Of a stretch of DNA of 64,000 bases, positions 1 through 64,000 are shown piece after piece. Source of the DNA: Botryllus schlosseri (Eukaryota); contig CM119371.1 of assembly GCA_051294905.1 (NCBI GenBank), positions 18,850,001 to 18,914,000 on the forward strand, read 5' to 3'. Position numbers and translations under genes: made by a program. The notes beneath the pieces are model-generated. The model did no database searches. It was not told the DNA's origin and saw only the letters and a list, made by a program, of their open reading frames with translations. Every line of letters begins with the position of its first letter. Positions within the stretch are counted from its first letter, which is position 1.

Positions 1-309
1 CAAGTCGAAATACAAGCAATTACTACTAAATAAATACAGTACATCCTCAAGATTACCGGACCACGACTGACCTATCGATCTCGCTTCCCATGACATGCCG
101 CCCTATTTCTTGTCGCATTCTTTTTCTATACTATCTTCTTTACTTTCATTCAGTGTGCATGCCTCCTCTTTACATCGCCTAGGCCAAGGTGGGTGTCAGA
201 TTCCATGGACTACTCCTTGTCGCTTCGACATCTTCCTGTCTTTTCATTGTATCGCATTTTTGTGGTGTATTGAACTGATAAAATTGCTAATAAACCAATG
301 ATGATGATG
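1..309 (+). mobile_element. LINE 3' fragment (partial copy at window edge)
   Basis: Matches 4721-5029; ends AATAAACCA(ATG)n. Confidence 0.8.
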
Positions 310-397
310 ATGAAGTATCGCGCGAAATTTGTAATTGTAGTCGGCCTAACGCATTTTCATTATATCGCAATCGTCTTAGAGAAACGGACAATGTCAC

Positions 398-403
398 ATA
401 AAA
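398..403 (+). promoter_or_regulatory. TATA-like upstream element (ATAAAA within TGTCACATAAAACGGCA) at about -30 of the 5S genes
   Basis: Conserved at the same distance upstream of essentially all units although the spacer classes otherwise differ. Confidence 0.6.
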
Positions 404-427
404 CGGCAGAAACTGTCTCCATCTGTC

Positions 428-545
428 GCCTACGACCATACCACGTTGAATATACCCGATCTCGTCCGATCTCGGAAGTCAAGTAACGTTGGGCCCGGTT
501 AGTACTTGCATGGGTGACCGGCTGGGAATACCGGGTGTAGTAGGC
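428..545 (+). rRNA. 5S rRNA gene (representative unit, short-spacer class)
   Basis: GCCTACGACCATACC...GATCTCGTCCGATC...GGTTAGTACTTG.ATGGGTGACC..CTGGGAATACCGGGTG..GTAGGC matches the eukaryotic 5S pattern; 118-nt core followed by GGC and a T-run. Confidence 0.97.
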
Positions 546-548
546 GGC

Positions 549-562
549 TTTTTCATTTTTTT
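549..562 (+). terminator. Pol III oligo-T terminator (representative)
   Basis: TTTTTCATTTTTTT directly after the 5S 3' end; a T4 or longer run follows every unit. Confidence 0.85.
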
Positions 563-902
563 CGCACAAACTCGATCAATTTGATCGCTGCGCTGTATTC
601 ACGTATGAAGTATCGCGCGAAATTTGTAATTGTAGTCGGCCTAACACATTTTCATGATATCGAAATCTCGTGCTGTTTTGACATGACGAAAATTCCAATA
701 AAATAACTACTCTGACAGCGAGAGCTTACTTGTCTGTTTTTCGACCAGACACAAGAACAGAGCAGGACGCCAATGATATTCGACCTCTTGTTGGTCAGAA
801 AGTGCCTCGGCGCAATAAGACTATCTATACTATTCTGGCGTCTCGTCGACAGCATGGCGACGGAAATTGTCACATAAAACGGCACAGATCGTAACCACTG
901 TC

Positions 903-1020
903 GCCTACGACCATACCACGTTGAATATACCCGATCTCGTCCGATCTCGGAAGTCAAGCAACGTTGGGCCCGGTTAGTACTTGCATGGGTGACCGGCTGG
1001 GAATACCGGGTGTAGTAGGC
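903..1020 (+). rRNA. 5S rRNA gene (long-spacer class)
   Basis: Same 118-nt core, AAGCAAC variant. Confidence 0.97.
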
Positions 1021-1375
1021 GGCTTTTTCATTTTTTTCGCACAAACTCGATCAATTTGATCGCTGCGCTGTATTCACGTATGAAGTATCGCGCGAAATTT
1101 GTAATTGTAGTCGGCCTAACACATTTTCATGATATCGCAATCTCGTGCTGTTTTGACATGACGAAAATTCCAATAAAATAACTACTCTGACAGCGAGAGC
1201 TTACTTGTCTGTTTTTCGACCAGACACAAGAACAGAGCAGGACGACAATGATATTCGACTTCTAGTTGGTCAGAAAGTGCCTCGGCGCAATAAGACTATC
1301 TACTATTCTGGCGTCTCGTCGACAGCATGGCGACGGAAATTGTCACATAAAACGGCACAGATCGTAACCACTGTC

Positions 1376-1453
1376 GCCTACGACCATACCACGTTGAATA
1401 TACCCGATCTCGTCCGATCTCGGAAGTCAAGCAATGTTTGGCCCGGTTAGTAC
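1376..1453 (+). pseudogene. 5' part of 5S gene interrupted by Tx1-like copy 1
   Basis: 5S nt 1-78, then retrotransposon ORF2 sequence; the gene resumes at nt 69 at 4059. Confidence 0.93.
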
Positions 1454-4058
1454 GACGGCATTAATTCGTACGATCAAGACGAATATCTATCATCGTACCA
1501 ACACGACTGCATGCACGGGAAAGACAATGAACAAACATCGGTAATACAATCTAGCGAAATATTACAAATACTAAAAGCAATGAACAGGGAAAGGTCACCG
1601 GGTTTCGACGGCCTGACAGTGGAATTCTACCTTGCAATGTGGCAAAACATTGGCTCGAGATTAACAGAAATCATAAACAACGCGCTAATATACGGAAACA
1701 TACCGCATAGCTGGAAACGTGCTAAAATTATTTTGATTCACAAAGGAAAGGACAAAAAGGATTTAGCGAACTGGCGACCCATTTCGCTATTAAACACGGA
1801 CTACAAAATAATGGCGAAAATTCTCAACAACAGACTGGTTGAGGAAATTTCGAGCAACATCAACATGACACAGAAAGCGGGAATTCCCGGAAGACAAATG
1901 GACGTGATACACAACAATGTGAGTGCAATTGTTAATTATCATCAAGAAAAACCTTTGGAAGGTTATATAATGACAATAGACGCAAGGAAAGCCTTTGATA
2001 AGGTAAATCACCAAATGCTCTTCAAAGTGCTTGGTAAACTGCCCGTCACGAGAGAAACTCTTAAAGTGATCAAAGCTATATATGATAATCCTATTGCGAC
2101 CCTCGAGGTTAACGGCCTCCAAGCAGCCAACGTAAATTGTACGAGGGGCATTAGACAAGGATGTCCTTTGAGTATGACGCTATACGCGATTAGCGCAGAC
2201 CCGCTAGCCCACAAATTATGCACTAACGACAACATCAAGGGTATCCGAATCGGCGGGATAGAGCATAAATTAGACCAATTTGCTGATGACGTCACACTGT
2301 ATCTAAGAACAACTGACTCTATTGCCACAGTCATTAACGAATATCAAAGCTTGCACAGAGTGACAGGTCAAGATATCAACACAGACAAGACGGAAATCCT
2401 ACCGCTGAACGAAAAATCGCGTATCAAACTGCAAAAAACTGCGCACGCAGATATGCTAAAGCCAGTAATTAAGATACTGGGCCTATACCACGGTGAAAGC
2501 GAACTGCAAATGAACTTCGACAGACTCTGGCAAGGAGTCGAGAAAAGCGTAAGGCATATTAAATCAAAACGACTTTCTTGGATTGGTAAAATAATGGCGA
2601 TTAAGGCATACATAATTAGCAAAATAACTTATACATATGCCAACAAGCAAATTCCAGGTGACAAGCTCAAGCAACTCGAACGCCTCGTCTTCGGCCTACT
2701 GTGGAGTCCTGAGAAACTCGAGCAAAAAAGCAGAATGCAACTGATCAGACCTAAGCCAGAAGGAGGGATTGATATGCCAGATATCGAATCTGCAACACAA
2801 GCAAAGAGAGCAAAAAGACTACAACAACTTAGTCGACTCGAGAACCCGATTGATATCTGGCATGCAGAAGCGATATACAATCTCACAACGAAGGTGAGCG
2901 ACATAAATTGCAATTTATACAACAACCTCTACCCTCACAGAAATACATTGACGGAGAAATGGAAGAAAGAAAAGGAAATATTCGACGTAATTAAAAGTCA
3001 ATCACAGGATATACAAGAACTAAGCCAGAAAGAAATGTACCAGATCCTTGTTAAAACAAAGACGCAACAAGAAGGAAGCCGCATGGCGGACTGGAAAGAG
3101 ATATGGCTATACCAGCCCAATATCAAAGATCACATTGACAACAAGAAACGTGAGATTTCTTATCGCATTAACACTGAGAGCTACTTTACAGGCTCCAGAA
3201 AAACCAACGCAGGCTGGGTACGAAGAAAAGACGCCTACTTGAAAAACAAATGCAAATTCTGCCAACACGCCGAAGATACTCTGCGTCACACCTTCGCCGA
3301 ATGCGCAACTTACAAAAAACTGTTCTCTCTTGTAATACAGGATCTCGAGAACGACCTGCAAACGACTATTGACGCTACACCCGACGAGATCATACGCAAC
3401 GTCTACGACGGACCGCAAGCTCCGACTATAATAAAAGCTTTTATGAACGTGAAAACCCTTGTGTGGGAATGGAAAAATGCACTCGACATACAAAATGAAT
3501 ACGCCCAAAATATTGACGAACGCATCAACGATATAAGAAGTAAAATATACCGAATAATTTAAGCGAGCCCATTAAACGCTCGCGCGATAAATTGTATTGT
3601 AGTTATCGACCCACAAAACCCAACCAATCCACCTACCACCTATCCCCCCCCCAAACCTCCCATCCCATCCCTCTTTACCTCAACCCTAAACAACAAACCC
3701 CCCCACCCCCCACCCCCCCACCCCCCGCCCCCCCCCACCCCTACCCAATCCACCCCTAACCCTACCATATTCCTACCCCACCCCTCACCACGCCACCAAA
3801 TTTATATGAAAAACACACGCAAACGAGCGCCAAGTACTGGCGGCTCCTACTACGACCGCAACAACGAATCGACATCGACTGATGCGATGAGATGAGCCGA
3901 GCGACTACGAGCGCCAACCTACGACGGCGTCTACCACGACAGCGAATAAGAATCCGACTTCGGCAACGGCTGAGACGAGATGAACCGATGATGGGGAAAG
4001 ATTTTCTTTATGAAATTTTTGATATTTTATGTACATACTTGAATAAACATCACTAAAA
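1454..4058 (+). mobile_element. 5S-targeting L1/Tx1-clade non-LTR retrotransposon, copy 1 (5'-truncated)
   Basis: Matches the 3' half of 14243-19527; flanked by CGGTTAGT(AC) duplication at 1444-1453 and 4059-4068; ends AATAAACATCACTAAAA. Confidence 0.95.
1511..3562 (+). CDS. Truncated ORF2: reverse transcriptase + C-terminal CCHC, endonuclease missing
   Basis: SPGFDGL, WRPISLLNTDYKI, KAFD, GIRQGCPLS, FADD, CKFC-x8-H-x4-C. Confidence 0.9.
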   Translation: MHGKDNEQTSVIQSSEILQILKAMNRERSPGFDGLTVEFYLAMWQNIGSRLTEIINNALIYGNIPHSWKRAKIILIHKGKDKKDLANWRPISLLNTDYKIMAKILNNRLVEEISSNINMTQKAGIPGRQMDVIHNNVSAIVNYHQEKPLEGYIMTIDARKAFDKVNHQMLFKVLGKLPVTRETLKVIKAIYDNPIATLEVNGLQAANVNCTRGIRQGCPLSMTLYAISADPLAHKLCTNDNIKGIRIGGIEHKLDQFADDVTLYLRTTDSIATVINEYQSLHRVTGQDINTDKTEILPLNEKSRIKLQKTAHADMLKPVIKILGLYHGESELQMNFDRLWQGVEKSVRHIKSKRLSWIGKIMAIKAYIISKITYTYANKQIPGDKLKQLERLVFGLLWSPEKLEQKSRMQLIRPKPEGGIDMPDIESATQAKRAKRLQQLSRLENPIDIWHAEAIYNLTTKVSDINCNLYNNLYPHRNTLTEKWKKEKEIFDVIKSQSQDIQELSQKEMYQILVKTKTQQEGSRMADWKEIWLYQPNIKDHIDNKKREISYRINTESYFTGSRKTNAGWVRRKDAYLKNKCKFCQHAEDTLRHTFAECATYKKLFSLVIQDLENDLQTTIDATPDEIIRNVYDGPQAPTIIKAFMNVKTLVWEWKNALDIQNEYAQNIDERINDIRSKIYRII

Positions 4059-4461
4059 CGGTTAGTACTTGCATGGGTGACCGGCTGGGAATACCGGGTG
4101 TAGTAGGCGGCTTTTTCATTTTTTTCGCACAAACTCGATCAATTTGATCGCTGCGCTGTATTCACGTATGAAGTATCGCGCGAAATTTGTAATTGTAGTC
4201 GGCCTAACGCATTTTCATTATATCGCAATCGTCTTAGAGAAACGGACAATGTCACATAAAACGGCAGAAACTGTCACGATCTGTCGCCTACGACCATACC
4301 ACGTTGAATATACCCGATCTCGTCCGATCTCGGAAGTCAAGTAACGTTGGGCCCGGTTAGTACTTGCATGGGTGACCGGCTGGGAATACCGGGTGTAGTA
4401 GGCGGCTTTTTCATTTTTTTCGCACAAACTCGATCAATTTGATCGCTGCGCTGTATTCACG

Positions 4462-5029
4462 GCGTCCTAAACATTGAAGATATGCGGAAACTAGAAATCG
4501 CCAAGTTTATGTATCAGTTTCACTGCGGTCGTTGCCCCGAATACTTCAATGACTTCTTTACCTCTGAATCAAAAGCGCACAAGTACAACACACGCGCGTC
4601 CACGTCGTCCAAATATCATATGATCGACCGCGAAGATCATCGCTCCATCAAATATGCCGGACCTGATGTGTGGAACAGTATCCCGCCGGCCATCCGACAG
4701 TCGACGAGCATGTCCACATTCAAGTCGAAATACAAGCAATTACTACTAAATAAATACAGTACATCCTCAAGATTACCGGACCACGACTGACCTATCGATC
4801 TCGCTTCCCATGACATGCCGCCCTATTTCTTGTCGCATTCTTTTTCTATACTATCTTCTTTACTTTCATTCAGTGTGCATGCCTCCTCTTTACATCGCCT
4901 AGGCCAAGGTGGGTGTCAGATTCCATGGACTACTCCTTGTCGCTTCGACATCTTCCTGTCTTTTCATTGTATCGCATTTTTGTGGTGTATTGAACTGATA
5001 AAATTGCTAATAAACCAATGATGATGATG
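4462..5029 (+). mobile_element. 5'-truncated LINE (CR1/L2-group-like) 3' fragment in 5S spacer
   Basis: ORF 4482-4790 (KLEIAKFMY...HKYNTR...YAGPDVWNSIP...FKSKYK) resembles CR1/L2-group ORF2 C-termini; 3' UTR, AATAAA and (ATG)n tail; interrupts spacer ATTCACG-T-ATGAAG. Confidence 0.8.
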
Positions 5030-7496
5030 ATGAAGTATCGCGCGAAATTTGTAATTGTAGTCGGCCTAACGCATTTTCATTATATCGCAATCGTCTTAGA
5101 GAAACGGACAATGTCACATAAAACGGCAGAAACTGTCTCCATCTGTCGCCTACGACCATACCACGTTGAATATACCCGATCTCGTCCGATCTCGGAAGTC
5201 AAGTAACGTTGGGCCCGGTTAGTACTTGCATGGGTGACCGGCTGGGAATACCGGGTGTAGTAGGCGGCTTTTTCATTTTTTTCGCACAAACTCGATCAAT
5301 TTGATCGCTGCGCTGTATTCACGTATGAAGTATCGCGCGAAATTTGTAATTGTAGTCGGCCTAACACATTTTCATGATATCGAAATCTCGTGCTGTTTTG
5401 ACATGACGAAAATTCCAATAAAATAACTACTCTGACAGCGAGAGCTTACTTGTCTGTTTTTCGACCAGACACAAGAACAGAGCAGGACGCCAATGATATT
5501 CGACCTCTTGTTGGTCAGAAAGTGCCTCGGCGCAATAAGACTATCTATACTATTCTGGCGTCTCGTCGACAGCATGGCGACGGAAATTGTCACATAAAAC
5601 GGCACAGATCGTAACCACTGTCGCCTACGACCATACCACGTTGAATATACCCGATCTCGTCCGATCTCGGAAGTCAAGCAACGTTGGGCCCGGTTAGTAC
5701 TTGCATGGGTGACCGGCTGGGAATACCGGGTGTAGTAGGCGGCTTTTTCATTTTTTTCGCACAAACTCGATCAATTTGATCGCTGCGCTGTATTCACGTA
5801 TGAAGTATCGCGCGAAATTTGTAATTGTAGTCGGCCTAACACATTTTCATGATATCGCAATCTCGTGCTGTTTTGACATGACGAAAATTCCAATAAAATA
5901 ACTACTCTGACAGCGAGAGCTTACTTGTCTGTTTTTCGACCAGACACAAGAACAGAGCAGGACGACAATGATATTCGACTTCTAGTTGGTCAGAAAGTGC
6001 CTCGGCGCAATAAGACTATCTACTATTCTGGCGTCTCGTCGACAGCATGGCGACGGAAATTGTCACATAAAACGGCACAGATCGTAACCACTGTCGCCTA
6101 CGACCATACCGCGTTGAATATACCCGATCTCGTCCGATCTCGGAAGTCAAGCAACGTTGGGCCCGGTTAGTACTTGCATGGGTGACCGGCTGGGAATACC
6201 GGGTGTAGGTAGGCGGCTTTTGCATTTTTTATGCGCAAACTCGATCGTTTTGATTGCAACTGTTTTGTATGCGCACGTAGGCCTACGTACAACTATGATT
6301 GTCATCATTTGCTGGCCGCCGCTTATTTCAATTGGTAGTTATACTAGGCCTGACACATTGTCATTATATCGAAATCTCGTGCTGTTTTCACATGACGAAA
6401 AGTGCAATAAAATAACTACTCTGACAGCGAGAGCTTACTTGTGTGTTTGTCGACAAGATACAAGAACAGAGCAGGACGCCAATGATATTCGACCTCTAGT
6501 TGGTCAGAAAGTGCCTCGGCGCAATAAGACTATCTATACTATTCTGGCGTCTCGTCGACAGCATGGCGACGTAAATTGTCACTAAAAACGGCACAGATCG
6601 TAACCACTGTCGCCTACGACCATACCACGTTGAATATACCCGATCTCGTCCGATCTCGGAAGTCAAGCAATGTTTGGCCCGGTTAGTACTTGCATGGGTG
6701 ACCGGCTGGGAATACCGGGTGTAGTAGGCGGCTTTTTCATTTTTTTCGCACAAACTCGATCAATTTGATCGCTGCGCTGTATTCACGTATGAAGTATCGC
6801 GCGAAATTTGTAATTGTAGTCGGCCTAACGCATTTTCATTATATCGCAATCGTCTTAGAGAAACGGACAATGTCACATAAAACGGCAGAAACTGTCACGA
6901 TCTGTCGCCTACGACCATACCACGTTGAATATACCCGATCTCGTCCGATCTCGGAAGTCAAGTAACGTTGGGCCCGGTTAGTACTTGCATGGGTGACCGG
7001 CTGGGAATACCGGGTGTAGTAGGCGGCTTTTTCATTTTTTTCGCACAAACTCGATCAATTTGATCGCTGCGCTGTATTCACGTATGAAGTATCGCGCGAA
7101 ATTTGTAATTGTAGTCGGCCTAACGCATTTTCATTATATCGCAATCGTCTTAGAGAAACGGACAATGTCACATAAAACGGCAGAAACTGTCACGATCTGT
7201 CGCCTACGACCATACCACGTTGAATATACCCGATCTCGTCCGATCTCGGAAGTCAAGTAACGTTGGGCCCGGTTAGTACTTGCATGGGTGACCGGCTGGG
7301 AATACCGGGTGTAGTAGGCGGCTTTTTCATTTTTTTCGCACAAACTCGATCAATTTGATCGCTGCGCTGTATTCACGTATGAAGTATCGCGCGAAATTTG
7401 TAATTGTAGTCGGCCTAACGCATTTTCATTATATCGCAATCGTCTAAAAGAAACGGATAATGTCACATAAAACGGCAGAAACTGACACGATCTGTC

Positions 7497-7604
7497 GCCT
7501 ACGACCATACCACGTTGAATATACCCGATCTCGGAAGTCAAGTAACGTTGGGCCCGGTTAGTACTTGCATGGGTGACCGGCTGGGAATACCGGGTGTAGT
7601 AGGC
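7497..7604 (+). pseudogene. 5S variant with 10-bp internal deletion (representative of about 20 copies)
   Basis: CCCGATCTCGTCCGATCTCGGAAG reduced to CCCGATCTCGGAAG. Confidence 0.85.
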
Positions 7605-7662
7605 GGCTTTTTCATTTTTTTCGCACAAACTCGATCAATTTGATCGCTGCGCTGTATTCACG

Positions 7663-8230
7663 GCGTCCTAAACATTGAAGATATGCGGAAACTAGAAATC
7701 GCCAAGTTTATGTATCAGTTTCACTGCGGTCGTTGCCCCGAATACTTCAATGACTTCTTTACCTCTGAATCAAAAGCGCACAAGTACAACACACGCGCGT
7801 CCACGTCGTCCAAATATCATATGATCGACCGCGAAGATCATCGCTCCATCAAATATGCCGGACCTGATGTGTGGAACAGTATCCCGCCGGCCATCCGACA
7901 GTCGACGAGCATGTCCACATTCAAGTCGAAATACAAGCAATTACTACTAAATAAATACAGTACATCCTCAAGATTACCGGACCACGACTGACCTATCGAT
8001 CTCGCTTCCCATGACATGCCGCCCTATTTCTTGTCGCATTCTTTTTCTATACTATCTTCTTTACTTTCATTCAGTGTGCATGCCTCCTCTTTACATCGCC
8101 TAGGCCAAGGTGGGTGTCAGATTCCATAGACTACTCCTTGTCGCTTCGACATCTTCCTGTCTTTTCATTGTATCGCATTTTTGTGGTGTATTGAACTGAT
8201 AAAATTGCTAATAAACCAATGATGATGATG
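7663..8230 (+). mobile_element. Copy of LINE 3' fragment
   Basis: Near-identical to 4462-5029, same junctions. Confidence 0.8.
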
Positions 8231-10568
8231 ATGAAGTATCGCGCGAAATTTGTAATTGTAGTCGGCCTAACGCATTTTCATTATATCGCAATCGTCTTAG
8301 AGAAACGGACAATGTCACATAAAACGGCAGAAACTGTCTCCATCTGTCGCCTACGACCATACCACGTTGAATATACCCGATCTCGTCCGATCTCGGAAGT
8401 CAAGTAACGTTGGGCCCGGTTAGTACTTGCATGGGTGACCGGCTGGGAATACCGGGTGTAGTAGGCGGCTTTTTCATTTTTTTCGCACAAACTCGATCAA
8501 TTTGATCGCTGCGCTGTATTCACGTATGAAGTATCGCGCGAAATTTGTAATTGTAGTCGGCCTAACACATTTTCATGATATCGAAATCTCGTGCTGTTTT
8601 GACATGACGAAAATTCCAATAAAATAACTACTCTGACAGCGAGAGCTTACTTGTCTGTTTTTCGACCAGACACAAGAACAGAGCAGGACGCCAATGATAT
8701 TCGACCTCTTGTTGGTCAGAAAGTGCCTCGGCGCAATAAGACTATCTATACTATTCTGGCGTCTCGTCGACAGCATGGCGACGGAAATTGTCACATAAAA
8801 CGGCACAGATCGTAACCACTGTCGCCTACGACCATACCACGTTGAATATACCCGATCTCGTCCGATCTCGGAAGTCAAGCAACGTTGGGCCCGGTTAGTA
8901 CTTGCATGGGTGACCGGCTGGGAATACCGGGTGTAGTAGGCGGCTTTTTCATTTTTTTCGCACAAACTCGATCAATTTGATCGCTGCGCTGTATTCACGT
9001 ATGAAGTATCGCGCGAAATTTGTAATTGTAGTCGGCCTAACACATTTTCATGATATCGCAATCTCGTGCTGTTTTGACATGACGAAAATTCCAATAAAAT
9101 AACTACTCTGACAGCGAGAGCTTACTTGTCTGTTTTTCGACCAGACACAAGAACAGAGCAGGACGACAATGATATTCGAATTCTAGTTGGTCAGAAAGTG
9201 CCTCGGCGCAATAAGACTATCTACTATTCTGGCGTCTCGTCGACAGCATGGCGACGGAAATTGTCACATAAAACGGCACAGATCGTAACCACTGTCGCCT
9301 ACGACCATACCGCGTTGAATATACCCGATCTCGTCCGATCTCGGAAGTCAAGCAACGTTGGGCCCGGTTAGTACTTGCATGGGTGACCGGCTGGGAATAC
9401 CGGGTGTAGGTAGGCGGCTTTTGCATTTTTTATGCGCAAACTCGATCGTTTTGATTGCAACTGTTTTGTATGCGCACGTAGGCCTACGTACAACTATGAT
9501 TGTCATCATTTGCTGGCCGCCGCTTATTTCAATTGGTAGTTATACTAGGCCTGACACATTGTCATTATATCGAAATCTCGTGCTGTTTTCACATGACGAA
9601 AAGTGCAATAAAATAACTACTCTGACAGCGAGAGCTTACTTGTGTGTTTGTCGACAAGATACAAGAACAGAGCAGGACGCCAATGATATTCGACCTCTAG
9701 TTGGTCAGAAAGTGCCTCGGCGCAATAAGACTATCTATACTATTCTGGCGTCTCGTCGACAGCATGGCGACGTAAATTGTCACTAAAAACGGCACAGATC
9801 GTAACCACTGTCGCCTACGACCATACCACGTTGAATATACCCGATCTCGTCCGATCTCGGAAGTCAAGCAATGTTTGGCCCGGTTAGTACTTGCATGGGT
9901 GACCGGCTGGGAATACCGGGTGTAGTAGGCGGCTTTTTCATTTTTTTCGCACAAACTCGATCAATTTGATCGCTGCGCTGTATTCACGTATGAAGTATCG
10001 CGCGAAATTTGTAATTGTAGTCGGCCTAACGCATTTTCATTATATCGCAATCGTCTTAGAGAAACGGACAATGTCACATAAATCGGCAGAAACTGTCACG
10101 ATCTGTCGCCTACGACCATACCACGTTGAATATACCCGATCTCGTCCGATCTCGGAAGTCAAGTAACGTTGGGCCCGGTTAGTACTTGCATGGGTGACCG
10201 GCTGGGAATACCGGGTGTAGTAGGCGGCTTTTTCATTTTTTTCGCACAAACTCGATCAATTTGATCGCTGCGCTGTATTCACGTATGAAGTATCGCGCGA
10301 AATTTGTAATTGTAGTCGGCCTAACGCATTTTCATTATATCGCAATCGTCTAAAAGAAACGGATAATGTCACATAAAACGGCAGAAACTGACACGATCTG
10401 TCGCCTACGACCATACCACGTTGAATATACCCGATCTCGGAAGTCAAGTAACGTTGGGCCCGGTTAGTACTTGCATGGGTGACCGGCTGGGAATACCGGG
10501 TGTAGTAGGCGGCTTTTTCATTTTTTTCGCACAAACTCGATCAATTTGATCGCTGCGCTGTATTCACG

Positions 10569-11136
10569 GCGTCCTAAACATTGAAGATATGCGGAAACTA
10601 GAAATCGCCAAGTTTATGTATCAGTTTCACTGCGGTCGTTGCCCCGAATACTTCAATGACTTCTTTACCTCTGAATCAAAAGCGCACAAGTACAACACAC
10701 GCGCGTCCACGTCGTCCAAATATCATATGATCGACCGCGAAGATCATCGCTCCATCAAATATGCCGGACCTGATGTGTGGAACAGTATCCCGCCGGCCAT
10801 CCGACAGTCGACGAGCATGTCCACATTCAAGTCGAAATACAAGCAATTACTACTAAATAAATACAGTACATCCTCAAGATTACCGGACCACGACTGACCT
10901 ATCGATCTCGCTTCCCATGACATGCCGCCCTATTTCTTGTCGCATTCTTTTTCTATACTATCTTCTTTACTTTCATTCAGTGTGCATGCCTCCTCTTTAC
11001 ATCGCCTAGGCCAAGGTGGGTGTCAGATTCCATAGACTACTCCTTGTCGCTTCGACATCTTCCTGTCTTTTCATTGTATCGCATTTTTGTGGTGTATTGA
11101 ACTGATAAAATTGCTAATAAACCAATGATGATGATG
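10569..11136 (+). mobile_element. Copy of LINE 3' fragment
   Basis: Near-identical to 4462-5029, same junctions. Confidence 0.8.
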
Positions 11137-13474
11137 ATGAAGTATCGCGCGAAATTTGTAATTGTAGTCGGCCTAACGCATTTTCATTATATCGCAATCG
11201 TCTTAGAGAAACGGACAATGTCACATAAAACGGCAGAAACTGTCTCCATCTGTCGCCTACGACCATACCACGTTGAATATACCCGATCTCGTCCGATCTC
11301 GGAAGTCAAGTAACGTTGGGCCCGGTTAGTACTTGCATGGGTGACCGGCTGGGAATACCGGGTGTAGTAGGCGGCTTTTTCATTTTTTTCGCACAAACTC
11401 GATCAATTTGATCGCTGCGCTGTATTCACGTATGAAGTATCGCGCGAAATTTGTAATTGTAGTCGGCCTAACACATTTTCATGATATCGAAATCTCGTGC
11501 TGTTTTGACATGACGAAAATTCCAATAAAATAACTACTCTGACAGCGAGAGCTTACTTGTCTGTTTTTCGACCAGACACAAGAACAGAGCAGGACGCCAA
11601 TGATATTCGACCTCTTGTTGGTCAGAAAGTGCCTCGGCGCAATAAGACTATCTATACTATTCTGGCGTCTCGTCGACAGCATGGCGACGGAAATTGTCAC
11701 ATAAAACGGCACAGATCGTAACCACTGTCGCCTACGACCATACCACGTTGAATATACCCGATCTCGTCCGATCTCGGAAGTCAAGCAACGTTGGGCCCGG
11801 TTAGTACTTGCATGGGTGACCGGCTGGGAATACCGGGTGTAGTAGGCGGCTTTTTCATTTTTTTCGCACAAACTCGATCAATTTGATCGCTGCGCTGTAT
11901 TCACGTATGAAGTATCGCGCGAAATTTGTAATTGTAGTCGGCCTAACACATTTTCATGATATCGCAATCTCGTGCTGTTTTGACATGACGAAAATTCCAA
12001 TAAAATAACTACTCTGACAGCGAGAGCTTACTTGTCTGTTTTTCGACCAGACACAAGAACAGAGCAGGACGACAATGATATTCGAATTCTAGTTGGTCAG
12101 AAAGTGCCTCGGCGCAATAAGACTATCTACTATTCTGGCGTCTCGTCGACAGCATGGCGACGGAAATTGTCACATAAAACGGCACAGATCGTAACCACTG
12201 TCGCCTACGACCATACCGCGTTGAATATACCCGATCTCGTCCGATCTCGGAAGTCAAGCAACGTTGGGCCCGGTTAGTACTTGCATGGGTGACCGGCTGG
12301 GAATACCGGGTGTAGGTAGGCGGCTTTTGCATTTTTTATGCGCAAACTCGATCGTTTTGATTGCAACTGTTTTGTATGCGCACGTAGGCCTACGTACAAC
12401 TATGATTGTCATCATTTGCTGGCCGCCGCTTATTTCAATTGGTAGTTATACTAGGCCTGACACATTGTCATTATATCGAAATCTCGTGCTGTTTTCACAT
12501 GACGAAAAGTGCAATAAAATAACTACTCTGACAGCGAGAGCTTACTTGTGTGTTTGTCGACAAGATACAAGAACAGAGCAGGACGCCAATGATATTCGAC
12601 CTCTAGTTGGTCAGAAAGTGCCTCGGCGCAATAAGACTATCTATACTATTCTGGCGTCTCGTCGACAGCATGGCGACGTAAATTGTCACTAAAAACGGCA
12701 CAGATCGTAACCACTGTCGCCTACGACCATACCACGTTGAATATACCCGATCTCGTCCGATCTCGGAAGTCAAGCAATGTTTGGCCCGGTTAGTACTTGC
12801 ATGGGTGACCGGCTGGGAATACCGGGTGTAGTAGGCGGCTTTTTCATTTTTTTCGCACAAACTCGATCAATTTGATCGCTGCGCTGTATTCACGTATGAA
12901 GTATCGCGCGAAATTTGTAATTGTAGTCGGCCTAACGCATTTTCATTATATCGCAATCGTCTTAGAGAAACGGACAATGTCACATAAATCGGCAGAAACT
13001 GTCACGATCTGTCGCCTACGACCATACCACGTTGAATATACCCGATCTCGTCCGATCTCGGAAGTCAAGTAACGTTGGGCCCGGTTAGTACTTGCATGGG
13101 TGACCGGCTGGGAATACCGGGTGTAGTAGGCGGCTTTTTCATTTTTTTCGCACAAACTCGATCAATTTGATCGCTGCGCTGTATTCACGTATGAAGTATC
13201 GCGCGAAATTTGTAATTGTAGTCGGCCTAACGCATTTTCATTATATCGCAATCGTCTAAAAGAAACGGATAATGTCACATAAAACGGCAGAAACTGACAC
13301 GATCTGTCGCCTACGACCATACCACGTTGAATATACCCGATCTCGGAAGTCAAGTAACGTTGGGCCCGGTTAGTACTTGCATGGGTGACCGGCTGGGAAT
13401 ACCGGGTGTAGTAGGCGGCTTTTTCATTTTTTTCGCACAAACTCGATCAATTTGATCGCTGCGCTGTATTCACG

Positions 13475-14042
13475 GCGTCCTAAACATTGAAGATATGCGG
13501 AAACTAGAAATCGCCAAGTTTATGTATCAGTTTCACTGCGGTCGTTGCCCCGAATACTTCAATGACTTCTTTACCTCTGAATCAAAAGCGCACAAGTACA
13601 ACACACGCGCGTCCACGTCGTCCAAATATCATATGATCGACCGCGAAGATCATCGCTCCATCAAATATGCCGGACCTGATGTGTGGAACAGTATCCCGCC
13701 GGCCATCCGACAGTCGACGAGCATGTCCACATTCAAGTCGAAATACAAGCAATTACTACTAAATAAATACAGTACATCCTCAAGATTACCGGACCACGAC
13801 TGACCTATCGATCTCGCTTCCCATGACATGCCGCCCTATTTCTTGTCGCATTCTTTTTCTATACTATCTTCTTTACTTTCATTCAGTGTGCATGCCTCCT
13901 CTTTACATCGCCTAGGCCAAGGTGGGTGTCAGATTCCATAGACTACTCCTTGTCGCTTCGACATCTTCCTGTCTTTTCATTGTATCGCATTTTTGTGGTG
14001 TATTGAACTGATAAAATTGCTAATAAACCAATGATGATGATG
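13475..14042 (+). mobile_element. Copy of LINE 3' fragment
   Basis: Near-identical to 4462-5029, same junctions. Confidence 0.8.
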
Positions 14043-14410
14043 ATGAAGTATCGCGCGAAATTTGTAATTGTAGTCGGCCTAACGCATTTTCATTATATCG
14101 CAATCGTCTTAGAGAAACGGACAATGTCACATAAAACGGCAGAAACTGTCTCCATCTGTCGCCTACGACCATACCACGTTGAATATACCCGATCTCGTCC
14201 GATCTCGGAAGTCAAGCAACGTTGGGCAAGCAACGTTGGGCCGAGAGAGGCGGCGAGCGAGACGGACGTGTTTTCGACGCTGCGGAAGATTACTAGCTTA
14301 GAGGCGAGGTATTACTGGATTACGCGAAGTACTGGATATACCGAATATATTGGATAAACGAAATATACTGGATATAAGACATAACACCTGAGAAAGGTAA
14401 AAGATTGATA

Positions 14411-15598
14411 ATGGCGACGGCCATGACGACCTGCAACGCTAGTGAAGCAGAAGGAAATGCTACACAGCCATCATATGCAACAGTAACGTCGAAATCAAAG
14501 AATACAACAACATACAAGAAAACCAAGCAAGAAATACCGATCTACAAGAATACGAGAAATAGGTCTTACTTCGTAAGGGGAGAAGACAACCTTGACCTTG
14601 ATATTGTAGCAAAAGAGCTGGAAAGCAACACCATCACTGCAAAGTACCATGAACACATTGAAGGAGTATACAAACTGAAAGCCGGAACATTCGTTATCAC
14701 AATGAAAGAAGATAAAAGTGGAAAGAAGCTAAAAGACGAATTGCTACAAGAGCTGAGCCGAAACCCTGCACAGGCAGGGTTTAACGAGATAACCATAGAG
14801 CTCCCAAAGCGTCCAGCAACACATCTTATTGTCAAAGGCATAGCATGTGAAACTAAAAGGGACACGGCAGTTGAACAACTGAACAAATATGGATTCGGAA
14901 AGGTTGTCAATCAGACAAGAGTACTTTACAAGAATACTAACTGGTACAATGGCTACACAAACATCTGGATGGAAGATTTCAGAAAAGAAGATATGCCAGA
15001 AAGTATGATTATTGATGGTGTGAGATGCTGGATCCAGACTGCTGCAGATGCATATCAAATGCGATGCTACAACTGCAAGAGGACGGGTCATATGGTCAAA
15101 GATTGCCAATCCGAAAAATTGGAATGCGCGAAATGCAGTCGGCTCGGCCATAGTACAGATGAATGCAAAGCAAAACGTAGCAAAAGACAAAGCGAACACG
15201 AGGCTGAAATCGAAAATGCTGAGGGAGTCAATGATCAAATCGTAGATAACCCTGTGAGAAAAAACTCAAGCGAACCCAATGCTGGTGAGAGAATAACAGA
15301 CGATACGAACGAATCGACGAGAATAACAACAGAGAAACCAGCTGACCTGAATATGAGTCAGAATGAGGACACGAACAGAAATCAAACAGCGCCGAATAGC
15401 CCAGTGATGACGAAATCTTACACGTCAGCGGACGCTGCATACGAGAATGAAGACACAACAGAGGAACACTCCGTACAGCCTCAGGTCAGCGAGAAAAAAC
15501 GCGAATCAGGCAAATCAAATGAAATACAGACGGCCCAAAAGCTACTCAGTAAAAAGTCGTCTAATGCCAACAAAGGACCAAAACCGAGCGCCAGCTGA
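14411..15598 (+). CDS. ORF1, gag-like nucleic-acid-binding protein with two CCHC zinc knuckles
   Basis: First ATG at 14411; CYNCKRTGHMVKDC and CAKCSRLGHSTDEC; low-complexity C-terminus. Confidence 0.9.
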   Translation: MATAMTTCNASEAEGNATQPSYATVTSKSKNTTTYKKTKQEIPIYKNTRNRSYFVRGEDNLDLDIVAKELESNTITAKYHEHIEGVYKLKAGTFVITMKEDKSGKKLKDELLQELSRNPAQAGFNEITIELPKRPATHLIVKGIACETKRDTAVEQLNKYGFGKVVNQTRVLYKNTNWYNGYTNIWMEDFRKEDMPESMIIDGVRCWIQTAADAYQMRCYNCKRTGHMVKDCQSEKLECAKCSRLGHSTDECKAKRSKRQSEHEAEIENAEGVNDQIVDNPVRKNSSEPNAGERITDDTNESTRITTEKPADLNMSQNEDTNRNQTAPNSPVMTKSYTSADAAYENEDTTEEHSVQPQVSEKKRESGKSNEIQTAQKLLSKKSSNANKGPKPSAS

Positions 15599-15755
15599 GA
15601 TAAGGCGGCGAAACAACAATGCGGAAATAGAGTAACGACCAGGAACAACACAAGCAACCAAGTGAGAATAATAAAACCGAATATAAATGGTATTAAAAAA
15701 GACAACAGTAAAAGAAAGACAGCCATAATCCAGCAGGACCCCCAAAACAAAATCA

Positions 15756-18700
15756 ATGGCGAACCTATTGAAGCTAGCATCGGTTAACGTAAATGGATTA
15801 TCAAACAGACTACAGGATTTGGAACAATATATACGGACATCGAATTTGGATATATTATTGATTCAGGAAACGCATAAGATCGATAATGTGGATATACGTA
15901 ACTGGGCAGCGGATATCGGATTTATTATCTACTTCAACACAAAGAACGAAGTGAGACAATATTCTGGCACTGCGATAATGATTAAAGAACATCACGAAGG
16001 TAAAATTTTACGCCACTATAGCATGATCGAAAACCGTGCCCAATGCCTCTGCATTCAAATTGACAAATGTCCAATAACTATAATAAATATTTATGCCCCG
16101 TCTGGACAATCCGCAGATGCGAGAAAGTTACGTGACGATTTCCTAATCCAACTAGAATCAGAAATCCATGAAATTGAAGTCCCGATTATAATGGGTGGTG
16201 ATTTCAACCTAATTATTGACAAAAAAGACACTCGAATTAAACAGAACCTCCATGTCAGAAGCGCCGAGAGACACTTTGAAAAGCTAACTAATGACGCGGA
16301 ACTGATTGACGTGTTTAGGAGTAAACATCCTCTTGCCGAAGTATTCACTTACGTCACTGGAAAAAACGCGAGGAGACTAGATCGTTTCTACGCATCTTGT
16401 GAACTCATGAGCCATGTCCAGAATGCAGGACATGAAAATAACCTTGTGGCTGACCACATAAGTCCGACAATAACACTCGCAATTGAGCCAAGCACTCTAT
16501 GGGGAAGAAAAAATTGGAAGTGTAATAATGACCTTTTGCGAGATGACGTGTACCGAGATATAATATCTAATCTCATCAGCTTTGAAGAGAATAATATCCA
16601 ACACTGCCATGGCATTCAACAATGGTGGGACAGACTAAAAGATAGAATTGCCAACGTAAGTAAGAGATATGAGATAGACAAATATAAAACTTGTGATCCT
16701 CAGATAACGTATCAGAGGGTAACGGGAAAATTGCGCATGTTAACCAAAATTGACCGTTGCGAAGGTGAACCTAACACGACGAGACAATTTTGGCAAGAAT
16801 TAAAGACAAGACGACGCAAGACCGAGCTTAAAGAACTTCAGCTCAGAGATGGAACGGTAACGACTGACCGTAATATTATTGCTAACCAGATTGAACAATT
16901 TTACACAGAATTGTGGACCCGACACGACGGCATTAATTCGTACGATCAAGACGAATATCTATCATCGTACCAACACGACTGCATGCACGGGAAAGACAAT
17001 GAACAAACATCGGTAATACAATCTAGCGAAATATTACAAATACTAAAAGCAATGAACAGGGAAAGGTCACCGGGTTTCGACGGCCTGACAGTGGAATTCT
17101 ACCTTGCAATGTGGCAAAACATTGGTTCGAGATTAACAGAAATCATAAACAACGCGCTAATATACGGAAACATACCGCATAGCTGGAAACGTGCTAAAAT
17201 TATTTTGATTCACAAAGGAAAGGACAAAAAGGATTTAGCGAACTGGCGACCCATTTCGCTATTAAACACGGACTACAAAATAATGGCGAAAATTCTCAAC
17301 AACAGACTGGTTGAGGAAATTTCGAGCAACATCAACATGACACAGAAAGCGGGAATTCCCGGAAGACAAATGGACGTGATACACAACAATGTGAGTGCAA
17401 TTGTTAATTATCATCAAGAAAAACCTTTGGAAGGTTATATAATGACAATAGACGCAAGGAAAGCCTTTGATAAGGTAAATCACCAAATGCTCTTCAAAGT
17501 GCTTGGTAAACTGCCCGTCACGAGAGAAACTCTTAAAGTGATCAAAGCTATATATGATAATCCTATTGCGACCCTCGAGGTTAACGGCCTCCAAGCAGCC
17601 AACGTAAATTGTACGAGGGGCATTAGACAAGGATGTCCTTTGAGTATGACGCTATACGCGATTAGCGCAGACCCGCTAGCCCACAAATTATGCACTAACG
17701 ACAACATCAAGGGTATCCGAATCGGCGGGATAGAGCATAAATTAGACCAATTTGCTGATGACGTCACACTGTATCTAAGAACAACTGACTCTATTGCCAC
17801 AGTCATTAACGAATATCAAAGCTTGCACAGAGTGACAGGTCAAGATATCAACACAGACAAGACGGAAATCCTACCGCTGAACGAAAAATCGCGTATCAAA
17901 CTGCAAAAAACTGCGCACGCAGATATGCTAAAGCCAGTAATTAAGATACTGGGCCTATACCACGGTGAAAGCGAACTGCAAATGAACTTCGACAGGCTCT
18001 GGCAAGGAGTCGAGAAAAGCGTAAGGCATATTAAATCAAAACGACTTTCTTGGATTGGTAAAATAATGGCGATTAAGGCATACATAATTAGCAAAATAAC
18101 TTATACATATGCCAACAAGCAAATTCCAGGCGACAAGCTCAAGCAACTCGAACGCCTCGTCTTCGGCCTACTGTGGAGTCCTGAGAAACTCGAGCAAAAA
18201 AGCAGAATGCAACTGATCAGACCTAAGCCAGAAGGAGGGATTGATATGCCAGATATCGAATCTGCAACACAAGCAAAGAGAGCAAAAAGACTACAACAAC
18301 TTAGTCGACTCGAGAACCCGATTGATATCTGGCATGCAGAAGCGATATACAATCTCACAACGAAGGTGAGCGACATAAATTGCAATTTATACAACAACCT
18401 CTACCCTCACAGAAATACATTGACGGAGGAATGGAAGAAGGAAAAGGAAATATTCGACGTAATTAAAAGCCGATCACAGGATATACAAGAACTAAGCCAG
18501 AAAGAAATGTACAAAATCCTTGTTAAAACGAAGACGCAACAAGGAGGAAGCCGCATGGCGGACTGGAAAGAGATATGGCTATACCAGCCCAATATCAAAG
18601 ATCACATTGACAACAAGAAACGTGAGATTTCGTATCGAATTAACACTGAGAGCTACTTTACAGGCTCCAGGAAAACCAACGCAGGCTGGGTACGAAGAAA

Positions 18701-19034
18701 AGACGCCTACTTGAAGAACAAATGCAAATTCTGCCAACACGCCGAAGATACTCTGCGTCACACCTTCGCCGAATGCGCAACTTACAAAAAACTGTTCTCT
18801 CTTGTAATACAGGATCTCGAGAACGACCTGCAAACGACTATTGACGCTACACCCGACGAGATCATACGCAACGTCTACGACGGACCGCAAGCTCCGACTA
18901 TAATAAAAGCTTTTATGAACGTGAAAACCCTTGTGTGGGAATGGAAAAACGCACTCGACATACAAAATGAATACGCCCAAAATATTGACCAACGCATCCA
19001 AGATATAAGAAGTAAAATATACCGAATAATATAA
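15756..19034 (+). CDS. ORF2: APE endonuclease + reverse transcriptase + CCHC (1092 aa, intact)
   Basis: APE motifs NVNGL, IQET, NIYAP, GGDFN, RLDRFY, DH; RT motifs PGFDG, RPISLLN, QGCPLS, FADD; C-terminal CKFC...H...C. Confidence 0.96.
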   Translation: MANLLKLASVNVNGLSNRLQDLEQYIRTSNLDILLIQETHKIDNVDIRNWAADIGFIIYFNTKNEVRQYSGTAIMIKEHHEGKILRHYSMIENRAQCLCIQIDKCPITIINIYAPSGQSADARKLRDDFLIQLESEIHEIEVPIIMGGDFNLIIDKKDTRIKQNLHVRSAERHFEKLTNDAELIDVFRSKHPLAEVFTYVTGKNARRLDRFYASCELMSHVQNAGHENNLVADHISPTITLAIEPSTLWGRKNWKCNNDLLRDDVYRDIISNLISFEENNIQHCHGIQQWWDRLKDRIANVSKRYEIDKYKTCDPQITYQRVTGKLRMLTKIDRCEGEPNTTRQFWQELKTRRRKTELKELQLRDGTVTTDRNIIANQIEQFYTELWTRHDGINSYDQDEYLSSYQHDCMHGKDNEQTSVIQSSEILQILKAMNRERSPGFDGLTVEFYLAMWQNIGSRLTEIINNALIYGNIPHSWKRAKIILIHKGKDKKDLANWRPISLLNTDYKIMAKILNNRLVEEISSNINMTQKAGIPGRQMDVIHNNVSAIVNYHQEKPLEGYIMTIDARKAFDKVNHQMLFKVLGKLPVTRETLKVIKAIYDNPIATLEVNGLQAANVNCTRGIRQGCPLSMTLYAISADPLAHKLCTNDNIKGIRIGGIEHKLDQFADDVTLYLRTTDSIATVINEYQSLHRVTGQDINTDKTEILPLNEKSRIKLQKTAHADMLKPVIKILGLYHGESELQMNFDRLWQGVEKSVRHIKSKRLSWIGKIMAIKAYIISKITYTYANKQIPGDKLKQLERLVFGLLWSPEKLEQKSRMQLIRPKPEGGIDMPDIESATQAKRAKRLQQLSRLENPIDIWHAEAIYNLTTKVSDINCNLYNNLYPHRNTLTEEWKKEKEIFDVIKSRSQDIQELSQKEMYKILVKTKTQQGGSRMADWKEIWLYQPNIKDHIDNKKREISYRINTESYFTGSRKTNAGWVRRKDAYLKNKCKFCQHAEDTLRHTFAECATYKKLFSLVIQDLENDLQTTIDATPDEIIRNVYDGPQAPTIIKAFMNVKTLVWEWKNALDIQNEYAQNIDQRIQDIRSKIYRII

Positions 19035-19527
19035 GCGAGCCATTTAAACGCTCACGCGATAAATCATGTTGCATTTATCGACCGGCAAAACGCAACCAAT
19101 CCACCTGCAACCTATCCAAACCACCAAACCTCCCATCCCACTCTACCCCACCCCTAAACCAACACCTACTTCCCCAATCTACCCTATCCACCACCCCCCA
19201 TGCCCTATCCCTACCCCACCCACCCCTACCCTATTCCTACCCCACCCACCACCACTCCACCGAATTTATATGAAAATCACACGCAAACGAGCGCCAAGTA
19301 CTGGCGGCTCCTTCTACGACCGCGACAACGAATCGACATCGACTGCTATGATGAGATGAGATGAGACGAGCGACTACGAGCGCCAACTTACGACGGCGTC
19401 TACTACGACCGCGTATACAAATACTACTTCGGCAACGGCTGAGACGAGATGACCAGATGATGGGGAAAGATTTTCTTTATGAAATTTTTGAAAATTTATG
19501 TATATATTTGAATAAACATCACAAAAA

Positions 19528-19929
19528 CGGTTAGTACTTGCATGGGTGACCGGCTGGGAATACCGGGTGTAGGTAGGCGGCTTTTGCACTTTTGTCGCAC
19601 AAACTCGATCAATTCAATTGCTGTGCACTATTCTCATATGAACTATCCCGCGGAATTTGTAATTGTAGTCGGCCTAACGCATTTTAATTATATCGCAATC
19701 GCCTTATGCTCAGAGAAACGGACAATGTCACATAAAACGGCAGAAACTGTCACAATCTGTCGCCTACGACCATACCACGTTGAATATACCCGATCTCGTC
19801 CGATCTCGGATGTCAAGCAACGTTGGGCCCGGTTAGTACTTGCATGGGTGACCGGCTGGGAATACCGGGTGTAGGTAGGCGGCTTTTGGACTTTTTTCGC
19901 ACAAACTCGATCAATTTGATTGCACGTAC
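19528..19929 (+). rRNA. 5S 3' half (19528-19578) and one complete 5S gene (19762-19880) between copies 2 and 3
   Basis: 5S core sequence. Confidence 0.93.
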
Positions 19930-20082
19930 TTCGTACTTCGTACTTCGTACTTCGTAAGGGGAGAAGACAACCTTGACCTTGATATTGTAGTAAAAGAGCT
20001 GGAAAGCAACACCATCACTGCAGAATACCATGAACACATTGAAGGAATATACAAACTGAAAGCCGGAACATTCGTTATCACA

Positions 20083-21168
20083 ATGAAAGAAGAGAAAAGT
20101 GGAAAGAAGCTAAAAGATGAATTGCTACAGCAGCTAAGCCAAAACCCTACGCAAGCAAAGTTTAACGAGATAACCATAGAGCTCCCAAAGCGTCCAGCAA
20201 CACATCTTATTGTCAAAGGCATAGCATGTGAAACTAAAAGGGACACGGCAGTTGAACAACTGAACAAATATGGATTCGGAAAGGTTGTCAATCAGACAAG
20301 AGTACTTTACAAGAATACTAACTGGTACAATGGCTTCACTAACATCTGGATGGAAGATTTCAGTAAAGAAGACATGCCAGAAAGTATGATTATTGATGGT
20401 GTGAGATGTTGGATCAAGACTGCTGCAGATGCATATCAAAAGCGATGCTACAACTGCAACGGAACGGGTCACATGATCAGAGATTGCCCAGCCGAAAAAT
20501 TAGAATGCACGAAGTGCGGCGGGCTTGGCCATGGTGCAGAAACATGCAAAGCAAAACGTGGCAAAAGACAAAACGAACACGAGGCTGGAATCGAAAAGGC
20601 TGAGGGAGTCAATGTTCAAATCGCAGATAAACCGGTGAGAGTCAACTCAAACGAACCCCATGCTGGTGAGAGAAAAACCGACGAAACGAACGAATCGGCG
20701 AAAACAACAACAGAGAAACCAGCTGACCTGAATATGAGTCAGAATGAGGACACGAGCAGAAATGAAACAGCGCCGAATAGCCCAGTGATGACGAAATCTT
20801 ACACGTCACCGGACGCTGCATACGAGGATGAAGACACAACAGAGGAACACTCCGTACAGCCTCAGGTCAGCGAGAAAAAACGCGAATCAGGCAAATCAAA
20901 TGAAACACAGACGGCCCAAAAGTTACTCAGTAAAAAGTCGTATAATGCCAACAAAGGACAAAAATCGAGCGCCAGCTGTGATAAGGCGGCGAAACAACAA
21001 AACGGAAATAGAGTAACGACCAGAAACAACACAAGCAACCAAGTGAGGATAACGAAACCGAATATAAATGGCATTAAAAAAGACAACACGAAAAAGAAGA
21101 CAGCCATAATCCCGCAAGACCCCCAAAACAGAACCAATGGCGAACCTATTGAAGCTAGCATCGATTAA
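20083..21168 (+). CDS. ORF1 of copy 3 (N-truncated; overlaps the ORF2 start at 21137)
   Basis: Homologous to 14411-15598; two CCHC knuckles. Confidence 0.85.
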   Translation: MKEEKSGKKLKDELLQQLSQNPTQAKFNEITIELPKRPATHLIVKGIACETKRDTAVEQLNKYGFGKVVNQTRVLYKNTNWYNGFTNIWMEDFSKEDMPESMIIDGVRCWIKTAADAYQKRCYNCNGTGHMIRDCPAEKLECTKCGGLGHGAETCKAKRGKRQNEHEAGIEKAEGVNVQIADKPVRVNSNEPHAGERKTDETNESAKTTTEKPADLNMSQNEDTSRNETAPNSPVMTKSYTSPDAAYEDEDTTEEHSVQPQVSEKKRESGKSNETQTAQKLLSKKSYNANKGQKSSASCDKAAKQQNGNRVTTRNNTSNQVRITKPNINGIKKDNTKKKTAIIPQDPQNRTNGEPIEASID

Positions 21169-21246
21169 CGTAAATGGACTATCAAACAGACTACCGGATT
21201 TAGAACAATATATACAGACATCGAATTTGGATATATTATTGATTCA
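21137..21246 (+). pseudogene. ORF2 N-terminus of copy 3, cut off by the Penelope-like insertion
   Basis: MANLLKLASINVNGL...LLIQ, then foreign sequence. Confidence 0.9.
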
Positions 21247-21284
21247 ATATTGCAGCAAACAATACGCTCATATTGTAAATTTAT

Positions 21285-21324
21285 TCCACTGGAAGCTTTT
21301 CGTCTGGCTCTCTTCAGCAGTGAA
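21285..21324 (-). ncRNA. Minimal type I hammerhead ribozyme (second copy, Penelope 3' UTR)
   Basis: Reverse complement of 22982-23021. Confidence 0.8.
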
Positions 21325-21485
21325 CGCCAGAAAATGAGGTTAACCAAGTTCGAAATATAGGAAGAATTTTGTCGTTGTGACGTAATAATGACAAGTACAC
21401 AAGTCGCGAACGGCAGTAAACAGCGCACGGTTACGGTACAGCACACACGAAATCAGCTGTAAAACAGCCGAATGACAAAACAACA

Positions 21486-22373
21486 CTAATGGAAGATTCC
21501 CAGCGTGTAGAGATGTTCCTTCTGGCGGCAGAGGATCGGCTTTTGCAGCTTTATAATGGTTGATTCAAGGACCTTTAAATGAAAAAGAGAACGACCACGA
21601 GCAACTATGGAAAACTGATTGATATTGTAATGTTTTGCACACTCTGGGTGTTTCAATAGGTGCTGTCCGATGGCAGAATTACATGCTGTTACTTGGTCAT
21701 AATCATGCATGGTAACTAGGGACTGTGATGATGAAGCAGACATGTCATCACCCTGCGAATTCCTAATTTGACGTGGGACATGTTGACGAATTCTTTGTTG
21801 CAAGCGTTGAGATGTGCGACCCACATACCGACTGTCACATCGGCACGTATATTGGTAAATTATGTAACTCTGATCAATCGCAGGAAGCACATCCTTACGC
21901 GTTGCTGGTAGCAAAGACTTCGTAGTAAATATGACACGGGGTTCCACTTGTGGGAAACAATGACTCACGGAGGACTTAATCTGTTTTTCAAACCTGTTGC
22001 AGGCTGTGCCTATCCACGGGAGATGCAAATAAACTGGGCACCTTCTCGGTCCAAACGGCTTATCTTTGTGGAAATCTTGTATTTTACGTTCAATAGTTAC
22101 TTTGACAATACGCTCAGGATATCCATTGGCAAGGAAAATGGATTTGATAGTATTTATTTCACAATCCAGTTTGTCATTGCTGCAAATCATCAGGGCCCTG
22201 TGTACCAGGGTTCTTATCAAATTGATTTTACGTTTCACAGGGCAAAACGAATCCCATGAAAGATACTGGCCACTGAATGTAGTCTTACGGTAGACAGATG
22301 TAACAAAATTATTGTTCATCTTCTCAACAAAGACATCCAAAAACGGTATCGAATTGTTATTCTCTTTTTTCAA
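21486..22373 (-). CDS. Penelope RT thumb + GIY-YIG endonuclease (continuation after frameshift)
   Basis: IPFLDV, VYRK, NGYP, IIYQYTCRCDSRYVGRT, RIRQH, IGQH, LES. Confidence 0.9.
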   Translation of the reverse strand: MKKENNNSIPFLDVFVEKMNNNFVTSVYRKTTFSGQYLSWDSFCPVKRKINLIRTLVHRALMICSNDKLDCEINTIKSIFLANGYPERIVKVTIERKIQDFHKDKPFGPRRCPVYLHLPWIGTACNRFEKQIKSSVSHCFPQVEPRVIFTTKSLLPATRKDVLPAIDQSYIIYQYTCRCDSRYVGRTSQRLQQRIRQHVPRQIRNSQGDDMSASSSQSLVTMHDYDQVTACNSAIGQHLLKHPECAKHYNINQFSIVARGRSLFHLKVLESTIIKLQKPILCRQKEHLYTLGIFH

Positions 22374-22887
22374 CAGTAAACTTGAGAGAAGGGTGAAGGT
22401 TATTTAATTTGGCCAGAAACAAATCACATTGAGCTTCATTATTAAACATGACAAAAGTGTCATCAACATAGCGATAGTACATCAATGGCCGATCGGCACT
22501 ATCCAACAATCTCTTTTCATGAAACCCCACAAAGATGTTAGCCAAGATGGAGCCGAGTGGAGAACCCATGGCCAAACCATCTGTCTGTTTGTATATGGTG
22601 TTATTAAAACTAAATTCAACACCGCAAGTCGCCATTCGCATAAGTTTTACGAACATGGATTTGGAAAATGGCGGAGACGGAAGCTCACCACCATAAAGTG
22701 CATTGGCGCAGATCTCTATGGTTTCCTCAATAGGGACATTGGTGAAGAGGCTCGATATATCAAAGGAGCTGAGGTATACCTTGGAGGCATCATGATCTAT
22801 ATTATTGATAATATTAGCAAACGTGAACGAGTCCCGAATGCAGTTGTCAACATAGAGCGCACTCACCGGCTTAAGGAATTCCACCAT
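22357..22887 (-). CDS. Penelope-type reverse transcriptase core (fragment, frameshifted)
   Basis: SFDISSLFTNVP, QTDGLAMGSPLG, YYRYVDD. Confidence 0.9.
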   Translation of the reverse strand: MVEFLKPVSALYVDNCIRDSFTFANIINNIDHDASKVYLSSFDISSLFTNVPIEETIEICANALYGGELPSPPFSKSMFVKLMRMATCGVEFSFNNTIYKQTDGLAMGSPLGSILANIFVGFHEKRLLDSADRPLMYYRYVDDTFVMFNNEAQCDLFLAKLNNLHPSLKFTVEKRE

Positions 22888-22981
22888 CCACTTCGTTCGC
22901 GACTTGTGTACTTGTCATTATTACGTCACAACGACAAAATTCTTCCTATATTTCGAACTTGGTTAACCTCATTTTCTGGCG

Positions 22982-23021
22982 TTCACTGCTGAAGAGAGCC
23001 AGACGAAAAGCTTCCAGTGGA
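22982..23021 (+). ncRNA. Minimal type I hammerhead ribozyme in Penelope pseudo-LTR
   Basis: TTCACTG-CTGAAGA-G(AGCCAGA)C-GAAA-AGCT-TC^CAGTGGA. Confidence 0.8.
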
Positions 23022-23083
23022 ATAAATTTACAATATGAGCGTATTGTTTGCTGCAATATTGAAGTTCTGTACTTCGAAAAGCC

Positions 23084-26000
23084 TATTATTGATTCAGGAA
23101 ACGCACAAGATCGATAATGTGGATATACGTAACTGGGCAGCAGATATCGGATTTATTATCTACTTCAACACAAAGAACGAAGTGAGACAATATTCTGGAA
23201 CTGCGATAATGATTAAAGAACATCACGAAGGTAAAATTTTACGCCACTATAGCATGATCGAAAACCGTGCACAATGCCTCTGCATTCAAATTGACAAATG
23301 CCCAATTGCTATAATAAATATTTATGCCCCGTCTGGACAATCCGCAGATGCGAGAAAGTTACGTGACGATTTCCTAATCCAACTAGAATCAGAAATCCAT
23401 GAAATTGAAGTCCCGGTTATAATGGGTGGTGATTTCAACCTAATTATTGACAAAAAAGACACTCGAATTAAACAGAACCTCCATGTTAGAAGCGCCGAGA
23501 GACACTTTGAAAAGCTAACTAACGACGCGGAACTGATTGACGTATTTAGGAGTAAACATCCTCTTGCTGAAGTATTCACTTACGTCACTGGAAAAAACGC
23601 GAGGAGACTAGATCGTTTCTACGCATCTTGTGAACTCATGAGCCATGTCCAGAATGCAGGACATGAAAATAACCTTGTGGCTGACCACATAAGTCCGACA
23701 ATAACACTCGCAATTGAGCCAAGCACTCTATGGGGAAGAAAAAATTGGAAGTGTAATAATGACCTTTTGCGAGATGACGTGTACCGAGATATAATATCTA
23801 ATCTCATAAGCTTTGAGGAGAATAATATTCAGCACTGCCACGGAATACAACAATGGTGGGACAGACTAAAAGATAGAATTGCCAACGTAAGCAAGAGATA
23901 TGAAATAGACAAATATCAAACCTGTGACCCTCAGATAACGTATCAGAGGGTAAAAGGAAAATTGCGCATGTTAACCAAAATTGACCGTTGCGAAGGTGAA
24001 CCTAACACGACGAGACAATTTTGGCAAGAATTGAAGACCAGACGGCGCAAGATCGAGCTTCAAGAACTTCAGCTCAGAGATGGAACGGTAACGACCGACC
24101 GTAATATTATTGCTAACCAGATTGAACAATTTTACACAGAACTGTGGACCCGACACGACGGCACTAATTCGTACGATCAAGACGAATATCTATCCTCGTA
24201 TCAGCAAGACTGCATGCACGGGAAAGACAATGAACAAACATCGGTAATACAATCTAGCGAAATATTACAAATACTGAAAGCAATGAACAGGGAAAGGTCA
24301 CCGGGGTTCGATGGCCTAACAGTGGAATTCTACCTTGCAATGTGGAAAAACATTGGCTCGAGATTAACAGAAATCATAAACAACGCGCTAATATACGGAA
24401 ACTTACCGCATAGTTGGAAACGTGCTAAAATTATTTTGATTCACAAAGGAAAGGACAAAAAGGATTTAGCGAACTGGCGACCCATTTCGCTGTTAAACAC
24501 GGACTACAAAATAATGGCGAAAATTCTCAACAACAGACTGGTTGAGGAGATTTCGAGCAACATCAACATGACACAGAAAGCGGGAATTCCCGGAAGACAA
24601 ATGGACGTGATACACAACAATGTGAGTGCAATTGTTAATTATCATCAAGAAAAACCTTTGGAAGGTTATATAATGACCATAGACGCAAGAAAAGCCTTTG
24701 ATAAGGTCGATCACCAAATGCTGTTCAAAGTGCTTGATAAACTGCCCGTCACGAGAGAAACTCTTAAAGTGATCAAAGCCATATATGATAATCCTATTGC
24801 GACCCTCGAGGTTAACGGCCTCCAAGCAGCAAATGTAAATTGTACGAGGGGCATTAGACAAGGATGTCCTTTGAGTATGACACTATACGCGATTAGCGCA
24901 GACCCTCTAGCCCACAAACTATGCACTAACGACAACATCAGAGGTATCCGAATCGGCGGGATAGAGCATAAATTAGACCAGTTTGCCGATGACGTCACAC
25001 TGTATCTAAGAACAACTGACTCTATTACAGCAGTCCTTAACGAATATCAAAGCTTGCATAGAGTGACAGGTCAAGATATCAACACAGGCAAGACGGAAAT
25101 CCTACCACTGAACGAAAAATCGCGTAACAGATTGCAAAAAACTGAGCACGCACATATGCTAAAGCCAGTAATTAAGATACTGGGCCTATACCACGGAGAA
25201 AGCGAACTGCAAATGAACTTCGACAGACTCTGGCAAGGAGTCGAGAAAAGCGTAAGGCATATTAAATCAAAACGGCTTTCTTGGATTGGTAAAATAACGG
25301 CGATTAAGGCATACATAATTAGCAAAATAACTTATACATATGCCAACAAGCAAATTCCAGACGACAAGCTCAAGCAACTCGAACGCCTCGTCTTCGGCCT
25401 ACTGTGGAGTCCTGAGAAGCTCGAGCAGAAAAGCAGAATGCAACTGATCAGACCTAAGCCAGAAGGAGGGATTGATATGCCAGATATCGAATCTGCAACA
25501 CAAGCAAAGAGAGCAAAAAGACTACAACAACTTAGTCGACTCGAAAACCCGATTGATATCTGGCATGCAGAAGCGATATACAATCTGACAACGAAGGTGA
25601 GAGATATAAATTGCAATTTATACAACAACCTCTACCCTCACAGAAATACATTGACGGAGGAATGGAAGAAGGAAAAGGAAATTTTCGACGTAATTAAAGG
25701 CCAATCACAGGATATACAAGAACTAAGCCAGAAAGAAATGTACAAGATCCTTGTTAAAACGAAGACGCAACAAGGAGGAAGCCGCATGGCGGACTGGAAA
25801 GAGATATGGCTATACCAGCCCAATATCAAAGATCACATTGACAACAAGAAACGTGAGATTTCGTATCGCATTAACACTGAGAGCTACTTTACAGGCTCCA
25901 GAAAAACCAACGCAGGCTGGGTACGAAGAAAAGACGCCTACTTGAAAAACAAATGCAAATTCTGCCAACACGCCGAAGATACTCTGCGCCACACCTTCGC

Positions 26001-26265
26001 CGAATGCGCAACTTACAAAAAACTGTTCTCTCTTGTAATACAGGATCTCGAGAACGACCTGCAAACGACTATTGACGCTACACCCGACGAGATCATACGC
26101 AACGTCTACGACGGACCGCAAGCTCCGACTATAATAAAAGCTTTTATGAACGTGAAAACCCTTGTGTGGGAATGGAAAAACGCACTCGACATACAAAATG
26201 AATACGCCCAAAATATTGACCAACGCATCTCCGATATAAGAAGTAAAATATACCGAATAATTTAA
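23084..26265 (+). CDS. Remainder of copy 3 ORF2 (APE lacking first motif, RT, CCHC), open frame
   Basis: Colinear with 15756-19034 from LLIQET onward. Confidence 0.9.
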
Positions 26266-29200
26266 GCGAGCCATTTAAACGCTTGCGCGATAAATCATAT
26301 TGCATTTATCGACCCACAAAACGCAACCAATCCACCCACAACATATCCAAACCTCCCATCCCACTCTGCCACACCGCTAAACAAACATATATACTCCCCC
26401 AATCTACCCCATCCACCACCACCCCATGCCCTATTCCTACACCACCCACCCCTACCCTATTCCTACCCCACCCACCACCACTCCACCAAATTTATATGAA
26501 AATCACACGCAAACGAGCGCCAAGCACTGGCGGCTCCTTCTACGACCGCGACCTCGAATCGACATCGACTGCTACGATGAGATGAGATGAGACGAGCGAC
26601 TACGAGCGCCAACTTACGATGGCGTCTACTACGACCGCGTATACAAATCCTACTTCGGCAACGGCTGAGACGAGATGACCCGATGATGGGGAAAGTTTTT
26701 TCTTTATGAAATTTTTGAAATTTTATGTACATATTTGAATAAACATCACAAAAACGGTTAGTACTTGCATGGGTGACCGGCAGGGAATACCGGGTGTAGT
26801 ATTAGGCTGCTTTTGCATTTTTGTCGTACAAACTCGATCAATTCGATTGCTGTGCACTATTCTCATATGAACTATCGCGCGAAATTTGTAATTGTAGTCG
26901 GCCTAACGCATTTTCATTATATCGCAAACGCCGTAGAGAAACGGACAATGTCACATAAAACGGCAGAAACTGTCACAATCTGTCGCCTACGACCATACCA
27001 CGTTGAATATACCCGATCTCGTCCGATCTCGGAAGTCAAGCAACGTTGGGCCCGGTTAGTACTTGCATGGGTGACCGGCTGGAAATACCGGGTGTAGTAG
27101 GCGGCTTTTTCATTTTTTTCGCACAAACTCGATCAATTTGATCGCTGCGCTGTATTCACGTATGAAGTATCGCGCGAAATTTGTAATTGTAGTCGGCCTA
27201 ACGCATTTTCATTATATCGCAATCGTCTTAGAGAAACGGACAATGTCACATAAAACGGCAGAAACTGTCTCGATCTGTCGCCTCTACGACCATACCACGT
27301 TGAATATACCCGATCTCGGAAGTCAAGTAACGTTGGGCTCGGTTAGTACTTGCATGGGTGACCGGCTGGGAATACCGGGTGTAGTAGGCGGCATTTTCAT
27401 TTTTTTCGCACAAACTCGATCAATTTGATCGCTGCGCTGTATTCACGTATGAAGTATCGCGCGAAATTTGTAATTGTAGTCGGCCTAACGCATTTTCATT
27501 ATATCGCAATCGTCTTAGAGAAACGGACAATGTCACATAAAACGGCAGAAACTGTCACGATCTGTCGCCTACGACCATACCACGTTGAATATACCCGATC
27601 TCGGAAGTCAAGTAACGTTGGGCCAGGTTAGTACTTGCATGGGTGACCGGCTGGGAATACCGGGTGTAGTAGGCGGCTTTTTCATTTTTTTCGCACAAAC
27701 TCGGTCAATTTGATCGCTGCGCTGTATTCACGTATGAAGTATCGCGCGAAATTTGTAATTGTAGTCGGCCTAACGCATTTTCATTGTATCGCAATAGTCT
27801 TAAAGAAACGGACAATGTCACATAAAACGGCAGAAACTGACAGGATCTGTCGCCTACGACCATACTACGTTGAATATACCCGATCTCGGAAGTCAAGTAA
27901 CGTTGGGCCCGGTTAGTACTTGCATGGGTGACCGGCTGGGAATACCGGGTGTAGTAGGCGGCATTTTAATTTTTTTCGCACAAACTCGATCAATTTGATC
28001 ACTGCGCTGTATTCACGTATGAAGTATCGCGCGAAATTTGTAATTGTAGTCGGCCTAACACATTTTCATGATATCGCAATCTCGTGCTGTTTTGACATGA
28101 CGAAAATTCCAATAAAATAACTACTCTGACAGCGAGAGCTTACTTGTCTGTTTTTCGACCAGACACAAGAACAGAGCAGGACGCCAATGATATTCGACCT
28201 CTAATTGGTCAGAAAGTGCCTCGGCGCAATAAGACTATCTACTATTCTGGCGTCTCGTCGACAGCATGGCGACGGAAATTGTCACATAAAACGGCACAAA
28301 TCGTAACCACTGTCGCCTACGACCATACCACGTTGAATATACCCGATCTCGTCCGATCTCGGATGTCAAGCAACGTTGGGCCCGGTTAGTACTTGCATGG
28401 GTGACCGGCTGGGAATACTGGGTGTAGGTAGGCGGCTTTTGGACTTTTTTCGCACAAACTCGATCAATTTGATTGCACGTACATCTATGAATGTCATCAT
28501 TTGCTGGCCGCCGCTTCTTTCAGCTATGAACTCGCGCTCAATTTGTAGTTGTACGGGGCCGTTTTCAATATATCGCCATCTCGTGCCGTTTTGGCATGAC
28601 GAGAATTGCAATAAAATAAACTCTGACACGGAGAGCTTAAGTTTTATGTGTGTTTTTTGACCAGTTCGTCCGAAAGTGCCTAAGAGCAATCAGACAATCT
28701 GCTTTTCAGGCGTCTCGTTGACAGCGTGGCGACGGAAATTGTCACATAAAACGGCACAGATCGTAACCGCCGTCGCCTACGACCATACCACGTTGAATAC
28801 ACCCGATCTCGTCCGATCTCGGAAGTCAAGCAACGTTGGGCCCGGTTAGTACTTGCATGGGTGACCGGCAGGGAATACCGGGTGTAGTATTAGGCTGCTT
28901 TTGCATTTTTGTCGTACAAACTCGATCAATTCGATTGCTGTGCACTATTCTCATATGAACTATCGCGCGAAATTTGTAATTGTAGTCGGCCTAACGCATT
29001 TTCATTATATCGCAAACGCCGTAGAGAAACGGACAATGTCACATAAAACGGCAGAAACTGTCACAATCTGTCGCCTACGACCATACCACGTTGAATATAC
29101 CCGATCTCGTCCGATCTCGGAAGTCAAGCAACGTTGGGCCCGGTTAGTACTTGCATGGGTGACCGGCTGGAAATACCGGGTGTAGTAGGCGGCTTTTTCA

Positions 29201-29789
29201 TTTTTTTCGCACAAACTCGATCAATTTGATCGCTGCGCTGTATTCACGTATGAAGTATCGCGCGAAATTTGTAATTGTAGTCGGCCTAACGCATTTTCAT
29301 TATATCGCAATCGTCTTAGAGAAACGGACAATGTCACATAAAACGGCAGAAACTGTCACGATCTGTCGCCTACGACCATACCACGTTGAATATACCCGAT
29401 CTCGGAAGTCAAGTAACGTTGGGCCAGGTTAGTACTTGCATGGGTGACCGGCTGGGAATACCGGGTGTAGTAGGCGGCTTTTTCATTTTTTTCGCACAAA
29501 CTCGGTCAATTTGATCGCTGCGCTGTATTCACGTATGAAGTATCGCGCGAAATTTGTAATTGTAGTCGGCCTAACGCATTTTCATTATATCGCAATAGTC
29601 TTAAAGAAACGGACAATGTCACATAAAACGGCAGAAACTGACAGGATCTGTCGCCTACGACCATACTACGTTGAATATACCCGATCTCGGAAGTCAAGTA
29701 ACGTTGGGCCCGGTTAGTACTTGCATGGGTGACCGGCTGGGAATACCGGGTGTAGTAGGCGGCATTTTAATTTTTTTCGCACAAACTCG

Positions 29790-32700
29790 ATCAATTTGAT
29801 CACTGCGCTGTATTCACGTATGAAGTATCGCGCGAAATTTGTAATTGTAGTCGGCCTAACACATTTTCATGATATCGCAATCTCGTGCTGTTTTGACATG
29901 ACGAAAATTCCAATAAAATAACTACTCTGACAGCGAGAGCTTACTTGTCTGTTTTTCGACCAGACACAAGAACAGAGCAGGACGCCAATGATATTCGACC
30001 TCTAATTGGTCAGAAAGTGCCTCGGCGCAATAAGACTATCTACTATTCTGGCGTCTCGTCGACAGCATGGCGACGGAAATTGTCACATAAAACGGCACAA
30101 ATCGTAACCACTGTCGCCTACGACCATACCACGTTGAATATACCCGATCTCGTCCGATCTCGGATGTCAAGCAACGTTGGGCCCGGTTAGTACTTGCATG
30201 GGTGACCGGCTGGGAATACTGGGTGTAGGTAGGCGGCTTTTGGACTTTTTTCGCACAAACTCGATCAATTTGATTGCACGTACATCTATGAATGTCATCA
30301 TTTGCTGGCCGCCGCTTCTTTCAGCTATGAACTCGCGCTCAATTTGTAGTTGTACGGGGCCGTTTTCAATATATCGCCATCTCGTGCCGTTTTGGCATGA
30401 CGAGAATTGCAATAAAATAAACTCTGACACGGAGAGCTTAAGTTTTATGTGTGTTTTTTGACCAGTTCGTCCGAAAGTGCCTAAGAGCAATCAGACAATC
30501 TGCTTTTCAGGCGTCTCGTTGACAGCGTGGCGACGGAAATTGTCACATAAAACGGCACAGATCGTAACCGCCGTCGCCTACGACCATACCACGTTGAATA
30601 CACCCGATCTCGTCCGATCTCGGAAGTCAAGCAACGTTGGGCCCGGTTAGTACTTGCATGGGTGACCGGCAGGGAATACCGGGTGTAGTATTAGGCTGCT
30701 TTTGCATTTTTGTCGTACAAACTCGATCAATTCGATTGCTGTGCACTATTCTCATATGAACTATCGCGCGAAATTTGTAATTGTAGTCGGCCTAACGCAT
30801 TTTCATTATATCGCAAACGCCGTAGAGAAACGGACAATGTCACATAAAACGGCAGAAACTGTCACAATCTGTCGCCTACGACCATACCACGTTGAATATA
30901 CCCGATCTCGTCCGATCTCGGAAGTCAAGCAACGTTGGGCCCGGTTAGTACTTGCATGGGTGACCGGCTGGAAATACCGGGTGTAGTAGGCGGCTTTTTC
31001 ATTTTTTTCGCACAAACTCGATCAATTTGATCGCTGCGCTGTATTCACGTATGAAGTATCGCGCGAAATTTGTAATTGTAGTCGGCCTAACGCATTTTCA
31101 TTATATCGCAATCGTCTTAGAGAAACGGACAATGTCACATAAAACGGCAGAAACTGTCTCGATCTGTCGCCTACGACCATAGCACGTTGAATATACCCGA
31201 TCTCGGAAGTCAAGTAACGTTGGGCCAGGTTAGTACTTGCATGGGTGACCGGCTGGGAATACCGGGTGTAGTAGGCGGCTTTTTCATTTTTTTCGCACAA
31301 ACTCGGTCAATTTGATCGCTGCGCTGTATTCACGTATGAAGTATCGCGCGAAATTTGTAATTGTAGTCGGCCTAACGCATTTTCATTATATCGCAATCGT
31401 CTTAAAGAAACGGACAATGTCACATAAAACGGCAGAAACTGACAGGATCTGTCGCCTACGACCATACTACGTTGAATATACCCGATCTCGGAAGTCAAGT
31501 AACGTTGGGCCCGGTTAGTACTTGCATGGGTGACCGGCTGGGAATACCGGGTGTAGTAGGCGGCATTTTCATTTTTTGTGCGCAAACTCGATCAATTTGA
31601 TCGCTGCGCTGTATTCACGTATGAAGTATCGCGCGAAATTTGTAATTGTAGTCGGCCTAACACATTTTCATGATATAGCAATCTCGTGCTGTTTTGACAT
31701 GACGAAAATTCCAATAAAATAACTACTCTGACAGCGAGAGCTTACTTGTCTGTTTTTCGACCAGACACAAGAACAGAGCAGGACGCCAATGATATTCGAC
31801 CTCTAATTGGTCAGAAAGTGCCTCGGCGCAATAAGACTATCTACTATTCTGGCGTCTCGTCGACAGCATGGTGACGGAAATTGTCACATAAAACGGCACA
31901 AATCGTAACCACTGTCGCCTACGACCATACCACGTTGAATACACCCGATCTCGTCCGATCTCGGAAGTCAAGCAATGTTGGGCCCGGTTAGTACTTGCAT
32001 GGGTGACCGGCTGGGAATACCGGGTGTAGGTAGGCGGCTTTTGCATTTTTTGTGCGCAAACTCGATCGTTTTGATTGTAACTGTTTTGTATGCGCACGTA
32101 GGCCTACGTACAACTATGATTGTCATCATTTGCTGGCCGCCGCTTATTTCAATTGGTAGTTATACTAGGCCTGACACATTGTCATTATATCGAAATCTCG
32201 TGCTGTTTTCACATGACGAAAAGTGCAATAAAATAACTACTCTGACAGCGAGAGCTTACTTGTGTGTTTGTCGACAAGATACAAGAACAGAGCAGGATGC
32301 CAACGATATTCGACCACTGGCAGATGGGTCGAAAATGCCCCGGCGCAATCAGACAATGTGCTTTTCTGGCGTCTCGTCGACAGCATGGCGACGGAAATTG
32401 TCACATAAAACGGCACAGATCGTAACCGCTGTCGCCTACGACCATACCACGTTGAATACACCCGATCTCGTCCGATCTCGGAAGTCAAGCAATGTTGGGC
32501 CCGGTTAGTACTTGCATGGGTGACCGGCTGGGAATACCGGGTGTAGGTAGGCGGCTTTTGCACTTTTGTCGCACAAACTCGATCAATTCGATTGCTGTGC
32601 ACTATTCTCATATGAACTATCCCGCGGAATTTGTAATTGTAGTCGGCCTAACGCATTTTAATTATATCGCAATCGCCTTATGCTTAGAGAAACGAACAAT

Positions 32701-35700
32701 GTCACATAAAACGGCAGAAACTGTCACAATCTGTCGCCTACGACCATACCACGTTGAATATACCCGATCTCGTCCGATCTCGGAAGTCAAGCAACGTTGG
32801 GCCCGGTTAGTACTTGCATGGGTGACCGGCTGGGAATACCGGGTGTAGGTAGGCGGCTTTTGGACTTTTTTCGCACAAACTCGATCAATTTGATTGCACG
32901 TACATCTATGAATGTCATCATTTGCTGGCCGCCGCTTCTTTCAGCTATGAACTCGCGCTCAATTTGTAGTTGTACGGGGCCGTTTTCAATATATCGCCAT
33001 CTCGTGCCGTTTTGGCATGACGAGAATTGCAATAAAATAAACTCTGACACGGAGAGCTTAAGTTTTATGTGTGTTTTTCGACCAGTTCGTCCGAAAGTGC
33101 CTCAGAGCAATCAGACAATCTGCTTTTCAGGCGTCTCGTTGACAGCGTGGCGACGGAAATTGTCACATAAAACGGCACAGATCGTAACCGCTGTCGCCTA
33201 CGACCATACCACGTTGAATACACCCGATCTCGTCCGATCTCAGAAGTCAAGCAACGTTGGGCCCGGTTAGTACTTGCATGGGTGACCGGCAGGGAATACC
33301 GGGTGTAGTATTAGGCTGCTTTTGCATTTTTGTCGTACAAACTCGATCAATTCGATTGCTGTGCACTATTCTCATATGAAATATCGCGCGAAATTTGTAA
33401 TTGTAGTCGGCCTAACGCATTTTCATTATATCGCAAACGCCGTAGAGAAACGGACAATGTCACATAAAACGGCAGAAACTGTCACAATCTGTCGCCTACG
33501 ACCATACCACGTTAAATATACCCGATCTCGTCCGATCTCGGAAGTCAAGCAACGTTGGGCCCGGTTAGTACTTGCTTGGGTGACCGGCTGGAAATACCGG
33601 GTGTAGTAGGCGGCTTTTTCATTTTTTTCGCACAAACTCGATCAATTTGATCACTGCGCTGTATTCACGTATGAAGTATCGCGCGAAATTTGTAATTGTA
33701 GTCGGCCTAACACATTTTCATGATATCGCAATCTCGTGCTGTTTTGACATGACGAAAATTCCAATAAAATAACTACTCTGACAGCGAGAGCTTACTTGTC
33801 TGTTTTTCGACCAGACACAAGAACAGAGCAGGACGCCAATGATATTCGACCTCTAATTGGTCAGAAAGTGCCTCGGCGCAATAAGACTATCTACTATTCT
33901 GGCGTCTCGTCGACAGCATGGCGACGGAAATTGTCACATAAAACGGCACAAATCGTAACCACTGTCGCCTACGACCATACCACGTTGAATATACCCGATC
34001 TCGTCCGATCTCGGATGTCAAGCAACGTTGGGCCCGGTTAGTACTTGCATGGGTGACCGGCTGGGAATACTGGGTGTAGGTAGGCGGCTTTTGGACTTTT
34101 TTCGCACAAACTCGATCAATTTGATTGCACGTACATCTATGAATGTCATCATTTGCTGGCCGCCGCTTCTTTCAGCTATGAACTCGCGCTCAATTTGTAG
34201 TTGTACGGGGCCGTTTTCAATATATCGCCATCTCGTGCCGTTTTGGCATGACGAGAATTGCAATAAAATAAACTCTGACACGGAGAGCTTAAGTTTTATG
34301 TGTGTTTTTTGACCAGTTCGTCCGAAAGTGCCTAAGAGCAATCAGACAATCTGCTTTTCAGGCGTCTCGTTGACAGCGTGGCGACGGAAATTGTCACATA
34401 AAACGGCACAGATCGTAACCGCCGTCGCCTACGACCATACCACGTTGAATACACCCGATCTCGTCCGATCTCGGAAGTCAAGCAACGTTGGGCCCGGTTA
34501 GTACTTGCATGGGTGACCGGCAGGGAATACCGGGTGTAGTATTAGGCTGCTTTTGCATTTTTGTCGTACAAACTCGATCAATTCGATTGCTGTGCACTAT
34601 TCTCATATGAACTATCGCGCGAAATTTGTAATTGTAGTCGGCCTAACGCATTTTCATTATATCGCAAACGCCGTAGAGAAACGGACAATGTCACATAAAA
34701 CGGCAGAAACTGTCACAATCTGTCGCCTACGACCATACCACGTTGAATATACCCGATCTCGTCCGATCTCGGAAGTCAAGCAACGTTGGGCCCGGTTAGT
34801 ACTTGCATGGGTGACCGGCTGGAAATACCGGGTGTAGTAGGCGGCTTTTTCATTTTTTTCGCACAAACTCGATCAATTTGATCGCTGCGCTGTATTCACG
34901 TATGAAGTATCGCGCGAAATTTGTAATTGTAGTCGGCCTAACGCATTTTCATTATATCGCAATCGTCTTAGAGAAACGGACAATGTCACATAAAACGGCA
35001 GAAACTGTCTCGATCTGTCGCCTACGACCATAGCACGTTGGATATACCCGATCTCGGAAGTCAAGTAACGTTGGGCCAGGTTAGTACTTGCATGGGTGAC
35101 CGGCTGGGAATACCGGGTGTAGTAGGCGGCTTTTTCATTTTTTTCGCACAAACTCGGTCAATTTGATCGCTGCGCTGTATTCACGTATGAAGTATCGCGC
35201 GAAATTTGTAATTGTAGTCGGCCTAACGCATTTTCATTATATCGCAATCGTCTTAAAGAAACGGACAATGTCACATAAAACGGCAGAAACTGACAGGATC
35301 TGTCGCCTACGACCATACTACGTTGAATATACCCGATCTCGGAAGTCAAGTAACGTTGGGCCCGGTTAGTACTTGCATGGGTGACCGGCTGGGAATACCG
35401 GGTGTAGTAGGCGGCATTTTCATTTTTTGTGCGCAAACTCGATCAATTTGATCGCTGCGCTGTATTCACGTATGAAGTATCGCGCGAAATTTGTAATTGT
35501 AGTCGGCCTAACACATTTTCATGATATAGCAATCTCGTGCTGTTTTGACATGACGAAAATTCCAATAAAATAACTACTCTGACAGCGAGAGCTTACTTGT
35601 CTGTTTTTCGACCAGACACAAGAACAGAGCAGGACGCCAATGATATTCGACCTCTAATTGGTCAGAAAGTGCCTCGGCGCAATAAGACTATCTACTATTC

Positions 35701-38700
35701 TGGCGTCTCGTCGACAGCATGGTGACGGAAATTGTCACATAAAACGGCACAAATCGTAACCACTGTCGCCTACGACCATACCACGTTGAATACACCCGAT
35801 CTCGTCCGATCTCGGAAGTCAAGCAATGTTGGGCCCGGTTAGTACTTGCATGGGTGACCGGCTGGGAATACCGGGTGTAGGTAGGCGGCTTTTGCATTTT
35901 TTGTGCGCAAACTCGATCGTTTTGATTGTAACTGTTTTGTATGCGCACGTAGGCCTACGTACAACTATGATTGTCATCATTTGCTGGCCGCCGCTTATTT
36001 CAATTGGTAGTTATACTAGGCCTGACACATTGTCATTATATCGAAATCTCGTGCTGTTTTCACATGACGAAAAGTGCAATAAAATAACTACTCTGACAGC
36101 GAGAGCTTACTTGTGTGTTTGTCGACAAGATACAAGAACAGAGCAGGATGCCAACGATATTCGACCACTGGCAGATGGGTCGAAAATGCCCCGGCGCAAT
36201 CAGACAATGTGCTTTTCTGGCGTCTCGTCGACAGCATGGCGACGGAAATTGTCACATAAAACGGCACAGATCGTAACCGCTGTCGCCTACGACCATACCA
36301 CGTTGAATACACCCGATCTCGTCCGATCTCGGAAGTCAAGCAATGTTGGGCCCGGTTAGTACTTGCATGGGTGACCGGCTGGGAATACCGGGTGTAGGTA
36401 GGCGGCTTTTGCACTTTTGTCGCACAAACTCGATCAATTCGATTGCTGTGCACTATTCTCATATGAACTATCCCGCGGAATTTGTAATTGTAGTCGGCCT
36501 AACGCATTTTAATTATATCGCAATCGCCTTATGCTTAGAGAAACGAACAATGTCACATAAAACGGCAGAAACTGTCACAATCTGTCGCCTACGACCATAC
36601 CACGTTGAATATACCCGATCTCGTCCGATCTCGGAAGTCAAGCAACGTTGGGCCCGGTTAGTACTTGCATGGGTGACCGGCTGGGAATACCGGGTGTAGG
36701 TAGGCGGCTTTTGGACTTTTTTCGCACAAACTCGATCAATTTGATTGCACGTACATCTATGAATGTCATCATTTGCTGGCCGCCGCTTCTTTCAGCTATG
36801 AACTCGCGCTCAATTTGTAGTTGTACGGGGCCGTTTTCAATATATCGCCATCTCGTGCCGTTTTGGCATGACGAGAATTGCAATAAAATAAACTCTGACA
36901 CGGAGAGCTTAAGTTTTATGTGTGTTTTTCGACCAGTTCGTCCGAAAGTGCCTCAGAGCAATCAGACAATCTGCTTTTCAGGCGTCTCGTTGACAGCGTG
37001 GCGACGGAAATTGTCACATAAAACGGCACAGATCGTAACCGCTGTCGCCTACGACCATACCACGTTGAATACACCCGATCTCGTCCGATCTCAGAAGTCA
37101 AGCAACGTTGGGCCCGGTTAGTACTTGCATGGGTGACCGGCAGGGAATACCGGGTGTAGTATTAGGCTGCTTTTGCATTTTTGTCGTACAAACTCGATCA
37201 ATTCGATTGCTGTGCACTATTCTCATATGAAATATCGCGCGAAATTTGTAATTGTAGTCGGCCTAACGCATTTTCATTATATCGCAAACGCCGTAGAGAA
37301 ACGGACAATGTCACATAAAACGGCAGAAACTGTCACAATCTGTCGCCTACGACCATACCACGTTAAATATACCCGATCTCGTCCGATCTCGGAAGTCAAG
37401 CAACGTTGGGCCCGGTTAGTACTTGCTTGGGTGACCGGCTGGAAATACCGGGTGTAGTAGGCGGCTTTTTCATTTTTTTCGCACAAACTCGATCAATTTG
37501 ATCACTGCGCTGTATTCACGTATGAAGTATCGCGCGAAATTTGTAATTGTAGTCGGCCTAACACATTTTCATGATATCGCAATCTCGTGCTGTTTTGACA
37601 TGACGAAAATTCCAATAAAATAACTACTCTGACAGCGAGAGCTTACTTGTCTGTTTTTCGACCAGACACAAGAACAGAGCAGGACGCCAATGATATTCGA
37701 CCTCTAATTGGTCAGAAAGTGCCTCGGCGCAATAAGACTATCTACTATTCTGGCGTCTCGTCGACAGCATGGCGACGGAAATTGTCACATAAAACGGCAC
37801 AAATCGTAACCACTGTCGCCTACGACCATACCACGTTGAATATACCCGATCTCGTCCGATCTCGGATGTCAAGCAACGTTGGGCCCGGTTAGTACTTGCA
37901 TGGGTGACCGGCTGGGAATACTGGGTGTAGGTAGGCGGCTTTTGGACTTTTTTCGCACAAACTCGATCAATTTGATTGCACGTACATCTATGAATGTCAT
38001 CATTTGCTGGCCGCCGCTTCTTTCAGCTATGAACTCGCGCTCAATTTGTAGTTGTACGGGGCCGTTTTCAATATATCGCCATCTCGTGCCGTTTTGGCAT
38101 GACGAGAATTGCAATAAAATAAACTCTGACACGGAGAGCTTAAGTTTTATGTGTGTTTTTTGACCAGTTCGTCCGAAAGTGCCTAAGAGCAATCAGACAA
38201 TCTGCTTTTCAGGCGTCTCGTTGACAGCGTGGCGACGGAAATTGTCACATAAAACGGCACAGATCGTAACCGCCGTCGCATACGACCATACCACGTTGAA
38301 TACACCCGATCTCGTCCGATCTCGGAAGTCAAGCAACGTTGGGCCCGGTTAGTACTTGCATGGGTGACCGGCAGGGAATACCGGGTGTAGTATTAGGCTG
38401 CTTTTGCATTTTTGTCGTACAAACTCGATCAATTCGATTGCTGTGCACTATTCTCATATGAACTATCGCGCGAAATTTGTAATTGTAGTCGGCCTAACGC
38501 ATTTTCATTATATCGCAAACGCCGTAGAGAAACGGACAATGTCACATAAAACGGCAGAAACTGTCACAATCTGTCGCCTACGACCATACCACGTTGAATA
38601 TACCCGATCTCGTCCGATCTCGGAAGTCAAGCAACGTTGGGCCCGGTTAGTACTTGCATGGGTGACCGGCTGGAAATACCGGGTGTAGTAGGCGGCTTTT

Positions 38701-41690
38701 TCATTTTTTTCGCACAAACTCGATCAATTTGATCGCTGCGCTGTATTCACGTATGAAGTATCGCGCGAAATTTGTAATTGTAGTCGGCCTAACGCATTTT
38801 CATTATATCGCAATCGTCTTAGAGAAACGGACAATGTCACATAAAACGGCAGAAACTGTCTCGATCTGTCGCCTACGACCATAGCACGTTGAATATACCC
38901 GATCTCGGAAGTCAAGTAACGTTGGGCCAGGTTAGTACTTGCATGGGTGACCGGCTGGGAATACCGGGTGTAGTAGGCGGCTTTTTCATTTTTTTCGCAC
39001 AAACTCGGTCAATTTGATCGCTGCGCTGTATTCACGTATGAAGTATCGCGCGAAATTTGTAATTGTAGTCGGCCTAACGCATTTTCATTATATCGCAATC
39101 GTCTTAAAGAAACGGACAATGTCACATAAAACGGCAGAAACTGACAGGATCTGTCGCCTACGACCATACTACGTTGAATATACCCGATCTCGGAAGTCAA
39201 GTAACGTTGGGCCCGGTTAGTACTTGCATGGGTGACCGGCTGGGAATACCGGGTGTAGTAGGCGGCATTTTCATTTTTTGTGCGCAAACTCGATCAATTT
39301 GATCGCTGCGCTGTATTCACGTATGAAGTATCGCGCGAAATTTGTAATTGTAGTCGGCCTAACACATTTTCATGATATAGCAATCTCGTGCTGTTTTGAC
39401 ATGACGAAAATTCCAATAAAATAACTACTCTGACAGCGAGAGCTTACTTGTCTGTTTTTCGACCAGACACAAGAACAGAGCAGGACGCCAATGATATTCG
39501 ACCTCTAATTGGTCAGAAAGTGCCTCGGCGCAATAAGACTATCTACTATTCTGGCGTCTCGTCGACAGCATGGTGACGGAAATTGTCACATAAAACGGCA
39601 CAAATCGTAACCACTGTCGCCTACGACCATACCACGTTGAATACACCCGATCTCGTCCGATCTCGGAAGTCAAGCAATGTTGGGCCCGGTTAGTACTTGC
39701 ATGGGTGACCGGCTGGGAATACCGGGTGTAGGTAGGCGGCTTTTGCATTTTTTGTGCGCAAACTCGATCGTTTTGATTGTAACTGTTTTGTATGCGCACG
39801 TAGGCCTACGTACAACTATGATTGTCATCATTTGCTGGCCGCCGCTTATTTCAATTGGTAGTTATACTAGGCCTGACACATTGTCATTATATCGAAATCT
39901 CGTGCTGTTTTCACATGACGAAAAGTGCAATAAAATAACTACTCTGACAGCGAGAGCTTACTTGTGTGTTTGTCGACAAGATACAAGAACAGAGCAGGAT
40001 GCCAACGATATTCGACCACTGGCAGATGGGTCGAAAATGCCCCGGCGCAATCAGACAATGTGCTTTTCTGGCGTCTCGTCGACAGCATGGCGACGGAAAT
40101 TGTCACATAAAACGGCACAGATCGTAACCGCTGTCGCCTACGACCATACCACGTTGAATACACCCGATCTCGTCCGATCTCGGAAGTCAAGCAATGTTGG
40201 GCCCGGTTAGTACTTGCATGGGTGACCGGCTGGGAATACCGGGTGTAGGTAGGCGGCTTTTGCACTTTTGTCGCACAAACTCGATCAATTCGATTGCTGT
40301 GCACTATTCTCATATGAACTATCCCGCGGAATTTGTAATTGTAGTCGGCCTAACGCATTTTAATTATATCGCAATCGCCTTATGCTTAGAGAAACGAACA
40401 ATGTCACATAAAACGGCAGAAACTGTCACAATCTGTCGCCTACGACCATACCACGTTGAATATACCCGATCTCGTCCGATCTCGGAAGTCAAGCAACGTT
40501 GGGCCCGGTTAGTACTTGCATGGGTGACCGGCTGGGAATACCGGGTGTAGGTAGGCGGCTTTTGGACTTTTTTCGCACAAACTCGATCAATTTGATTGCA
40601 CGTACATCTATGAATGTCATCATTTGCTGGCCGCCGCTTCTTTCAGCTATGAACTCGCGCTCAATTTGTAGTTGTACGGGGCCGTTTTCAATATATCGCC
40701 ATCTCGTGCCGTTTTGGCATGACGAGAATTGCAATAAAATAAACTCTGACACGGAGAGCTTAAGTTTTATGTGTGTTTTTCGACCAGTTCGTCCGAAAGT
40801 GCCTCAGAGCAATCAGACAATCTGCTTTTCAGGCGTCTCGTTGACAGCGTGGCGACGGAAATTGTCACATAAAACGGCACAGATCGTAACCGCTGTCGCC
40901 TACGACCATACCACGTTGAATACACCCGATCTCGTCCGATCTCAGAAGTCAAGCAACGTTGGGCCCGGTTAGTACTTGCATGGGTGACCGGCAGGGAATA
41001 CCGGGTGTAGTATTAGGCTGCTTTTGCATTTTTGTCGTACAAACTCGATCAATTCGATTGCTGTGCACTATTCTCATATGAAATATCGCGCGAAATTTGT
41101 AATTGTAGTCGGCCTAACGCATTTTCATTATATCGCAAACGCCGTAGAGAAACGGACAATGTCACATAAAACGGCAGAAACTGTCACAATCTGTCGCCTA
41201 CGACCATACCACGTTAAATATACCCGATCTCGTCCGATCTCGGAAGTCAAGCAACGTTGGGCCCGGTTAGTACTTGCTTGGGTGACCGGCTGGAAATACC
41301 GGGTGTAGTAGGCGGCTTTTTCATTTTTTTCGCACAAACTCGATCAATTTGATCGCTGCGCTGTATTCACGTATGAAGTATCGCGCGAAATTTGTAATTG
41401 TAGTCGGCCTAACACATTTTCATGATATCGCAATCTCGTGCTGTTTTGACATGACGAAAATTTCAATAAAATAACTACTCTGACAGCGAGAGCTTACTTG
41501 TCTGTTTTTCGACCAGACACAAGAACAGAGCAGGACGCCAATGATATTCGACCTCTAATTGGTCAGAAAGTGCCTCGACGCAATAAGACTATTTACTATT
41601 CTGGCGTCTCGTCGACAGCATGGCGACGGAAATTGTCACATAAAACGGCACAAATCGTAACCACTGTCGCCTACGACCATACCACGTTGA
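29790..41690. repeat. 3851-bp higher-order repeat of 10 5S units, about 3 copies
   Basis: Equivalent ORF-track entries at 29945, 33796, 37647, 41498; diagnostic variants recur in register. Confidence 0.9.
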
Positions 41691-44257
41691 ATACACCCGA
41701 TCTCGTCCGATCTCGGAAGTCAAGCAATGTTGGGCCCGGTTAGTACTTGCATGGGTGACCGGCTGGAAATACCGGGTGTAGTAGGCGGCTTTTTCATTTT
41801 TTTCGCACAAACTCGATCAATTTGATCGCTGCGCTGTATTCACGTATGAAGTATCGCGCGAAATTTGTAATTGTAGTCGGCCTAACTCATTTTCATTATA
41901 TCGCAATCGTCTTAAAGAAACGGACAATGTCACATAAAACGGCAGAAACTGACAGGATCTGTCGCCTACGACCATACTACGTTGAATATACCCGATCTCG
42001 GAAGTCAAGTAACGTTGGGCCCGGTTAGTACTTGCATGGGTGACCGGCTGGGAATACCGGGTGTAGTATTAGGCTGCTTTTGCATTTTTGTCGTACAAAC
42101 TCGATCAATTCGATTGCTGTGCACTATTCTCATATGAACTATCGCGCGAAATTTGTAATTGTAGTCGGCCTAACGCATTTTCATTATATCGCAATCGTCT
42201 TAGAGAAACGGACAATGTCACATAAAACGGCAGAAACTGTCTCGATCTGTCGCCTACGACCATACCACGTTGAATATACCCGATCTCGTCCGATCTCGGA
42301 AGTCAAGTAACGTTGGGCCCGGTTAGTACTTGCATGGGTGACCGGCTGGGAATACCGGGTGTAGTAGGCGGCATTTTCATTTTTTTCGCACAAACTCGAT
42401 CAATTTGATCGCTGCGCTGTATTCACGTATGAAGTATCGCGCGAAATTTGTAATTGTAGTCGGCCTAACACATTTTCATGATATCGCAATCTCGTGCTGT
42501 TTTGACATGACGAAAATTCCAATAAAATAACTACTCTGACAGCGAGAGCTTACTTGTCTGTTTTTCGACCAGACACAAGAACAGAGCAGGACGCCAATGA
42601 TATTCGACCTCTAATTGGTCAGAAAGTGCCTCGGCGCAATAAGACTATCTACTATTCTGGCGTCTCGTCGACAGCATGGCGACGGAAATTGTCACATAAA
42701 ACGGCACAAATCGTAACCAATGTCGCCTACGACCATACCACGTTGAATACACCCGATCTCGTCCGATCTCGGAAGTCAAGCAATGTTGGGCCCGGTTAGT
42801 ACTTGCATGGGTGACCGGCTGGGAATACCGGGTGTAGGTAGGCGGCTTTTGCACTTTTGTCGAACAAACTCGATCAATTCGATTGCTGTGCACTATTCTC
42901 ATATGAACTATCCCGCGGAATTTGTAATTGTAGTCGGCCTAACGCATTTTAATTATATCGCAATCGCCTTATGCTTAGAGAAACGGACAATGTCACATAA
43001 AACGGCAGAAACTGTCACAATCTGTCGCCTACGACCGTACCACGTTGAATATACCCGATCTCGTCCGATCTCGGAAGTCAAGCAACGTTGGGCCCGGTTA
43101 GTACTTGCATGGGTGACCGGCTGGGAATACCGGGTGTAGGTCGGCGGCTTTTGGACTTTTTTCGCACAAACTCGATCAATTTGATTGCACGTACATCTAT
43201 GAATGTCATCATTTGCTGGCCGCCGCTTCTTTCAGCTATGAACTCGCGCTAAATTTGTAGTTGTACGGGGCCGTTTTCAATATATCGCCATCTCGTGCCG
43301 TTTTGGCATGACAAGAATTGCAATAAAATAAACTCTGACACGGAGAGTTCAAGTTTTATGTGTGTTTTTCGACCAGTTCGTCCGAAAGTGCCTCAGAGCA
43401 ATCAGACAATCTGCTTTTCAGGCGTCTCGTTGACAGCGTGGCGACGGAAATTGTCACATAAAACGGCACAGATCGTAACCGCTGTCGCCTACGACCATAT
43501 ACCACGTTGAATACACCCGATCTCGTCCGATCTCGGAATTCAAGCAACGTTGGGCCCGGTTAGTACTTGCATGGGTGACCGGCAGGGAATACCGGGTGTA
43601 GTATTAGGCTGCTTTTGCATTTTTGTCGTACAAACTCGATCAATTCGATTGCTGTGCACTATTCTCATATGAACTATCGCGCGAAATTTGTAATTGTAGT
43701 CGGCCTAACGCATTTTCATTATATCGCAAACGCCGTAGAGAAACGGACAATGTCACATAAAACGGCAGAAACTGTCACAATCTGTCGCCTACGACCATAC
43801 CACGTTGAATATACCCGATCTCGTCCGATCTCGGAAGTCAAGCAACGTTGGGCCAGATTAGTACTTGCATGGGTGACCGGCTGGAAATACCGGGTTTAGT
43901 AGGCGGCTTTTTCATTTTTTTCGCACAAACTCGATCAATTTGATCGCTGCGCTGTATTCACGTATGAAGTATCGCGCGAAATTTGTAATTGTAGTCGGCC
44001 TAACGCATTTTCATTATATCGCAATCGTCTTAGAGAAACGGACAATGTCACATAAAACGGCAGAAACTGTCACGATCTGTCGCCTACGACCATACCACGT
44101 TGAATATACCCGATCTCGTCCGATCTCGGAAGTCAAGTAACGTTGGGCCCGGTTAGTACTTGCATGGGTGACCGGCTGGGAATACCGGGTGTAGTAGGCG
44201 GCTTTTTCATTTTTTTCGCACAAACTCGATCAATTTGATCGCTGCGCTGTATTCACG

Positions 44258-44826
44258 GCGTCCTAAACATAGAAGATATGCGGAAACTAGAAATCGTCAA
44301 GTTTATGTATCAGTTTCACTGCGGTCATTGCCCCGAATACTTCAATGACTTCTTTACCTCTGAATCAAAAGCGCACAAGTACAACACACGCGCGTCCACG
44401 TCGTCCAAATATCATATGATCGACCGCGAAGATCATCGCTCCATCAAATATGCCGGACCTGATGTGTGGAACAGTATCCCGCCGGCCATCCGACAGTCGA
44501 CGAGCATGTCCACATTCAAGTCGAAATACAAGCAATTACTACTAAATAAATACAGTACATCCTCAAGATTACCGGACCACGACTGACCTATCGATCTCGC
44601 TTCCCATGACATGCCGCCCTATTTCTTGTCGCATTCTTTTTCTATACTATCTTCTTTACTTTCATTCAGTGTGCATGCCTCCTCTTTACATCGCCTAGGC
44701 CAAGGTGGGTGTCAGATTCCATAGACTACTCCTTGTCGCTTCGACATCTTCCTGTCTTTTCATTGTATCGCATTTTTTGTGGTGTATTGAACTGATAAAA
44801 TTGCTAATAAACCAATGATGATGATG
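44258..44826 (+). mobile_element. Distant, slightly diverged copy of the LINE 3' fragment
   Basis: Same junctions as 4462-5029, a few substitutions and a 1-bp indel. Confidence 0.8.
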
Positions 44827-46038
44827 ATGAAGTATCGTGCGAAATTTGTAATTGTAGTCGGCCTAACGCATTTTCATTATATCGCAATCGTCTTAGAGAA
44901 ACGGACAATGTCACATAAAACGGCAGAAACTGTCTCGATCTGTCGCCTACGACCATACCACGTTGAATATACCCGATCTCGTCCGATCTCGGAAGTCAAG
45001 TAACGTTGGGCCCGGTTAGTACTTGCATGGGTGACCGGCTGGGAATACCGGGTGTAGTAGGCGGCATTTTCATTTTCTTCGCACAAACTCGATCAATTTG
45101 ATCGCTGCGCTGTATTCACGTATGAAGTATCGCGCGAAATTTGTAATTGTAGTCGGCCTAACGCATTTTCATTATATCGCAATCGTCTTGGAGAAACGGA
45201 CAATGTCACATAAAACGGCAGAAACTGTCTCGATCTGTCGCCTACGACCATACCACGTTGAATATACCCGATCTCGTCCGATCTCGGAAGTCAAGTAACG
45301 TTGGACCCGGTTAGTACTTGCATGGGTGACCGGCTCGGAATACCGGGTGTAGTAGGCGGCTTTTTCATTTTTTTCGCACAAACTCGATCAATTTGATCGC
45401 TGCGCTGTATTCACGTATGAAGTATCGCGCGAAATTTGTAATTGTAGTCGGCCTAACGCATTTTCATTATATCGCAATCGTCTTAGAGAAACGGACAATG
45501 TCACATAAAACGGCAGAAACTGTCTCGATCTGTCGCCTACGACCATACCACGTTGAATATACCCGATCTCGTCCGATCTCGGAAGTCAAGTAACGTTGGG
45601 CCCGGTTAGTACTTGCATGGGTGACCGGCTGGGAATACCGGGTGTAGTAGGCGGCTTTTTCATTTTTTTTCGCACAAACTCGATCAATTTGATCGCTGCG
45701 CTGTATTCACGTATGAAGTATCGCGCGAAATTTGTAATTGTAGTCGGCCTAACGCATTTTCATTATATCGCAATCGTCTTAGAGAAACGGACAATGTCAC
45801 ATAAAACGGCAGAAACTGTCTCGATCTGTCGCCTACGACCATACCACGTTGAATATACCCGATCTCGTCCGATCTCGGAAGTCAAGTAACGTTGGGCCCG
45901 GTTAGTACTTGCATGGGTGACCGGCTGGGAATACCGGGTGTACTAGGCGGCATTTTCATTTTTTTCGCACAAACTCGATCAATTTGATCGCTGCGCTGTA
46001 TTCACGTATGAAGTATCGCGCGAAATTTGTAATTGTAG

Positions 46039-47018
46039 CAGTGTTGGGATCAAGTCACTACCTTCGAGTCACGAGTCATTTCGAGTCATTGCACATTTTG
46101 ACTCGAGTCAAGTCAAGTCAATCGGTTTTCAAAGGTGACTCGAGTCAAGTCAAGTCACTCGATTTTTGGAGGTGACTCGAGTCAAGTCGAGTCAAGTCAA
46201 GTCAAGTCACGAGTCAAGTCACATTTCAAGTCAAGTTGCCTTTTCGATGTATGTATGAGGCATGATTACGTCATTGCAATTTGCTAGCTGTCTGAAATAC
46301 AGTTTGAGTGGTCATTGGTCATTGATTCCGAACCAATGACCGAATATAGAGTTAAATATACACGATAGAAGGCGCTGTATCGCTCACATATGCGTAGAAC
46401 TGTTAAACCACGTAATTGCATAGCCTCAGTTTATAGTTACCAACCAAAATAGAGAATGGAGAAACGAACTGAGAAGATGCAATATGTTACCCATTTACAA
46501 ATAGATATGATACCATTCGAGCCTGCGCCAATGGTTGAGGATTATATAAACTATAATCGACTTCAATTTCAATAAAACAATCGATTTGGTTAAGGTAAGA
46601 TAAGAACAGAGAACAGAAATATACATTTTGCTATTCTATTACTTTAACACTACAGTTACAACAACGTAAGCTTTAAGCTTTGATCACTTCGTTCAATCTA
46701 TTTGTGAGAGAACAATCGAGGCTCGGTGAAATGCACGCTCATTGAATGATTGGTCGCTCTCACGGGTTACACAAGCGTTTCGCGAACAATCAGAACATGT
46801 CCAAGATACAGTGATTTTTATCGGCACCGATTACTTGATGACTTGAAATTGACTCGTGAATTGTGCTCCGAGTCACGAGTCAATCCACATTTCTGATACG
46901 CCGAGTCAAGTCAAGTCAAGTCATTTTAGCAAGGTGACTCGAGTCAAGTCAAGTCATGCGAAAAAGGTGACTCGAGTCTGACTCGAGTCAAGTCATGACT
47001 CGAGTCATCCCAACACTG
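46039..47018. mobile_element. Non-autonomous hAT-type DNA transposon (MITE), 980 bp
   Basis: 12-bp TIR CAGTGTTGGGAT/ATCCCAACACTG; 8-bp TSD AATTGTAG (46031-46038, 47019-47026); subterminal GACTCGAGTC/CAAGT repeats. Confidence 0.9.
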
Positions 47019-50000
47019 AATTGTAGTCGGCCTAACGCATTTTCATTATATCGCAATCGTCTTAGAGAAACGGACAATGTCACATAAAACGGCAGAAACT
47101 GTCTCGATCTGTCGCCTACGACCATACCACGTTGAATATACCCGATCTCGTCCGATCTCGGAAGTCAAGTAACGTTGGGCCCGGTTAGTACTTGCATGGG
47201 TGACCGGCTGGGAATACCGGGTGTAGGTAGGCGGCTTTTGCATTTTTTGTGCGCAAACTCGATCGTTTTGATTGCAACTGTTTTGTATGCGCACGTAGGC
47301 ATACGTACAACTATGATTGTCATCATTTGCTGGCCGCCGCTTATTTAGATTGGTAGTTATACTAGGCCTGACACATTGTCATTATATCGAAATCTCGTGC
47401 TGTTTTCACATGACGAAAAGTGCAATAAAATAACTACTCTGACAGCGAGAGCTTACTTGTGTGTTTGTCGACAAGATACAAGAACAGAGCAGGATGCCAA
47501 CGATATTCGACCACTGGCAGATGGGTCGAAAATGCCCCGGCGCAATCAGACAATGTGCTTTTCTGGCGTCTCGTCGACAGCATGGCGACGGAAATTGTCA
47601 CATAAAACGGCACAGATCGTAACCGCTGTCGCCTACGACCATACCACGTTGAATACACCCGATCTCGTCCGATCTCGGAAGTCAAGCAATATTGGGCCCG
47701 GTTAGTACTTGCATGGGTGACCGGCTGGGAATACCGGGTGTAGGTAGGCGGCTTTTGCACTTTTGTCGCACAAACTCGATCAATTCGATTGCTGTGCACT
47801 ATTCTCATATGAACTATCCCGCGGAATTTGTAATTGTAGTCGGCCTAACGCATTTTAATTATATCGCAATCGCCTTATGCTTAGAGAAACGGACAATGTC
47901 ACATAAAACGGCAGAAACTGTCACAATCTGTCGCCTACGACCATACCACGTTGAATATACCCGATCTCGTCCGATCTCGGATGTCAAGCAACGTTGGGCC
48001 CGGTTAGTACTTGCATGGGTGACCGGCTGGGAATACCGGGTGTAGGTAGGCGGCTTTTGGACTTTTTTCGCACAAACTCGATCAATTTGATTGCACGTAC
48101 ATCTATGAATGTCATCATTTGCTGGCCGCCGCTTCTTTCAGCTATGAACTCGCGCTCAATTTGTAGTTGTACGGGGCCGTTTTCAATATATCGCCATCTC
48201 GTGCCGTTTTGGCATGACGAGAATTGCAATAAAATAAACTCTGACACGGAGAGCTTAAGTTTTATGTGTGTTTTTTTACCAGTTCGTCCGAAAGTGCCTC
48301 AGAGCAATCAGACAATCTGCTTTTCAGGCGTCTCGTTGACAGCGTGGCGACGGAAATTGTCACATAAAACGGCACAGATCGTAACCGCTGTCGCCTACGA
48401 CCATACCACGTTGAATACACCCGATCTCGTCCGATCTCGGAAGTCAAGCAACGTTGGGCCCGGTTAGTACTTGCATGGGTGACCGGCAGGGAATACCGGG
48501 TGTAGTATTAGGCTGCTTTTGCATTTTTGTCGTACAAACTCGATCAATTCGATTGCTGTGCACTATTCTCATATGAACTATCGCGCGAAATTTGTAATTG
48601 TAGTCGGCCTAACGCATTTTCATTATATCGCAAACGCCGTAGAGAAACGGACAATGTCACATAAAACGGCAGAAACTGTCACAATCTGTCGCCTACGACC
48701 ATACCACGTTGAATATACCCGATCTCGTCCGATCTCGGAAGTCAAGCAACGTTGGGCCCGGTTAGTACTTGCATGGGTGACCGGCTGGAAATACCGGGTG
48801 TAGTAGGCGGCTTTTTCATTTTTTTCGCACAAACTCGATCAATTTGATCGCTGCGCTGTATTCACGTATGAAGTATCGCGCGAAATTTGTAATTGTAGTC
48901 GGCCTAACGCATTTTCATTATATCGCAATCGTCTTAGAGAAACGGACAATGTCACATAAAACGGCAGAAACTGTCTCGATCTGTCGCCTACGACCATACC
49001 ACGTTGAATATACCCGATCTCGTCCGATCTCGGAAGTCAAGTAACGTTGGGCCCGGTTAGTACTTGCATGGGTGACCGGCTGGGAATACCGGGTGTAGTA
49101 GGCGGCTTTTTCATTTTTTTCGCACAAACTCGATCAATTTGATCGCTGCGCTGTATTCAAGTATGAAGTATCGCGCGAAATTTGTAATTGTAGTCGGCCT
49201 AACGCATTTTCATTATATCGCAATCGTCTTAGAGAAACGGACAATGTCACATAAAACGGCAGAAACTGTCTCGATCTGTCGCCTACGACCATACCACGTT
49301 GAATATACCCGATCTCGTCCGATCTCGGAAGTCAAGTAACGTTGGGCCCGGTTAGTACTTGCATGGGTGACCGGCTGGGAATACCGGGTGTAGGTAGGCG
49401 GCTTTTGCATTTTTTGTGCGCAAACTCGATCGTTTTGATTGCAACTGTTTTGTATGCGCACGTAGGCATACGTACAACTATGATTGTCATCATTTGCTGG
49501 CCGCCGCTTATTTAGATTGGTAGTTATACTAGGCCTGACACATTGTCATTATATCGAAATCTCGTGCTGTTTTCACATGACGAAAAGTGCAATAAAATAA
49601 CTACTCTGACAGCGAGAGCTTACTTGTGTGTTTGTCGACAAGATACAAGAACAGAGCAGGATGCCAACGATATTCGACCACTGGCAGATGGGTCGAAAAT
49701 GCCCCGGCGCAATCAGACAATGTGCTTTTCTGGCGTCTCGTCGTTAGCATGGCGACGGAAATTGTCACATAAAACGGCACAGATCGTAACCGCTGTCGCC
49801 TACGACCATACCACGTTGAATACACCCGATCTCGTCCGATCTCGGAAGTCAAGCAATGTTGGGCCCGGTTAGTACTTGCATGGGTGACCGGCTGGGAATA
49901 CCGGGTGTAGGTAGGCGGCTTTTGCACTTTTGTCGCACAAACTCGATCAATTCAATTGCTGTGCACTATTCTCATATGAACTATCCCGCGGAATTTGTAA

Positions 50001-50329
50001 TTGTAGTCGGCCTAACGCATTTTAATTATATCGCAATCGCCTTATGCTTAGAGAAACGGACAATGTCACATAAAACGGCAGAAACTGTCACAATCTGTCG
50101 CCTACGACCATACCACGTTGAATATACCCGATCTCGTCCGATCTCGGATGTCAAGCAACGTTGGGCCCGGTTAGTACTTGCATGGGTGACCGGCTGGGAA
50201 TACCGGGTGTAGGTAGGCGGCTTTTGGACTTTTTTCGCACAAACTCGATCAATTTGATTGCACGTACATCTATGAATGTCATCATTTGCTGGCCGCCGCT
50301 TCTTTCAGCTATGAACTCGCGCTCAATTT
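47019..50329 (+). rRNA. 5S rDNA array block (9 genes: 47114, 47631, 47933, 48393, 48691, 48986, 49281, 49798, 50100)
   Basis: 5S cores; 2167-bp periodicity (47376 vs 49543). Confidence 0.95.
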
Positions 50330-50486
50330 CCCAGCAAACACAAAACCGTAAAAGGATCATCCGGGATCATCTCGATTAGGTTCTGATTTTCTAAGTGTCG
50401 AGGGAATGTCTAAAATACGTAGTAGGATGGTCTTGTGGTTATATTCAATCAGAATAAATTCATACTCGGTGTTGTTCCATCTCATG

Positions 50487-50814
50487 CATTAGGCTTCGTT
50501 ATATCCGGTAGTTAACCTAATAATGCAAATTTTCTATCTCTCGCGGGTACGACTAAAATACGTAGAAAGGATGACTTTGTCGGTACATTCAATCACGATG
50601 AATTCTATCCGGTTTTGTTCGATCTCATGCGGTAGCTTCGTTCTATCCATTAGGCTTCGTTATATCCGGTAGTTAACCTAATAATGCAAATTTTCTATCT
50701 CTCGCGGGTACGACTAAAATACGTAGAAAGGATGACTTTGTCGGTACATTCAATCACGATGAATTCTATCCGGTTTTGTTCGATCTCATGCGGTAGCTTC
50801 GTTCTATCCATTAG
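50487..50814. repeat. 161-bp tandem duplication, subterminal in the 5.8-kb element
   Basis: CATTAGGCTTCGTTATATCC at 50487 and 50648. Confidence 0.9.
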
Positions 50815-51989
50815 AAAACAATGTTCTCCCTTCGTTTTATTGCGTGAGGATGTCACCGGTGTTGTATATTCGTGTTGTTGCTCTAAAGTCGAATAGTTTT
50901 GTTTTCCTCTGATATATATGATCTTCATTATATATATATTCGCTCTTTCGGTAATCTCGCATGTTCAACGAGTATGGTTAATAGTTTTATTCAGAGAATA
51001 ACTAAATAAGTGATATGTTGTACGTTTAGGAATATGATTATCGATGCGTGACTTCTAGAATATTTCGGCGATTCAAATTTTACGTCATCGCGCCATACAA
51101 AGATTTGAAGCGCAACAGGTCGCAGCCAGGCATAGTTCGCTCTTTCTGTATGGTAAATGCCGTAAATATATAGGAATTGTGACTGACTGAGGTAGCGGGT
51201 TAAAGGTATATATGCAGTAGCATATAGCTTATGGGGTATTTCGAATTGCCTGTAGTATATGACGCCTAGAGCTGTTTGACTTTCTGCAAAACAGGTGTAG
51301 ACAACTATAGAAAAGTTTCAGCTTTTCCAGGTTAGAATTAGAGCTAAACCGTTTTTCCGAATTAGATTACAATTATATTGCTGGCATTTCGCTCTAATTT
51401 AGTGAAATTAGACCACTATAATTCGCTTCAAACATCTGAATTACCGGTACCTATACCTACGGTATATCATAATATTTATGCTTGAATTTCCTAGGTATAT
51501 AAGTCATATAGATACATTCCTGTAGAACACTGATTCATGATTTTATAAAAGTTGGTGCAAGAATGGAAATTTTCAACTTGATGTTGATTAATGGAGCAAA
51601 ATTTGATATTTGAGTGCAATTATACCTCGAATCCAGTGACAAGATTATTAATCGTTGAAACCAAACGCAGCTTGATTATGTTGGCCAGAGAATTTGGCTA
51701 GCCAGACCATATTGATGGAATATGGTCACAGTAAGATAATATTTTGGGCTATTTTACATGAACTTTCCAACATTTGATTTGATATGTCCACTAAAACAGT
51801 TGTTATTCTGCTTTCGAATAAGACCTTAATTGCTGGTTTCAATGGTAACTGTGTTTGTCAAAGGCTGCAAAGGTAATTTCTTTTCCTTGTTAGATGTTTA
51901 TTTGTTTGTTTGTGGTGTTCATGGTGGTGGTTCGACTACACTGGTCATTTTACACCAGGCCGGTTCTTATTATTATTCCGTATCTGCCC

Positions 51990-52879
51990 GATTACCAGTG
52001 AACTCGGCACTTGGTGAATTTGGCCGCACAAACTCGGCACTTGGTGAATTCGGCCGTGGTAGATCTCGTAGCGGTACCGGTCACCATGATTGGTTACTGG
52101 AATGTTTGCCGGTGAACTTGGCACTTTGAGTGGTTGTCAATGTTGTACGGCGGTCAGGGCATACGTAGATCACACAGTCACGGCGTGATTAGATCACAGA
52201 TTGCGTAATTGCGGGAAATAACGCGACGCTCTTCACTTGGTGAACTCGGCCCTTGGAGGAATTGGCACTAGAAGACCTTCGCATTAGAAATGCATTTAGT
52301 ATGAATGAACAGTATCAAAAAGGAAATTTAAACGTGTCGTGGCTCGTGGTAGATCTCGTAATCTTGGGATCCTTCAACCGTGTTATCGAGACACCCTAAT
52401 CCCAGAGTGGGATCGTCTCTCCAAAGGCAAAAAATAATTTATTTTGACGTGATCATGCGAAACATTTGTTGATGAGGAACACTGGCTTGTCGTGATCGAT
52501 AAACGAAGAAGCGCCGCTTGATGTTCCACAGTTTTGATCTCACATACAACGCCAAGATCCATCTTCTCAAAACTTACACGACACAGGCCCGTGACTCACG
52601 CCATCGATTCCAAGCAGACCGCGCGTGGTCGGTATATGAGCGCTGTGTTATTTCCCGTGGCTACGCAATCCGTGATCTAATCACGCCGTGACTGCGCGAT
52701 CTACGGATGCCCTGACCTCCTTACAAGATTGACGAATCACTTGATAATACTATTATTAGTTTGATAATTCATATTAATAGCTGTAAATACACTTCATTTC
52801 AAAATTTCCCGAGGGCCGAATTCACCAAGTGCCGAGTTTGTGCGGCCGAATTCACCAAGTGCCGGGTGCATCGGCAACC
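51990..52879. mobile_element. Nested MITE with imperfect TIRs and 8-bp TSD
   Basis: ATCTGCCC at 51982-51989 and 52880-52887; CTCGGCACTTGGTGAATT repeats mirrored at both ends. Confidence 0.75.
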
Positions 52880-53501
52880 ATCTGCCCACTTACAGCACGG
52901 CCCACTCCTAGGCTTTTTAAGACATGGCTATGCGAATCAGATGGCGAGGAGGAGCCTAGATAAACGGTCAACACTTCGGTAGGAATTATGGAGTCGACGT
53001 GTCACGCTCGAACCCGCAATTCATTGGTGTTTAGCTATAATGGGACGTACCACTACGTTTCCTCGCCATACCTTGTAAAATGAGACCGTAGCATTTGGCA
53101 TTTCGTGTGGCAATTGACTTTTGTGTGGAAAATTGTGTTCGTTTTAGAACTTATCCGAAACTTTTATTCCGCCATAGTTTGTATATGATAAAACAATATC
53201 GGAATTGATCCTAGAAGAATTCCAAAGCAACTCACCACAAAGGAGGATTTAAAGAAGTTTGATGGAAAATTGAATGAAAGCAAAAGCCTTTGCAAGAGAT
53301 GTGGTATGTTGAATCTGTTTTGGTATTTTTAAATAGGCCTACTTTGTTGTGCCGATAGCAGACAGTATATATAAACGTAAGATGTGGAAGCTATCAAGGT
53401 GTTTTTAGAAATTCAGTCAGTCAAAGTGGACGATCGTATTGCTTGGATTATATTTAGGCTTATTTTAGCATCTTTGAGATGCAACTCTAAACGTGGACGG
53501 T

Positions 53502-54176
53502 CATGAACAGTAGGGCTCTTCAAAAATGACTTTTTTTCTCAAATCGTACTGGCTACTTGATAAAATTGTTAGGTTACCTAATTTAAGCCTACAAACAAAA
53601 TATGGTTCAAATCCAGCCAGTATCTGCTTTGCTACAAGAGAAGAAAGTTCCTATTTATTATATAAAAATGAAAATTTGAAGATTTTCTGTTAACCCCATG
53701 AAAGTGTTAGGCTGTCTATAGAAACGATGCTCACCAAATTTGGTTCAATTCCAACCAGTGGAAGCGGAGTTATTGCTGTCGAAAAATTTGGATTTTAATA
53801 AGATAGTACTTACGGTGAGCACAACTTTAATAAGTAAACAAAGAATCGGTCACCGTAAATACTATTTTATTCAAATCCAAATTTTCGACGGCAATATCTC
53901 CGCTTCCACTGGTTGGAATTGAACCAAATTTGGTGAGCATCGTTTCTATAGACAGCCTAACACTTTCATGGGGTGAACAGAAAATTTTCAAATTTTTATT
54001 ACCTATTTATTTTTATATAATAAATAGAAACTTTCTTCTCCTGTAGCAAAGCGGTTACTGGCTGGAATTGAACCAAATTTTGTGTTTAGGCTTAAATTAG
54101 GTAACCTAACAATATTATCAAGTAGCCAGAACGATTTGAGAAAAAAAGTCATATTTTAAGAGCCCTAATGTCCATG
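53502..54176. mobile_element. Nested foldback/palindromic element with arms of about 315 bp
   Basis: 53502-53818 is the near reverse complement of 53850-54176. Confidence 0.75.
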
Positions 54177-56138
54177 TGAGAGAAACGTTTTAGGGTAGGC
54201 CTACTCATATGTCTCGCAGCGTTCTCTACATAATTGTCAATTGCGATACAAACTGTTTGCTTGTATTGGTGAAGCCATCCAACTTCGAATTGTAAAATGT
54301 TGGGAGTCTTGATATCAAATTTTTGAAAGGTGCACTTTGAGAAGATTTCCGATCTGTCAAATTATACAAAAATTTAGCAAATTCTTTGACATATTTCATC
54401 TATTTGGGACTCGATCAACGTAAAAGAATTGGTAATCATTTTATACAATGTATTGTATTTGTAGTTGAAGTATAGTAATAATTCTTATGGTTACCGCACT
54501 TGTAACGATTCACGGCCATAACTGGAATAATTAGAATGATGTAACTTTCAAATTGTCATGCATTTTGCAACCACATTGTTCTCAATTTTCAAGGTGCTGA
54601 CCATTCGAGGAAGAATCACCCACCGGGAATTCACGATCCGTAAACGCGGCCGACTGTTTCTCTCCTCAAGCGGAAGCGACAGAGAAGAGGAACGAAGAGA
54701 AAAAAGGAGCAGAAATAGCAAGAGTGTGACAAGTCGCGTCCGTTCGCTTTAATGCGTATTTCCATCCGCGAAGTAGTAGGTGGGAAAACTAATGGGCGTT
54801 TGGTTAGGGCTTATATAAGGTTGACTCCAGCGCTGTATTTGCTTAATGTTGCTATGAAATAGGGGTGGTGTCATTTGGTATCAATATTGACTATTGAAAG
54901 ACCATTTGTTAGTGGTCATGGATTTGTTCGGCCAGTATGCAGTAATTTCTGATGGTCACTTCCCGGGCTTCTGTTCTCTAACCCCTCATGATTGTTATTC
55001 TGCTTCTAGTAAGACTGTCGATTCTAATGTTTTATCGTATCATTTGTCGGAGGTTTCGCTCGCTTTATTTACAACGTTTTGCTCTCTGCTAGGTCAATTA
55101 CTGGCTGAGTATCACTACAGCCTAAGAAACTGCACTAATTCTCATTTTAATGTCTTGCTGGTTATCTTGCTGTCAATTCTAATAATTTATTAATGTCTAT
55201 ACCAGTGCCGCCACTCAAATGTTTTGTTCTCTGTACACAATATTGTTAGGTCTTCAGCTTTCCAGGCAGAGTATCATTCCACTTTCTAGACTTGAGTATA
55301 TATCTCTCCAACTAGCTGCCAAATAACTGATTCATTTGGATTGTTGAATTGATCATTTTGGACAGAATGTGAAGAAATTTTAGTCAAGAATTCTTTTTGT
55401 GTTAGTGGCTGTTTTCAAAGAGTGCTGAAGTAGTCATCGTTGATCTTGATAATCAAGTAGAAGTGACGATTGAAGTCAGTTCTCTAGTCATATAATATTA
55501 AAAAATATAATAATAAAACTTGAAAACTTAGTGGAAATAGTTCAGAATCGAATCCATTTTAGTAAGTATGGGCGAAAAAAATGTAGGAGTCATTCGTTAG
55601 TCGCTACCTCTGCCATTTTCGCAGTACGAATGTCTTAGCTATTAATCATCATTTTCATTTTATTTCTGCAGTGTGTTGAGAAAAAAGGCCGCATGCTGGT
55701 TATTTGACTGGCTCATCAGAAGATGAAACCTGATGATAAGGACTGTTTTCACTTTCTTTCTAAAGACATTCGTTCGTTTGTTCGTTTTATTTTTTACAAC
55801 GGCATTATTGCCAATTCGTTTGAAATTAAATTATCACAAATGTGATTAATATGTAGTAAATAATGTGGTGTGTGTACGCAGCCGTGATCAGGTTAAGCCC
55901 ATAGTGGTAGAAAACAGGTTATTATATCAGGATCTTCTTCTTCTAACGTAGGATCTACATTCTACTCACCATGTTTAAAGGCTGTAGCATCTGCATAATA
56001 TTTACATTATTGAAGGACATGGAAAAGACGTTGAATTGAGTCGACACAAAATCCCCCTTTCTACGACCTGCCGAGATCTAATATCTACTATATCGGCTCG
56101 GCTTTTCTACATCTTTGGTCTGTACTGTGTTTGCTGGG

Positions 56139-59100
56139 TTGTAGTTGTACGGGGCCGTTTTCAATATATCGCCATCTCGTGTCGTTTTGGCATGACGAGA
56201 ATTGCAATAAAATAAACTCTGACACGGAGAGCTTAAGTTTTATGTGTGTTTTTTGACCAGTTCGTCCGAAAGTGCCTCAGAGCAATCAGACAATCTGCTT
56301 TTCAGGCGTCTCGTTGACAGCGTGGCGACGGAAATTGTCACATAAAACGGCACAGATCGTAACCGCTGTCGCCTACGACCATACCACGTTGAATACACCC
56401 GATCTCGTCCGATCTCGGAAGTCAAGCAACGTTGGGCCCGGTTAGTACTTGCATGGGTGACCGGCAGGGAATACCGGGTGTAGTATTAGGCTGCTTTTGC
56501 ATTTTTGTCGTACAAACTCGATCAATTCGATTGCTGTGCACTATTCTCATATGAACTATCGCGCGAAATTTGTAATTGTAGTCGGCCTAACGCATTTTCA
56601 TTATATCGCAAACGCCGTAGAGAAACGGACAATGTCACATAAAACGGCAGAAACTGTCACAATCTGTCGCCTACGACCATACCACGTTGAATATACCCGA
56701 TCTCGTCCGATCTCGGAAGTCAAGCAACGTTGGGCCCGGTTAGTACTTGCATGGGTGACCGGCTGGAAATACCGGGTGTAGTAGGCGGCTTTTTCATTTT
56801 TTTCGCACAAACTCGATCAATTTGATCGCTGCGCTGTATTCACGTATGAAGTATCGCGCGAAATTTGTAATTGTAGTCGGCCTAACGCATTTTCATTATA
56901 TCGCAATCGTCTTAGAGAAACGGACAATGTCACATAAAACGGCAGAAACTGTCTCGATCTGTCGCCTACGACCATACCACGTTGAATATACCCGATCTCG
57001 TCCGATCTCGGAAGTCAAGTAACGTTGGGCCCGGTTAGTACTTGCATGGGTGACCGGCTGGAAATACCGGGTGTAGTAGGCGGCTTTTTCATTTTTTTCG
57101 CACAAACTCGATCAATTTGATCGCTGCGCTGTATTCACGTATGAAGTATCGCGCGAAATTTGTAATTGTAGTCGGCCTAACGCATTTTCATTATATCGCA
57201 ATCGTCTTAGAGAAACGGACAATGTCACATAAAACGGCAGAAACTGTCACGATCTGTCGCCTACGACCATACCACGTTGAATATACCCGATCTCGGAAGT
57301 CAAGTAACGTTGGGCCAGGTTAGTACTTGCATGGGTGACCGGCTGGGAATACCGGGTGTAGTAGGCGGCTTTTTCATTTTTTTCGCACAAACTCGGTCAA
57401 TTTGATCGCTGCGCTGTATTCACGTATGAAGTATCGCGCGAAATTTGTAATTGTAGTCGGCCTAACGCATTTTCATTATATCGCAATCGTCTTAAAGAAA
57501 CGGACAATGTCACATAAAACGGCAGAAACTGACAGGATCTGTCGCCTACGACCATACTACGTTGAATATACCCGATCTCGGAAGTCAAGTAACGTTGGGC
57601 CCGGTTAGTACTTGCATGGGTGACCGGCTGGGAATACCGGGTGTAGTATGCGGCATTTTCATTTTTTTCGCACAAACTCGATCAATTTGATCACTGCGCT
57701 GTATTCACGTATGAAGTATCGCGCGAAATTTGTAATTGTAGTCGGCCTAACACATTTTCATGATATCGCAATCTCGTGCTGTTTTGACATGACGAAAATT
57801 CCAATAAAATAACTACTCTGACAGCGAGAGCTTACTTGTCTGTTTTTCGACCAGACACAAGAACAGAGCAGGACGCCAATGATATTCGACCTCTAATTGG
57901 TCAGAAAGTGCCTCGGCGCAATAAGACTATCTACTATTCTGGCGTCTCGTCGACAGCATGGCGACGGAAATTGTCACATAAAACGGCACAAATCGTAACC
58001 ACTGTCGCCTACGACCATACCACGTTGAATATACCCGATCTCGTCCGATCTCGGATGTCAAGCAACGTTGGGCCCGGTTAGTACTTGCATGGGTGACCGG
58101 CTGGGAATACTGGGTGTAGATAGGCGGCTTTTGGACTTTTTTCGCATAAACTCGATCAATTTGATTGCACGTACATCTATGAATGTCATCATTTGCTGGC
58201 CGCCGCTTCTTTCAGCTATGAACTCGCGCTCAATTTGTAGTTGTACGGGGCCGTTTTCAATATATCGCCATCTCGTGCCGTTTTGGCATGACGAGAATTG
58301 CAATAAAATAAACTCTGACACGGAGAGCTTAAGTTTTATGTGTGTTTTTTGACCAGTTCGTCCGAAAGTGCCTCAGAGCAATCAGACAATCTGCTTTTCA
58401 GGCGTCTTGTTGACAGCGTGGCGACGGAAATTGTCACATAAAACGGCACAGATCGTAATCGCTGTCGCCTACGACCATACCACGTTGAATACCCCCGATC
58501 TCGTCCGATCTCGGAAGTCAAGCAACGTTGGGCCCGGTTAGTACTTGCATGGGTGACCGGCAGGGAATACCGGGTGTAGTATTAGGCTGCTTTTGCATTT
58601 TTGTCGTACAAACTCGATCAATTCGATTGCTGTGCACTATTCTCATATGAACTATCGCGCGAAATTTGTAATTGTAGTCGGCCTAACGCATTTTCATTAT
58701 ATCGCAAACGCCGTAGAGAAACGGACAATGTCACATAAAACGGCAGAAACTGTCACAATCTGTCGCCTACGACCATACCACGTTGAATATACCCGATCTC
58801 GTCCGATCTCGGAAGTCAAGCAACGTTGGGCCCGGTTAGTACTTGCATGGGTGACCGGCTGGAAATACCGGGTGTAGTAGGCGGCTTTTTCATTTTTTTC
58901 GCACAAACTCGATCAATTTGATCGCTGCGCTGTATTCACGTATGAAGTATCGCGCGAAATTTGTAATTGTAGTCGGCCTAACGCATTTTCATTATATCGC
59001 AATCGTCTTAGAGAAACGGACAATGTCACATAAAACGGCAGAAACTGTCTCGATCTGTCGCCTACGACCATACCACGTTGAATATACCCGATCTCGGAAG

Positions 59101-62100
59101 TCAAGTAACGTTGGGCCAGGTTAGTACTTGCATGGGTGACCGGCTGGGAATACCGGGTGTAGTAGGCGGCTTTTTCATTTTTTTCGCACAAACTCGGTCA
59201 ATTTGATCGCTGCGCTGTATTCACGTATGAAGTATCGCGCGAAATTTGTAATTGTAGTCGGCCTAACGCATTTTCATTATATCGCAATCGTCTTAAAGAA
59301 ACGGACAATGTCACATAAAACGGCAGAAACTGACAGGATCTGTCGCCTACGACCATACTACGTTGAATATACCCGATCTCGGAAGTCAAGTAACGTTGGG
59401 CCCGGTTAGTACTTGCATGGGTGACCGGCTGGGAATACCGGGTGTAGTAGGCGGCATTTTCATGTTTTGTGCGCAAACTCGATCAATTTGATCGCTGCGC
59501 TGTATTCACGTATGAAGTATCGCGCGAAATTTGTAATTGTAGTCGGCCTAACACATTTTCATGATATAGCAATCTCGTGCTGTTTTGACATGACGAAAAT
59601 TCCAATAAAATAACTACTCTGACAGCGAGAGCTTACTTGTCTGTTTTTCGACCAGACACAAGAACAGAGCAGGACGCCAATGATATTCGACCTCTAATTG
59701 GTCAGAAAGTGCCTCGGCGCAATAAGACTATCTACTATTCTGGCGTCTCGTCGACAGCATGGTGACGGAAATTGTCACATAAAACGGCACAAATCGTAAC
59801 CACTGTCGCCTACGACCATACCACGTTGAATACACCCGATCTCGTCCGATCTCGGAAGTCAAGCAATGTTGGGCCCGGTTAGTACTTGCATGGGTGACCG
59901 GCTGGGAATACCGGGTGTAGGTAGGCGGCTTTTGCATTTTTTGTGCGCAAACTCGATCGTTTTGATTGTAACTGTTTTGTATGCGCACGTAGGCCTACGT
60001 ACAACTATGATTGTCATCATTTGCTGGCCGCCGCTTATTTCAATTGGTAGTTATACTAGGCCTGACACATTGTCATTATATCGAAATCTCGTGCTGTTTT
60101 CACATGACGAAAAGTGCAATAAAATAACTACTCTGACAGCGAGAGCTTACTTGTGTGTTTGTCGACAAGATACAAGAACAGAGCAGGATGCCAACGATAT
60201 TCGACCACTGGCAGATGGGTCGAAAATGCCCCGGCGCAATCAGACAATGTGCTTTTCTGGCGTCTCGTCGACAGCATGGCGACGGAAATTGTCACATAAA
60301 ACGGCACAGATCGTAACCGCTGTCGCCTACGACCATACCACGTTGAATACACCCGATCTCGTCCGATCTCGGAAGTCAAGCAATGTTGGGCCCGGTTAGT
60401 ACTTGCATGGGTGACCGGCTGGGAATACCGGGTGTAGGTAGGCGGCTTTTGCACTGTTGTCGCACAAACTCGATCAATTCGATTGCTGTGCACTATTCTC
60501 ATATGAACTATCCCGCGGAATTTGTAATTGTAGTCGGCCTAACGCATTTTAATTTTATCGCAATCGCCTTATGCTTAGAGAAACGGACAATGTCACATAA
60601 AACGGCAGAAACTGTCACAATCTGTCGCCTACGACCATACCACGTTGAATATACCCGATCTCGTCCGATCTCGGAAGTCAAGCAACGTTGGGCCCGGTTA
60701 GTACTTGCATGGGTGACCGGCTGGGAATACCGGGTGTAGGTAGGCGGCTTTTGGACTTTTTTCGCACAAACTCGATCAATTTGATTGCACGTACATCTAT
60801 GAATGTCATCATTTGCTGGCCGCCGCTTCTTTCAGCTATGAACTCGCGCTCAATTTGTAGTTGTACGGGGCCGTTTTCAATATATCGCCATCTCGTGCCG
60901 TTTTGGCATGACGAGAATTGCAATAAAATAAACTCTGACACGGAGAGCTTAAGTTTTATGTATGTTTTTCGACCAGTTCGTCCGAAAGTGCCTCAGAGCA
61001 ATCAGACAATCTGCTTTTCAGGCGTCTCGTTGACAGCGTGGCGACGGAAATTGTCACATAAAACGGCACAGATCGTAACCGCTGTCGCCTACGACCATAT
61101 ACCACGTTGAATACACCCGATCTCGTCCGATCTCGGAATTCAAGCAACGTTGGGCCCGGTTAGTACTTGCATGGGTGACCGGCAGGGAATACCGGGTGTA
61201 GTATTAGGCTGCTTTTGCATTTTTGTCGTACAAACTCGATCAATTCGATTGCTGTGCACTATTCTCATATGAACTATCGCGCGAAATTTGTAATTGTAGT
61301 CGGCCTAACGCATTTTCATTATATCGCAAACACCGTAGAGAAACGGACAATGTCACATAAAACGGCAGAAACTGTCACAATCTGTCGCCTACGACCATAC
61401 CACGTTGAATATACCCGATCTCGTCCGATCTCGGAAGTCAAGCAACGTTGGGCCCGGTTAGTACTTGCATGGGTGACCGGCTGGGAATACCGGGTGTAGG
61501 TAGGCGGCTTTTGGACTTTTTTCGCACAAACTCGATCAATTTGATTGCACGTACATCTATGAATGTCATCATTTGCTGGCCGCCGCTTCTTTCAGCTATG
61601 AACTCGCGCTCAATTTGTAGTTGTACGGGGCCGTTTTCAATATATCGCCATCTCGTGCCGTTTTGGCATGACGAGAATTGCAATAAAATAAACTCTGACA
61701 CGGAGAGCTTAAGTTTTATGTGTGTTTTTCGACCAGTTCGTCCGAAAGTGCCTCAGAGCAATCAGACAATCTGCTTTTCAGGCGTCTCGTTGACAGCGTG
61801 GCGACGGAAATTGTCACATAAAACGGCACAGATCGTAACCGCTGTCGCCTACGACCATACCACGTTGAATACACCCTATCTCGTCCGATCTCGGAAGTCA
61901 AGCAACGTTGGGCCCGGTTAGTACTTGCATGGGTGACCGGCAGGGAATACCGGGTGTAGTATTAGGCTGCTTTTGCATTTTTGTCGTACAAACTCGATCA
62001 ATTCGATTGCTGTGCACTATTCTCATATGAACTATCGCGCGAAATTTGTAATTGTAGTCGGCCTAACGCATTTTCATTATATCGCAAACGCCGTAGAGAA

Positions 62101-64000
62101 ACGGACAATGTCACATAAAACGGCAGAAACTGTCACAATCTGTCGCCTACGACCATACCACGTTGAATATACCCGATCTCGTCCGATCTCGGAAGTCAAG
62201 TAACGTTGGGCCCGGTTAGTACTTGCATGGGTGACCGGCTGGGAATACCGTGTGTAGTAGGCGGCATTTTCATTTTTTTCGCACAAACTCGATCAATTTG
62301 ATCGCTGCGCTGTATTCACGTATGAAGTATCGCGCGAAATTTGTAATTGTAGTCGGCCTAACGCATTTTCATTATATCGCAATCGTCTTAGAGAAACGGA
62401 CAATGTCACATAAAACGGCAGAAACTGTCACGATCTGTCGCCTACGACCATACCACGTTGAATATACCCGATCTCGGAAGTCAAGTAACGTTGGGCCCGG
62501 TTAGTACTTGCATGGGTGACCGGCTGGGAATACCGGGTGTAGTAGGCGGCTTTTTCATTTTTTTCGCACAAACTCGATCAATTTGATCGCTGCGCTGTAT
62601 TCACGTATGAAGTATCGCGCGAAATTTGTAATTGTAGTCGGCCTAACGCATTTTCATTATATCGCAATCGTCTTAAAGAAACGGACAATGTCACATAAAA
62701 CGGCAGAAACTGACAGGATCTGTCGCCTACGACCATACTACGTTGAATATACCCGATCTCGGAAGTCAAGTAACGTTGGGCCCGGTTGGTACTTGCATGG
62801 GTGACCGGCTGGGAATACCGGGTGTAGTAGGCGGCTTTTTCATTTTTTTCGCACAAACTCGATCAATTTGATCACTGCGCTGTATTCACGTATGAAGTAT
62901 CGCGCGAAATTTGTAATTGTAGTCGGCCTAACACATTTTCATGATATCGCAATCTCGTGCTGTTTTGACATGACGAAAATTCCAATAAAATAACTACTCT
63001 GACAGCGAGAGCTTACTTGTCTGTTTTTCGACCAGACACAAGAACAGAGCAGGACGCCAATGATATTCGACCTCTAATTGGTCAGAAAGTGCCTCGGCGC
63101 AATAAGACTATCTACTATTCTGGCGTCTCGTCGACAGCATGGCGACGGAAATTGTCACATAAAACGGCACAAATCGTAACCACTGTCGCCTACGACCATA
63201 CCACGTTGAATACACCCGATCTCGTCCGATCTCGGAAGTCAAGCAATGTTGGGCCCGGTTAGTACTTGCATGGGTGACCGGCTGGGAATACAGGGTGTAG
63301 GTAGGCGGCTTTTGCATTTTTTGTGCGCAAACTCGATCGTTTTGATTGCAACTGTTTTGTATGCGCACGTAGGCCTACGTACAACTATGATTGTCATCAT
63401 TTGCTGGCCGCCGCTTATTTCAATTGGTAGTTATACTAGGCCTGACACATTGTCATTATATCGAAATCTCGTGCTGTTTTCACATGACGAAAAGTGCAAT
63501 AAAATAACGACTCTGACAGCGAGAGCTTACTTGTGTGTTTGTCGACAAGATACAAGAACAGAGCAGGATGCCAACGATATTCGACCACTGGCAGATGGGT
63601 CGAAAATGCCCCGCCGCAATCAGACAATGTGCTTTTCTGGCGTCTCGTCGACAGCATGGCGACGGAAATTGTCACATAAAACGGCACAGATCGTAACCGC
63701 TGTCGCCTACGACCATACCACGTTGAATACACCCGATCTCGTCCGATCTCGGAAGTCAAGCAATGTTGGGCCCGGTTAGTACTTGCATGGGTGACCGGCT
63801 GGGAATACCGGGTGTAGGTAGGCGGCTTTTGCACTTTTGTCGCACAAACTCGATCAATTCGATTGCTGTGCACTATTCTCATATGAACTATCCCGCGGAA
63901 TTTGTAATTGTAGTCGGCCTAACGCATTTTAATTATATCGCAATCGCCTTATGCTTAGAGAAACGAACAATGTCACATAAAACGGCAGAAACTGTCACAA
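56139..64000 (+). rRNA. 5S rDNA array block (about 21 units; last complete gene 63705-63823)
   Basis: Tandem 5S cores with the same spacer classes as 26755-46038. Confidence 0.95.

Follow-up and report, generated by a model that had tools for sequence, protein, structure and literature searches.

A young L1-type retrotransposon of Botryllus schlosseri that prefers, but is not confined to, one site within the gene for 5S rRNA

The genome of Botryllus schlosseri carries a young L1-type element that prefers a single site in the 5S rRNA gene but is not restricted to it, most of its surviving copies lying at short look-alike sites. The reading that we favor, at a probability of roughly 0.7, is that of a recently active family within the L1 superfamily that integrates by target-primed reverse transcription (TPRT) at a short motif, for which the 5S gene is a preferred and not an absolute target.

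Three insertions in one 5S rDNA array

The window, a stretch of 64,000 nucleotides (contig CM119371.1, positions 18,850,001 to 18,914,000), is a 5S rDNA array with 106 Rfam 5S matches, every one on the + strand. The sequence AATAAACATCAC occurs exactly three times in it, with ends at 4053, 19522 and 26749; this 12-mer alone is not significant, at least three matches at one mismatch or less being found in 6 of 100 shuffles. After each occurrence come first (T/A)AAAA and next CGGTTAGTAC, in the orientation of the 5S gene, and the first base of CGGTTAGTAC is nt 69 of that gene. The 3′ junction can be placed in two ways, one base apart: a direct reading gives nt 68/69, and assigning to the element the C that follows the A run gives 69/70.

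Copy 2 (14243..19527, + strand) is full-length at 5285 bp and consists of a 5′ UTR (14243-14410), ORF1, ORF2 and a 3′ UTR (19035-19527) that contains AATAAA at 19511-19516 and finishes in the element end CACAAAAA. Its first letters, GAGAGAG, stand directly 3′ of 5S nt 68. The disrupted 5S gene is found on both sides on the + strand, its 5′ part (nt 1-68) at 14161..14242, with a partial Rfam 5S match at 14161-14241, and its 3′ part, from nt 69 (CGGTTAGTAC...), at 19528..19581. The element RNA may have been the template for the first C of this 3′ remainder. A small duplicated piece of 5S sequence, AAGCAACGTTGGGC, is present at the 5′ junction.

The other two copies, also on the + strand, are 5′-truncated. 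Copy 1 (1454..4058), a LINE in a 5S gene, corresponds to positions 2682-5285 of copy 2, retains an open ORF2 stretch of 703 aa, is a member of the older 'CACTAAAA' lineage and is bounded by a 10-bp target-site duplication of CGGTTAGTAC (5S nt 69-78; 5′ copy 1444..1453, 3′ copy 4059-4068, + strand). Copy 3 (about 19945-26754) begins at copy 2 position 322; on the 5′ side it joins the 5S spacer at a GTACTTC repeat, and on the 3′ side it meets 5S nt 69. Its greater length is due solely to a Penelope-like element nested in it at about 21247-23083, which also breaks its ORF2. The Penelope-like fragment (21247..23083, − strand) has an RT (RVT_1, E 1.1e-12) and a GIY-YIG domain (E 3.9e-04, below the curated cut-off), with a 13-bp duplication on both sides.

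Two claims of the original prediction are borne out here. The three copies are distinct, independent insertions, as their differing lengths and 5′ junctions and the 96.1% identity of copy 1 to copy 2 indicate, and all three meet 5S nt 69 with their 3′ ends, oriented as the gene is.

Coding capacity and affinity

ORF2 of copy 2 (15756..19034, + strand) is open over 1092 aa. It contains an APE domain (nt 15777-16397, +; Pfam Exo_endo_phos, residues 8-214, E 1.9e-12), an RT domain (nt 17226-17873, +; Pfam RVT_1, residues 491-706, E 4.5e-29), a FADD motif at residue 666 and a C-terminal Cys-His motif, CX2CX8HX4C (nt 18723-18776, +; residue 990). ORF1 (14411..15598, + strand) encodes 395 aa and has a pair of CCHC knuckles near residues 218-252; Pfam reports zf-CCHC (E 4.6e-07) and neither a Transposase_22 nor an RRM match. 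This ORF1 is cut by a premature stop: in copies L046, L031 and L044 it continues to 455-458 aa and runs into the start of ORF2, which it overlaps. The description 'intact' therefore applies to the open ORF2 of copy 2 and not to its prematurely stopped ORF1.

The element belongs among the APE-RT LINEs of the L1 superfamily (L1/Tx1 group), and the top match in a search of solved structures is human L1 ORF2p (E 3.6e-75), with R2 at 7e-20. Judged by its predicted domains, the family has what appears to be a Tx1-like layout, with CCHC knuckles in ORF1 and APE, RT and a Cys motif in ORF2. We provisionally file it with the known target-specific LINEs of L1/Tx1 type, as putatively Tx1 by layout. The closest relative in a search of 5.8 billion proteins is 53% identical, followed by others at 39, 37 and 30%, all of them unnamed; a cluster look-up of 10 matches supplied no names for these relatives, and the protein atlas gave nothing beyond 'hypothetical protein' clusters.

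Genome-wide distribution of family 3′ ends

We defined family 3′ ends as an exact 16-mer followed by CGG (n = 34), a definition under which diverged copies are uncounted; initial candidate scoring covered 40 of 174 candidates. Twelve of the 34 ends are located inside 5S genes, on four contigs, and the other 22 are dispersed. Exact 5S junctions number 11, on contigs C1, C9, C11 and C17 (control search, 0), with L025, a copy of an older lineage that lies in a 5S gene, in addition. We also observed a further 5S copy with four A's (C1:18937158) and a decayed copy (C9:7319224). The 5′ junctions of the resolved 5S copies are all different (9/9, a set that stands apart from L026, the two C17 copies and C1:18937158), so these insertions were independent hits, and the same 5S position has been struck repeatedly and independently.

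Strict 5S specificity, as first proposed, does not survive this census. The proposal was to be refuted if the majority of copies in the genome proved to be outside 5S genes, and 22/34 of the 3′ ends are; strict site specificity in the sense of R2 or Mutsu, with nearly all copies in one target, is thus not what 12/34 represents. From the proposal of an active or recently active 5S-specific family we retain the youth of the family and the recurrent 5S site and give up the exclusiveness, as most copies are elsewhere. The sequence that cuts the L025 5S remainder after nt 77 was considered as a second 5S-targeting element and dropped, as it has just 3 genomic matches.

The lineages of the family differ in where their ends are found. 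Ends in 5S make up 10/14 of the young lineage ('A' ends) and 2/18 of the older lineages ('T' ends; Fisher p 8e-4), the older-lineage copies in 5S being copy 1 and L025. In a tree of 20 copies, one clade of nine comprises seven copies in 5S and two at tRNA-like sites, and terminal branches are ~0.006-0.034 for dispersed copies and 0-0.016 for young-clade 5S copies. Over the copies compared, we found no fixed or near-fixed APE/ORF2 residue between the 5S-rich and the dispersed lineages.

Target motif and the templated C

At every counted family end the junction reads AAAA-C-GG. The locus of the L039 insertion contains an intact tRNA-Glu(CTC) gene, ...GGCGGCCCG-GGTTCG-ATTCCC, which has G where the L039 junction has C; the C is therefore supplied by the element, and the GG by the target. 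Off-target sites resolved on both sides (n = 10, of which two are the same SINE position and not fully independent; the targets of L048, L043 and L032 are excluded from the set) lack the C in the target in 8/10 cases. At these sites C is found at −2 in 9/10 (binomial p about 1e-5), and T at +3 is found in 16/22 off-target sites (p about 3e-5), both of which mirror the 5S site GGCCC|GGTT. At L044 the entire CGG is seemingly missing from the target.

The near-cognate targets are the T-arms of tRNAs and a single position in a tRNA-derived SINE, which has been struck in two different SINE copies (L036 and L049), and there are also looser GG(T) sites. A related sister family, about 72% identical, has its insertions at that same position of the tRNA T-arm. 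The motif could also stem from priming microhomology, chromatin or survival and not from nicking specificity.

Age and transcription

The family is young and recently active. L046 (C9) and L031 (C1) are 99.9% identical across 5245 nt, and a second pair on different contigs has 99.64% identity. Among 13 copies examined, the 1092-aa ORF2 is open in four, two of which have both ORFs at full length. RNA run X24 yielded 470 placed reads, with depth up to 43 on one strand and 1.5 or less on the other. Since most of these reads (398/470) are 95-99% alike to copy 2, they derive from other copies.

Co-transcription by Pol III from the 5S promoter was considered and judged unlikely, the insertion position splitting the internal control region of the 5S gene. 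Copy 2 has a T4 run 29 nt into the element, and just 9 runs of at least T4 occur in its 5285 nt. The element is also present in the contig runs X15, X17 and X19, which we guess to be RNA.

Proposed mechanism and alternative readings

Integration would proceed by TPRT at a short motif of about G-N-C-N|G-G-T(T), whose best and by far most abundant genomic match is 5S rRNA nt 65-73 (GGCCC|GGTT). The motif would be read by the APE domain, with a probable nick in 5S at nt 68/69 or 69/70. The RNA of the element would end in ...AAUAAACAUCAC(A/U)AAAAC, a long poly(A) tail not being copied, and the nicked bottom strand would start the first strand by pairing with GG(U) just past the C of the RNA. Priming at GG(U) beyond the C would give every copy the reading AAAA-C-GG. 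A second-strand break 9-10 bp downstream would then lead to the duplication (C)GGTTAGTAC.

Specificity may instead be borne in part by the RNA, which we think unlikely: read-through transcripts would carry the flank of their source, so that target choice would be partly inherited from the location of the source. A source copy in 5S would yield an RNA end ...AAAAC-GGUUAGUAC that pairs with the nicked 5S target, and a dispersed source would supply just GG(U) and unrelated bases. In favor of such a process, the lineages contrast in location (10/14 vs 2/18) with no separating ORF2 residue over the copies compared, and the templated C and absent poly(A) tail show priming internal to a longer RNA. 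The 5′ junction of L042 has an extra TTAG that resembles the 5S CGGTTAG, and a survey states that in other LINEs target-specific integration gains from transcription together with the target (PMC4494074, citing Eickbush 2000 and Fujimoto 2004). However, run X24 has no loose read ends beyond 19527, the element itself being the sole reference for placing reads; sister copies in the tree have no flank in common past GG(T); age and array turnover account for the same lineage contrast; and the 3′ UTRs of the lineages also differ, which could itself matter. It is likewise doubtful that a cluster of related LINEs (the 5S-rich and dispersed lineages and the tRNA T-arm sister) with a core of C-N|GGT(T) has its target set by the RNA 3′ end and flank and less by the protein. 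Target preference would in that event pass down from wherever the source copy resides, and it could switch without a change of enzyme.

We consider it quite improbable that the enzyme is strictly 5S-specific, with dispersed copies as rare accidents that accumulate because arrays purge old insertions and unique DNA retains them. This account would fit the young lineage, where 10/14 ends are in 5S and three of the other four are at near-cognate tRNA T-arms, as well as the longer end branches of dispersed copies, the lack of a fixed ORF2 difference between lineages and the two older-lineage copies in 5S. Yet 4/14 are off-target even within the young lineage, older-lineage off-targets often match 5S by GG/GGT alone, which amounts to wide tolerance, and 22/34 ends are outside 5S. 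Least probable is the absence of any true specificity, whereby an L1-like element primes on 2-3 paired bases and numerous, insertion-tolerant, duplication-prone 5S arrays collect the copies: the GG of the junction is universal and could be mere microhomology, 5S candidates run into the thousands (13,470, a rough count) and L018-L020 have identical flanks within one array, but the nine resolved 5S insertions share the 3′ junction while differing at the 5′ end, which array duplication does not explain, 0/12 5S junctions fall at other GG/CGG sites of the 5S gene, C at −2 is upstream of the nick and beyond the reach of pairing by the RNA end, and the tRNA-Glu gene and one SINE position have been struck repeatedly.

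Comparison with known elements

Interest in target-specific LINEs comes from their use of RNA templates for natural site-specific integration and from what they can teach, as models, about parasite life in a multicopy 'safe' gene. In the literature searched, Mutsu, near nt 20, is the sole report of a LINE insertion within the 5S gene, and the present family adds a second, independent LINE insertion position there. Its young 5S-rich lineage, the older dispersed lineages, whose ORF2 cannot be told apart from that of the young one, and the sister family of tRNA genes make up a natural series that could reveal shifts in target choice. Its promise for engineering is less than had been hoped, given the substantial off-target record in the genome itself.

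The available portion of the Mutsu description presents a 5S-specific non-LTR element (zebrafish MutsuDr) of about 5.5 kb with two ORFs, which disrupts 5S genes in tandem arrays and has several subfamilies, each with its own target sequence (PMC5340908). The Botryllus family resembles it in inserting in 5S genes. The comparison of sites that had been suggested was run and shows a different insertion position, nt 68-70 here and ~20 nt from the 5S 5′ terminus in Mutsu, as that portion of the source gives it (PMC5340908). According to the same text Mutsu has a 3′ poly(A) stretch (PMC5340908), whereas the present family has an AAAA-C end with no long tail. The location of most surviving copies outside 5S also sets the family apart from Mutsu as described.

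The Tx1 clade of target-preferring LINEs includes Tx1, Keno (U2 snRNA), Kibi and Koshi (microsatellites) and crocodilian Tx1-Mar. In one survey these are presented as L1-group animal LINEs, and many of them are said to favor a single repeated target, for instance small RNA genes (PMC4494074). The Botryllus family likewise prefers one repeated target, with 12 5S junctions at one position and an enriched motif at its off-target sites. Another report regards RRM/zf-CCHC variants in ORF1 as fitting the Tx1 clade (PMC5203782). In the present ORF1 Pfam detects zf-CCHC and no RRM, and the closest database relative of the family is just 53% identical and unnamed.

The match to human LINE-1 ORF2p (9k6g, 8sxt, 8uw3, 8c8j) extends over residues 342-896, and that to the human LINE-1 EN domain (1vyb) has E about 1e-10, the APE-RT-Cys layout and FADD being held in common. 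Human L1, whose ORF1 is of the Transposase_22 type, uses poly(A) to prime at loosely defined TTTT/A sites. In contrast, the present element finishes in a defined end other than poly(A), its target motif contains G/C, and its ORF1 is of the knuckle type.

In R1 and R2, downstream target sequence in the RNA aids precise 3′ junctions. These elements belong to other clades and target 28S, and R2 has a restriction-like endonuclease and a match here of just E 7e-20. They are similar in being rDNA-resident LINEs, and co-transcription is said to strengthen specificity (PMC4494074). The Jockey-like LINEs of Tribolium freemani are of a different superfamily and are described as tied to satellite and spacer organization, with no fixed 5S position given in the available text (PMC11202950). 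Like the present family, these ~5-kb LINEs regularly interrupt 5S arrays, and according to that text more divergent copies are present elsewhere in the genome (PMC11202950).

Structure of the LINE copies in the window

The window (C1:18850001-18914000) is a 5S rDNA array because it carries 106 matches to 5S rRNA (Rfam), all on the + strand. Three A-rich, 5S-free stretches with high AT skew correspond to three copies of one LINE, all in the + orientation: copy 1 (1454-4058), copy 2 (14243-19527) and copy 3 (19945-26754). The 12-mer AATAAACATCAC occurs three times in the window (ends 4053, 19522 and 26749), although at 1 mismatch this motif is not significant alone (6/100 shuffles gave three matches). 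After each of them come (T/A)AAAA and CGGTTAGTAC, which starts at 5S nt 69 and continues as the remainder of the 5S gene. The 5′ junctions all differ: copy 1 begins behind 5S nt 78, giving a 10-bp duplication on both flanks; copy 2 starts with GAGAGAG behind 5S nt 68, with a small duplicated piece of 5S adjoining; and copy 3 begins in the 5S spacer, at a GTACTTC repeat. The original prediction of a shared 3′ junction at 5S nt 69 with differing 5′ junctions describes real insertions well. Aligned by BLAST to the 5285 nt of copy 2, copy 1 comprises positions 2682-5285 and copy 3 comprises positions 322-1623 and 1611-5285. The gap in copy 3 is filled by a nested minus-strand element within ORF2, flanked by a 13-bp duplication (TATTATTGATTCA). 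This element is read as a putative Penelope-like fragment (21247-23083, minus strand; RVT_1, E 1.1e-12; GIY-YIG, E 3.9e-04, below the curated cut-off).

In copy 2, ORF1 (14411-15598) encodes 395 aa with a zf-CCHC domain, and ORF2 (15756-19034) encodes 1092 aa with Exo_endo_phos and RVT_1 domains, an FADD motif and a C-terminal CX2CX8HX4C motif. The ORF1 of three other genomic copies (L046, L031, L044) is 455-458 aa long, and in L046 and L031, whose ORF2 is also open, it overlaps the start of ORF2 by 32 nt. Copy 2 is intact for ORF2 only, as its ORF1 ends in a premature stop at codon 396. T runs are scarce on the sense strand of 14243-19527 (9 runs of at least T4 in 5285 nt, one of them T5), and the AT skew of copy 2 is strong, up to +0.35.

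Elsewhere in the window, 26985-41314 and 56371-63824 are built of higher-order repeats, with 5S variants of identical score returning every 3851 bp (e.g. 30874, 34725, 38576) and with shortened 109-nt variants as well as variants of 122 nt among them. A region of ~6 kb within the array (50200-56400) falls to a G+C of 0.37-0.42 and has no 5S gene; the sole ORF of at least 120 aa overlapping it (49820-50212) lies nearly all outside. This region probably represents a further insertion or an element that has decayed.

Insertions inside and outside 5S genes

Across the 495-Mb assembly, the 3′-terminal 1528 nt of copy 2 find at least 41 matching places spread over many contigs (40 of 174 candidates scored). 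The 19-mer TGAATAAACATCACWAAAA has 32 exact genomic matches, and 81 with up to 1 mismatch vs 8 for a reversed control. The 16-mer ATAAACATCACWAAAA is matched exactly at 51 places, of which 34 continue with CGG, 12 with CCGATATGG as part of an unrelated repeat, and 5 otherwise. Strict 5S specificity, as originally predicted, is unsupported because 22/34 of the CGG-continued ends lie outside 5S genes and 12/34 inside; the LINE is not strictly 5S-specific. Eleven exact 5S junctions fall on contigs C1 (4), C9 (3), C11 (2) and C17 (2), and two more lie beyond the exact pattern, at C1:18937158 (four A's) and C9:7319224 (decayed). The twelfth 5S end belongs to L025, with a 5′ flank of 5S nt 1 to ~71-73 and a 3′ flank of nt 69-77 followed by foreign sequence. 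This older-lineage copy (L025/L053, G000:C11:14549046-14555500) lies in a 5S gene, and the sequence after nt 77, which has 3 genomic matches, may mark a deletion or another insertion.

Array duplication does not account for this recurrence because all nine settled 5′ junctions among 5S copies differ (9/9; L026, two C17 copies and C1:18937158 are left out of this set) while sharing one 3′ junction. Given as 5S position and first element position in copy 2 numbering, these are nt 78 and 2682 (copy 1), nt 68 and 1 (copy 2), spacer and 322 (copy 3), ~nt 33-35 and 38 (L031), ~nt 61 and 777 (L045), nt 78 and 1 (L046, with a 10-bp duplication identical to that of copy 1), nt 68-71 and 842 (L047), nt 71-73 and 2033 (L025), and nt 67 for a 443-bp copy (L027). 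This single 3′ junction was used in no fewer than nine insertions, which occupy at least three contigs and two types of array: the dense one in the window and one on C9 made of regular 1041-bp units.

Age and expression

L046 (C9) and L031 (C1) share 99.9% identity across 5245 nt and have different 5′ junctions, and copy 2 is 99.64% identical to L047 (C9) over 4444 nt. An open 1092-aa ORF2 is present in 4/13 copies (copy 2, L031, L046, L047), two of which have both ORFs at full length. In ~3% of an RNA sequencing run (X24), 470 reads were placed on the element (second mates, 463/470). For pairs whose first mate lies on the minus strand, depth reaches 43 near the 3′ end vs at most 1.5 on the opposite strand, which under the usual library convention means element-sense RNA. 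Identity to copy 2 is 95-99% for most reads, which therefore come from other copies. Sequence that we take to be template-switch oligo is attached to loose read ends at 16100, 19350 and 19376.

Junction and target motif

All 34 ends read AAAA-C-GG. In L039 the LINE lies inside a tRNA-Glu-like gene with GGTTCG on either side, and an intact minus-strand tRNA-Glu(CTC) of the same locus, ~6 kb off, represents the empty site (...GGCGGCCCG GGTTCG ATTCCC...). The base preceding GGTTCG is G in this target vs C at the 3′ junction of L039; therefore the C was copied from element RNA and the GG comes from the target. Base-by-base comparison of 14 off-target copies with copy 2 settled 10, with L048, L043 and L032 remaining ambiguous. 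The junction C is missing from the target in 8/10 (L039, L040, L036, L049, L037, L034, L050, L041) and present in 2/10 (L033, L042), about the chance expectation; in L044 the entire CGG is apparently foreign to the target. From these comparisons, the element ends in ...CAC(A/T)AAAAC and integrates where the target has GG. AATAAA lies 12 nt before this end, and there is no copied poly(A) tail. If the C belongs to the element, the inferred 5S nick would shift from nt 68/69 to 69/70, two readings that are alike in sequence.

Among the 10 settled off-target sites, position −2 is C in 9 (binomial p ~1e-5, C frequency 0.22) and position −4 is G in 7, and T directly follows GG in 16/22 off-target ends (p ~3e-5). 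The 5S site GGGCCC|GGTTAG agrees at all three positions. Near-cognate off-targets are tRNA-Glu (GGCCCG|GGTTCG), a tRNA-like site (GGGTGCG|GGTTCG), one further T-arm-like site (GGTTCAAGTCC) and a single position within a tRNA-derived SINE (CCGGCCG|GGTCATACC), used in two separate SINE copies (L036, L049), with two more 1-mismatch ends at the same sequence. A tRNA-derived SINE (...GGTTCGATCCCCGGCCGGGTCATACCAAAGACTCGAAAATTGG...) is a repeated off-target at two fixed positions (L036, L049, L042; flanks L009, L015, L022). The upstream motif is attributed to protein because pairing of the RNA end cannot account for upstream bases, and we infer that the APE domain may be its reader. The genome holds a rough 13,470 5S candidates, and therefore 7-8 informative bases would already direct a good part of all insertions to 5S. 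Overall, this is a young LINE of the L1/Tx1 type that prefers a short target motif, for which 5S nt 65-73 is the principal cognate site.

Lineages and target choice

The most useful leads are a contrast between lineages of this LINE and a tRNA-targeting sister family. A maximum-likelihood tree of the 3′-terminal 881 nt from 20 copies, minus the 19-mer used for finding them, sets nine copies apart as one clade, 7 in 5S and 2 in tRNA-like sites (L025, labelled 'other' in the tree, was later placed in a 5S gene). This clade ends with CACAAAAA, and the other lineages, mostly dispersed, end with CACTAAAA. Over all exact 19-mer ends, 10/14 with A before the terminal AAAA (the young lineage) are in 5S vs 2/18 with T (older lineages; Fisher p 8e-4). 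ORF2 does not account for the contrast: its APE region is nearly identical between 5S-rich and dispersed groups, and a comparison of eight 'A' with nine 'T' copies over the full ORF2 shows no fixed or near-fixed difference. One explanation, suggested by the longer end branches of dispersed copies in the 20-copy tree, is survivorship, in which arrays shed old insertions and unique DNA retains off-target ones. The other is that read-through RNA brings along the flank of its source copy, by which sources residing in 5S would find 5S again.

L042 (G000:C6:13208187-13218186), a full-length off-target copy, has an extra TTAG between the target CGG and its GAGAGAG start, together reading CGGTTAG as in 5S, either by chance or as a possible remnant of a source copy that resided there.

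Classification and relation to known elements

Among solved structures, human L1 ORF2p matches best (E 3.6e-75), with R2 far behind (7e-20). The closest large-database protein is unnamed (53% identity), and the sole named protein among the best 120 matches listed is a limpet hypothetical protein (27% identity). Its target preference and its ORF1 of the knuckle type match published descriptions of the Tx1 clade (PMC4494074, PMC5203782), a clade defined by RT phylogeny of which the LINE is a candidate member. The known 5S-specific LINE Mutsu is described (PMC5340908) as targeting the 5S gene at ~nt 20, whereas the present LINE inserts at nt 68-70. A review lists Mutsu as a 5S-inserted LINE, and its text, in the portion consulted, knows of no TE inserted inside the gene itself (PMC10946416); Jockey-like elements are described as breaking up 5S arrays in a beetle (an excerpt of PMC11202950). 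No LINE was reported at 5S nt 68-70 in the literature searched, outside which Repbase Reports lie, and a catalogued family is possible.

A sister family in tRNA genes

Ends reading TGAATAAAAATCACAAAAA-CGG define a related LINE family. Two of its copies, L051 (G000:C1:18220700-18222260) and L052 (G000:C4:1364000-1365600), lie in a tRNA T-arm (CGGTTCGATTCC...). L051 is 71-74% identical to copy 2 in nucleotides over two aligned segments, and ~64% identical at the protein level across the aligned part of the ORF2 C-terminus. Both ends are followed by CGGTTCGATTCCCGG..., in L051 also by a T run, which we read as the probable 3′ part of a tRNA gene. The L052 flank matches the tRNA-Glu gene of the L039 locus in its 3′ end, with a few changes at the extreme end, and L052 lies ~10 kb from the L039 insertion at the identical tRNA position. 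Among the matches listed, further sister-family ends occur at CGGTTACAACCC repeats, and four (C1:5915885, C1:6252707, C3:32980316, C3:33305811) all continue with (C/A)GGTTACAACCC(T/C)(G/A)GTTTT, a common flank that suggests a further repeated target.

Follow-up and report, generated by a model that had tools for sequence, protein, structure and literature searches.

L1-group elements form 5′ junctions with microhomology, fillers and 5′ transduction. Elements of the Tx1 clade have two ORFs, ORF1 with a CCHC knuckle and ORF2 with an APE endonuclease and a reverse transcriptase (RT). R1 is also an APE element. In the melanogaster group, R1A transcripts include 6–27 nt of upstream 28S, some full-length R1A copies have a target-site duplication (TSD) followed by 16–27 duplicated bases, and off-target full-length copies retain 7–28 bases of 28S (PMC2718515, excerpted text). 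R2 elements with a ribozyme that cuts in upstream 28S show direct tandem duplications of 13–28 nt ending at the insertion site, and a model has been proposed in which such a junction duplication can become fixed and lengthen the 5′ end (PMC3774820, excerpted text). Target preference has been described for Tx1 (PMC4494074, excerpt), many members of which show it.

Mutsu (MutsuDr1-7) is a 5S-specific LINE of zebrafish; its insertion site lies about 20 nt into the 5S gene, counted from the 5′ end, according to the excerpt of PMC5340908. It is also named as the 5S-inserting LINE in passages of PMC10946416 and PMC11202950. No study of how a 5S-targeting LINE joins its 5′ end turned up in a literature search that covered neither Repbase nor Kojima and Fujiwara 2004, where Mutsu was first described. 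The element analysed here is inserted in a 5S gene and carries, at its 5′ junction, a tandem duplication of upstream target sequence.

The 5S array

The window, meaning the whole stretch of 64,000 nt that was analysed (18850001–18914000 of its contig), contains 106 Rfam matches to 5S and represents a eukaryotic 5S rDNA array. Positions within the 5S gene are numbered with nt 1 at 14161. The allele with C57 and C60 is the commonest (47 of the 106 matches) and the best-scoring 5S type. A higher-order repeat of 2906 bp, consisting of units a, b, c, d, e and f, terminates at the element named E2 below. Units of the type found at 49798 have C26, C57 and T60, in 8/8 cases in the window. Fusions between units, without any element, are present in the block of the array that contains E2. 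Remote from elements, a mismatch between the leader and nt 57 was found in one of 103 units. In unit 62145, nt 57 is switched with no element involved.

Many 5S units, including those at 7497, 10403, 13309 and 27567, are without the 10 bases between two CCGATCTCG repeats. This loss is a slippage deletion, and the units that bear it have nevertheless been amplified inside higher-order repeats. Downstream of the units at 7497, 10403 and 13309 lies an 852-bp spacer containing an apparent 3′ piece of another LINE. Non-5S inserts are also present in the array (46099–47007 and 50330–56300). They comprise short repeats of the AGTCA type and a 6-kb stretch that splits a spacer after unit 50100 and includes a 161-bp tandem repeat.

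The E2 element and its family

Three copies of one non-LTR element, E1, E2 and E3, are present in the window. All end just before GGTTAGTAC, which begins at 5S nt 70.

1376..4059, + strand, E1 (element from about 1452), 5′-truncated, TSD of 7–9 bp, mosaic upstream 5S half
14243–19528, + strand, E2, the full-length copy among the three in the window
14243..14410, + strand, 5′ UTR of E2, beginning with GAGAGAGG, like copies L002 and L003
14411..15598, + strand, ORF1 of E2, with a CCHC zinc knuckle
15756..19034, + strand, ORF2 of E2, 1092 aa, with APE endonuclease and reverse transcriptase
19035..19528, + strand, 3′ UTR of E2, ending with CATCACAAAAAC, poly(A) tail absent
19925..26755, + strand, E3 (element from about 19945), 5′-truncated, joined to spacer, about 360 bp of array lost

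Domain searches matched zf-CCHC (E 4.6e-07), Exo_endo_phos (E 1.9e-12) and RVT_1 (E 4.5e-29), and a CCHC-like motif was noted by eye close to the C terminus of ORF2. Among solved structures (PDB), ORF2 is closest to human L1 ORF2p (E 4e-75); R2 was matched with E 7e-20. The ORF and domain arrangement of E2 is that of the Tx1 clade, and the 12 copies found at 5S nt 69/70 show a target preference of the Tx1 type. The matched homologues bear no clade names, and the E2 family is treated here as a putative member of the L1/Tx1 group. Like Mutsu as it appears in the excerpt of PMC5340908, it is about 5.3–5.5 kb long, has two ORFs with endonuclease and RT, and uses a fixed 5S site. It differs in its end, AAAAAC, the search criterion for Mutsu having included a poly(A) stretch (PMC5340908), and in its site, nt 69/70 of the 5S gene and also GG(T) sites off the array.

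ORF1 of E2 stops early at TGA (15596–15598), where L060 has TGG and L005 and E3 have TGT. E2 and L060 differ at just 9 of 2907 bases, and E2 is therefore young. A chimera of unlike subfamilies was not seen from base 842 onward (99.7% and 99.6% identity to L060 and L028), bases 1–841 having no close relative for comparison. The 5′ UTR has a private extra GCG near +9 and, at about +58, AGAGGCGAG, which repeats its own start. An 18-bp subrepeat at 14330–14376 is weakly like 5S nt 19–33, the best match being 13/14 in L024 (24/1000 shuffles); that of E2 is not above chance. An Rfam ribozyme search of 14200–14600 gave no match at E up to 10, and the fold of the 5′ end of E2 was no better than shuffles (z-scores 0.15 and 0.43). 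A ribozyme at this end is thus not indicated, though one that is not modelled may remain. E3 is interrupted near the start of ORF2 by a Penelope-like element (21247–23083, minus strand), with matches to RT and, weakly, to GIY-YIG in two frames.

The 5′ junction of E2

The 5′ junction of E2 and its surroundings consist of the following parts.

14161..14226, + strand, 5′ half of the 5S gene, nt 1–66, TCTCC leader (unit type a), C57 and C60
14213..14226, + strand, first repeat copy, 5S nt 53–66, containing the 8-bp palindrome CAACGTTG
14227..14242, + strand, second repeat copy plus CC, 5S nt 53–68
19529..19761, + strand, 3′ flank of E2, 5S nt 70 onward and spacer, 49798 unit type (C26, C57, T60)

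As the sequence-only reading had reported, CAAGCAACGTTGGG occurs twice in tandem (14213–14226 and 14227–14240), followed by CC (14241–14242) and then by the element, which begins with GAGAGAGG at 14243. The repeated 14-mer is 5S nt 53–66, and 14227–14242 is identical to nt 53–68 of a C-type 5S gene. The C at 14227 can be read as nt 67 or as nt 53, which amounts to a microhomology of 1 nt. The pattern spanning the repeat was found in one place only in the 495-Mb assembly, and an adjacent repeat of at least 8 bp at one of 124 5S starts (window plus 8.6 kb upstream). The duplication is real and unique in the assembly. No read or contig covered 14213–14242 in the sequencing runs examined, depth being 0 in three runs that covered the element. 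With their many differences from the window, these runs are probably from other individuals, and the assembly is the sole source for the duplication.

The lack of a TSD claimed by the same reading was also borne out: the 3′ flank begins with nt 70 (19529), and nt 70–78 are missing upstream of E2. Thirteen truncated off-array junctions were examined, and in the four with a recoverable TSD (L032, L038, L046 and L049) the target base before GG is G or T in every case. The terminal C is thus part of the element itself, and E2 has lost nt 69 and has no TSD.

Mosaic flanks

The two flanks of E2 come from different units. The 3′ flank is identical to the unit at 49798 over 150/150 bases and differs from the upstream unit type; the following unit matches 50100 by eye. 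The 5′ flank carries the leader of unit a. All eight other units genome-wide with this TCTCCATCTGTC leader have T at nt 57, among them the four named in the sequence-only reading (428, 5148, 8349 and 11255), and C occurs at 14161 only, so the difference pointed out there holds. However, since the flanks are from different units, the leader does not reveal the allele of the target before insertion. From nt 1 to nt 67, the sequence at 14161 is identical to unit b, the next after a, and to 18 window units in all. The repeated piece, with C57 and C60, fits neither unit a (T57) nor the 3′ flank type (T60); therefore a third template, DNA or RNA, was used. A single crossover between the type of the leader and that of the 3′ flank was discarded as the source of the C, as it would yield T60. 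The rarity of nt-57 mismatches remote from elements makes a link between the C and the insertion probable, as had been proposed.

The truncated copy E1 has the leader of unit c (350/350 upstream) and the gene half of unit d, with three differences from 6/6 other c units. A mismatch between leader and allele thus needs no RNA 5′ end. Eight flank pairs were judged by eye: unit types differ between the 5′ and the 3′ flank in L061, L027 and L071 too, those of L006, L003, L060 and L007 appear concordant, and L034 fits neither group clearly. These data suggest that insertion goes along with deletions or exchanges in the 5S array. Borders between unlike 5S unit types host several copies (14243, L061/L031, L027 and L071).

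Variety of 5′ junctions in the family

Twelve family copies are inserted at the same 5S base, nt 69/70, in the assembly (11 of 12 pattern matches, the other one being off-array, plus L031). A TSD is present in four: E1 (7–9 bp), L003 (9 bp), L034 (6–7 bp) and L061 (5 bp). Two junctions are blunt with microhomology (L060 and L027). Four have a deletion: L006 (nt 36–69), L071 (nt 62–69), E3 (about 360 bp) and L070 (onto spacer). The remaining two, E2 and L007, halt at nt 67 and have a filler. Full 5′ ends were found in only three copies of the assembly, E2, L003 and L002, with three unlike junctions; two of these copies, E2 and L003, are inside 5S.

Among the copies that lack the first bases of the element, 3/10 have junction repeats or fillers. 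E3 has three extra 7-mers. In L061, CGGTTA A is doubled, which can alternatively be read as a 5-bp TSD and one A. The 26-base filler of L007 matches a 5S spacer variant at 24/26 bases and the adjacent unit at 22/26. In run X4, one contig runs from nt 69–78 into 5S from −4 onward and then into the element from +33. As these fillers occur in copies without the first bases of the element, they are not an RNA leader.

The element end is followed by GG at 29/29 counted loci and by GGTT at 18/29. Taken together, priming is fixed at nt 69/70, just 5′ of GG, 5′ joining is variable, fillers come from array DNA and flanks are mosaic. Off-array copies L030, L032, L033 and L055 end at GGTTC sites resembling tRNA or SINE T-loops. 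A decayed 5S unit at L034:2109, without an element, has a tandem repeat of ~12 bp around nt 45–56.

Probable 5S letters in the family RNA

The copy L002/L050 is a single full-length element inside a tRNA-like SINE (L002:1483–1520 at the 5′ end), broken by at least two inserts, one of them at element base 4609. Its 5′ junction reads GCGTCC GGTTAG GA GAGAGAGG, and the SINE target reads GCGTCC then GGCTTC. The TTAG is absent from the target and continues 5S nt 70–75. The four extra matching bases, nt 72–75, have a chance of 1 in 256 and were seen in the one off-array copy with a full 5′ end.

In the RNA run X24, 14/125 placed reads have a loose end before 14252. The consensus of this loose end, from which it is known rather than from individual reads, ends with GGTTAGTACGAGAGA (agreement 0.68) and shows nt 70–78; the 15 letters preceding these are not 5S. 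The leftmost letters may be off-array flank, or presumably could be library oligo. In the same run, 14213–14242 has a depth of 0, no transcript start was called, and both strands carry first mates equally.

A sister family, L012–L025, is internally deleted, and its 5′ UTR includes 21 bases that are lacking in the E2 family. This UTR (about 1455–1505 in L012) contains decayed 5S nt 47–78, then the start motif of the element. Aligned with the junction of L003 (5S nt 47–78 plus element nt 1–12), the best copy, L012, matches at 35/46 bases (0/1000 shuffles), and all 11 copies tested gave at most 9/1000 shuffles; this query was picked after the alignment was known, and the 11 copies, belonging to a single family, do not amount to 11 tests. 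Compared with the 5S gene by itself, the best copy gave 8/1000 shuffles, and 4/11 copies were under 20/1000. The match stops at nt 78, which is the end of the TSD of L003, and then enters the start motif. From these alignments the UTR could be read as an old fixed junction. Part of the 5S-like stretch is a small hairpin, and the likeness may be due to chance or to selection for structure. A 5S flank is absent from all L012–L025 loci. In the E2 family itself, the UTR was not above chance against 5S (121–496/1000 shuffles for E2), rows of L006 being left out as they matched flank rather than UTR.

The sequence-only reading had the element RNA start inside upstream 5S sequence. Letters apparently derived from 5S are found before the start of the element in L002, in the X24 reads and in the sister UTR, three modest lines of support from outside the E2 junction, and it is likely that the family RNA sometimes starts in the 5S letters on the TSD side, nt 70–78. 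The part of the proposal that is not supported is a start at nt ~53 that would produce the junction of E2: the carried pieces all include nt 70 onward (to nt 75 or 78), which E2 is without. Moreover, ordinary TSDs in other full-length copies had been named as part of what would refute the proposal, and L003, the only other full-length copy in 5S, has one of 9 bp. Pol III read-through from the upstream 5S half was considered as a source of RNA starting at nt 53; it would be unlikely, as the C box is cut off, transcription would begin with nt 1, and there is a T4 run near +28.

Discussion

On balance, the duplication appears to have been a one-off, untidy 5′ joining templated by 5S DNA, with slippage at a neighboring C-type unit. 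Once a full-length cDNA had been made at a 49798-type unit, its end would have been attached to a cut 5S end lying far upstream; the intervening array would have been lost, or an exchange would have followed later. The 5S end used would have had C57 and C60, the simplest source being unit b, which an exchange within nt 1–56 would have fused to the leader of a. Synthesis would have reached nt 67, slipped 14 bases back on the single C, recopied nt 54–68 and entered the element; the RNA of E2 would need no 5S nt 53–68. This course of events is favored by the varied 5′ junctions of 12 copies at one 5S base, by the junction repeats or fillers in 3/10 truncated copies and in the X4 contig, and by the mosaic flanks of E1, L061, L027 and L071. 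It also draws support from the identity of nt 1–67 at 14161 with unit b, from the element-free unit fusions in the same block and from the fact that no read or contig examined joins nt 53–68 to the element. It is weakened by the need for a third template and two steps where a 5S-bearing RNA would take one, by the rarity of leader/nt-57 mismatches remote from elements, by the a/b fusion, which is inferred and not seen elsewhere, and by the 5S letters that the family RNA seems to carry. The uniformity of full-length junctions is barely tested by two full-length copies in 5S. A snap-back at the palindrome CAACGTTG was rejected, as no inverted sequence follows it.

An R1A- or R2-like origin would have the RNA of a source copy without a TSD begin at nt ~53 and the cDNA end pair with nt 53–56 of unit a; copying would then have turned T57 into C, and a slip doubled the piece. 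One event would thus account for the duplication, for the C in both copies and for the start of the repeat. The GGTTAG of L002, the 14 X24 reads with nt 70–78 upstream of the element and the resemblance of the sister UTR to the L003 junction all speak in its favor, as do the upstream-target duplications known from the excerpts on R2 (13–28 nt, PMC3774820) and R1A (16–27 nt, PMC2718515). However, every carried 5S piece includes the nt 70 onward that is missing in E2, none of the three full 5′ ends is a TSD-less source copy, depth is 0 over 14213–14242 in three runs, and the X24 letters before nt 70 are not 5S. There is also neither a ribozyme match nor an unusual fold at the 5′ end, and the sister UTR comparison is post hoc, in one family, with 4/11 copies below 20/1000 against 5S alone. 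This origin is judged rather unlikely. The same doubtful standing is given to the wider scheme in which RNA starts inside 5S nt ~47–78, the cDNA end pairs with the array and the 5′ UTR is lengthened by a fixed junction, E2 being a fresh case. The conversion of the target base by a 5S leader RNA, proposed from sequence, is not required, as duplications, fillers and mismatches between leader and allele also occur in truncated copies; in its strong form that model is possible, not favored.

A third template could also be 5S rRNA: having run off the element RNA, the RT would have jumped to a fragment with its end at nt 68 and copied from it 16 bases with C57 and C60, and the cDNA end would then have paired and slipped. 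C57/C60 being the commonest allele and the best-scoring type agrees with such a jump, and the excerpt of PMC4494074 (citing Buzdin 2002 and Garcia-Perez 2007) describes template switching by L1 onto small RNAs. It is nonetheless improbable, as the fragment must end within a base of the insertion site and untranscribed spacer or leader is part of the fillers in L007 and the X4 contig, which are thus DNA-derived. Equally little weight is given to the possibility that slippage and conversion of an ordinary kind in the dead 5S half produced the repeat and the C once the element was in place, or that the repeat is an assembly error. In its favor are the ~12-bp repeat in the decayed, element-free unit beside L034, the many units with the 10-bp slippage deletion and the nt-57 switch of unit 62145, and no read among the runs examined confirms the repeat. 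Against this, the repeat ends 2 bases from the junction and is the sole one in 124 units, and the youth of E2 leaves little time.

A single duplication is in itself a known kind of junction. That it should be unexpected for an APE element, as the sequence-only reading held, is wrong: R1A of the melanogaster group, itself an APE element, has upstream 28S in its RNA and produces duplications of this sort (PMC2718515, excerpt). Both R1A, which is 28S-specific, and the E2 family are APE elements in a tandem RNA gene, and upstream target is duplicated in full-length R1A copies as it is in E2. Off-target full-length copies of R1A keep target letters at the 5′ end (excerpt of PMC2718515), as L002, the one such copy here, may do with four bases of nt 72–75 and not of nt 53–68. 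The same excerpt (PMC2718515) gives a precise 9-bp deletion shared by 75% of full-length R1A copies, whereas the three full 5′ ends here, a small sample, have three different junctions, two of them in 5S. In R1A the duplication follows a TSD (PMC2718515, same excerpt); E2 is without one, and the piece apparently carried in the E2 family is on the TSD side, nt 70–78. Nor are duplications restricted to full-length copies as in R1A, 5S fillers being present in the truncated L007 and in the X4 contig.

The fixed-junction model of R2 would fit the decayed junction in the UTR of the sister family (PMC3774820, excerpt). R2 differs in having one ORF, a restriction-like endonuclease, an HDV-like ribozyme and co-transcription by Pol I (PMC3774820); the E2 family has two ORFs and an APE endonuclease, gives no Rfam ribozyme match and sits in a Pol III gene. 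Its junctions are mixed like those of the L1 group, TSDs and deletions occurring beside microhomology and templated fillers. The target of E2 is by contrast a tandem array, so that joins and fillers can draw on other 5S units and flanks can be mosaic.

Of all steps of retrotransposition, the 5′ joining of a LINE is the least settled. Where a young, site-specific family inserts among distinguishable 5S units, as here, each base of a junction can be traced to its donor unit, a rare situation. As insertion often accompanies joins between different units, the element may reshape the 5S array. If it is true that the RNA starts in the target, a mechanism described for the 28S elements R2 and R1A would also apply to an element of the L1/Tx1 group whose target is a Pol III gene.
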